DNA of 32,000 nucleotides, from NCBI RefSeq assembly GCF_018398935.1, contig NZ_CP074694.1, positions 5,010,001 through 5,042,000 of the forward strand. Reading direction: 5' to 3'. Shown piece by piece: positions 1-32,000 of this stretch. The position numbers were made by a program, and so were the translations under genes. The stretch is from Telmatocola sphagniphila (GTDB lineage Bacteria; Planctomycetota; Planctomycetia; Gemmatales; Gemmataceae). Below the pieces are notes generated by a model. It was not told the DNA's origin, made no database searches, and saw only the letters and a program-made list of their open reading frames with translations. Numbering within the stretch: position 1 is the first letter of the stretch; the number at the start of each line of letters is the position of its first letter.

Positions 1-1
1 A

Positions 2-1306
2 AAGCGCGAAATCATTGACGAATATGGTTGGCGGCACTTCGGCGATATCTACGGCGATCACGAAGCGGTGTTTCACGAAGGTCCGACACCGCTGGTCTCT
101 CATTACAACAACCAGTATGATCCGGTGGCTGGTTTCGCTTATCAGTTTCTACGCAGCGGCGACCGGCGCTGGTTTTCGCAGATGAGCGAACTTGCTCAGC
201 ACGTCATCGATATCGACATATATAACACCGATGAAGATAAGGCCGCTTATAACCACGGCCTGTTCTGGCATACCTACCACTACGTCGACGCCGACACGGG
301 AACGCACCGCACTTATCCCAAACGCGGCCGTATTCCCCCCAAGGGAATTCCCGTTCCCGGCGGGGGACCGGCCAACGAACAAAACTACGCTCACGGCCTT
401 TTGCTGACTTATTTTCTGACCGGCAACAAGCTCGCTCGGGACGCCGCGATCGGTCTGGCGCAGTGGGTCATCGATATGGACGATGGCGGCAAAACTATCT
501 TCCGTTGGCTGACCCGGCATCACACGGGTTTAGCTTCCAGTTCCCGCGATCCGTCATACCATGGTCCCGGCCGCGGCGCCGCCAATTCCATTAGCGTGCT
601 TTGCGACGGTTTCCGACTCACTCAGAATCGGAAATTTCTGAACAAAGCCGAGGAACTGATTCGACGCGTGATTCACCCGAGCGACGATCCGACGCGGATT
701 CTGACCTTGAAGCACAACGGGAAGGTCCTGGTCGATGCGGAAAATCGCTGGTTTTACACGATGTTCCTGCAAGCCCTCGGCAAGTATCTCGATCTGAAGG
801 TGGAGCGGAACGAATTCGATTCCGCTTATGCTTACGGCCGGACCTGCCTGTTGAATTATTCGCGCTGGATGCTGGAGATCGAAGCGCCTTATCTCAGCAA
901 TCCGGAAATCCTCGAGTATCCCACCGAAACCTGGGTCGCCCAGGACATGCGCAAGAGCGAGATTTTTCTATACGCCGCGGAACATGCCGAGACTTCCGAA
1001 CGGCCGCTATTTCTGGAGAAAGCTCGATACTTCTTCGACTATTCGGTGAACACTCTCGACGGCATGAAAACCAAATCTCTGTGCCGACCGGTGGTACTGC
1101 TGCTGAGCTTTGGCTGGATGTACAACTGGTTCCAGAAGCATCCCGAAACCGTGTTGCCCGGGCCTAAGGAGTCAAAAACCAATTTTGGTCAGCCGACCGT
1201 TTTCGTTCCTCAGAAAGTTATCGCCAAGCAAAGAGCGAAACAACTGGTTGCGGCGGCGGGACTATTAGTGATGGCCGGGATCATTTATCTGGTGTTGAAG
1301 CGATAA
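2..1306 (+). CDS. Hypothetical protein, 5'-truncated by the window edge, with a C-terminal transmembrane anchor
   Basis: The reading frame starting at base 2 is open from the first base. KREIIDEYGWRHFGDIYGDHEA precedes the GTG at 68 used by the ORF track, so the gene begins upstream of the window. It ends with the hydrophobic stretch LVAAAGLLVMAGIIYLVL followed by KR-stop. No family was recognised by eye. Helical-repeat-like text (NYAHGLLLTYFLTGNKLARDAAIGLAQWVID) hints at an alpha/alpha-toroid glycan-active enzyme, but this is unverified. Confidence 0.6.
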   Translation, partial: KREIIDEYGWRHFGDIYGDHEAVFHEGPTPLVSHYNNQYDPVAGFAYQFLRSGDRRWFSQMSELAQHVIDIDIYNTDEDKAAYNHGLFWHTYHYVDADTGTHRTYPKRGRIPPKGIPVPGGGPANEQNYAHGLLLTYFLTGNKLARDAAIGLAQWVIDMDDGGKTIFRWLTRHHTGLASSSRDPSYHGPGRGAANSISVLCDGFRLTQNRKFLNKAEELIRRVIHPSDDPTRILTLKHNGKVLVDAENRWFYTMFLQALGKYLDLKVERNEFDSAYAYGRTCLLNYSRWMLEIEAPYLSNPEILEYPTETWVAQDMRKSEIFLYAAEHAETSERPLFLEKARYFFDYSVNTLDGMKTKSLCRPVVLLLSFGWMYNWFQKHPETVLPGPKESKTNFGQPTVFVPQKVIAKQRAKQLVAAAGLLVMAGIIYLVLKR

Positions 1307-1335
1307 GGCGAATTACAATGTTGGCGGATTCCTTG

Positions 1336-1373
1336 AACGCATCTTCGCAAAGATTGCGATGCGTCGCTAAAGG
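1336..1373 (-). repeat. REP-like palindromic intergenic element, copy A (inverted relative to copy B at 30714-30751)
   Basis: The reverse complement of 1336-1373 is cctttagcgacgcatcgCAATctttgcgaagatgcgtt. 30714-30751 is cctttagcgacgcatcgTAGGctttgcgaagatgcgtt. The two match at 34 of 38 positions, differing only in the central 4 nt. There is an internal inverted repeat ACGCATC/GATGCGT. The element fills the gap between two convergent genes. Confidence 0.8.
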
Positions 1374-1955
1374 TCAGACTCGTTCGCGAATGACCTTTGC
1401 CGGCACGCCCCCGGCGACACATTGATCGGGAATCGATTTGGTCACCACGGCGCCGGCGCCGATCACACAGTTTTTCCCCACATCGGCCATCACCACGGCC
1501 AGACTACCGATCCAGCTACCGGCCCCGATCGTCACTTTTTCGAAGACCCCTTCCTGCTCGCGAATCGGAACATTCGGGTCATCAATGCCGTGCATTTTGG
1601 AGCCGCTGGTTACGTGCGTGCCGGAAGCAATCAGCACATCGCGCTGCACGTGCACTTTACCCAACTGACAGCGGGAACCGATGTAGACATTCTCTTCGAT
1701 GCGAGCCTGGGTCTTGGAGAAAATCACTCCGAAGCAAATCGTCGCCGACGGATGACATTTCTCAATCGTCCAGGCCAGGAACGCCCGGCGGATGTACTGG
1801 CCCGATACGCCGGGCAGTATTGCCAGCTGTTCAGTAGAACCTTCGAGCGACCGATCTTTGCCCAATACGGGCACCTTCAGAAAGTAGACGAGTACAAACG
1901 GGAAGGCAGCGATATTGGCAAGAAAATGCAGCGCGGATTTGACAATCGATTTCAT
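1374..1955 (-). CDS. Hexapeptide-repeat (left-handed beta-helix) sugar O-acetyltransferase with an N-terminal membrane helix
   Basis: 193 aa. It has an N-terminal hydrophobic helix (FLANIAAFPFVLVYFL). Imperfect hexapeptide repeats follow, ending GSWIGSLAVVMADVGKNCVIGAGAVVTKSIPDQCVAGGVPAKVIRE, typical of WcaF/NodL/LacA-class acetyltransferases. The ATG at 1955 overlaps the upstream stop (ATGA at 1952-1955). Confidence 0.85.
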   Translation of the reverse strand: MKSIVKSALHFLANIAAFPFVLVYFLKVPVLGKDRSLEGSTEQLAILPGVSGQYIRRAFLAWTIEKCHPSATICFGVIFSKTQARIEENVYIGSRCQLGKVHVQRDVLIASGTHVTSGSKMHGIDDPNVPIREQEGVFEKVTIGAGSWIGSLAVVMADVGKNCVIGAGAVVTKSIPDQCVAGGVPAKVIRERV

Positions 1956-3094
1956 GCCAGTTGTTCGTACAGCTTTTTGTAACGCTGGAGGGTTCGTTCC
2001 AGAGTGTAGATTTCTTCGACGCGCTTCCGACCCGATTCTCCCATCCGTTTCGCCAGAGCTGGATCTTGAACTATTTTCAGGAAAGCCGCCGCACAGGCCG
2101 CATCGTCGTTGCGCGGCACCCGAAACCCGTCGATGCCTTCCCGAACGATCTCGGGATTGCCGCCGACATCGGTCACGACCACCGGCCGGGAACAGGCCAT
2201 GGCTTCCAGCAGGGTGAGGGAAGCTGCTTCGCTGACGGAGGTCAGTGCGAAGATATCCACAGCCCGCAGAATATCGGCCACATCATTGCGGATACCGAGG
2301 AACTTGACCCGCTTCTCGATTTTCAAATCGCGAACCTGGGCTTCCAGTTGCGGCCGCAGCGGGCCATCGCCTACTAATACCAAATCGATATTCGAATCAG
2401 TCCCGGTCAGCCGAGCAACAGCCCGGATCAGCATGGCGTGATCCTTCACCGGATGAAAGCGGGCCACGCAGGCGATATATTTTCGCGTTTTGGAGAATCC
2501 GAATTTCTCTCGCAGCGAATCGAGATCCGCTGCTTCGCAGTAGCGCGTTAAGTCGATGCCGTTTTCGATGACTTCGATGCGATTGGCCCGGAACCCTTCT
2601 TTCTCCATCAAGGCATACGCGCTGAATTCGCAGCAGGCATTCACCGCATTGGCCAGACGATCCAGAAACAGCCGGTTGAACCAGCGCCGTTTCCAGGACA
2701 CCACATCGGGATAGTGCCGGCCATGCTCGGTCAGTATCAGCCGGAAAGAGAAGCGGGCCGGGATTTTCGCCAGGGCCGCGTAGAAAAACGGCGAGTACTG
2801 ATGAGCGTGAACGACTCGAATTTTTCGCTTGCGAATCTCCCGGGCCATGCGCCAGGCCACTTTCCAGTCGAGCCCCGGTTTACGGCCGAGATTCACCAGA
2901 GGAATCCCCTCGGCGATCATCCGCTCACCGATCTGACCCACGCCATCGAGACAGAAAATCGTCGGCTCGATCTGATCTTTCAAACGACGGATCGTCTCGG
3001 CTACCAGGACTTCCGCGCCGGCCACCTGCATCAGGTGCAGTACAAAACCGACCTTCAATCGCCCGGTGGGACTCGACTCAGAAGATACTTCCAC
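1952..3094 (-). CDS. Glycosyltransferase, GT-B fold (GT4 family)
   Basis: 380 aa. The N-terminus LKVGFVLHLMQVAGAEVLV and the C-terminal donor-binding motif EAASLTLLEAMACSRPVVVTDVGGNPEIV are classic GT4. The start is a GTG at 3094, 15 nt after the upstream stop. Confidence 0.85.
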   Translation of the reverse strand: MEVSSESSPTGRLKVGFVLHLMQVAGAEVLVAETIRRLKDQIEPTIFCLDGVGQIGERMIAEGIPLVNLGRKPGLDWKVAWRMAREIRKRKIRVVHAHQYSPFFYAALAKIPARFSFRLILTEHGRHYPDVVSWKRRWFNRLFLDRLANAVNACCEFSAYALMEKEGFRANRIEVIENGIDLTRYCEAADLDSLREKFGFSKTRKYIACVARFHPVKDHAMLIRAVARLTGTDSNIDLVLVGDGPLRPQLEAQVRDLKIEKRVKFLGIRNDVADILRAVDIFALTSVSEAASLTLLEAMACSRPVVVTDVGGNPEIVREGIDGFRVPRNDDAACAAAFLKIVQDPALAKRMGESGRKRVEEIYTLERTLQRYKKLYEQLA

Positions 3095-3109
3095 AATCTC
3101 GGCTTTCCG

Positions 3110-4495
3110 TTATCCAGCTTTGGGTGAAGCCGTGGAGCGAACGATTTTCGGCGGCAACTGGCGGGCGAGCTGAGAATAGACTTCCGCCAGAGGATTTACC
3201 GAATTGCGATATTCTTTCGCCTTGGTGACTGCCCAAAGCTGGGCCCCCAGCAGCATCATGACGTAAGGCAATTCAAAATTTTCCAGCGACAGAAAGACTC
3301 CGCCCACGCAGAAGACCAGAATCGCCGACTCGACGCCGTTGGCCATCAGGATCGTCAGCCGCTGGTCGTAGGTAAGTTCCGTATCAGGCTGCTTCTGTGC
3401 CAGCACCGTTTTCCGGGCGGCTCGCACGGCGAACGCGAAGGAGGTAATGGCCAACAGGTAAAGTCCCAGCGCCATTAAACCGCTGTCGGCCGCGATCTGC
3501 AGATATTGGCTATGGATCGTACGGCCATCCATATCCGCCCCGTAGCTGAACGTATAGCGATTGGAGTTTCGAATTCCAAAGCCGAAGAACGGGTGCTCGT
3601 TGGCCATCTGCCAGGCAATGGCCCAACTCGTCAGCCGGCTATTGGCACTATCGTCGCTCTGAAATTTTTCAACGGAGAAGAACCGTTCGCGAACTTCATT
3701 CCCGGCCAGGGCCAGAACGACAATCGCCAGACCGGTCATCATCACGGCGAGCTGTCTCTTGCGAGTGCAGCGAAGGAAGTACAAAGGCACCGAGGCCAGA
3801 ATCGAGACCATCGCTCCCCGGCTGAAAGACGTCAGCACGGCCTCAATGATCACCGGAATCATCAATAGGAATCCCCAGCGCGACCAGTGACGGATGCCGT
3901 CCCAGGCGAACAGACAAAGCGGCACTCCCATCGCCAGCATCAACCCGGCGCCGTTGTTATCCAGCCCGCCGAAGCCGGTGCGGTAAACTTTCAGATATCC
4001 CTGAATGTGGTAGATCTGATTCATTTCCAGCGCGATGTAACAGAGCGAGCCGGTCACAATCAGATACAGGATCCAGATCTGCCGTATGGTGGTGATGACC
4101 ACCGTGGCCACGCCGTACATGACGAAGATTTTCAAATATTCGATGAACGCTTCCTGAGCCACCTGCTGATCTTCGGCCGTGAAGTAGGTAATCACAATCC
4201 AGATGGCGAACAGGAAAAAGAATCCATGAGCCAGGACATGCGGTGGAGAAGGTAAGCGTTGTCTTCGTCCGGTTTGAATCCACTCGCCGACTTTCCAGAC
4301 GAACGTGCCGAAGATCGCGGCCATGGCCACATAGAAGGACCACTGGATCCCCTGCGGCAAATCCCACTCCCACAGATACTGCGGGCGGAGCGTGGCGAAG
4401 AGATAATAGACCGATACGCCAATGAATGGCGTGGAGGATAGACTGCCGCTGATTCCGATGAAGGTGATCAGCGCGAGTAATGCGAGTTTTACCAT
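3110..4495 (-). CDS. O-antigen ligase / polymerase family (Wzy_C/WaaL-like) polytopic membrane protein
   Basis: 461 aa with about 10-12 hydrophobic segments. A large loop carries FGFGIRNSNRYTFSYGADMDGRTIHSQYLQIAADSGLMALGLYL, matching the conserved G-x-G ... H-(N/S)-x-Y-L ... G loop of the O-antigen ligase family. The start is an ATG at 4495, 1 nt after the upstream stop. Confidence 0.8.
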   Translation of the reverse strand: MVKLALLALITFIGISGSLSSTPFIGVSVYYLFATLRPQYLWEWDLPQGIQWSFYVAMAAIFGTFVWKVGEWIQTGRRQRLPSPPHVLAHGFFFLFAIWIVITYFTAEDQQVAQEAFIEYLKIFVMYGVATVVITTIRQIWILYLIVTGSLCYIALEMNQIYHIQGYLKVYRTGFGGLDNNGAGLMLAMGVPLCLFAWDGIRHWSRWGFLLMIPVIIEAVLTSFSRGAMVSILASVPLYFLRCTRKRQLAVMMTGLAIVVLALAGNEVRERFFSVEKFQSDDSANSRLTSWAIAWQMANEHPFFGFGIRNSNRYTFSYGADMDGRTIHSQYLQIAADSGLMALGLYLLAITSFAFAVRAARKTVLAQKQPDTELTYDQRLTILMANGVESAILVFCVGGVFLSLENFELPYVMMLLGAQLWAVTKAKEYRNSVNPLAEVYSQLARQLPPKIVRSTASPKAG

Positions 4496-4496
4496 A

Positions 4497-5645
4497 CTAT
4501 TTCAGGCCTTCCACGGCCGTTTTCGCGCAGGCTTCCCAGGTGTGATGTTGCAACACCCAGTTCCGCGCCGCCTGACCCAGATCCTTCCGCAATTGCGCAC
4601 CGGCCCAGAGATCCATAACTCGGGACGCAAATCGGTTGGGATGACTTTCCTGATAAACGCTATCGCCAGCCGCTAATCCTTTGACCGTTCGCGGAGTGCA
4701 GACAATCGCTTTGCCTAGCGCCGCTGCTTCCAGGAGTTTATTTTTTATGCCGCCGCCACTGACGAACGGCAACACCACCACTTCGTGCCGTCGAACTTCC
4801 GAACGGATGTCAGGCAGGTCGGGCCGCAGGATCATTCCCGGCGTCGATTTTGCCAGGTTCTCGACCGGGGCCGTCGCCTTGAATCCATAGACGCTGAAGG
4901 TGGCTTCCGGCCTAGCCTGCTTCAAACGCGGCCAGACATTCTGACAGTACCATTGCAAGGCTTGGATATTCGGCCCGAAATCGAGCCGACCCCAGAAGAC
5001 TGTACTCAACGGCGTCTGAGCTTCATCGGCCGGGCAATAGTATTCGCCATCGATGCCATTGGGAAGCACATCGGTGGCTCGATAACCGGCCACCCAGCGT
5101 AGCGCTTTTTTATCGGCCGGGGAGACCATCCAGACCCGATCGAGGAGACGGGAGTAAACCCGCTCGTACATCCCCTTGATGAGGCCCTCTTTGAGCTCTC
5201 CCCAAGTCGAAGATTTCAGCATCCGCACCTGCGAAGTGTGGTGCCAGAACCATTCGTCCCCGGCATACCAGACCCGGCGAGCGGAATCGACCGCTCCCAG
5301 ATAAGGCAGAACATTCAGTCCGACAACGGAAACCACATCGGCCTTCAATTCTTTGGCCAGATGCCCCACTTCGCGAATGATCTCGGGCCGGATTCCCCAG
5401 TAACCTCTGAACTTCTCCTGCATCTTGGAAAGGTTCAGCGTACCGTTTTCAAAGCCTTTGCCGGTCAGAGTGTGCGTGGAACTCAGACCGCCACCCGCCA
5501 CCGCCTGAGGATCGACTTCTTTAAGTGTGGCCAGACTGACCTCATGCCCCAGCGCTGTGAGAGCCCGCATCAGATAATACGAGTGAACATCGTGCCCGCT
5601 GGAGCGCGGATAGGCCAGATTTTCTTTAACGAAGAGAAAATGCAT
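4497..5645 (-). CDS. Glycosyltransferase, GT-B fold (GT4-like)
   Basis: 382 aa. The N-terminus is MHFLFVKENLAYPRSSGHDVHSYYLMRALTALGHEV. The C-terminal motif is VVVLPFVSGGGIKNKLLEAAALGKAIVCTP. The G-I/L-K/Q-N-K-L/V-LEA motif is shared with the GT at 11210-12448. Confidence 0.8.
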   Translation of the reverse strand: MHFLFVKENLAYPRSSGHDVHSYYLMRALTALGHEVSLATLKEVDPQAVAGGGLSSTHTLTGKGFENGTLNLSKMQEKFRGYWGIRPEIIREVGHLAKELKADVVSVVGLNVLPYLGAVDSARRVWYAGDEWFWHHTSQVRMLKSSTWGELKEGLIKGMYERVYSRLLDRVWMVSPADKKALRWVAGYRATDVLPNGIDGEYYCPADEAQTPLSTVFWGRLDFGPNIQALQWYCQNVWPRLKQARPEATFSVYGFKATAPVENLAKSTPGMILRPDLPDIRSEVRRHEVVVLPFVSGGGIKNKLLEAAALGKAIVCTPRTVKGLAAGDSVYQESHPNRFASRVMDLWAGAQLRKDLGQAARNWVLQHHTWEACAKTAVEGLK

Positions 5646-5650
5646 TTTGT

Positions 5651-6631
5651 CTAGTTGCTCAGCTTCCGAACGAACTCAAAGACCCCGCGCAGTACCGGCA
5701 CACCCCAGCGATTGCGTTTTTCCAAGGGGCCATAGTACTTGTGCAGGCCATCCCATACCCCTTCCAGTACGGCGTTCGCCGAATCGGGAGACTGATTCTC
5801 GCGCTCGATGGAGTAGCGATAGTAAACGTACTTCCAGTAGGTCCGCATCGATTCCAGACGATTGCGGCCCTCGGCATGCCGATAGACATGCTTGTTCAGC
5901 AGCAACCGTAAATTTCGGGAATCGTAATAGCGTTGAATCCGGCTGCCCGTGCGCTTGAAGCTGACGCTGCCCTTGTGCCAGACCAGCGATGTGCCCAGTA
6001 CACCGCAGCCGAAACCGGCTTCGCGGGCTCGCAGGCAAAAATCGCTCTCCTCGTGAATGAGGAAAAACCGCTCGTCGATCAGTCCGATCGCTTCGAAAAC
6101 GGCTCGACTAACCATCATGCAGCAACCGTTGACGATTTCGACCGGAGTGATTGTCCGCGAATTTTCTAAAGGCACCGATTTGCGTTCGAAGAAGCCGGGA
6201 TAGCCGGGGTGATTGAACACACAGCCATCGGTCATGACCACTTCGGGATCGTCCATGAAGTTGATCACCGGTCCGATCACGCCGTAGGTCGGATTGGCCG
6301 CGGCCGCTTCCAGCAGAGTACTCACCAGGGAAGGGGAAACTCGCGTGTCATTATTCAAAAGAATAATCTGCTCGGCCCCGCGCTCCAGAGCGTATTCGAT
6401 TCCGGTATTGTTCCCGCCGGCCCAGCCGCCGTTGGTGTTTCGCGGCAGGGTATGAATCCAGGGATGATTTTCCTTCATCTGGTCGAGGCGATTTTCCTTC
6501 GAGGCATTATCGACCAGGACGATGGCGCACGAATTCCGGATCGGCTCCAGGGAAGCCAGACACTTGATGGTGTCTTCCCAGCCGTTGAAATTGAGAACGA
6601 CTATCCAGACAGCAGGATCTACCGGATTCAT
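5651..6631 (-). CDS. Glycosyltransferase family 2 (rhamnosyltransferase-like GT-A)
   Basis: The track ORF runs to 6961, but its first 110 aa are Arg/Ser-rich junk that overlaps the upstream gene. The ATG at 6631 gives MNPVDPAVWIVVLNFNGWEDTIKCLASLE...VLVDNASKE...LLNNDTRV, a typical GT2 N-terminus. It also makes an ATGA overlap with the upstream stop (6628-6631). Confidence 0.8.
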   Translation of the reverse strand: MNPVDPAVWIVVLNFNGWEDTIKCLASLEPIRNSCAIVLVDNASKENRLDQMKENHPWIHTLPRNTNGGWAGGNNTGIEYALERGAEQIILLNNDTRVSPSLVSTLLEAAAANPTYGVIGPVINFMDDPEVVMTDGCVFNHPGYPGFFERKSVPLENSRTITPVEIVNGCCMMVSRAVFEAIGLIDERFFLIHEESDFCLRAREAGFGCGVLGTSLVWHKGSVSFKRTGSRIQRYYDSRNLRLLLNKHVYRHAEGRNRLESMRTYWKYVYYRYSIERENQSPDSANAVLEGVWDGLHKYYGPLEKRNRWGVPVLRGVFEFVRKLSN

Positions 6632-7659
6632 GTCTTTTTCAGCACTGCTCGGGTTCGCACTTCGGGCTGCGGCAGTTTCGGAGTCAGATCGACCGTGCCG
6701 AAGGCGATTTGTTTCATCCGGCGAATCACTCGGGCCAGTCCACTCGGCAGGGAACTCAGCGCGTAGTAAGCGAAGCCGCGAATTTCGAAACCGGTGGTTT
6801 TCATAAGATCCATGAAACGCGTGCGTGCCGTGGCAAAATCGCCGCGATCGTAAGCCTTGTAGGCGTAGCCGAACAAGTGATGCTGCAAGTGCCGTTCGAC
6901 CAGTTTCTTCTCGTAACCTTCCAGGTAAGCCTGCGTTCGCAGCTTTTTCAGAGCTAGGCAAAACTCCGCACTCATGCCGTCGGCGTCGTTGGACATCCCG
7001 CCTTCGTGCTTGGTATACACAGCCATCTGCTCATCCCAGAAGCCGAATTTCTGGCAGTTGGCCAGTCGCAGACAGAGATTCCAGTCGGCTGCGCCACACA
7101 ACTCGGGATCGAACTGCCCGCTGCTTTCGAAGACTTCCCGGCGGATAATCATGGAGCCGAGGAAGATCGCATTACGATGCAGCATCCAGCGGAAGAAGGG
7201 GACCGGATCCAGGATTCGAAAGTGCGATTCCGGTTCCTTACAGAGCACATCAAAAAAGGGCTTCTGACCCTGCAGCAGCGACTTGTAGCCATCCACCGGA
7301 TTGCCCACGGCGGCATCGGTGAACAGGGCATCGACCTCGGGATAATCATTCAGATAGGCCAGCGCTTCCGCCGGTTTGCCGGGCATCCACTCATCGTCGC
7401 AATCGAGGAACGAGACGTAATCCCCGGTGGAGTGTTTGAAACCGGTATTGCGAGCTGTGGCCGGGCCGCTGTTTTTCTGGCGGATGTATTTCGCCCGGGG
7501 ATCGGTTTCGCGGACGACCCGTTCGGTGTCATCGGTCGATCCATCATCGACGACGATCACTTCCAGATCGGGCACGCCCGATTCCTTCAGAATGCCGAGT
7601 AGCTTCCGGCAATATTCGGCGCGATTATAAGTTGGGATGATTACGCTGAGGGTTTTCAT
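6628..7659 (-). CDS. Glycosyltransferase family 2
   Basis: 343 aa. MKTLSVIIPTYNRAEYCRKLL...VIVVDDGSTDDT...FLDCDDEW is the GT2 signature with a DxD motif. The start is an ATG at 7659, 2 nt after the wzt stop. Confidence 0.9.
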   Translation of the reverse strand: MKTLSVIIPTYNRAEYCRKLLGILKESGVPDLEVIVVDDGSTDDTERVVRETDPRAKYIRQKNSGPATARNTGFKHSTGDYVSFLDCDDEWMPGKPAEALAYLNDYPEVDALFTDAAVGNPVDGYKSLLQGQKPFFDVLCKEPESHFRILDPVPFFRWMLHRNAIFLGSMIIRREVFESSGQFDPELCGAADWNLCLRLANCQKFGFWDEQMAVYTKHEGGMSNDADGMSAEFCLALKKLRTQAYLEGYEKKLVERHLQHHLFGYAYKAYDRGDFATARTRFMDLMKTTGFEIRGFAYYALSSLPSGLARVIRRMKQIAFGTVDLTPKLPQPEVRTRAVLKKT

Positions 7660-7661
7660 AG

Positions 7662-8906
7662 TTAAACAACCAATTCGAAGTCACAACGGATTACCCCATC
7701 GACTGGGGGAGCCATGCGGTTGTCGTCCGGGGCCGGAACGATTTCCATTTCGCAAACCGCTTCCAAATAATCGTAAATTCGGCTGGGGCGCTTGCAGAGC
7801 CAGAGTCCCAGCGTGTAAATTCCCGGGTTCAACGGCACCGACCGGATGCGGATTTCGAAAACATTTTCGCCCGCTTTCAATTCAATCGGCCGATCGAGCA
7901 CCATCGTGTCGGCATTCAACAGCTTGTAGCCGCCGCGATCGAACAGGATGACCGACATGCTATCGGCCACACGCGGCTGCTCGGCGTGAATGGTCATGCG
8001 CGCGGTCATCGGCCCGCCACTGGTGACGTTTTGTTCGGGGGAAGCTCCGTAGTAGGCCAGCTTCACAAATTTCGCTTCCTGATTGCCCATCCGAGCATAG
8101 GAATCAATCGCCAGTTCCTGACCGGCGGGCGTCAGCGAACCTTCCGCTTCCAGATATTTGGAAACGACCGTATCGGTATCGCCCTCGGCCACCACTGAAC
8201 CTTTGCCCAGCATGATGCAGCGCTTGCAGAGCTTGCGCACGGCCGTCATGTCGTGACTGACGAATAGCACCGTGCGGCCGTGGCTCGAGACATCGCGCAT
8301 CTTGCCGAGACACTTTTTCTGAAACTGGGCATCGCCCACGGCCAGAACTTCATCGAGAATCAGAATCTCCGGCTCCAGATGCGACGCGATGGCAAAAGCC
8401 AGGCGTACGTACATGCCGCTGGAATAGCGCTTCACCGGCGTGTCCAAAAATTGCGTCAGTTCCGCAAATTGCACGATTTCATCGAATTTGGCATCGATTT
8501 CCTTGCGAGTCATGCCGAGAATCGAGCCGTTGAGATAGATATTTTCCCGGCCGGTCAATTCGGGATGAAAGCCGGTGCCGACTTCCAGCAGGCTACCCAT
8601 GCGCCCCTGGTATTCCACCCGTCCCGAGGTCGGCTCGACGATCTGAGACAGGACCTTCAGCAGGGTGCTTTTACCCGCCCCGTTGCGGCCGATAATGCCG
8701 ACCACTTCGCCCGGCTCGATCTGGAAGGAAACATCCCGCAGAGCATAAAAGTCATTGACGGTGGTTTCCGAAGACCGGGCCCGGAGCATGTTCCAGGAGC
8801 TTCGCGCCATCCGACTGAGAGTCTCGGTGAGGTTGCGATCGGGCGTACCGCGCTTGCCCAGCCGATAGCGCTTGGTCAGATTTTCAGCAATAATTGCAGG
8901 TCGCAT
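7662..8906 (-). CDS. wzt: Polysaccharide/O-antigen ABC exporter ATP-binding protein with a C-terminal carbohydrate-binding-type extension (Wzt/TagH-like)
   Basis: 414 aa. Walker A is GIIGRNGAGKSTLLK. The ABC signature is YSSGMYVRLAFA. Walker B is ILILDEVLAVGD. An extra domain of about 165 aa follows (…FVKLAYYG…GIYTLGLWLCK…EMEIV), resembling the Wzt C-terminal beta-sandwich. Confidence 0.88.
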   Translation of the reverse strand: MRPAIIAENLTKRYRLGKRGTPDRNLTETLSRMARSSWNMLRARSSETTVNDFYALRDVSFQIEPGEVVGIIGRNGAGKSTLLKVLSQIVEPTSGRVEYQGRMGSLLEVGTGFHPELTGRENIYLNGSILGMTRKEIDAKFDEIVQFAELTQFLDTPVKRYSSGMYVRLAFAIASHLEPEILILDEVLAVGDAQFQKKCLGKMRDVSSHGRTVLFVSHDMTAVRKLCKRCIMLGKGSVVAEGDTDTVVSKYLEAEGSLTPAGQELAIDSYARMGNQEAKFVKLAYYGASPEQNVTSGGPMTARMTIHAEQPRVADSMSVILFDRGGYKLLNADTMVLDRPIELKAGENVFEIRIRSVPLNPGIYTLGLWLCKRPSRIYDYLEAVCEMEIVPAPDDNRMAPPVDGVIRCDFELVV

Positions 8907-8921
8907 GGGTGCTCGAGTCGA

Positions 8922-9812
8922 TCAGATAATATCGGCGAAGCCTTTTTCCACTCTGCGGAAATACGCCGAGCCGAACAGGAACAGCATCAGACTGATGCCG
9001 CCGGAAACAACCAGGGCATACCAATCGAGCGGACCATTCAAAACGCACTGGCGAAAATTGAGAATCAATCCGTAAACCGGGTTCAACGGCATCAGCCATT
9101 GCGACAGGCTGCCGATGCTTTCCGAGGGCAGATAAATACAAGGCGTGGCCAGCATCCAGAGCTGCACGGCAAAGTTCAAAACGTATTTGAAATCGCGCTG
9201 GGCCACAATCAGAGCCGCCAGCAGAATGCCGATCCCCAGCGCGCTGGCGATCAACAATCCCATGATCACCGGTGCAAGTAATAAGGTGATTCCCGGCGTC
9301 ACCTGATAGACCAGCATCAGCACAACCAGCAGGGTGATCGACACCAGAAAATCGAACAGGGCCGAACCCACCGAACTGATCGGCACTAATAATCTTGGGA
9401 AGTAAACCTTGGTAACCAGATTCTGATTCTGGATCACACTCATCCCGGCCGTGCTGATGGCGTTGGAAAAGAAGGTCCAGGGCAGGATGCCGGCGAAAAC
9501 GAACAGCGAATAATGTTCGATCTGGTTGGCCACACCGCCCATCCGCCCGATGCAGAGTGCAAACACGAGCATGGTGGCCAGCGGTTGAATGAAAGCCCAG
9601 GCCACACCGAGCACCGTCTGCTTGTAGCGGACCTTGATATCGCGCCAGGTGAGATAGTAAAGCAGTTCCCGGAAGCGCCAGAGCTCGGCCAGACGGAAGG
9701 CCGCCCAACCCTGCTTCGCTTGAATGACCGTGATGGCCAGCTCCGGTAAAGGCGCGGCCGGTGTCGGCGATTGCGGAGGAACGGCCTCGATCGTATTGGT
9801 CAAACTATTCAT
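8922..9812 (-). CDS. wzm: ABC-2 type polysaccharide exporter permease (Wzm-like)
   Basis: It carries the family motif WRFRELLYYLTWRDIKVRYKQTVLGVAWAFIQPL followed by six hydrophobic segments. The first ATG is at 9812. The track start at 9839 is a TTG, so the N-terminus is uncertain by 9 codons. Confidence 0.88.
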   Translation of the reverse strand: MNSLTNTIEAVPPQSPTPAAPLPELAITVIQAKQGWAAFRLAELWRFRELLYYLTWRDIKVRYKQTVLGVAWAFIQPLATMLVFALCIGRMGGVANQIEHYSLFVFAGILPWTFFSNAISTAGMSVIQNQNLVTKVYFPRLLVPISSVGSALFDFLVSITLLVVLMLVYQVTPGITLLLAPVIMGLLIASALGIGILLAALIVAQRDFKYVLNFAVQLWMLATPCIYLPSESIGSLSQWLMPLNPVYGLILNFRQCVLNGPLDWYALVVSGGISLMLFLFGSAYFRRVEKGFADII

Positions 9813-9866
9813 TTCCGGTTCAAGCAGACTCAAGGACAAACCTTGCGATTCGCCGCGAAATAAGAA

Positions 9867-11213
9867 CTACGAACGACTTTTCTGCACCAGACGCACCAAT
9901 AGCATGCCGGCCAGCGCCCCGATAGGTTCTATCAAAACATCACTTATCGTGGGGTAGTGACTTGGCAGATAATTCTGGCCCGCTTCGATTCCCACCGCCA
10001 AAGCGAGGCTGGGGATCAGAATCTTCAACCAGGGAAGCCCCGGACCCGGCTTGGTCAACAGAACCCCGATCGGCACGAACACCAGCATCTTCTGGAACAT
10101 CTTGTAAAAAGCATCCAGATAGTCGTGCTCGTAGTAATCGACGAAGGGCATCCAGTTGAAGCCCTTGCGGTTCGACCGCAGCGCAACCGCATCCTCCAGG
10201 AAGTTGAAAGGTTGCCAGTTCATCACCATCAACCCGACCACCCATAATAATAGGAGCGGAATGCGCAGGCGAATCACGCCATCCGGTTTGGTCATCAGCT
10301 GGCTCATGCTCCAGCCGAATGCGACCGCCAGGGTTCCCGTGATGATGTCGGTTGCTTCAAACGCTCGGCTGAAGACCGTCAGTTGCAGGCATTCGATGAA
10401 CGCGGCCAGCACAAAGCCCGCACCGATTACCTTCAGGGCCCCCAGAGAATTTTTATTTCGAGGCCAGTCCAACCCGGCCAGAATCAGCCCGGCCGGGAAG
10501 AAGTAGCCAATATTGAAGAAGGTCTTCTCGAGAAACTGTTCCTTCCAGAGCTTGCGAAGATGTTCGGGCGCAAACTCGGGAAAATGAAACGGAATGAAGC
10601 GAATGTTGCCGTCTTTCCACTTCACCTTCAGAAACCCGAAATCCACCAGATCGAACGGCGTCGTATGCAGGAGGATCAAGCCGATCAGATAAATCGGCAC
10701 CAGCTTGCGCCAGACGTTGGCGGTTCCCTGTAACTGGTCAATCCGGCGGATCAAATCGGTGCTGGCCGTGCCGAAAAGTAGCCAGCTCAGGCAGCCGACG
10801 GCTCCCCCGAAAGTATTGGCCGCGATATCCTGAATGCTCGAAACGCGCTTCGGAATGAATAATTGCGTAAACTCGATACCGGCACTGAAGAGCATCAGAA
10901 ACGGGATCAGGACTATGCAGACGATCGACTGCAGCCAGCGCGAGCGATCGACTCCCCAAAACCCGGCCCAGAGAAAGCCGACCGGGATGCACATCACAAT
11001 GTTAATCAGCCAGTCCGAATTCAGCGTCGGTTGAATCGGCTGACTCAAAACCACCTGGAACTTTTCGATTGCATCCGGCAGCGACAGGGATCTGAATTCG
11101 AAGGGCACGAAGCAGCCGTACATCACCAACAGGGTGAAACCGATCGCCAGACAGAAATACGTTCGTCGATTGGGAAACTGCGCCCGGTAGTCGCGCTCGA
11201 GAGTAGGATTCAT
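9867..11213 (-). CDS. Polytopic membrane protein with three tandem VanZ-like modules
   Basis: The track ORF extends to 11399, but the ATG at 11213 (MNPTLERDYRAQF) forms an ATGA overlap with the upstream stop at 11210-11213. The VanZ signature E-x2-Q-x3-(P/F)-x-(R/H)-x5-D-(I/V) occurs three times with identical internal spacing. The copies are EFTQLFIPKRVSSIQDI (nt 10803-10874), ECLQLTVFSRAFEATDI (10314-10394) and EAGQNYLPSHYPTISDV (9906-9986). Confidence 0.75.
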   Translation of the reverse strand: MNPTLERDYRAQFPNRRTYFCLAIGFTLLVMYGCFVPFEFRSLSLPDAIEKFQVVLSQPIQPTLNSDWLINIVMCIPVGFLWAGFWGVDRSRWLQSIVCIVLIPFLMLFSAGIEFTQLFIPKRVSSIQDIAANTFGGAVGCLSWLLFGTASTDLIRRIDQLQGTANVWRKLVPIYLIGLILLHTTPFDLVDFGFLKVKWKDGNIRFIPFHFPEFAPEHLRKLWKEQFLEKTFFNIGYFFPAGLILAGLDWPRNKNSLGALKVIGAGFVLAAFIECLQLTVFSRAFEATDIITGTLAVAFGWSMSQLMTKPDGVIRLRIPLLLLWVVGLMVMNWQPFNFLEDAVALRSNRKGFNWMPFVDYYEHDYLDAFYKMFQKMLVFVPIGVLLTKPGPGLPWLKILIPSLALAVGIEAGQNYLPSHYPTISDVLIEPIGALAGMLLVRLVQKSRS

Positions 11214-12448
11214 GATCCGCTCTCGACGATCGCAGTCTCCTGAATGAGTTTGTTCACCGTCGAAACGGGAAAAAATTTCCCCAAAGGTTCGAGGCAGCGG
11301 TTCCAATCGTGATTCCGTTCGGCGAATTGGCGGCCGCGCTGTCCCAGTTCTTCCCGCAGTTCTCGATCGTACAGCAGTTGAGCAATGGCCGAGTGCCATT
11401 GCTCGGGAGTCGAAGCCGTCAGAGCGGGTAACTCCGTCGAGATTCCGAAACCGTTCAAGGCCGAAGGACTGGCGACCACAGCTTTTCGCATCGCCAGCGC
11501 TTCCAGAACTTTGTTCTGCAAACCGCGGGCGATGCGTAACGGGGCCACCGCAATACTCGCCGCCGACAGATAAGGGCGAATATCGGGTACGGTCCCCAGA
11601 ATCTCGACGCCGGGCATAGAACCGAGAGCTTTCACTTCCGGAGAAGGGTTGCGCCCAACGAGTTGGAGTATGGCTTGCGGAAATTTCTGGCGAACTCCCG
11701 GCCAGATATCCCGGCAGAACCAGAGCGCCCCATCGATATTCGGCTTATAGTCAAAAGCGCCGGTGAAGATTAGCGTCGGCTGCTTCGGTTCCACCGTTTC
11801 ACCCGGCGAATAGTATTCGAGATCGACGCCGTTAGTCGCCGAGCAGATGGCCGCGCGGCAGGAACCGACCTGGCTGCGCAACAACTCCGCTTCGGCCTCA
11901 CTCACCAGAGTCACGGACTGAGCCCACTGACAAATCTCCCGTTCCAATCGGGATACGGTGCGGGCTTCGCGGCGATACAACCATTTTTTCGGCACGACGG
12001 CCGAGTCGGCATAATCCTGCCACTTCCGGCTATCGACATCCACCAGATCGACGCACTTGATGGCCTTTTCCAAGCCTTCGAGTTGTAAATAGTGGGCCAC
12101 GCTCGATGCCGAACAGACCACCACATCAAATCGCGTCGTGCCGACCCATTGCCGAAGAGTTTCGAGCAAAGAGGGCGATCGGAACATCCCTTCGGACAGA
12201 CTGCGACCGGCCAGCGCCGAGTTCAAGGCTCGCAGTTTGCGAGAGAAGCCTTCCACAGGATTCCAGGTCACTCGCTCGGCAGTTTCCCGAAGCACTTTGA
12301 GTGTCTGTTCAGGTACCGGCTCATCGGCGAGAGAGGCCAGATAGACTTGGCCGTGCCGGGCCAGGTAGCGCAACACGTGCCAGTTCCGGATGCGATCCCC
12401 TTTGTCGGGGGGGTAGGGCATTCGGTGCGTGACGTAGAGAATATTCAC
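11210..12448 (-). CDS. Glycosyltransferase, GT-B fold, resembling the PEP-CTERM/EpsH1-associated sugar transferase family (TIGR03087-like)
   Basis: The GTG at 12448 lies 5 nt after the upstream stop. It gives (M)NILYVTHRMPYPPDKGDRIRNWHVLRYLARHG, the characteristic N-terminus of this family as I recall it. The C-terminal motif is IAVAPLRIARGLQNKVLEALAMRKAVVASP. The 85 aa upstream in the track ORF (MWPRRCRRWV...) overlap the preceding gene and look non-coding. Confidence 0.75.
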   Translation of the reverse strand: MNILYVTHRMPYPPDKGDRIRNWHVLRYLARHGQVYLASLADEPVPEQTLKVLRETAERVTWNPVEGFSRKLRALNSALAGRSLSEGMFRSPSLLETLRQWVGTTRFDVVVCSASSVAHYLQLEGLEKAIKCVDLVDVDSRKWQDYADSAVVPKKWLYRREARTVSRLEREICQWAQSVTLVSEAEAELLRSQVGSCRAAICSATNGVDLEYYSPGETVEPKQPTLIFTGAFDYKPNIDGALWFCRDIWPGVRQKFPQAILQLVGRNPSPEVKALGSMPGVEILGTVPDIRPYLSAASIAVAPLRIARGLQNKVLEALAMRKAVVASPSALNGFGISTELPALTASTPEQWHSAIAQLLYDRELREELGQRGRQFAERNHDWNRCLEPLGKFFPVSTVNKLIQETAIVESGS

Positions 12449-12452
12449 GAAT

Positions 12453-13412
12453 TCATACAGCCACGGAGGTGCCGAACTTCGAATCCGAGAGAGGGTAGTA
12501 GGCGGGTTCTTCCACGGAAGAAGTATCATTGGCATTGGCCGGTTCAACCGCAGCCTCGATCGGGACCACCACTTCCGCGATCGGTGGTGCAAAATCGGCA
12601 GGCAGCATCGCTTCGCGTTCGATGACTTCCGGCATGGGAAGTCGAAGCAGGAAGCGCACCAGACCACAGGGAAGACCCAGCGCCTGCAGCGGCGTGGCCA
12701 CAATCAGCTGCAAATCCAGCCAGAGAGTCATGTGGCGCAGATAGTAGAGATCGTAAATGACCTTTTGCTGAACGCTATGCAGATCCACATCGGGCGGCAG
12801 ATAGACCTGGGCCATGCCGGTCACCCCCGGCTTCACCAGCATCCGATAGCGATAATTCGTCACCGTCTGTTCGAGCACCGAGATAAATTCCGGTCGTTCC
12901 GGTCGCGGTCCGACGAAGCTCATTTCGGCTTGCAGGATATTCAAAAGTTGCGGCAGCTCATCCAGATGGGTGATGCGCAAAAACTTCCCGATCGGCGTTA
13001 CTCGATTATCGTTGCGACTGGCCCACTTGGCCCCCGATTGCTTTTCACAGTTATGGGCCATCGAACGAAACTTGACGATGCGAAACGGCGCTGCCAGTCG
13101 GCCCAGGCGCGTCTGCGAATAGAAAGCCGGGCCACTGGAAGTCAGCTTCACCAGGATGGCGATGACCAGAACGATTGGAAACAGCAAAACCGTCAATAAA
13201 GAAGCCAGCAACAGATCGAAGGTCGGCTTAATTTTGAGATAGGCCGATTGTCGAACCAGACCAAGACTCTGAAGCAATTCGAGCCGCCGCAATTCTCCCG
13301 GAGGCAAGCTTGTAGCCGCGGCCAGCGGGTTGCGATAACCCAAACGGGACTGAGGCCTACTGCTCCCGATGATAGCCTGGCTGTCTTCGTTGAAACGGGG
13401 TTCCGAAGTCAT
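12453..13412 (-). CDS. Polyprenyl-phosphate glycosyl-1-phosphate transferase (bacterial sugar transferase family, initiating enzyme)
   Basis: 319 aa with one TM helix (LLASLLTVLLFPIVLVIAILV). The catalytic core is FRIVKFRSMAHNCEKQSGAKWASRNDNRVTPIGKFLRITHLDELPQLLNILQAEMSFVGPRPERPEF. An unusual acidic/Pro-rich C-terminal tail of about 70 aa follows. Confidence 0.9.
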   Translation of the reverse strand: MTSEPRFNEDSQAIIGSSRPQSRLGYRNPLAAATSLPPGELRRLELLQSLGLVRQSAYLKIKPTFDLLLASLLTVLLFPIVLVIAILVKLTSSGPAFYSQTRLGRLAAPFRIVKFRSMAHNCEKQSGAKWASRNDNRVTPIGKFLRITHLDELPQLLNILQAEMSFVGPRPERPEFISVLEQTVTNYRYRMLVKPGVTGMAQVYLPPDVDLHSVQQKVIYDLYYLRHMTLWLDLQLIVATPLQALGLPCGLVRFLLRLPMPEVIEREAMLPADFAPPIAEVVVPIEAAVEPANANDTSSVEEPAYYPLSDSKFGTSVAV

Positions 13413-13492
13413 GAAGCTGTCCGTCGAAATTCCAAATAACCACAGCCGGAGAGAGGCCAGCTCGTAATGATAAATCTTTAAAGGCGGCGGTT

Positions 13493-13520
13493 ATTCTAAG
13501 GGGTCAATCTAGAGAATCAA
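13493..13520 (-). promoter_or_regulatory. Candidate sigma70-type internal promoter for the sugar-transferase operon
   Basis: On the minus strand the sequence reads TTGATT (13520-13515), 16 nt, TAGAAT (13498-13493). It lies about 80 nt upstream of the ATG at 13412, inside a 296-nt AT-rich gap. This is a pattern match only. Confidence 0.35.
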
Positions 13521-13708
13521 GAAAACGATTTTACGGATTACGCAGACCAATTGGTTCAGAACGGGGTTTGAATTTTCGGTTCACAACCCAACCTGAGTCC
13601 ATTAAATAAGTTTTTTAACTTACAAAACAAAATCGGCGCACCTCAGAAACAAACAAACGCACGATAATACAATTGAATTGTTATTTCTGGTATTTTCGGT
13701 CTGCCCGC

Positions 13709-15949
13709 CTACTTCGCCATGCTGACATATTGCGAATTTCCGTAGCCGTACAACTCTTCCCGGGTGCCGTTGACGATGGCCCCGGCGATCAGCACATCCA
13801 ACTGAGCCAGGCGATGCTGGGCTGAATTCACTTTCTCGAGTTGGGTGTGATTCACGAACATGCTGAAAAGCACTGAATCGGCATGGCGAGCCATGAGCAA
13901 TGTATCCGCCACCGGCAGAATGGGGCTGGAATCAATGAGGATGAAATCGAAATGATCTCGCAGCTCATTGATAATGTGCCCGAATCCGTCCATGGCCAGC
14001 TGTTGAATGGAAAGCCGTTCGGCCCGGCCGGCCGTCATAATGGTGAGGTTGGCAATCGGCGTGTCGATCAGAGCTTGTTCCGCATTCACCTCGCCGCGAA
14101 GGGCTTCGCAGACGCCCGGCGACACCGGCATCTTGAAGAACTCATGCAGCGTGGGCTTACGAAGATCGCCATCGACGAGCAGCGTCTTGCGTCCGGAACG
14201 GGCCAGACTTTGGGCGAGCGCCCGGGCTACCGTAGACTTCCCTTCCGAAGCGACCGCACTGGTGATCAGGACCACCTTCAATTGGCTTGCTCGAGCAGTG
14301 TGAAGCAGAATCGTCCGGGCACTATCGATCGATTCGGTGAGCAGGGTATGCCAGCGCAGATCGCTGGCGGTTGGTTTCTCGGGCAACCCATGTTCCAGCA
14401 ACGCCTTGGAAGGGCATTTGGGTAAGGAACCGATTAGTCTCATTCCCACATCGAGGACGATTTCATCGATGCCGCCAAGCCGACGGGCTCGGAATTCCAG
14501 AAAAGCGAACAACAGCAGAGTGGCCCCGAATCCGAAGATCGCTCCCAGAGCCGAAATTTTTACCCGGCGTTCCCGGTCGTTGGGAATTTCCACGGTGGCC
14601 GGTTCGAGTTCCTCGATGCCCTGTTTGGCGGTGATTTCCAGCTTGGCCTGAGCTTCTTTACGCTTCAACGAAGCATATTCCTCCTGGGCTTGTTCCAGAT
14701 CGATATCCTTACCGTCCAGAAGTACCCGGCCACTGACCTTGGATTTCAGGGAATCCCGGCGAAGCTTCAAGGTGGCGATATCGTTGGCGAGAACTTTCAA
14801 TTCCGCTTGTTTGCTGGCTATCGAATCCCGGGCTTCCTTATCGAATTTATCCTTGGCTTGCTCCTCCAGATTCTTTCGCGCCTGCTTGCGGCACTCGTCG
14901 AGTTTCTTCTGATTCTCGGTCAGATCGCTTTCGATTTTGACAATCGTCGGGGAGCCGGGCTCGTATCGCTTCCGGTAGTCTTCCAGCATCTTGTTCAGTT
15001 CGCGATTTTTCCGCGTCAGTTCAATGAACTCGTCATCGGTGGTAAGAAAATTGTTGATGGTCGCCTCGGGAATCCGGAAGCGATCTTCCGAATTCAAACG
15101 GTTTTGCAATAATTCCAGGCTCGATTTGGTTTTGCTCTCTTCGCGTTCCAGATTATTCAGTTCGCTCATCAGGCTCAGATACTCACTCTGAAACTGCATC
15201 TGTTGCGCTTCGACGGTGGCCTTGGTTCCGGAATTGTCCTTCAGTTGATTTTCCAGAGCATCCCGAATCTTCTTGAGCCGCTTTTCGGATTCGGTAACTT
15301 GGGCGTGAATTTCCTGATAGCGCTCCTGGCGGGCGGCACTTGCTCGGCCGGTGACCTCCGACATGTAGGAATTTTCTACCGCGGTGACGAGCTTTCCAAT
15401 CTCCCTATCCCGATCCCCTTCAAGCCGGATGCGGATGATTTCCGGACCGGATGGGAAATCCACTACTATTTCACGCTTCAGAAGCTTGATGGCGTTGTCG
15501 ATCGACCCTCGTTCCTGGATCGTTTCCAGCTCGGCGATCCCCGGCATTTCCAGCGCTTTCTTGAGGACCAGCCGGCTCAGAATTAACTCTTTGTGGGTTC
15601 TTTGGTCGATCTGCGATTCCGGGGCACGGATGGTTTCAGACTGGTCGCTGGGAATCAGCCGGAGTTTGGTGTACGCGCTCGGCCTGGTCGGAGGCAGGAA
15701 CACCCAGACAACCGCGGCCAGCAGGGCGCCCACAATCAGGCCGTAGAAGCTGGCCTTTTTCCAATTGCTTCGCAGCGAACGCAGCAGGGTTACTGCATTC
15801 AGCGGGCGAGGTGGCACGACGTGCATCGCGGGCTTGGCAATCGATTCCGGCAAGTCTCGCCAACCTTTTTCAACTCGGGCAGGAGCCGCCGTTTCCGGGG
15901 ATTTCGGCAGGGGATCAGTCATCTCAACCTCAGGTCGCAAATTTTGCAT
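13709..15949 (-). CDS. Polysaccharide co-polymerase / tyrosine autokinase (Wzc/EpsG-like, PCP-2a type)
   Basis: TM1 is FYGLIVGALLAAVVWVFL. A long coiled-coil periplasmic region follows, then TM2 (ALGAIFGFGATLLLFAFLEF). The kinase domain has Walker A ITSAVASEGKST, Walker A' LLVDGDLRKP and Walker B FILIDSSPILPVADT. The tail is Tyr-containing (EELYGYGNSQYVSMAK). The first ATG is at 15949. An in-frame GTG at 16006 is the alternative start used by the track. Confidence 0.88.
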   Translation of the reverse strand: MQNLRPEVEMTDPLPKSPETAAPARVEKGWRDLPESIAKPAMHVVPPRPLNAVTLLRSLRSNWKKASFYGLIVGALLAAVVWVFLPPTRPSAYTKLRLIPSDQSETIRAPESQIDQRTHKELILSRLVLKKALEMPGIAELETIQERGSIDNAIKLLKREIVVDFPSGPEIIRIRLEGDRDREIGKLVTAVENSYMSEVTGRASAARQERYQEIHAQVTESEKRLKKIRDALENQLKDNSGTKATVEAQQMQFQSEYLSLMSELNNLEREESKTKSSLELLQNRLNSEDRFRIPEATINNFLTTDDEFIELTRKNRELNKMLEDYRKRYEPGSPTIVKIESDLTENQKKLDECRKQARKNLEEQAKDKFDKEARDSIASKQAELKVLANDIATLKLRRDSLKSKVSGRVLLDGKDIDLEQAQEEYASLKRKEAQAKLEITAKQGIEELEPATVEIPNDRERRVKISALGAIFGFGATLLLFAFLEFRARRLGGIDEIVLDVGMRLIGSLPKCPSKALLEHGLPEKPTASDLRWHTLLTESIDSARTILLHTARASQLKVVLITSAVASEGKSTVARALAQSLARSGRKTLLVDGDLRKPTLHEFFKMPVSPGVCEALRGEVNAEQALIDTPIANLTIMTAGRAERLSIQQLAMDGFGHIINELRDHFDFILIDSSPILPVADTLLMARHADSVLFSMFVNHTQLEKVNSAQHRLAQLDVLIAGAIVNGTREELYGYGNSQYVSMAK

Positions 15950-16062
15950 GGGGTCTTCATTTTTTACGAATTTTGCGCGGACTCCGTCCCTCTGGGTGCA
16001 AAACACCTACATCGAGGGATGGACTATTCGTTCTGACTTTCGCGCCGCAGCACTCGAGTCCG

Positions 16063-16617
16063 TTAACGGGCGATGTCGATCATCCATTCGTCGATTTCGA
16101 TGGATACGCCTTGTTGCAGCATGTCCACTTCGACGAAAAATCGTCCTTTAGTTCCCTGTCTCAGCCACTTGCCGCGCAAGCCCTCCAGGGGGCCCGCGAC
16201 GATCTCCACCAGCTGTCCAGGCTGGAGTCGATTTTCCGGGCGCAGACTCTCGCCGTTCTGCAGGATTCGATAAACCTGGGTGAGGTCGGACCAGAGTCGG
16301 TTTTGATCGACGACTTTGAGACAGGAAGCGATTTGGTTGGTTTCCAGGGCAATCTGTCGGGCGTAAACATCGCCGTACAGAAATACATAGCCGGGGAAGA
16401 GCGGTGCGTAGGAGCAGCTTTTGCCCTGTCGGCTTGGGAGCGGTCGGGCATCCCAGGGTAAAAAAAAGCTCACATTACGGGAGAGCAGTTTGCGCGCAAT
16501 CGATTTTTCTACCCGGGAGCGGGTATGCAGAACCCACCATTCGGCGGTGGGCAGTTCAGCGGGCTCCGAGAGCAGAGCATCCGGATAAATAAACGGTTCC
16601 CGTTGCAGAACCGGCAT
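16063..16617 (-). CDS. NusG-family specialised paralogue (RfaH/UpxY/LoaP-like transcription antitermination factor)
   Basis: NGN-like N-terminus: WWVLHTRSRVEKSIARKLLSRNVSFFLPW. KOW-like C-terminus: GQLVEIVAGPLEGLRGKWLRQ. The ATG at 16617 is preceded by AGAGGA with a 6-nt spacer. The track start at 16656 is a TTG. It is the first gene of the polysaccharide locus. Confidence 0.75.
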   Translation of the reverse strand: MPVLQREPFIYPDALLSEPAELPTAEWWVLHTRSRVEKSIARKLLSRNVSFFLPWDARPLPSRQGKSCSYAPLFPGYVFLYGDVYARQIALETNQIASCLKVVDQNRLWSDLTQVYRILQNGESLRPENRLQPGQLVEIVAGPLEGLRGKWLRQGTKGRFFVEVDMLQQGVSIEIDEWMIDIAR

Positions 16618-17434
16618 CGCGAGTCCTCTAGCGGCGCAAATTTCATGCCAGGCCAACCACTTCGGGTGGTTTTGGCTGACTGAATCTTAGAACAAGACGC
16701 CTGTTTTTGTCGGAGAATAATGATTCGGCCGGTTAATACACATTTACGCTCTAAACCGTGGAGGCGGATGATCAGGGCGCACATCGACTTGCGCGCTCTA
16801 TCACCCCTGCTGTCCGTGCCGAATCCTTCGATATGGAGTGCGGATTTCCCGAGGTGTCAACTTACTGTTTAACCTCAAGGAAGCGGTAGTTATTTTAAAT
16901 GGGCTCCCGGGGGTTACAACAGTAAATCCGCGCATGGGGAACAAAACCGATTCCCCCGAAAGACCGATTGTAGCGGTTACGCGAAATGGGCACAATTCTT
17001 CAAACGGCACGCGCACCGTTTGGTCGAACTCTGATTTTTTTTAATCCCAAATGATCGAGTTGCTGGGCATAACCGATTAGAGGCACAAGGGATCTGCTAG
17101 CGCGCGGATACTGGCTTTGGATCTATGAGAATTTCTCACAGATTTGAAACCCTAAGTGTCTATGCAGCGCAGAGATAGGAATTTGTCGGCACAATCCGTT
17201 TTTCGGAAACGATCCACATCCCTGGCTCGTCATTACTTAGGTAAACGGATTGACACTAACCCTAGAATCTTTTCACATGTTACTAGGTGGGGAAATGCTG
17301 AGCATTAAAAACTGTCGTGGATTACCCGAAGTGTTTATTCGGTAATTGGATGTGTCTGTCGTTAGAATTAGTCACAAAAATTTTTGCCCCGTTCGAAATC
17401 ATAGGTTTTTGGTCGGCCAACCGGAGTAAGTATC

Positions 17435-20400
17435 GTGTCGAAATTCTCTAGTCGTCGTTCTTGGTTTTCTGCCAAGCTGCCCCTTTCGCTGCTGGGTTTC
17501 GGTTCTGAAAAATCCCCGCGCAAGCACCATAAGACCAAATTGGGGCTGGAATCACTCGAAGATCGAACGGTCCCGACGATCTCGCTGGTCAACGCTCCGA
17601 ACTGGATCGAACAGGGAGGGTTGATCACCAATGCCTCCTCCAACACAACTAGTAGTACTCCCGGGCTCAATAACCAGGCAGTTGGCACCATCAACACGGT
17701 GGCCACCCCTTACGGCAATGCCAACATCATCTATGCCGGTGGTTCCAACGGCGGTGTCTGGCGGACGCTCAACGGCGGTCTGAGCTGGTCGCCACTCACC
17801 GACCAGATGCCCTCCAATTCGATCAGCAAGATCGTTATTAATCCCTTCAATACGAGCCAGGTTCTGGTCGGTCTGGGCGCCACCTCCTCCGGAGCGGCCA
17901 ATGGCTACCCCACTATCAGTGGCGATCTGATCGGCCTGTATTACTCGACCAACGCTGATGCCGCCGACCCGACCCAGGTGAAATGGACGATTATTTCCGG
18001 AGCCACAGCGACCAATCCCAATGCTAACCTCTTCGTCGGCCAGACGATTACTGGCTTGGCCATTCGCAACAATTACATGCTGGTGTCTGATTCCCAAGGC
18101 CTCTATCGTTCGATCGATGGCGGCAAGACCTGGGCCTTGATCAGTGGCACGGGTGGTCTCCCCGCCATGGGCATCTTCGACCTGGCCGAAGTTCCTCCTC
18201 CCCGCGTTCCCCCGCTGGTTTTAACCGAACCGACTAAGCCGGATGACTTCTACGTTGTCGGTCAAGGTGGCCTGTTCCGCTCCACGAACGGGGGCGTGAC
18301 CTGGACCAATATGAACGTAACATTCGCGGAGAACGACGGCACTGCCGTGACTCTGACGAATGCGATCAATGCAAAGATTTCCGTCCACTTCGACGTGTAC
18401 GACTACGTCGTCTATGTGGGTGTGGTAACTCCGAACCAATTGAATCCAGCAAAAACTCCTGCCGCTTTACCGTTGGTTCAAGCGATTCCTGAGGGTACCC
18501 AGGAAGTCTGCCTCAGTTGGATCAACCTGTCGCTGGCCAATCCGGTCTGGACCGCGATGGATCAACCCCGGCAACTGACTCAGGCCCAAGGCCCAGTACC
18601 TTGGATGATCGGTTTTAACCTTGAAGGAATTGATCCTACGACGCTGGGCATGACCAGTGCCACGATCAATAATCAGTCAGGCATTCTAGTTAGTTGGGCG
18701 GAAGCCTTCAGCAATTATCACACTGGGGATCGCGTTCGAGTCACCAACATTCCCATTCAGTCCGTCAATCCGGACGTCGACGGTGCTAACGGCGACTGGC
18801 AGATTATCAAAGTCAATGCTTCCCAGATTTTACTCATAGGCGCAACCTTCAACGGGACCTACGGTGGCAACCAGCAGTTCCCTAATCCGCAGGCCCTAAT
18901 TCAGCTTTGGGAAGATCCGACCTATGGCAGCACCGGAGCTACGAATTTCTCCATAGTTGCGGACAACTATAACTCGAACGTCGTTTACATCGGGGGCGAT
19001 TTCACCGATACGAACTGGGCTAATACCACGGCAGGAGCCGCAGGAAATACCGGTGTCGTTCTCGAAGGCAATCGACTCGCCTTCCATTCGGCCGGTCGTT
19101 ATAAGTACAGCTATTTACCTTATCAGGGAAGCCCACCTCCTTTTCAGGAAGCCCAATGGCAGGCTCTGACGAACGGTTTCACGCCGGCCTCGGAACCCGC
19201 AAATGGTATTCTGACGACGCCTTCGTTGGGTACGGCCCCGTTCAGCGGTAGCCGACAACTCATTATGGATGCGAATTACGGCTTGTTGGATGCTACCGAG
19301 GGTGGCCTCTACCAGCTGAAGAAATTCTCCTCCACGAATTTCCCCCTTTCGGCAGACTTCCCAACCGGCTCCTGGACTTCTTTGAATCAGGGTCTTAACG
19401 TCGGCGAAGTGAATGCCGTCGGCCTGGATGTGGCCAATAACATCATCGTGGCTGGTACGGCGACTCAGGGCTCTATCGTTCAAAGTGCCTCCGGAAGCCA
19501 GATCTGGAATACGATTGACAACAACCAAAACACGTCGACTCAACGAGGGAGCGGGTATTTCGTATACGTCGACAATACGGGTACGACTCAAACGATTCGT
19601 TACACCCTCGGTAACGAAGCTTTCAGTGCCCTGGGTGCCGGTGTAGATCAGCAAATTTTCAACACCAGTAACACGCAGGTTGGCACCACCCAGCAAAATA
19701 TCTTCTCACAAACGAATTACAATCCGTTCGTAATCAACGCCGTCGATCCGACACGAGCCTTATTGGGTGGTACGACGACGAATTCAGTTACAGGACCTTA
19801 CGGCTTAGTGGAAATTACTGGTGTGAGTTCGGCTAACCCGGTACTAACCGCGGTTACGCCTCCCAACATGTTTTCGCAACCCAGCCAGGTTCTGAGCATC
19901 GCCTACGGCGGCAAGGATCCCGATGGCACGCTCGAACCAAACGTCGCCTACATCGGCACCAGTTCGGGGCAGATCTACGTCCGGGCGCCGGGGCAGAATG
20001 AATTCTTCCCGAAATTCCCGCCTTCGTATCCCGTGAAGCTGGTCACCGGGATCGTCATGGATCCTAATAACTGGAAGATTGCCTATGCCGTCCGGGGCTC
20101 GGACGTCATCATGACTGTCGATGGCGGCAATACCTGGACGAATATTACCGACAACCTGATCAACTCGGTTTCCAACCCGATCGGCAACGGCATTCAGATC
20201 ACCGATCAATTGAGTTGCATCGCTTTGTGGACCGATCCCAGTAACCCCACCAACCAGGAGCTGGTCGTCGGTGGCCGGGGCGGTTACTTCCGTTTGAATC
20301 TGGATCAGAATCTGAACACCGGCACCAGCTGGAGCCGCTACGGCGCCAACCTGCCCTACGTGATCGGTCAGTCTCTCCAGTTCTATGGCAACACATTGGT

Positions 20401-23400
20401 AGCCGGCACCTACGGTCGAGGCGTTTGGGAAATTCCCGATGTTTCCTCGACCATTCAGCAGGTTGTTACGGTGGTCGTCACCGATTCGGTCGGCGGCCGA
20501 AATATCTTAATTTCTCAGGATCCCACGCTTCCGAATAACGTCGATATCACGGTTTACGACAGCAGCGGCAACGTCGTCGAATCGGCCAGTTACGACCGCT
20601 CCACGTTCCAGAATTTGATCGTCAACGCCAAGGGAGCGGGCGATACTGTCACGGTTCGCAACTCGACCGGCTCGAATCCCAACACCGTGGACTTCGTCAA
20701 CTTCCAGCTGACCATCAACGGCGACAACGATGCGGGAGCCAAACTGATCGTCGATGACTCCGGGAATACTGTCGGTAAGTCGTTAACGGTGACCTCGAAC
20801 AACATCAGCGTCTACCCGGGGGATAAATACTTCGGCAACGGCGGTTACATTACCTACACCGGCTACGCAAATGGTACCGGCACCATCAACCTGGGTAATG
20901 GCGGAGACACCACAACGGTTAGCGGCTACACTTTCCACACATTGATCATGAACGATGGCAATGGCGGTAACAAACTGACCATTACCGGCACCAGCCCCAA
21001 CGCAACTGATTCACTGACTTACACCAGCGGAACGGGCAATGATACTGTGCTCATCACTGCCGATACTTCGATCCTGAACATCAATACCGGCGGCGGCAAC
21101 GATAACATTTCAGTCACGAGTGAAGCGGCAACCGGCACGATTAACATCTCGGCCGGCGATGGCAACGACACCGTCTACTTCGGAAATATTCTGGCCAACA
21201 TCATGGGGGTCGTGAATGCCGACGGCGGCACGGGTAACAATACCATCGTGTTCGACGATTCGGGCTCGGCTTCCTCGACCGGAACGATCAATAATCTGAT
21301 GATCACCGGCTTTGGCATGCCGAAAGGCATCTCTTACACCAACTTCACAAATATCACTGTGGATGGCAGTGCGACGGGCAACGATAACATTACCGTCAAT
21401 AACACGGTGGCCAACGGCACGACCACGATCAACACCGGCTCGGGCAACGACAACATTACCGTCAACAATGCTTCCGGCATCACCAACATCTTCATGGGGA
21501 CCGGTAACGATAACGCCACGGTCAACAACGCCACAGGCATTCTGTCGATCTACGGCGAAAGCCAGGGGCAGACTTCGGGCTCAGCCTCGAACTTCGTCAA
21601 CTTTGCCCTGCGGGCCAGTGCGGCGGGCAGCACCGTGAACCTGATCAGCCCGTTCAGCAGCACGAACTTCAACGTGTCGTCGAACGCGACGATTCAGCAG
21701 GTGAACAACGGCGTTCTCAGCAAGATTCAGGGGAACACGAACATCACCGGCGGTACCGGCACCGATGTTCTGAATCTCAACGATTACAATTCTCCTTCAA
21801 GCACCGGCAACTTCTCGGCGACGCAGATGTCCGGTTTCGGCATGGGCAGCGGACTGCTGACCTACGGCGGTGTCGGCCTGGTTAACTTGAATCTGGCCAA
21901 TGGTCCCGCTAGCGACAACGTCACGGTCAGCGGTACGATTCAAGGCACCACCAACATCAATACCAACGGCGGTAACGACACGCTGACCATCCAGAACGCC
22001 TCGGGCACGGTGAACGTGGCCGCGGGCGGCGGCAACGACAATATCACCATCAATAACTTCGACGGTCTGACCGCGACTGCGGGTGTCTTCGGCGTGATGA
22101 CGGTGACTGGTGGTGGTGGCAACAACATCTTCTCCCTCCAGAAGAACTCCGCGAAGGTTGTCATCAACGGTGTCAGCGGCAACAACATCTTCAACATTTC
22201 CGGCTCGGCGACCCCTGCGGGCGTGGGTACGAGTGGTACGCTCGCAGGCATTCAAGGCGTCGTCCAACTCGATGGCGGTACCGGAACGAATATTCTGAAC
22301 GCCAGCGACTACGGAGCCATCGCCAGCACGGGTACTATCAATACTTCCCTGATCACCGGTTTCGGCATGGCCGCCACCGGCATCAGTTACACTCGGTTCG
22401 CCACCGCCAACATCAACTCCTCCAACGGTCCGGGCAGCGATTTGATCCAGATCGCCAGCACGATCAGCGGTACGACGAACGTGTACACCAATGCGGGTAC
22501 CGATACCGTCAACGTGGTGAAATTCAACGGTCCGCTGAACGTTTACGGCGGCGTCGGCAATCACACCTTTAACGTGGCTTCGGATGCCAGCACCAACCTT
22601 GGAACCGTTGCCAATGTTCAGTATCCACTGACCATCAACGGCGGCGGCGGTCAGAATACCCTGAATATCAGCAACTATGGGGCGGTCCCCAACGCACTCC
22701 CCGGTAATCTGACGGGTACCTTGAGCGCCAGCAGTCTGACCGGTTTCGGCATGGCCGCCACCGGCATCGTTTACAAGGGCATCACCACTCTGAATCTGCA
22801 GCTGAACAACACCGGCAACGTCAGTCTGAATGTTACCGGCACAGGTGCCTCCACTGCCACCAACGTTTATGGCAACGGCGGCACCGATGCCTACACGATT
22901 CAGGGGAGCAGCCTCACCGGGATCAACACGTTCATCGGTGGGGCGGGCAATGCGAATAGCTTCATCGTCAATGCCGGAACGGGCATCACCGGCAGCGCCG
23001 TCCAACTGATCGGCGGACCTTCCGGCAACATTGGCAATAACACGGTTGTGTTCAACGGCCGAACTTCGAGCGATGCCTTCAAGTTGAGCCTGGGTGTCAA
23101 TAACAACCAGTTGAGCGGGTTGGGCGCCCCCGTCAACTTCAACAATATTGAAGATGTCTCCACCAACGGCAACGGTGGCTCCGACACCTTCACTCTCACC
23201 AATAGTCTGGGTATCGGTTTTGGAACTCTGGCTAACCCCAGTACGGGTGTCGTCTACCGTCCGACCGGAGCCAGCTCGGGCGACTTCCGCTTCAATATCG
23301 ATCCGACGACGGGCCTCTCGGCCAACCTCGCTCAGACACCGACAATCCACTTCTCGAGCATTACCGGAAACGTCACTTACAGTGGCAATCCGACCAATGG

Positions 23401-24874
23401 AGCGAAGGATGTACTGGTCGTTCTAGGAACGAGTACGACCGGTCAGAGCTCAGGGTTGCCGTATAACGAAACTACCAGCGCCAACGGCAATGACACCTTC
23501 GTCATCACCGATTCCAGCCTGACATTGAATAACGTCGGAACGACCGCGAACCCCGGTCTGGGCGCGATGCATGGCATCACCTACACCTCGACGAACTTGG
23601 CCGAACTCTACGTCTTCACCGGTAATGAAACGGGGAACAAGGGCGATACCGTAACGGTAACTCCTTCTAAGAATTTGACCATGCTTATCGACGGTGGGCT
23701 GCCCTCCGGTGTCACACCGGGAGATACGCTGAACATCGTTACCAATGGCACGCACACGATTAACACCGTATCCGACCCGACGCTGGGTCCACCGCATTTC
23801 GTCCTGACACAGGGCGACGGCTCCTCGGTGGGTTATCTCAATTTTGAAACCGTCAATTCCGGTAGCACCGGTGGCGGTGGTGGCGGCGGCAGCGGTGGTG
23901 GCGGCGGCAGCGGTGGAACCACCTCGTCGATTATCGCAGTAGGCAGCGCCGGTGGTGTGACGGGTACGGTTCAGGTTTTCAATTCCAATGGAACCCTGCT
24001 CCGACAGTTCGTCCCTTATGCCGGATACATGGGCGCGGTACACGTGGCCGTAGGCGATGTCAATGGCGATGGCATTCCCGATATCATCACCTCGCCGGGC
24101 GCTGGTGTCGATCCGCACGTCGAAGTATTCGATGGTGTGACCGGAAACCTGATCTACAGCTTCGATGCCTTCGCACCGACCTTCGTGAGCGGTATCACCG
24201 TGGCCGTGGGTGATCTGAACGGCGATGGTTACGGCGACATTATCGTCGGAGCCGGGGCCGGCGGACCTCCGCACGTCATCGTCTTCAGCGGTAAGGACCT
24301 CACCGTTCTTCGCAGCTTCTACGCTTATGCCCAGGGATTCCTGGGTGGCGTGACCGTGGCGGCCGGAGATCTGATGGGCGATGGTAACATGGATATCATC
24401 ACCGGCACTGGTCCGGGCAGCCCGCCGCACGTCGAAGCCTTCCGCTACAGCGACATGGCTTTGGTCCGCAGCTTCTATGCTTACGATCCCGCCTTCCTGG
24501 GTGGCGTGTCTGTGGCGGCCGGCGATCTCACGGGGAATGGCTATGCCGACCTCGTCGTGGGAGCAGGTGTGGGTGCTTCTTCTCACATCGAAGCATTTGA
24601 CGGCCAGACGAACAACCTGGTCGCCAGCTTCCTGGTCAACAACAACGGCGTGTCTTCAGGCGTCGGTTCAATTCCTCGTCAGGCCGCGGCAGTGGTCGCC
24701 GTCGGGGATCTGGGAAGTACCGGCACCAATGCGATTCTGGTGGGCAGCGGCCCGGGTACTTACTCGACAATTCGCAGCTTCCGAATCACCCCGGCCTTCC
24801 AACAGGGCCAGAGCCTCCAAGCCTTCACACCGACGTTCGGCTTCGGGGTGTGGCTCGGTGCCAGCCAGGATTAA
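17435..24874 (+). CDS. Giant (2,479 aa) putative secreted/cell-surface protein: LEDR-type leader, Asp-box/BNR propeller-like region, repeated TGFGM/GxGND modules, Gly-Ser linker, FG-GAP-like propeller
   Basis: GGAG at 17423-17426 lies 8 nt before the GTG at 17435, and the ORF is uninterrupted for 7,440 nt. Asp-box-like motifs are VWRTLNGGLSWSPL, LYRSIDGGKTWALI, LFRSTNGGVTWTNM and IMTVDGGNTWTNIT. (T/S)GFGM occurs at aa 1291, 1466, 1641 and 1769. There are five VA(V/A)GD(L/V)xGxG repeats at aa 2204-2430. The gene ends in a double stop TAATAA followed by a terminator. Confidence 0.92.
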   Translation: MSKFSSRRSWFSAKLPLSLLGFGSEKSPRKHHKTKLGLESLEDRTVPTISLVNAPNWIEQGGLITNASSNTTSSTPGLNNQAVGTINTVATPYGNANIIYAGGSNGGVWRTLNGGLSWSPLTDQMPSNSISKIVINPFNTSQVLVGLGATSSGAANGYPTISGDLIGLYYSTNADAADPTQVKWTIISGATATNPNANLFVGQTITGLAIRNNYMLVSDSQGLYRSIDGGKTWALISGTGGLPAMGIFDLAEVPPPRVPPLVLTEPTKPDDFYVVGQGGLFRSTNGGVTWTNMNVTFAENDGTAVTLTNAINAKISVHFDVYDYVVYVGVVTPNQLNPAKTPAALPLVQAIPEGTQEVCLSWINLSLANPVWTAMDQPRQLTQAQGPVPWMIGFNLEGIDPTTLGMTSATINNQSGILVSWAEAFSNYHTGDRVRVTNIPIQSVNPDVDGANGDWQIIKVNASQILLIGATFNGTYGGNQQFPNPQALIQLWEDPTYGSTGATNFSIVADNYNSNVVYIGGDFTDTNWANTTAGAAGNTGVVLEGNRLAFHSAGRYKYSYLPYQGSPPPFQEAQWQALTNGFTPASEPANGILTTPSLGTAPFSGSRQLIMDANYGLLDATEGGLYQLKKFSSTNFPLSADFPTGSWTSLNQGLNVGEVNAVGLDVANNIIVAGTATQGSIVQSASGSQIWNTIDNNQNTSTQRGSGYFVYVDNTGTTQTIRYTLGNEAFSALGAGVDQQIFNTSNTQVGTTQQNIFSQTNYNPFVINAVDPTRALLGGTTTNSVTGPYGLVEITGVSSANPVLTAVTPPNMFSQPSQVLSIAYGGKDPDGTLEPNVAYIGTSSGQIYVRAPGQNEFFPKFPPSYPVKLVTGIVMDPNNWKIAYAVRGSDVIMTVDGGNTWTNITDNLINSVSNPIGNGIQITDQLSCIALWTDPSNPTNQELVVGGRGGYFRLNLDQNLNTGTSWSRYGANLPYVIGQSLQFYGNTLVAGTYGRGVWEIPDVSSTIQQVVTVVVTDSVGGRNILISQDPTLPNNVDITVYDSSGNVVESASYDRSTFQNLIVNAKGAGDTVTVRNSTGSNPNTVDFVNFQLTINGDNDAGAKLIVDDSGNTVGKSLTVTSNNISVYPGDKYFGNGGYITYTGYANGTGTINLGNGGDTTTVSGYTFHTLIMNDGNGGNKLTITGTSPNATDSLTYTSGTGNDTVLITADTSILNINTGGGNDNISVTSEAATGTINISAGDGNDTVYFGNILANIMGVVNADGGTGNNTIVFDDSGSASSTGTINNLMITGFGMPKGISYTNFTNITVDGSATGNDNITVNNTVANGTTTINTGSGNDNITVNNASGITNIFMGTGNDNATVNNATGILSIYGESQGQTSGSASNFVNFALRASAAGSTVNLISPFSSTNFNVSSNATIQQVNNGVLSKIQGNTNITGGTGTDVLNLNDYNSPSSTGNFSATQMSGFGMGSGLLTYGGVGLVNLNLANGPASDNVTVSGTIQGTTNINTNGGNDTLTIQNASGTVNVAAGGGNDNITINNFDGLTATAGVFGVMTVTGGGGNNIFSLQKNSAKVVINGVSGNNIFNISGSATPAGVGTSGTLAGIQGVVQLDGGTGTNILNASDYGAIASTGTINTSLITGFGMAATGISYTRFATANINSSNGPGSDLIQIASTISGTTNVYTNAGTDTVNVVKFNGPLNVYGGVGNHTFNVASDASTNLGTVANVQYPLTINGGGGQNTLNISNYGAVPNALPGNLTGTLSASSLTGFGMAATGIVYKGITTLNLQLNNTGNVSLNVTGTGASTATNVYGNGGTDAYTIQGSSLTGINTFIGGAGNANSFIVNAGTGITGSAVQLIGGPSGNIGNNTVVFNGRTSSDAFKLSLGVNNNQLSGLGAPVNFNNIEDVSTNGNGGSDTFTLTNSLGIGFGTLANPSTGVVYRPTGASSGDFRFNIDPTTGLSANLAQTPTIHFSSITGNVTYSGNPTNGAKDVLVVLGTSTTGQSSGLPYNETTSANGNDTFVITDSSLTLNNVGTTANPGLGAMHGITYTSTNLAELYVFTGNETGNKGDTVTVTPSKNLTMLIDGGLPSGVTPGDTLNIVTNGTHTINTVSDPTLGPPHFVLTQGDGSSVGYLNFETVNSGSTGGGGGGGSGGGGGSGGTTSSIIAVGSAGGVTGTVQVFNSNGTLLRQFVPYAGYMGAVHVAVGDVNGDGIPDIITSPGAGVDPHVEVFDGVTGNLIYSFDAFAPTFVSGITVAVGDLNGDGYGDIIVGAGAGGPPHVIVFSGKDLTVLRSFYAYAQGFLGGVTVAAGDLMGDGNMDIITGTGPGSPPHVEAFRYSDMALVRSFYAYDPAFLGGVSVAAGDLTGNGYADLVVGAGVGASSHIEAFDGQTNNLVASFLVNNNGVSSGVGSIPRQAAAVVAVGDLGSTGTNAILVGSGPGTYSTIRSFRITPAFQQGQSLQAFTPTFGFGVWLGASQD
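23876..23916 (+). repeat. Perfect tandem 18-bp repeat (2.3 copies) encoding the (GGGGGS)2 linker
   Basis: ggtggtggcggcggcagc occurs at 23876-23893 and again at 23894-23911. A partial third copy, ggtgg, follows. The repeat lies inside the giant ORF (aa 2146-2161). Confidence 0.95.
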
Positions 24875-24907
24875 TAACTGCCAACTTCGAATTAAGAACA
24901 CCACCCG

Positions 24908-24937
24908 CGGGGCGATTTATCGCCCCGTTTTTGTTTT
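24908..24937 (+). terminator. Rho-independent terminator of the giant gene
   Basis: The stem is cGGGGCGA / TCGCCCCg with loop TTTA (24908-24927). It is followed by TTTTTGTTTT (24928-24937), 34 nt after the stop codon. Confidence 0.85.
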
Positions 24938-24952
24938 AAGCGAGGGAATCGC

Positions 24953-24981
24953 TTGACATTTTTAACGCTGTTAAGTATCAT
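24953..24981 (+). promoter_or_regulatory. Near-consensus sigma70-type promoter with an embedded palindromic operator candidate for the TetR-efflux operon
   Basis: TTGACA (24953-24958), a 17-nt spacer, then TATCAT (24976-24981). The spacer contains the perfect inverted repeat TTAAC-GCT-GTTAA (24962-24974). A related site, TTAAC-ACC-GTTAC, lies at 25037-25049. Confidence 0.55.
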
Positions 24982-25079
24982 ACCGATGTTAAATTTTTTG
25001 CTCGATGGTCTGCGAGCTTTTTTCGCGACTATTAATTTAACACCGTTACATGATTTTACAACGTTACGGACTCTCCCCC

Positions 25080-25740
25080 ATGACCTCCACGAACACCAGC
25101 CAAGAGAGAAGAGAGAAACACAAGATCGAACTGCGCTCCAAAATCCTGGATGCTGCCCGGGAATTGATCGTAGACCAGGGGGTGGATCAATTTTCGATGC
25201 GAAAGCTGGCCGCAAAGATCGGTTACACGGCCACGGCGATCTATTTCCATTTCGCGGATAAAGAGACGTTGATTCAGGAACTGGTCGATCTCGATTTCAT
25301 CAAGTTCCGCGAGCAGTTCGACGGCCTCGAACAGAAAGCCGACCCGATCGAGCGGATTCGCCTGATGGGTTTAGCCTTCGTTTCCTTCTTCTCGCGCAAC
25401 CCCAGTCACTTTCGATTTTTGTTCATGACGCCGAATCTCAAAATGGTCCCTTCGGCGAAGGTCGTCACCCAAGGCAATCCGGCGGAAGACAACTATTGCC
25501 TTTTGAAATCGACGGTGGAAGAGGCGCTCGCTCAGAATCGGTTTCGCGAAGAGTTGCGGGACAGCGACGAAATCTGCCAGATCCTGATGGCGGTCGTGCA
25601 TGGGGTGGTTTCGAATCACATTTCACATTTGCCGGGAAGCCCATCCGTGGATCGAATTTCGCCCGGTAGAACAAACGGCTCAGAGTGCCATCACCGCGGT
25701 AATTCGCGGCTTGCTGCGACAACCGGAGGAGATGAAATGA
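25080..25740 (+). pseudogene. TetR/AcrR-family repressor with an apparent +1 frameshift near codon 185
   Basis: The N-terminal HTH is RSKILDAARELIVDQGVDQFSMRKLAAKIGYTATAIYFHF, in the frame of 25080. After about 25630 that frame gives odd text (PGSPSVDRISPGRTNGSECHHRGNSRLAATTGGDE) and runs without a stop into the next gene. The +1 frame gives HPWIEFRPVEQTAQSAITAVIRGLLRQPEEMK-stop. Its TGA (25738-25740) overlaps the ATG of the next gene (25737) as ATGA. The ATG at 25050 is an alternative start. Confidence 0.65.
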
Positions 25741-26816
25741 ATCGATTGACCGCGATCGGCTTGGGACTGTTCATTTTTGCCGTCCCGGGCTGCAAAAAGG
25801 AAATCGAAGAAGCGCGCGAGATCATCCGACCGGTAAAAGTCACCCAGGTTCGCTACGGCCAGACCACCGACCGGGCCAGCTATACCGGCGTGGTGAAAGC
25901 CCGCTATGAAGCCGAACTGGCCTTCCGGGCTAGCGGCAAAATTTTGAGCCGGAAAGTGGAGCTGGGCCAGCGGGTCAAGGCCGGGCAGGTCATCGCCGAG
26001 TTGGACCCTCAAGATTACGTGCTCTCCATGAAGGCCTCCGAAGCTTCCCTGGCAATGGCCGAGGCCGATGCCAAGCAGGCCATCGCCGATGAAGTCCGCA
26101 ACCGCGATCTGGTTCGAGGCAAGGCCATTTCGCCCGCTGATTACGATCGCTACCGAGCGGTCGCCGATGCCCAGATCAAGCGGGTGGAACAGGCGAAAAG
26201 TCAGCTCGATATTTCCCGCAACAAATTGATTTATACCACGCTGAAAGCGGACCACGATGGCGTCATCACCAATCTGATGTTCGAAGTGGGTAAAGTCGTT
26301 GCCGAGGGCACACCAATCGTCGTGGTGTCCCGGACCGATGAACTCGAAGCCGTGGTGGCCATCCCGGAAAATCGGGTGACGGTGGCTCAAACCGCCAAAG
26401 CCAGCGTGGAACTCTGGTCCGATAAGGATCGAAAATTTGCGGCCCGCCTGCGGGAGCTGTCGCCAAATGCGGACCCGATCACCCGCACCTATACCGCCCG
26501 ATTCCATATCGAAAAACCGACCGAGGAAGTTCGCCTCGGCATGACGGCCACCGTGCATCTCGACTCTCTGGATGTCGGCCGCCAGCTGGTCACTTTGCCG
26601 CTGTCGGCCGTCTACGATTCCGGCAAAGGCCCCCGCGTCTGGGTCGTCGATCCGAAAACCGGCAAACTCACTTCCCGTGAAATTCGCGTGAAAGAATACC
26701 ACCAGGACACCATTCTGATCGCTTCCGGGCTGCAGGTGGGAGATCACGTCGTGACCGGGGGCACGCAAAAATTGGATGAAGGCCTGACGGTGCGCGTCGT
26801 GCTCGACAAGCCGTAA
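25737..26816 (+). CDS. RND efflux periplasmic adaptor (membrane fusion protein, HlyD/AcrA family), lipoprotein-type signal
   Basis: MNRLTAIGLGLFIFAVPGCKK has a signal peptide and lipobox-like VPGC. Biotinyl/lipoyl-like and beta-barrel segments follow (GKILSRKVELGQRVKAGQVIAELD; IYTTLKADHDGVITN; VWVVDPKTGKLTSREIRV). In the ORF track it is fused in-frame to the TetR ORF (25050-26816). Confidence 0.88.
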   Translation: MNRLTAIGLGLFIFAVPGCKKEIEEAREIIRPVKVTQVRYGQTTDRASYTGVVKARYEAELAFRASGKILSRKVELGQRVKAGQVIAELDPQDYVLSMKASEASLAMAEADAKQAIADEVRNRDLVRGKAISPADYDRYRAVADAQIKRVEQAKSQLDISRNKLIYTTLKADHDGVITNLMFEVGKVVAEGTPIVVVSRTDELEAVVAIPENRVTVAQTAKASVELWSDKDRKFAARLRELSPNADPITRTYTARFHIEKPTEEVRLGMTATVHLDSLDVGRQLVTLPLSAVYDSGKGPRVWVVDPKTGKLTSREIRVKEYHQDTILIASGLQVGDHVVTGGTQKLDEGLTVRVVLDKP

Positions 26817-26864
26817 CGGATTGGCCCGCGCCCGGATAGACAGTAGGACCGAACGAGAAATTCC

Positions 26865-29800
26865 ATGAAGGCTATGAATCTTTCCGAGTGGGCGGTGAAG
26901 CATCGGTCGCTGGTGCTTTACTTCATTCTCAGCAGTGCCGTCGCCGGATTGATGGCCTACCAGAGCATGGGTCGGGCGGAAGACCCGAGCTTCACGCTCA
27001 AGGTGATGGTGGTGAACGCCTACTGGCCCGGCGCGGATGCGGAGGAAATGCAACGGCAGGTGGCCGATAAGATTGAGAAAAAGCTTCAGGAAGTTCCTTA
27101 CTTCGACAAAGTGATGACCTATTGCCGGCCGGGCGAGGCCTTCATGCAAGTGATTTTGAAAGATACGACTCCGCCGAAGAAAGTTGATCACTGCTGGTAT
27201 CTGATCCGCAAGAAAATCGGAGACATTCGCGGCAATCTGCCTCAGGGTGTCGTCGGCCCGTTTTTCAACGACGAATACAGCGATGTCTATGGGAATGTGT
27301 ACGCTTTGACCGCCGACGCAGGCTTCTCGCAGGCGGAACTGAAAAAGTACGCGGAAGAGATCCGCCAGCGACTTTTGCATGTCGAGCAGGTCGACAAAGT
27401 GACCATCGGCGGCGATCAGCAGGAGAAAGTCTTTGTGGAAGTTTCGCATCGGAAGCTCGCCACGCTGGGTATCTCTCCGAATCAGATATTCGATGCCTTG
27501 CAGAAACAGAATACCGTCGCCTCGGCCGGCAGTGTGGAGACCCAGAGCGAGCGCGTGCAAATCCGCGTGGAGGGTTCCTTCGGTGCGGTCGATCGTATAC
27601 GCGAAATGCCCATCGAAGCTGGAGGGAAGCTGCTGCGGCTCGGCGACATCGCGGAAATTCGTCGTGGCTATGAAGATCCGCCGAGTTACATCATCCGTCA
27701 CAACGGTCGACAGTCGATTCAACTCCAGGTATCGATGGCGGAAAACGGCAACATTCTCCGGCTGGGCGATAGTCTCCGCGAAGAAGTTCAAAACTGCCTG
27801 AACGATCTGCCGCACGGCGTCCATCTCGACCTGGTGAGCGATCAATCGAAGGTCGTTCACGAATCGATTGGCGAATTCACCAAATCTTTTGCCGAAGCCC
27901 TGGCGATTGTTCTCGTCGTCAGCTTCCTGACCTTAGGGCTGCGCACGGGTATCGTAGTGGCTCTCTCGGTGCCGCTGGTGCTGGCGATCTCCTTGACGAT
28001 CATGAAAGCCACCGGCTGGAATCTGGATCGCATCACACTCGGCTCTTTGATCGTCGCACTCGGCTTACTGGTCGATGATGCCATCATCGCCGTGGAAATG
28101 ATGCTGGTGAAGATGGAACAGGGCTGGGATCGCATGAAAGCGGCCTCCTTTGCCTGGACTTCAACGGCTTTTCCCATGCTGACCGGGACTTTGGTGACCG
28201 CCGCCGGTTTTCTGCCGGTCGGTTTTGCCCCTTCGAGCGCTGGGGAATACGCTGGGGGCTTTTTCTGGATTGTCGGTTTAGCTTTACTGGTCTCCTGGGT
28301 AGTGGCCGTGGTGTTCACGCCTTACCTGGGTTACATGCTGCTTCCCGATTTTTCGAAACGCAAGTCGCATAACGCCCACCACGACCTTTACAGCGGCCGG
28401 TTCTACCGTCTGCTGCGCTGGTTAATCGACAAGTGCGTGCGCTTCCGTTTTCTGGTGATTCTGGGCACCGGTGCTTTGTTTGTTGCGGGTGTGGCCGGGT
28501 TCACTCAGGTGGAGCAGCAATTTTTCCCCACTTCGGAACGGACTGAGGTCACCGTCGATCTTCGCCTGAAGGAAGGCTCTTCATTTGAAGCCACTTTGAA
28601 TCTCGTGAAAATTCTGGAGGCGGAACTGCAGCCGGAGCTGGGTCAGAAAATTCTTTACTTCGATACCTATACGGGGGCCGGTTCGCCGCGCTTTCTGCTG
28701 ACGCTTAATCCGGACTTACCCAATCCCAATTTCGCGAAAGTGGTAATTCAAACCCCCGATATCGCCGCTCGGGAGCTCATCCTAACCCGATTGCGGAAAA
28801 TCTTCAACGAAGACGAACGGTTCAGTATCGCCTGGTGCCGCGCTCAACGATTGGAACTGGGGCCACCGGTCGGTTTCCCGGTTCAATTCCGCGTCGTCGG
28901 CGTCGATGCCAAAAAGGTGCGCGAGATCGCCTACGAAGTGCGGGAGCTGATGCGCGAAAACCCGAATGTGCGGGATCCGAATCTGGAATGGAACGAAATG
29001 ACCAAGCGGGTGAATCTGAAAATCGATCAGGATCGACTGCGGGCCATGGGTTTATCGCCGTTTGATGTGAGTAGCGCGCTTCAAACGATGCTTTCGGGTT
29101 ACGCGGTCACTCAATATCGGGAGGGTATCGAACTCATCGATGTCGTCGTGCGGGCCGTTCCTACGGAGCGTTTGAATCTCGACGGCTTGAAAGATATTAA
29201 TCTGACCAATCGACAGGGCTCACCCGTTCCTTTGTCGCAAATCGCCACGCTGGAGTACAGCCACGAGGAGCCTATTCTCTGGCGGCGCAATCGCGATATG
29301 AACATAACGGTGCGCGGCGATGTGCTCGATGGTTTGCAGGCGCCGGATGTGACCATGCAGGTCTGGCCGGAAATTCAAAAACGCATCATCCCCAAATTGC
29401 CGCCCGGCTACCGGATCGAAATCGGGGGTTCGGTCGAGGAATCGGCCAAGGCCAATGATGCTTTGATTTCCATTTTTCCCGCGATGCTGCTGGCCATGCT
29501 GACGCTGCTAATGATTCAGCTGCAAAGCTTCCAACGGGTGATGCTGGTCTTCATGACTGCCCCGCTGGGTATCATCGGTGTGGCGATTTTTCTCCTGGCG
29601 TTCCATCAACCATTCGGGTTCGTGGCTACCTTGGGAGTGATCGCCCTGGCCGGAATGATCATGCGAAATTCGATTATTCTCGTCGATCAGATCGATCAGG
29701 ATATCGAGCACGGCATCGAACCCTGGGAAGCGATTGTCGGCTCGACCGTTCGCCGCGCCCGGCCAGTCGTACTGACTGCGCTGGCGGCTATCCTGTCGAT

Positions 29801-30038
29801 GATCCCGTTATCGCGGAACGCATTCTGGGGACCGATGGCGATTGCCATCATGGGGGGGTTATTGATCGCCACTGTGCTGACACTGGTATTTCTGCCAGCG
29901 CTCTACGCCGCCTGGTTCCGGGTGAAGCGAGTGAAGAAAAACTCGCCGTCACAAAATAAACATCCGGAAACTGTCGACTTGGCAGTCGAAACCGTTCGCG
30001 AGGTTGTCTTTTCGAAAGCACCGCTTGCCAGTACTTGA
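26865..30038 (+). CDS. RND (HAE1/AcrB-family) inner-membrane efflux transporter
   Basis: 1,057 aa. The N-terminus is MNLSEWAVKHRSLVLYFIL. Typical RND TM4/TM10 regions are LGSLIVALGLLVDDAIIAVE and LGVIALAGMIMRNSIILVDQID. There are two large periplasmic loops. Confidence 0.93.
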   Translation: MKAMNLSEWAVKHRSLVLYFILSSAVAGLMAYQSMGRAEDPSFTLKVMVVNAYWPGADAEEMQRQVADKIEKKLQEVPYFDKVMTYCRPGEAFMQVILKDTTPPKKVDHCWYLIRKKIGDIRGNLPQGVVGPFFNDEYSDVYGNVYALTADAGFSQAELKKYAEEIRQRLLHVEQVDKVTIGGDQQEKVFVEVSHRKLATLGISPNQIFDALQKQNTVASAGSVETQSERVQIRVEGSFGAVDRIREMPIEAGGKLLRLGDIAEIRRGYEDPPSYIIRHNGRQSIQLQVSMAENGNILRLGDSLREEVQNCLNDLPHGVHLDLVSDQSKVVHESIGEFTKSFAEALAIVLVVSFLTLGLRTGIVVALSVPLVLAISLTIMKATGWNLDRITLGSLIVALGLLVDDAIIAVEMMLVKMEQGWDRMKAASFAWTSTAFPMLTGTLVTAAGFLPVGFAPSSAGEYAGGFFWIVGLALLVSWVVAVVFTPYLGYMLLPDFSKRKSHNAHHDLYSGRFYRLLRWLIDKCVRFRFLVILGTGALFVAGVAGFTQVEQQFFPTSERTEVTVDLRLKEGSSFEATLNLVKILEAELQPELGQKILYFDTYTGAGSPRFLLTLNPDLPNPNFAKVVIQTPDIAARELILTRLRKIFNEDERFSIAWCRAQRLELGPPVGFPVQFRVVGVDAKKVREIAYEVRELMRENPNVRDPNLEWNEMTKRVNLKIDQDRLRAMGLSPFDVSSALQTMLSGYAVTQYREGIELIDVVVRAVPTERLNLDGLKDINLTNRQGSPVPLSQIATLEYSHEEPILWRRNRDMNITVRGDVLDGLQAPDVTMQVWPEIQKRIIPKLPPGYRIEIGGSVEESAKANDALISIFPAMLLAMLTLLMIQLQSFQRVMLVFMTAPLGIIGVAIFLLAFHQPFGFVATLGVIALAGMIMRNSIILVDQIDQDIEHGIEPWEAIVGSTVRRARPVVLTALAAILSMIPLSRNAFWGPMAIAIMGGLLIATVLTLVFLPALYAAWFRVKRVKKNSPSQNKHPETVDLAVETVREVVFSKAPLAST

Positions 30039-30141
30039 TCCGTCGAGGAATGGAATCATTTCATTTGGAAAGCGAGTTTCGTATCCTTGGCTGAGTAGGC
30101 TCCCCTGAGATTTCGAAACTCGACTTCCTATAATTCTCTCC

Positions 30142-30705
30142 ATGGAAAACATCATCAAAGGAAAGGTGTTCGTCCTGGGGGACAACATCGATACCGACCA
30201 GATCATCCCTGCCGAGTATCTCACTTACAATCCGGCGATTCCGGCGGAGTACAAAATGTTCGGCAAGTTCGCTCTCTGTGGCGTGCCGCCGGCGCAGGCC
30301 GGACTGCCCAAGGGGCATATTCCCTTCCACGATGCCACGGATGAATTCATTTCGCCGTACAGGATCATCATCGGCGGAAAGAACTTCGGTTGCGGCTCCT
30401 CGCGCGAGCATGCACCGATCGCCCTGGCCGCCGCGGGTATCCAGGCCGTCGTAGCGGAATTTTACGCTCGCATCTTCTATCGCAACTCGATCAACGGCGG
30501 CTATCTGCTCCCCATCGAGTCGAAAAAGCGTCTCGTCGATGAAATCTGCACGGGCGACGAGGTCACCATTGATATCGGTGCGGGCTTACTGACGAACCAC
30601 ACCACCGGCGACAAATGGGAACTGGCCCCGCTGGGCGAAGTAGTGCCGATCATTGAGTCCGGTGGCATTTTCAATTACGCCAAGAAGGTGGGCATGTTGA
30701 AGTAA
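30142..30705 (+). CDS. leuD: 3-isopropylmalate dehydratase (or homoaconitase-type) small subunit
   Basis: 187 aa. MENIIKGKVFVLGDNIDTDQIIPAEYL ... GKNFGCGSSREHAPIALAAAGIQAVVAEFYARIFYRNSINGG matches the aconitase swivel-domain small-subunit signature. No leuC lies adjacent. Confidence 0.9.
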   Translation: MENIIKGKVFVLGDNIDTDQIIPAEYLTYNPAIPAEYKMFGKFALCGVPPAQAGLPKGHIPFHDATDEFISPYRIIIGGKNFGCGSSREHAPIALAAAGIQAVVAEFYARIFYRNSINGGYLLPIESKKRLVDEICTGDEVTIDIGAGLLTNHTTGDKWELAPLGEVVPIIESGGIFNYAKKVGMLK

Positions 30706-30713
30706 TTTCCATT

Positions 30714-30787
30714 CCTTTAGCGACGCATCGTAGGCTTTGCGAAGATGCGTTACTTCTGAAAAACGCATCCAACGATGCGTCGCTAAA
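30714..30787. repeat. Inverted pair of REP-like elements (copy B 30714-30751, shortened copy C 30762-30787) forming a large composite palindrome
   Basis: tttagcgacgcatcg at 30716-30730 is the exact reverse complement of cgatgcgtcgctaaa at 30773-30787. Copy B is 34/38 identical to the element at 1336-1373. Copy C lacks the ctttgcgaa segment. Confidence 0.85.
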
Positions 30788-30820
30788 ATTTCGGAATGTT
30801 GACATAAGGTATTTTCGCCC

Positions 30821-31651
30821 ATGCTGACCTTTCTGTTCTGGAATCTAAAAGGGAACGATCTGCGTACTTGGAGCAGTCGCAAAAACACTCTGATCCAGCA
30901 TTTGGATACTCTTGCTGATCATCACGGAATAGATTATCTACTCTTAGCGGAGCCGGGATTTACGATTTCGGATCTCAGTCAGTCTCTGAATCGAAATTTT
31001 GAAATTCTGCCTTCGAATAACCATCGATTTCAAATTCTTAGGAGATCGAGCTCTCCCAAAATTCAAAAACTTTTCGATAGCTTAGACAATCGTCTGAGTA
31101 TTTGGAAACTGCATTTCGGAGCAAAATCATTTTTGCTGGCACTAGTACACTTGAAAGATCAAGGGAATCACCAAATTCATTCGTTGAATCATGCTACAGG
31201 TAAAATTCGACACGAGCTTAAGCGCCAAGAAGATCTAAGCAAGCTATTTCGTACCGTTGTGGTCGGTGACTTCAATCTTAATCCCTACGATGACGGTCTG
31301 TTGGCAGCGAATTCATTTCATGGTATGATGACTGCAGAACTAGCAAGCGTTGGAACACGAGTAATCTCTGGCGAATCTCATCGACTGTTCTACAACCCTA
31401 TGTGGAGTTTTTTCGGAGACCGTAACCCAGGTCCACCAGGAACCTATTTCCATTCTACGACTGATGAAATCAACGCTTGTTGGCATATGTTCGATCAGGT
31501 TCTGGTGAGCACGGAAATGGTAGATGAACTCCAAGAAGTGAGAATTTTGGATTCTGATGGCCGCCAGACTTTGACTACCAAACGAGGAAGACCACGTTCC
31601 GATACGGTTTCCGATCACTTGCCAATTTTGTTTTGCTTGAAGTTGGATTAA
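30821..31651 (+). CDS. Endonuclease/exonuclease/phosphatase (EEP) fold protein
   Basis: 276 aa. All EEP landmark motifs are present in order: FWNLKG, LLLAEPG, VVGDFNLNPYD, MFDQVLVS and SDHLPILF. G+C is much lower than in neighbouring genes. Confidence 0.75.
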   Translation: MLTFLFWNLKGNDLRTWSSRKNTLIQHLDTLADHHGIDYLLLAEPGFTISDLSQSLNRNFEILPSNNHRFQILRRSSSPKIQKLFDSLDNRLSIWKLHFGAKSFLLALVHLKDQGNHQIHSLNHATGKIRHELKRQEDLSKLFRTVVVGDFNLNPYDDGLLAANSFHGMMTAELASVGTRVISGESHRLFYNPMWSFFGDRNPGPPGTYFHSTTDEINACWHMFDQVLVSTEMVDELQEVRILDSDGRQTLTTKRGRPRSDTVSDHLPILFCLKLD

Positions 31652-31661
31652 GGAGAGAACG

Positions 31662-32000
31662 ATGTCCAGCCCGATACTAAATTTGCTTCCGGATTTTAAT
31701 CTGAAGGCTCGCAATCCACTGTCAATTTTGGATGAGTTCGCCCAAGCGATTGCCGAAAAAACAGAAGGTAAAATCCAGGCTAAAATTTACGTGAACGAAG
31801 AAGCCGGCCGGGTAAGCGTCGATTTTGATATAACCGCGAATCATCCTGATCATCCTCGGATTCGATTATTTAGTCTTTCCTACGACATCGATTGTTTTTA
31901 TCCCATACGATTTGATAGCACGGAATATCAAGACGAATTTGGAGTTGTTTATGTGAAAAAATGCAAATCGGAAGCATCATTCACAGAGGCCATAATCGAA
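31662..32000 (+). CDS. Hypothetical protein, 3'-truncated by the window edge (not in the ORF track)
   Basis: The ATG at 31662 is preceded by AAGGAGAG (31650-31657), which overlaps the EEP stop codon. The frame stays open for all 113 codons to base 32000 (MSSPILNLLPDFNLKARNPLSILDEFAQAIAEKTEGKIQAKIYVNEEAGRVSVDFDITANHPDHPRIRLFSLSYDIDCFYPIRFDSTEYQDEF...). It has the same low-GC composition as the EEP gene. No family was recognised. Confidence 0.6.
   Translation, partial: MSSPILNLLPDFNLKARNPLSILDEFAQAIAEKTEGKIQAKIYVNEEAGRVSVDFDITANHPDHPRIRLFSLSYDIDCFYPIRFDSTEYQDEFGVVYVKKCKSEASFTEAIIE

Follow-up and report, generated by a model that had tools for sequence, protein, structure and literature searches.

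A giant gene of Telmatocola sphagniphila and the predicted propeller, beta-roll and FG-GAP parts of its product

Background

What does an uninterrupted open reading frame of more than seven kilobases encode in a stalked planctomycete of peat bogs, and is it a genuine gene? The question is raised by the window that we analysed, a stretch of 32,000 nucleotides of the Telmatocola sphagniphila genome (contig NZ_CP074694.1, positions 5,010,001 to 5,042,000); the coordinates below are positions within it. A first-pass annotation, made from the sequence alone, had proposed a stand-alone surface-protein gene combining three beta-propellers with a beta-helix. Adhesion or carbohydrate binding is the role usually given to the giant genes of planctomycetes (PMC5177795; PMC12673574). 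The organism itself produces stalks, which are non-cellular, and rosettes, attaches to cellulose particles and is weakly cellulolytic (PMC3327967). In the literature that we searched, we found no description of the architecture of this protein.

The gene and its assembly

The coding sequence (17435..24874, plus strand) is a single ORF of 7,440 nt that starts with GTG, has TAA as its first stop and encodes 2,479 aa. A Shine-Dalgarno-like GGAG is found at 17423..17426 (plus strand), with the GTG 8 nt downstream. The stop codon is part of a tandem TAA TAA (24872..24877, plus strand), behind which lies an intrinsic-terminator-like element (24907..24938, plus strand), namely a hairpin at 24907-24928 with 9 pairs, 7 of them G-C, followed by the T-run TTTTTGTTTT. 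Thus, all three signals that had been described for the 7.4 kb frame, the Shine-Dalgarno sequence, the double stop and the terminator, could be located. The N-terminus cannot be extended, because an in-frame stop is present at 17402-17404 and there is no start codon between this stop and the GTG. We did not find a sigma-70-like promoter upstream of the gene, and the Rfam and tRNA scans of the whole window gave no matches.

Genes with many repeats may be assembled wrongly, and a collapse of repeats had been named as a possible objection to this one. A Logan re-assembly of run SRR14506984 shows 0 mismatches over 15,136 bases when compared with positions 16865-32000 of the window, and the same 2,479-residue gene is called in this independent assembly. 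Furthermore, identity among the repeats is just 33-39% at the protein level, too low for them to collapse. We therefore reject the collapsed-repeat artefact.

A profile search of genome contigs with an alignment of the family (A3) recovered relatives; a search of genome contigs with the single protein resulted in 114 pattern matches and no relative. Collinear orthologues with 28-38% identity are present in Fimbriiglobus, in Gemmataceae MAGs and in Pirellulales MAGs, and the relatives in the databases are all hypothetical proteins. In summary, the stretch 17435-24874 is a real, intact and conserved gene of Telmatocola sphagniphila (Gemmataceae). The amino acids G, T, N and S make up 45% of the protein, which has 2 Cys and 147 D+E vs 75 K+R; this composition looks typical for extracellular Ca2+-binding repeat proteins. 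The earlier view, that this giant gene stands alone and that its multi-domain product is probably extracellular, is supported.

The N-terminal module

The first large module spans aa ~48-1005 (17576..20449, plus strand). It is predicted to consist of two tandem propellers with a GH74-like fold, as seen from the AF2 model, Foldseek, the PDB profile search and the family motifs. When the model (pLDDT 74, pTM 0.80) was compared with the PDB, the best 23 Foldseek matches were all GH74 (E down to 6e-23); the alignments cover the whole target, with a target-normalised TM of 0.5-0.63 and an identity of 10-14%, in agreement with the GH74 arrangement of two seven-bladed propellers in tandem around a cleft. 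The family profile matched PDB sequences of GH74 with E 3e-29 and of sortilin with E 1e-8, and the module is closer to GH74 than to sortilin. Of the original assignment as sortilin/BNR-propeller-like, the propeller holds, while the sortilin likeness gives way as the weaker of the two. In the protein itself, the Pfam models Sortilin-Vps10 (PF15902, 26.3 vs 33 bits) and BNR (PF02012, 23.7 vs 27 bits) stay below their cut-offs, and there is a partial, sub-threshold match to the NCBIfam "F510_1955 family glycosylhydrolase".

The four reported Asp-box-like motifs (S/T-x-D/N-G-G-x-T/S-W) were found at aa 111, 226, 283 and 894, and the reported terminal GTYGRGVWEIPD at aa 991-1002, where it falls on the family-invariant G/R/G/W columns. 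What had been taken for long insertions separating propeller blades (aa 300-880) turned out to be the remainder of the two-propeller module, together with a small domain inserted into it. We rejected a single 10-bladed propeller of the sortilin type that has insertions between its blades. The inserted domain (aa ~405-487; 18647..18895, plus strand) is a putative small beta-barrel in the first propeller region that resembles the FCCH domain of ubiquitin-E1. The FCCH model PF16190 scores above its cut-off in the relatives P0071 and P0118 and below it in P0001 and P0009; it has no Pfam match in our protein, in which the insert was placed through alignment A3. The module has at least 451 relatives at E <= 1e-5, and many of them are proteins of 750-1,060 aa that consist of this module alone.

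Next, we asked whether the module could be an enzyme. GH74 enzymes are its best matches both in structure and by sequence profile, and the sub-threshold glycosylhydrolase match and the weak cellulolysis of the organism (PMC3327967) point in the same direction; the product could then be an active GH74-type enzyme, a xyloglucanase or beta-glucanase that stays with the cell on a long stalk and serves the slow degradation of plant polymers. However, not only is the identity to GH74 as low as given above, but the first catalytic Asp (Asp70 in the ARADIGG motif of Xgh74A) corresponds to Ser104 in the HMMER alignment (the structure 2cn3 being the D70A mutant), and this position is V, T or S in 33 homologues. 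The C-terminal catalytic Asp (Asp480 of Xgh74A) lies outside the sequence alignments. The family motif DDGG, a candidate for this position, is TEGG in our protein, and PHADSR, QDxG, GDG and YE[SD] likewise became PFSGSR, TQGS, GSG and NSV. Nearly all polar residues that the family conserves are replaced, and its polar cluster (H603, D605, D622, Q676, D677, D706, Y783 and E784) is substituted. As both the first catalytic Asp and this cluster are missing, we rejected an active GH74 enzyme, which we consider very unlikely, and read the module as a scaffold or binding head rather than a hydrolase. In the mechanism that we propose, the N-terminal head would be a GH74-like double propeller that keeps its predicted fold, has lost the conserved residues and may serve as such a scaffold.

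Could the gene then be a decaying, non-functional relic, if not an assembly artefact? Many family-conserved residues are indeed lost: among 79 columns conserved in at least 85% of the 33 homologues the protein deviates at 21 (11 of them polar), more than any homologue does. Moreover, a look-up of the exact protein, with V or M as its first residue, showed that it is absent from a collection of 15 billion proteins in which the proteins of the neighbouring genes are present. On the other hand, 36 of the 41 structural G/P/W columns are kept, 2,479 codons are free of stops and the two assemblies are identical. The intact orthologues L008 and L011 have lost H, DD and GDG in the same way and have in common with our protein an insertion at one and the same position, which argues for an old and tolerated change of the site and not for decay. 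That the gene is a relic or an artefact is, in our opinion, next to impossible.

The rod and its flanking regions

The N-terminal module is followed by a connector and the first turns of a rod (aa ~1006-1140; 20450..20854, plus strand), which are modelled with low confidence (AF2 pLDDT 33-50 in model residues 1-130) and conserved in the A3 consensus. The rod itself (aa ~1141-1900; 20855..23134, plus strand) is predicted to be an RTX-like beta-roll, judging from self-similarity, AF2, Foldseek and its turn motifs. It contains four super-repeats (aa 1251-1425, 1426-1600, 1601-1722 and 1723-1880) with degenerate copies at both sides; they are about 115-175 aa long and are marked by GFGM at aa 1292, 1467, 1642 and 1770. 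In the AF2 model there is a strand every 10-11 residues. The best Foldseek matches in the PDB are RTX domains (CyaA, serralysins, lipases), MpAFP and RsaA, with weak scores (best E 1.4e-4). The middle of the protein is thus a beta-helix or beta-roll by prediction, in agreement with the beta-helix of the first reading.

Is the rod a calcium binder? It has 13 GxGx[DN]xUxU motifs, roughly one in every 20-24 residues. Binding of Ca2+ by the rod is nevertheless not certain, because the HemolysinCabind model (PF00353) has no match in the protein at E <= 5 and the GxGND-type turn is present at only one edge of each coil of ~20 residues. We suggest that its ~760 residues of RTX-like beta-roll act as a rigid spacer, which would depend on Ca2+ if the motifs are taken at face value.

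The repeat has no match among the Pfam and NCBIfam models. The roughly 830 aa that had been called an unclassified repeat module contain real super-repeats and are not covered by any curated family model. In total, 1,904 cluster representatives carry the repeat; a single protein can have as many as 22 copies, and the proteins reach ~8,000 aa in length. HemolysinCabind is present in relatives of the rod.

Behind the rod lies a beta-rich region (aa ~1901-2145; 23135..23869, plus strand) with longer strands in the AF2 model (pLDDT 50-85). It has neither a PDB sequence relative nor a Pfam match; it is conserved in relatives and is included in the BLAST alignments with P0014 and P0015. No PDB sequence relatives were found with profile A4 either. 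The region is followed by a glycine hinge (aa 2146-2161; 23870..23917, plus strand), in which the (G5S)2-type hinge of the first reading is recognised, to be read as G7-S-G5-S-GG.

The C-terminal propeller

The C-terminal region (aa 2166-2479; 23930..24871, plus strand) is identified as an FG-GAP domain, an integrin-alpha-type beta-propeller with putative integrin-type Ca2+ loops, by Pfam, by a repeat HMM and by a PDB sequence match. The Pfam models FG-GAP (PF01839, 61-67 bits vs a cut-off of 22.1) and FG-GAP_3 (PF13517, 59.8 bits vs 26.9) both exceed their cut-offs, with matches in 4 stretches. Five FG-GAP/integrin-alpha-like repeats of ~50 aa had been counted here; the purpose-built repeat HMM gives six copies, four of them with D-x-N/T-x-D/N-G-x-x-D loops. 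The closest PDB sequence is integrin alpha-V (E 9e-10), in the blades with Ca2+ loops. Together with the tandem that Foldseek sees in the N-terminal module, this Pfam assignment makes the proposed number of three propellers about right.

FG-GAP propellers with intact Ca2+ loops, such as those of integrin alpha and related lectins, usually bind ligands. Because of its integrin-type loops, this propeller is the most likely ligand-binding head of the protein, and we propose that the glycine hinge would free it at the end of the rod.

The leader and the route of export

How could such a protein leave the cell? At the C-terminus, we found no sorting or anchor domain with the Pfam and NCBIfam models, and in particular no match to the models of T9SS CTD, PEP-CTERM or LPXTG; the sole Por_Secre_tail match (E 0.76) is within an internal segment. 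The reported lack of a C-terminal anchor, PEP-CTERM, LPXTG or T9SS signal is thereby confirmed.

A type-I-secreted toxin or adhesin of the RTX type would be one answer. The rod is an RTX-like beta-roll by prediction, its relatives carry HemolysinCabind, and proteobacterial proteins of the LEPR-XLL type, to which we return below, can have terminal RTX/serralysin domains (PMC10868602). However, the rod lies inside the protein, and the FG-GAP propeller occupies the C-terminus, where a type I substrate would have a secretion signal behind its RTX repeats. There is no HemolysinCabind match in the protein, and no type I secretion genes (ABC, MFP, TolC) are present near the gene: the neighbouring genes include a TetR-MFP fusion and an AcrB-type RND pump, and the downstream MFP belongs with this pump. 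A type-I RTX toxin was rejected on these grounds, and we find this reading extremely improbable.

At the N-terminus, motif and hydrophobicity tests support a leader of 47 residues (aa 1-47; 17435..17575, plus strand), which is closed by LESLEDRTVP at aa 38-47. It is basic (24% K+R) and lacks a strong hydrophobic core. The motif hExLExRxx[LP] is N-terminal in 64 of 185 relatives and in 20 of 139 beta-roll-repeat proteins and occurs in 0 of 1,821 internal 150-aa windows, which means that it is specific for the N-terminus. Proteins with the motif have no hydrophobic core either (median of the best 10-residue Kyte-Doolittle score 0.46); a best score of at least 2.0 is reached by 3% of them vs 40% of the relatives without the motif. 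The leader had been called atypical, a view that we cannot uphold: the same motif recurs in relatives, and it resembles LEPR-XLL. Four features in the description of LEPR-XLL are found here, namely the N-terminal place, the basic region, LE-x-LE-x-R-x-x-[LP] and a very large repetitive protein. The NCBIfam model itself (NF012209, cut-off 17 bits) has no match at E <= 10 in the first 70 aa or in the whole protein; the relative P0146 matches it with 24.4 bits.

We found no secretion machinery linked to the leader, and our literature search (LEDR with Planctomycetes; LEPR-XLL) returned no paper that gives a mechanism for either leader variant. We propose that the basic leader ending in LExLEDRxxP stands in for a classical signal peptide and would direct export by another route. 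It is conceivable, though we put this forward only tentatively and think it rather doubtful, that an uncharacterised route of export or sorting in Planctomycetota recognises its cargo by the basic, core-less LE-x-LEDR-x-x-P leader, a variant of a form common to LEPR-XLL proteins of other phyla, and that our protein is one such cargo. If this is true, the family would also be an example of a GH74-like head whose conserved site disappeared in one sub-lineage of the Gemmataceae and which was retained purely for scaffolding or binding. Planctomycetes have many giant surface proteins to export, and the practical matter of how they do this can be approached with the leader-bearing family as a defined test case.

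The neighbouring polysaccharide locus

Upstream, on the minus strand, there is a 15-kb polysaccharide locus with Wzy_C, Wzc-like, Wzm/Wzt, GT2/GT4 and, at its head, a NusG paralogue (16063-16656, minus strand), so the divergent arrangement noted before is present. We wanted to know whether the two are functionally coupled, that is, whether the protein binds the glycan or is glycosylated by the locus. The giant gene directly adjoins the locus, and its product is rich in S, T and N. On the other hand, the gene has a terminator of its own and an intergenic region of 778 bp, and there is no clear enrichment of NxS/T sequons (57 were observed vs 50 +/- 6 overall; 35 vs 26 +/- 4 in the rod). Around the orthologue, we saw no homologue of the NusG paralogue or of any other gene of the locus, either in four metagenomic relatives or in the GTDB loci with full-length orthologues, and a tblastn comparison of 18 neighbouring genes from the window with 83 loci gave nothing relevant. 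The suggested link between glycan and adhesin is unsupported, because no orthologue that we looked at adjoins a polysaccharide locus or a NusG paralogue, and we consider the coupling unlikely.

What the protein may do

We are inclined to think, by a modest degree, that the gene product is a large exported protein, stabilised by Ca2+ and without enzymatic activity, that has a binding or structural role at the cell surface or in the extracellular matrix, similar to an adhesin. Alternatively, it might be purely structural, a component of an S-layer-like lattice, a stalk or a fibre, and not bind a ligand at all. The organism makes non-cellular stalks and rosettes (PMC3327967), the weak structural matches to the rod include the S-layer protein RsaA, the site in the N-terminal head is degenerate and the sequence is highly repetitive with little charge. 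However, the RsaA matches are weak indeed (E 0.15-6, TM 0.12-0.19) and we found neither a self-assembly feature nor an anchor in the protein. The intact-loop FG-GAP propeller, too, speaks rather for a ligand binder. On balance, we regard a purely structural role as improbable and prefer the adhesin-like element.

The gene is of interest mainly for its N-terminal leader and its uncatalogued repeat, because the folds are otherwise recognisable; apart from these two, nothing sets it apart from other large, repetitive surface proteins. Our analysis provides a domain-by-domain annotation for a giant planctomycete protein family that is hypothetical in every database, and it identifies a widespread beta-roll super-repeat of ~115 residues, without a Pfam or NCBIfam model, in ~1,900 protein clusters.

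Comparison with known systems

Like the giant genes described in Planctomycetota (Reva & Tummler 2008; Kohn et al. 2016, PMC5177795), the gene is longer than 5 kb, repetitive and presumed to encode a surface or adhesion protein. With the LEPR-XLL giant proteins (NF012209) it shares a short basic N-terminus, followed by LE-x-LE-P/D-R-x-L-L/P-S/A, and the very large repetitive product; however, our protein and most planctomycete relatives have the variant LEDRxxP, which scores below the model.

The N-terminal module shares the tandem propeller and the BNR/Asp-box blades with the GH74 xyloglucanases (Cellvibrio japonicus Gly74A, 5fkr; Clostridium thermocellum Xgh74A, 2cn2/2cn3). It is larger (~960 vs ~730 aa) owing to the FCCH-like insert and long loops and, unlike GH74, it is part of a 2,479-aa architecture that does not look like that of an enzyme, with the first catalytic Asp replaced. 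It is homologous to the BNR/Sortilin-Vps10-like "photosystem II stability/assembly factor-like" propellers (PF15902, PF02012, PF14870), from which it differs by scores below the Pfam cut-offs and by the lack of PHADSR, DDGG, QDxG, GDG and YE[SD].

The rod resembles the RTX beta-rolls (the blocks of Bordetella CyaA, the C-terminal rolls of serralysins and lipases, Marinomonas MpAFP) in its predicted parallel roll, its short strands and its GxGxD-type turns. Its coils have ~20-24 residues with one RTX-like turn, whereas those of RTX consist of two nonapeptides; it also differs in the higher-order super-repeat of 115-175 aa with a conserved TGFGM...Y, in lacking a HemolysinCabind match and in being internal instead of C-terminal. 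Finally, the D-x-N-x-D-G-x-x-D loops of the FG-GAP propeller can be aligned with those blades of integrin alpha-V that bind Ca2+; unlike integrin alpha, the protein is bacterial, has no partner beta subunit and no thigh or calf domains, and shows six repeats by sequence.

Gene structure and integrity

The giant gene is real, its parts belong to known folds, and it is one of a conserved family in Gemmataceae and Pirellulales that has no name. The coding sequence occupies 17435-24874 (+), with a GTG start and GGAG 8 nt upstream, and encodes 2,479 aa; a double stop (TAA TAA) closes it, and a hairpin of 9 pairs followed by a T-run lies downstream at 24907-24938. The ORF, its Shine-Dalgarno sequence, double stop and terminator are all as the first-pass annotation had described them. 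The closest in-frame stop on the 5' side is 17402-17404, and no start codon separates it from the GTG, so the N-terminus cannot extend further.

An independent read re-assembly (Logan, run SRR14506984) equals 16865-32000 of the window at every one of 15,136 bases (0 mismatches), and the same 2,479-residue gene is called in it. Since the internal repeats have a mutual identity of only 33-39% at the protein level, their collapse during assembly is unlikely, and the earlier concern about such an artefact is not borne out by two assemblies that are identical across the gene. A relic or an artefact, the reading on which this comparison bears, is barely credible. The exact product, with a V or M start, has no exact match in a collection of 15 billion proteins, nor was it among the results of the homology search; unlike it, the neighbouring AcrB (QVL31155.1) and LeuD (QVL31156.1) are present, and their exact matches assign the window to Telmatocola sphagniphila of the Gemmataceae. 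Public annotation may use a different start or treat the gene in another way.

Two antisense ORFs inside the gene, 21797-23350 (-) of 517 aa and 23450-24586 (-) of 378 aa, most likely arise mechanically from the gene's composition, because they lie within a conserved, collinear coding region. Between the giant gene and the divergent NusG paralogue, the 778-bp intergenic region 16657-17434 shows neither a sigma-70-like promoter on the + strand nor an Rfam match.

Relatives and genomic neighbourhood

The best database matches (P0001-P0007; 1,906-2,148 aa, about 29-33% identity) are collinear with the query over its full length, and all are without protein names. In a GTDB scan with one genome per species, full-length-spanning matches were found in metagenome-assembled genomes (MAGs) of Fimbriiglobus (L004-L007, L024), Gemmataceae (L008, L013) and Pirellulales (L009); in the Fimbriiglobus MAG L011 the match covers query aa 600-2452. 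Because such collinear matches extend across these groups, the mosaic is a conserved architecture and not a one-off. The N-terminal module by itself is far more widespread than the whole mosaic, with at least 451 proteins at E <= 1e-5 in Planctomycetota, Verrucomicrobiota, Actinomycetota, Xanthomonadales and others, where its partners include RTX, Calx-beta, PKD, DUF11, dockerin and other modules.

Upstream of the giant gene lies a polysaccharide locus (1374-16656, -) with a hexapeptide acyltransferase, GT4 and GT2 glycosyltransferases, a Wzy_C protein, a Wzm/Wzt ABC pair, a Bac_transf initiating transferase, a Wzc-like P-loop protein, a triple-VanZ protein of 510 aa (9867-11399) and, at its head, the NusG paralogue (16063-16656, -). 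The locus mixes Wzy-type parts (Wzy_C, Wzc-like, Bac_transf) with the ABC-type Wzm/Wzt pair. The adjacency had suggested a glycan-adhesin link, and a giant protein coupled to this locus is one of the rival readings; we consider it unlikely. When all 18 window neighbours were compared by tblastn with 83 loci, neither the polysaccharide locus nor the NusG paralogue had a homologue beside any full-length orthologue, the sole matches near these being weak RND-pump similarities (22-23% identity, L006 and L013). On the contigs with P0001, P0002, P0004 and P0007 the neighbours are unrelated, and NxS/T sequons are not clearly enriched in the giant protein. The adjacency is best treated as coincidence. 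On the contigs with P0004 and P0007 a same-strand gene for a protein of about 490-505 aa, in which ABC_tran occurs twice, comes immediately after the orthologue. The window lacks this gene, whose position next to the orthologue may be conserved in that sub-lineage.

Downstream, on the + strand, are a TetR_N-MFP fusion, an AcrB-type pump (26865-30038) and a LeuD-like gene. The first two are efflux genes and not protein secretion genes. A single ORF, 25050-26816 (+), holds both parts of the fusion, TetR_N (aa 32-78) and an entire RND membrane-fusion protein (HlyD_D23, HlyD_3); the Logan gene call (578 aa) agrees. A near-consensus sigma-70-like promoter (TTGACA-17-TATCAT, 11/12) lies at 24953-24981. 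At 31001-32000 the GC content falls to 0.425, compared with about 0.55 elsewhere; the low-GC stretch overlaps the last part of an ORF of 276 aa (30821-31651) without a Pfam match.

The leader

The leader (aa 1-47, MSKFSSRRSWFSAKLPLSLLGFGSEKSPRKHHKTKLG-LESLEDRTVP) had been called atypical, and turns out instead to carry a recurrent motif. Of the 185 relatives, 64 carry h-E-x-h-E-x-R-x-x-[L/P] in their first 130 residues. Among 139 proteins that have unrelated heads and share only the rod repeat, 20 carry it in their first 150 residues, whereas 1,821 internal 150-aa windows from these 139 contain no instance. Motif-bearing proteins have no hydrophobic core N-terminal to the motif (median best 10-residue Kyte-Doolittle value, 0.46); only 3% of them reach 2.0, against 40% of the motif-less relatives, scored over their first 45 residues. 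The NCBI-curated LEPR-XLL model NF012209 (24 positions) covers such N-termini and matches the relative P0146 with 24.4 bits; it matches neither the query nor the LEDRxxP variants tested. We found no paper explaining what the LEPR-XLL or LEDR motif does. We infer that the leader directs export, and a leader without a hydrophobic core goes beyond the routine.

The N-terminal head

The AlphaFold2 model of the N-terminal module (aa ~48-1005; 34-sequence alignment) is nearly all beta, with pLDDT 74 and pTM 0.80. Its top 23 PDB structure matches are all GH74 xyloglucanases, with E down to 6e-23, target-normalised TM of 0.5-0.63 and the whole target aligned; sortilin is not in the best 50. GH74 xyloglucanases consist of two tandem seven-bladed propellers. 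Among PDB sequences the family profile ranks GH74 (E 3e-29) before Dispase autolysis-inducing protein (2e-12), sortilin (1e-8) and the weaker Ycf48, and Pfam BNR and Sortilin-Vps10 both stay below cut-off on the query. The count of three propellers in the first-pass annotation was a fair one; its sortilin-like label gives way to GH74-like, the better one. A small E1_FCCH-like barrel is inserted at aa ~405-487 (position transferred through the family alignment A3), and PF16190 is above cut-off in the relatives P0071 and P0118.

PDB entry 2cn3 is a mutant with Ala in place of the first catalytic Asp of GH74; the query has Ser104 at the aligned position, and 33/33 homologues have V, T or S. The family has nearly invariant polar motifs of its own, and the query differs at each (PFSGSR for PHADSR, TEGG for DDGG, TQGS for QDxG, GSG for GDG, NSV for YE[S/D]). 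It departs at 21 of 79 conserved columns, each kept in at least 85% of homologues, which is more than every homologue (maximum 16); 36 of the 41 conserved G/P/W columns are retained and 11 of the 30 polar ones lost. Most full-length orthologues retain the polar motifs. Since the intact orthologues L008 and L011 have also lost some of these residues (H, DD, GDG) and carry an insertion exactly where the query has one, the site was apparently lost long ago in a sub-lineage that kept the fold. We regard the head as probably non-enzymatic; an active GH74-like hydrolase, as the fold matches might suggest, is quite improbable. This lineage-specific loss of a conserved site goes beyond the routine.

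Rod, C-terminal part and proposed role

Self-comparison of the rod (aa ~1141-1900) gives four super-repeats, r1-r4, over aa 1251-1880 (21185-23074, +), each with an invariant TGFGM...Y element; degenerate copies flank both sides. In the AlphaFold2 model (pLDDT 71.5, above 80 over most repeats) strands of 4-5 residues recur every 10-11 residues. The sequence has 13 GxGx[D/N]xUxU turns, roughly one for every 20-24 residues. The best PDB structure matches are the RTX domain of CyaA (E 1.4e-4), serralysin and lipase RTX rolls, MpAFP, a Ca2+-dependent antifreeze beta-helix, and RsaA; TM is low for all, as expected of a long rod. A profile of r1-r4 against 1.84 billion cluster representatives matched 1,904 at E <= 1e-3, 715 at <= 1e-10 and 163 at <= 1e-30, with up to 22 copies per protein, proteins of up to ~8,000 aa and a conserved core of ~115 residues; P0209-P0347 are among the proteins with the repeat. 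No Pfam or NCBIfam domain covers the repeat in the top matches and the profile finds no relative among PDB sequences, so "unclassified repeat module" was correct. The rod is predicted to be an RTX-like fold of an uncatalogued family, and such a super-repeat goes beyond the routine.

A beta-rich stretch conserved among relatives (aa 1901-2145), for which neither a Pfam hit nor a PDB sequence relative was found, and a Gly hinge (G7-S-G5-S-GG, aa 2146-2161) lead to the C-terminus, where Pfam FG-GAP and FG-GAP_3 exceed their cut-offs. Six copies are detectable: four strong ones (aa 2201, 2253, 2305, 2357), one at aa 2420-2451 and a weak one at aa 2167-2196. No C-terminal sorting domain was detected with Pfam or NCBIfam.

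On balance we lean towards an exported protein of the surface or matrix that is stabilised by Ca2+ and non-enzymatic; its export, its location, the binding of Ca2+ and a ligand are inferred. The double propeller would serve as a scaffold or binding head, the beta-roll as a rigid rod, the Gly stretch as a flexible hinge and the FG-GAP propeller as a ligand-binding head. The stalks, rosettes and cellulose attachment of T. sphagniphila fit this reading, as does the general view of giant planctomycete genes. A structural lattice or stalk component is a rather doubtful alternative, and a type-I RTX substrate a very improbable one.

Compared with known systems, the rod resembles the RTX domains of CyaA, serralysin and lipase in structure but differs from them in that Pfam HemolysinCabind does not match the giant protein. 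In sequence, the FG-GAP region is closest to the Ca2+-loop blades of integrin alpha-V, its best PDB sequence matches (E 9e-10).

Follow-up and report, generated by a model that had tools for sequence, protein, structure and literature searches.

A widespread, unnamed five-coil beta-solenoid cassette in a giant protein of Telmatocola sphagniphila

The repeats in a giant protein of Telmatocola sphagniphila are genuine copies of a five-coil beta-solenoid cassette of ~100 residues. The cassette belongs to a family that is very widespread in bacteria and nameless in Pfam, NCBIfam, and the PDB. We propose, with a probability of roughly 0.6, that the array formed by these cassettes is a rigid, probably Ca2+-stabilized stalk that has a BNR/Sortilin-type domain on its N-terminal side and an FG-GAP domain on its C-terminal side.

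The protein is encoded in the window, by which we mean the whole 32,000-nucleotide stretch of DNA analyzed here. Its gene (positions 17435 to 24874, plus strand) is a single uninterrupted open reading frame (ORF) for a giant secreted or surface protein of 2479 aa that bears the repeat array, and it contains all of the stretch from 20705 to 23209 in which the initial annotation had placed the repeat. The same ORF was predicted by a gene caller on an independent Logan assembly. Two antisense ORFs lie within the gene (21797 to 23350 and 23450 to 24586, both on the minus strand); they are taken to be shadow ORFs because the plus-strand ORF has thousands of homologues. An Rfam scan of the window gave no match. 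An exopolysaccharide/O-antigen cluster adjoins the gene, which we count as surface context. Downstream lie genes for an MFP fusion of the TetR_N-HlyD type and for an RND pump (ACR_tran), and none of the adjacent genes encodes a type I secretion system (T1SS) ABC exporter. A 100% sequence match of the neighboring RND pump identifies the organism as T. sphagniphila.

The (T/S)GFGM cores lie exactly where they had been reported, at aa 1291, 1466, 1641, and 1769, with spacings of 175, 175, and 128 residues, and the rungs quoted in the initial annotation, GSGNDNITVNNASGITNIFM and GTGNDNATVNNATGILSIYG, are found at aa 1335 to 1374. Mutual alignment of the four units, on which that annotation had staked its claim, is clear: composition-corrected blastp searches in which one unit at a time was masked recovered the other three (E values of 1e-6 to 1e-22, 33 to 45% identity over 91 to 127 aa), and Smith-Waterman scores for unit pairs were 8.6 to 19.3 standard deviations (z) above those of 200 residue shuffles. 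The described dominance of N, G, T, S, I, and V (together 69.3%) and the paucity of charged (D, E, K, and R, 6.2%) and aromatic (F, Y, and W, 5.9%) residues were likewise confirmed; D makes up 4.2% of the region, E 0.4%, and N 14.9%. The RTX-like turns had been characterized as isolated, one per rung rather than in tandem. Indeed, aa 1085 to 2111 contain 15 turns of the form GxGx[DN]xU, versus 2.4 ± 1.5 in shuffles; a 9-residue spacing is absent, and within the rung runs (aa 1154 to 1265 and 1335 to 1375) the turns are 20 to 24 residues apart. TRF detected no unit-length repeat in the DNA, and the copies are therefore old and diverged.

About five coils of ~20 residues, each with about two short strands, build up the cassette as a supra-repeat. 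Four of these coils carry one RTX-like turn each (G-x-G-x-D/N, then x-U-x), on a single edge only, while one irregular coil of ~25 residues bears most of the conserved landmarks, namely, DD, TG(T)L, TG(L/F)GM, and I-x-Y. Up to four single-turn rungs (0 to 4) are added at the C-terminal end of the cassette, giving lengths of ~95, 117, 140, or 175 aa, and in alignment A2 they insert at a single site. The module had been described as 128 to 175 aa long, and although the repeat stands, that unit length does not: the unit is a conserved core of ~95 to 101 aa plus 0 to 4 extra rungs of ~20 aa. Among 990 neighboring-unit pairs from 145 proteins, unit periods peak at 94 to 101, 116 to 120, and 138 to 141 aa, and the periods in the window, measured by HMM start (175, 175, and 122 aa), fit a core plus multiples of ~20 aa.

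Profile A3 comprises 111 positions and 43 units, the four window units being among those 43, and its positions 1 to 109/111 are matched by aa 1252 to 1361, 1427 to 1538, 1602 to 1713, and 1724 to 1841 with E values of 7e-27 to 1e-30. Independently of this profile, the window region alone retrieved 19 external homologues, whose units were detected by an HMM made from only the four window units. Ten residues are invariant in these four (G13, G14, G16, T31, G32, G41, F42, G43, M44, and Y50 in the numbering of the first unit), in agreement with the family logo. Across 1858 family units, the DD landmark occupies profile positions 22 and 23, with D in 84% of units at position 23, and Y or F occurs in 91% at position 51. 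Positions 22 and 23 read DD in one window unit and ND, SD, and SN in the others, which is a deviation from the family; another family landmark is S/G-T at positions 72 and 73, and the landmark set is found in the window cassettes. The four GxGxD turns have D in 62, 59, 79, and 69% of the 1858 units and N in 12 to 29%. At the equivalent "D" positions of the four window cassettes, 10 of 16 residues are Asp, and the rest are N (three times), V, H, and A. The idea that this acid-bog organism has replaced the turn Asp residues with Asn was rejected, since 10 of 16 is not notably different from the 59 to 79% of the family.

The array spans approximately aa 1085 to 2111 and starts near nucleotide 20687; all of its parts lie on the plus strand. 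Cassette 0 (aa 1085 to 1251, nucleotides 20687 to 21187) has a degenerate core that lacks TGFGM (LIVDDSGNTVGKSLTVTSNNIS...GYITYTG) and precedes four GxGND rungs. It is matched by profile A3 at aa 1085 to 1164 (E = 5.6e-7), 1167 to 1225 (E = 8.3e-11), and 1214 to 1248 (E = 1.4e-7), and it scores z = 4.5 to 5.7 against cassettes 1 and 2. Cassette 1 (aa 1252 to 1426, 175 aa, nucleotides 21188 to 21712) consists of the core with TGFGM at aa 1291 (nucleotides 21305 to 21319), extra rungs that include the two quoted ones, and a degenerate tail; its A3 match has an E value of 1.3e-30 over profile positions 1 to 110. Cassette 2 (aa 1427 to 1601, 175 aa, nucleotides 21713 to 22237; E = 2.7e-29) has a core with SGFGM at aa 1466 (nucleotides 21830 to 21844) and about four extra rungs, and cassette 3 (aa 1602 to 1723, 122 aa, nucleotides 22238 to 22603; E = 6e-30) has a core with TGFGM at aa 1641 (nucleotides 22355 to 22369) and one extra rung. 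In cassette 4 (aa 1724 to 1865, 142 aa, nucleotides 22604 to 23029), a 6-aa insertion (NALPGN) precedes the TGT strand of the core, TGFGM lies at aa 1769 (nucleotides 22739 to 22753), and the rungs are degenerate; this unit matches A3 with an E value of 7.4e-27 and scores z = 8.6 to 15.0 against cassettes 1 to 3.

Degenerate copies had been claimed on each side of these four. The claim holds on the N-terminal side, where cassette 0 lies, and is weak on the C-terminal side (E values of about 1e-3 and 5e-3, z of at most 4.1). A possible degenerate cassette 5 (aa 1866 to 2013, nucleotides 23030 to 23473, NQLSGLGAPVNFNNIEDVSTNGNGGSDTFTLTN) matches A3 weakly at aa 1866 to 1923 (E = 1.3e-3) and scores z = 4.1 against cassette 1 only. 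A possible degenerate terminal cassette 6 (aa 2014 to 2111, nucleotides 23474 to 23767, GNDTFVITDSS...GLGAMHGITYTSTNLAELYV...GDTVTV...GDTLNIV) is also weakly matched by A3 (E = 4.7e-3), and its pairwise scores are no better than those of shuffles.

Structure prediction points to a solenoid. An AF2 model of two units reached a pLDDT of 90.5 and a pTM of 0.88, with 15 strands in cassette 2, and a model of a single unit (cassette 3) reached 95.1 and 0.87, with 11 strands that start at residues 9, 19, 31, 38, 49, 56, 69, 79, 90, 100, and 110. As read from the DSSP strings, strands of 4 to 6 residues recur about every 10 residues, which amounts to approximately two per ~20 residues. The models indicate an all-beta, beta-solenoid fold, in line with the parallel beta-helix suggested in the initial annotation, and the weak Foldseek matches are nearly all beta-solenoids or beta-rolls. 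No Foldseek match in the PDB was significant (best E = 5e-3, TM scores of 0.27 to 0.38). The top nonsignificant matches were the CyaA RTX region (probability of 0.90), the Ca2+-bound beta-helix of MpAFP region IV (RIV; 0.90 to 0.92), the rolls of serralysin/PrtC, the AlgE6 R-module, and CsgA; tapirin cellulose adhesins were also among the weak matches (E = 1.3 to 3.9, probability of 0.06 to 0.08).

The initial annotation could assign the solenoid to no named family. This assessment stands insofar as no family matches, but the rung architecture does have a close named analogue in MpAFP RIV of Marinomonas primoryensis (PDB 3P4G), a right-handed, Ca2+-bound beta-helix of thirteen 19-residue repeats with one RTX-like nonapeptide each (PMC3492233). 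Like MpAFP RIV, the Telmatocola solenoid has, at least locally, one RTX-like turn of the xGTGND type per coil of ~19 to 22 residues, on one edge only, and probably a Thr/Asx-rich exterior, and MpAFP is itself a giant surface adhesin. The MpAFP peptide IDAGTGNDEIYIK (PMC3492233) resembles INTGSGNDNITVN at aa 1332 to 1344 of the Telmatocola protein, in whose array the spellings GTGND, GSGND, and GGGND occur. However, the Telmatocola coils are 20 to 22 aa long rather than 19, and the solenoid is punctuated every 95 to 175 aa by the non-RTX coil (DD...TG(L/F)GM...ITY), which MpAFP RIV lacks. The MpAFP-like tandem of one turn per coil is local (aa 1154 to 1265 and 1335 to 1375) and is broken by this coil across the whole cassette. 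Similarity to 3P4G was not significant (Foldseek E = 0.018 to 0.5, TM scores of 0.26 to 0.36), 3P4G was missing from the single-unit matches, and PF18815 (AFP_2) matched only 1 of 43 family units, with an E value of 0.049.

Canonical RTX rolls (PF00353), such as those of serralysin/PrtC, CyaA, and the AlgE R-modules, share with the cassette the spelling of the GxGxDxUx turn, a two-sheet parallel roll or solenoid of short strands (as predicted for the cassette), and an occurrence in giant extracellular proteins, and they dominate the weak Foldseek lists. Nevertheless, RTX rolls are built from tandem nonapeptides and bear Ca2+ turns on both edges, two to an 18-aa coil, whereas the cassette has one per ~20-aa coil. 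The RTX blocks of CyaA are modular folding units parted by non-repeat elements, and the cassettes may be likened to them by analogy. Direct homology of the cassette to RTX was rejected as weak at best: when the cassette profile was compared by hhalign with a canonical RTX block from one family member (P0022), the probability was 17.8%, and the alignment fell on an inter-block spacer, not on the nonapeptides. Pectate-lyase- and adhesin-type beta-helices (Pfam Beta_helix, the tapirins, and the putative Bacteroides adhesins 3LJY and 4OPW) are also elongated parallel solenoids of secreted or surface proteins and appear low in the Foldseek list. Pectate-lyase-type helices have three strands per coil of 22 to 27 aa, in contrast to about two per ~20 aa in the cassette; no Pfam Beta_helix-type match was found, and the Foldseek probability was 0.01 to 0.08 for this class and 0.00 to 0.02 for pectate lyases.

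The absence of a nameable family, as first reported, extends beyond the Telmatocola protein: units and members with 17 to 20 copies match nothing in Pfam, NCBIfam, or PDB sequences. A PDB profile search with the cassette returned 0 matches, and a rung-rich segment matched PDB sequences only at chance level (E of at least 0.18, to a platelet-binding glycoprotein and ribosomal uL2). A literature search on motif strings, giant planctomycete proteins, and RTX-like solenoids did not find a description of the cassette. The family is not specific to Planctomycetota or the PVC group, a possibility that the initial annotation had raised: searching 1.84 billion representatives exhaustively yielded 9413 cluster representatives, at least 5197 of them at an E value of ≤1e-10 and 1719 at ≤1e-30. 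A genome scan placed the family in at least nine phyla (Verrucomicrobiota, Planctomycetota, Actinomycetota, Acidobacteriota, Spirochaetota, Bacteroidota, Pseudomonadota, Desulfobacterota, and Cyanobacteria). A genome scan with 8-mers of the Telmatocola protein itself gave no match, which we read as absence of the T. sphagniphila genome from the scanned set. Members can be as long as ~8000 aa and contain as many as 74 matched stretches, and the source-supplied names that we saw are all uninformative, mainly "hypothetical protein."

Both flanks of the array carry recognizable domains. The N-terminal region (aa 1 to 1084, nucleotides 17435 to 20686, plus strand), which lies outside the repeat, begins with an LESLEDR-type leader and continues with a BNR/Asp-box region of Sortilin-Vps10-like character, as evidenced by Asp-boxes at aa 226 (SIDGGKTW) and 283 (STNGGVTW) and by weak BNR and F510_1955 matches. 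The majority of its 892 homologues bear PF15902, PF02012, or PF14870; it is presumably a beta-propeller and the probable "head" borne by the stalk. Among the 120 best homologues of this domain, a cassette array immediately follows the BNR/Sortilin region in 10, and FG-GAP is also present in 2 of these. On the other side, a poly-Gly/Ser linker (aa 2146 to 2161, nucleotides 23870 to 23917, plus strand), encoded by a GGT-rich DNA microrepeat, separates the stalk from C-terminal FG-GAP/VCBS-type repeats (approximately aa 2170 to 2479, nucleotides 23942 to 24871, plus strand). The latter are distinct from the cassette repeat and match FG-GAP (E = 8.9e-17) and FG-GAP_3 (E = 1.9e-8) in Pfam, with four GDxxG[DN]G loops at aa 2207, 2259, 2311, and 2363.

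From the conserved GxGxD turns, and by analogy with RTX rolls and MpAFP RIV, we infer that Ca2+ is bound at the turns of the stalk. The turns would hold one Ca2+ per coil along a single edge, as in MpAFP RIV, and folding would therefore be Ca2+ dependent and take place outside the cell; the non-RTX coil may set the register of, or nucleate, each folding unit. At 4.8 Å per coil, the ~50 coils of aa 1085 to 2111 would form a rigid rod of ~24 nm that could keep the BNR/Sortilin-like and FG-GAP domains apart or distant from the cell. We count against this model the nonsignificant Foldseek matches, the 6 of 16 turns without Asp, the missing HemolysinCabind match, the low hhalign probability, and the lack of an adjacent T1SS. 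The habitat weighs in the same direction: the peat inhabited by T. sphagniphila is acidic and very poor in salt (PMC3327967), and Ca2+ is, in our own reading, probably scarce there.

In an alternative that we regard as fairly unlikely, the array is a Ca2+-independent beta-solenoid spacer, the GxGxD/N motifs are tight glycine turns only, and Asn/Thr ladders and a hydrophobic core allow metal-free folding. The non-Asp turns, the low D and E relative to N in the region, the lack of a PF00353 match, and the acidophilic, oligotrophic character of the bog bacterium all suit such a spacer. So does the confident folding of the AF2 models without ions, but this does not discriminate on Ca2+, because AF2 likewise folds true RTX rolls ion-free. 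Against a metal-free spacer stand the majority of Asp at all four turns in the family, with Asn, itself a possible ligand, as the main alternative, and the fact that GxGxDxUx is the RTX ligand set. A further reading, a conventional RTX protein with a degenerate HemolysinCabind region and type I secretion, is disfavored, and we consider it very improbable. Although 11 of 43 family units show sub-threshold PF00353 similarity (best E = 0.004) and some members have true C-terminal RTX blocks (e.g., P0022, PF00353 E = 1e-30), the 2479-aa window protein has no PF00353 match at an E value of ≤1, and a single window unit matches 0 families. Moreover, the window protein lacks nonapeptides at 9-residue spacing, ends in an FG-GAP domain instead of an RTX block and secretion signal, and is encoded beside the MFP fusion and RND pump rather than a T1SS ABC exporter.

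Another possibility, to which we assign a low probability, is that the array is a binding surface, either through flat, outward-facing Thr/Asn rows that bind a crystalline or repetitive ligand (cellulose microfibrils, another polysaccharide, or ice) or through the conserved TG(L/F)GM loop as a ligand site. In the family logo, the residues that alternate with conserved hydrophobic strand positions are mostly T or N (profile positions 10, 20, 58, 69, 80, 82, 91, 100, 102, and 111), and judging from this x-U-x-U pattern they would face outward. MpAFP RIV, the closest solved analogue, binds ice through Thr/Asx rows (PMC3492233), T. sphagniphila cells adhere to cellulose fibers (PMC3327967), and tapirins are among the weak fold matches. 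However, T/N-rich faces are generic in soluble beta-solenoids, the tapirin matches are at chance level, and the very many habitats and phyla of the family favor a generic structural role. Finally, the strong compositional bias might suggest a low-complexity, N/G/T/S-rich artifact without a defined unit or fold. This idea, whose probability we put close to nil, is refuted by blastp matches that reach 1e-22 despite composition correction, by scores far above those of composition-preserving shuffles, and by the thousands of homologues that share its register and landmarks; the pLDDT of 90 to 95 also speaks against it.

A bolder interpretation, which we judge unlikely, is that the cassette is a distinct pan-bacterial domain family whose non-RTX coil (DD...TG(L/F)GM...I-x-Y) has a function of its own. 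That coil might nucleate, or keep in register, a Ca2+-driven folding that advances one cassette at a time during export, or it might be a ligand or self-association site, with flat Thr/Asn faces binding crystalline polysaccharide such as cellulose fibers. If this were true, the cassette would not be inert filler but an adhesive stalk of a new class, modular and tunable in length.

The cassette family alone reveals no new biological process. If our description is correct, however, a large domain family has been overlooked entirely by current annotation resources, and a considerable part of the unannotated length in giant surface proteins of Planctomycetota, Verrucomicrobiota, and others would receive a name from a curated model. 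The cassette would also carry the RTX/MpAFP theme over to a solenoid that is "punctuated" and single-edged and varies in length by steps of ~20 aa, which is relevant to the in-register folding of very long beta-solenoids and to protein design.

The repeat lies in one uninterrupted ORF of 2479 aa (17435-24874, + strand), which contains the interval 20705-23209 and is also called as a gene on an independent public assembly. In this giant protein, the (T/S)GFGM motif occurs exactly at aa 1291, 1466, 1641, and 1769, where the initial annotation had placed it, and the two rungs quoted there are found at aa 1335-1374. When each unit was masked in turn and the remaining protein was searched with composition-corrected blastp, each unit matched the other three (E = 1e-6 to 1e-22; 33-45% identity over 91-127 residues). 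Because the composition of the repeat region is strongly biased, being rich in N, G, T, S, I, and V (69.3%) and poor in charged (6.2%) and aromatic (5.9%) residues as originally described, Smith-Waterman scores were also compared with those of 200 residue shuffles, and the four clear units scored 8.6-19.3 s.d. above them. Moreover, aa 1085-2111 contain 15 GxGx[DN]xU motifs, versus 2.4 +/- 1.5 in shuffles; their spacing is 20-24 residues within rung runs and in no case 9 residues, which agrees with the earlier reading of one GxGND turn per rung rather than a tandem array. The repeat observation is thereby confirmed and statistically solid. A unit-length repeat was not found at the DNA level in the window, and so the copies are old. 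The giant gene wholly contains two long antisense ORFs, 21797-23350 (517 aa) and 23450-24586 (378 aa), both on the - strand, which we take to be shadow ORFs produced by the biased repeat sequence.

Searching with the repeat region retrieved 19 homologues without informative annotation (for 16 of the 19, no Pfam domain is precomputed, and such source names as exist are generic), each with 5-13 matched stretches of the cassette unit. Their core is spelled ...L(N/T)VDD(S/T)G....TGTLT...LTGLGM..GITY.G...L...LGSG.DTF.V... Unit-to-unit distances in these proteins are quantized at ~95-101, 115-122, 136-143, and 160-175 aa, with peaks at 94-101, 116-120, and 138-141 aa among 990 neighboring pairs from 145 further proteins, and a two-unit alignment shows the extra length entering at a single site close to the C-terminus of the unit, as blocks of ~20-21 residues. 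The quantized distances and single insertion site indicate that what is conserved is a core of ~95-101 aa, to which 0-4 rungs of ~20 aa are appended. Hence, of the 128-175-aa module initially proposed, the repetition is real, while its length resolves into core plus rungs: the window periods correspond to core+4, core+4, and core+1, whether measured between HMM starts (175, 175, and 122 aa) or between TGFGM motifs (175, 175, and 128 aa). A profile derived from 43 family units shows that the array extends beyond its original limits. Degenerate copies had been proposed on both sides; the profile recovers the N-terminal one at aa 1085-1164 (E = 5.6e-7) and places rungs after it at aa 1167-1248 (E = 8e-11 and 1e-7), while the C-side candidates are weak (aa 1866-1923, E = 1e-3; aa 2014-2111, E = 5e-3).

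A family logo of 1858 units from 145 proteins identifies the conserved positions. Four GxGxD turns occupy profile positions 13-17, 62-66, 84-88, and 104-108, with Asp frequencies of 62, 59, 79, and 69% and Asn as the chief alternative, and an x-U-x-U strand comes after each turn, as in the RTX spelling. Also conserved are a DD pair (positions 22-23; D 84% at position 23), TG(L)G(M) (positions 40-44), I-x-Y (positions 49-51; Y or F 91%), and Thr at position 73. Residues alternating with the hydrophobic strand positions are mostly Thr or Asn, and we infer that they face outward. Asp is present at 10 of the 16 turn positions of the window cassettes, indicating that Asp has not been lost there to an unusual degree.

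AlphaFold2, run with unit alignments as input, supports the proposed solenoid fold at the level of prediction. A two-unit model (aa 1427-1723; pLDDT 90.5, pTM 0.88) and a one-unit model (aa 1602-1715; pLDDT 95.1, pTM 0.87) are both all-beta, with strands of 4-6 residues approximately every 10 residues (in the one-unit model, starting at residues 9, 19, 31, 38, 49, 56, 69, 79, 90, 100, and 110). The DSSP strings suggest regular coils of ~20-22 residues, composed of a strand, a GxGxD turn, a second strand, and a short turn, and one irregular coil of ~25 residues in which three short strands (TGTI / LITG / ISYT) accompany the TGFGM loop. The three-strand coil would maintain all GxGxD turns at an equal strand-to-strand position. 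Foldseek returned no PDB match at E <= 1e-3 for either model. The non-significant matches are mostly beta-rolls and beta-solenoids, including CyaA RTX (E = 5e-3, prob 0.90), the Marinomonas Ca2+-dependent beta-helical antifreeze domain 3P4G (E = 0.018-0.065, prob 0.90-0.92), serralysin/PrtC, the AlgE6 R-module, CsgA, and bactofilin.

A named structural analogue of the rung architecture exists in region IV of the Marinomonas antifreeze protein MpAFP, a 1.5-MDa adhesin, in which thirteen 19-aa repeats form a Ca2+-bound right-handed beta-helix (PMC3492233). That domain has one RTX-like nonapeptide per coil, a pattern seen in the rung runs of the giant protein at ~20 residues per coil, and the MpAFP peptide IDAGTGNDEIYIK (PMC3492233) is similar to INTGSGNDNITVN of the giant protein. 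Because the rungs and this peptide resemble MpAFP region IV, Ca2+ stabilization of the cassettes is plausible by analogy. hhalign of the cassette profile against a bona fide RTX block of P0022, another family member, gave a weak match (probability 17.8%, E = 0.0014) that falls on the spacer between RTX blocks, not on the nonapeptides. This spacer (aa ~1960-2270; AANFTLTNTSLTGAGTDVLSNIQLARLTITSG...) aligns weakly with the non-RTX coil of the cassette (TGTLT..LTGxG...I.Y..L.L), a hint that 'TLT..LTG.G' could be an older motif that the cassette shares with RTX inter-block linkers. We file the cassette array as a single-edged RTX-like beta-solenoid that is interrupted by a conserved non-RTX coil and lengthened in ~20-aa steps.

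Consistent with the initial annotation, the cassette does not appear to be a named family, judging from Pfam-A, NCBIfam, PDB sequence, and literature searches. In the giant protein, Pfam-A recognizes only C-terminal FG-GAP plus a sub-threshold BNR match, and the sole NCBIfam match, a weak one, falls at aa 205-243. Sub-threshold PF00353 matches occur in 11 of the 43 profile units (best E = 0.004), with none in the window unit scanned individually, and neither Pfam nor NCBIfam matches any of four family members that carry 17-20 matched stretches each. PDB sequence searches with cassette sequences were empty or at chance level, and literature searches found no description of the cassette. An exhaustive hmmsearch of the 43-unit profile against 1.84 billion cluster representatives retrieved 9413 proteins at E <= 1e-3, of which 5197 reach E <= 1e-10 and 1719 reach E <= 1e-30. 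Many of them are 2-8 kaa long with 10-74 matched stretches, and their source names are uninformative, most often 'hypothetical protein'. A genome scan using cassette-specific peptide patterns, with tblastn confirmation over nearly the whole cassette, yielded 76 loci in Verrucomicrobiota, Planctomycetota, Actinomycetota, Acidobacteriota, Spirochaetota, Bacteroidota, Pseudomonadota, Desulfobacterota, and Cyanobacteria. These nine phyla do not support the suggested PVC-specific family; its distribution is pan-bacterial, though PVC-rich.

The giant protein is ordered as a BNR/Asp-box region, the cassette array, a poly-Gly linker, and FG-GAP repeats. The Sortilin-Vps10-like N-terminal region of ~1000 aa (17435-20686, + strand; aa 1-1084) carries Asp-boxes at aa 226 (SIDGGKTW) and aa 283 (STNGGVTW) and goes unrecognized by Pfam apart from the sub-threshold BNR match. 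Most of its 892 homologues have Sortilin-Vps10 or BNR domains (PF15902, PF02012, PF14870), and the closest, which include a Pirellulales MAG protein, are just 30-32% identical. At aa 36-48 (~17540-17580, + strand), after a basic and then a short hydrophobic stretch, lies KLGLESLEDRTVPT, which we take to resemble the LE(P/D)R-type motif at the N-terminus of large secreted proteins in planctomycetes/PVC bacteria. A comparable string, LEALEPRVLLS, occurs in P0007, another family member, and no NCBIfam model matches the motif region. Between stalk and FG-GAP, a 16-residue Gly/Ser linker, GGGGGGGSGGGGGSGG (23870-23917, + strand; aa 2146-2161), is encoded by a GGT/GGC microrepeat; it could plausibly act as a hinge and may be a place where length varies. 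Among the best 120 N-terminal homologues, 10 have the array directly after the N-terminal domain, and 2 of those 10 also have FG-GAP, making 'head + cassette stalk (+ FG-GAP)' a recurrent architecture.

A surface-polysaccharide cluster of ~15 kb (1952-16656, - strand) lies upstream in divergent orientation and encodes a NusG paralogue (16063-16656), a Wzc-like kinase of the AAA_31 type (13709-16006), a Bac_transf sugar transferase (12453-13412), a 509-aa protein with three VanZ matches (9867-11399), a Wzm/Wzt ABC-2 transporter (8922-9839 and 7662-8906), Wzy_C (3110-4495), GT4 (1952-3094), and further GT4 and GT2 glycosyltransferases. As listed, ORFs 9867-11399 and 11210-12703 share 190 nt, and so the start of one is probably downstream. 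Downstream of the giant gene, a 588-aa ORF (25050-26816, + strand) fuses TetR_N (aa 32-78, E = 4.9e-14) to an HlyD/RND membrane-fusion protein (aa 287-500), an unusual topology in that a regulator is joined to a periplasmic adaptor; the fusion is also one 578-aa gene on the independent assembly. An RND pump (26865-30038), with 100% identity to the T. sphagniphila protein, follows directly. Over the final 2 kb of the window (30001-32000), GC content falls to 0.469, versus about 0.53-0.58 elsewhere, and this stretch holds an Aconitase_C-domain ORF (30142-30705) and a 276-aa ORF without a Pfam match (30821-31651).

T. sphagniphila (Gemmataceae, Planctomycetota), the source of the window, forms stalk-like structures and rosettes and attaches to cellulose fibers (PMC3327967). 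We propose that the array would be a rigid stalk, roughly 24 nm long if ~50 coils rise 4.8 A each, that is probably Ca2+-stabilized, by analogy with MpAFP, and that may space or present the terminal domains on the cell surface. The cassette family is very large and has no informative annotation, and the finding is valuable for annotation and structure, not for revealing a new mechanism.
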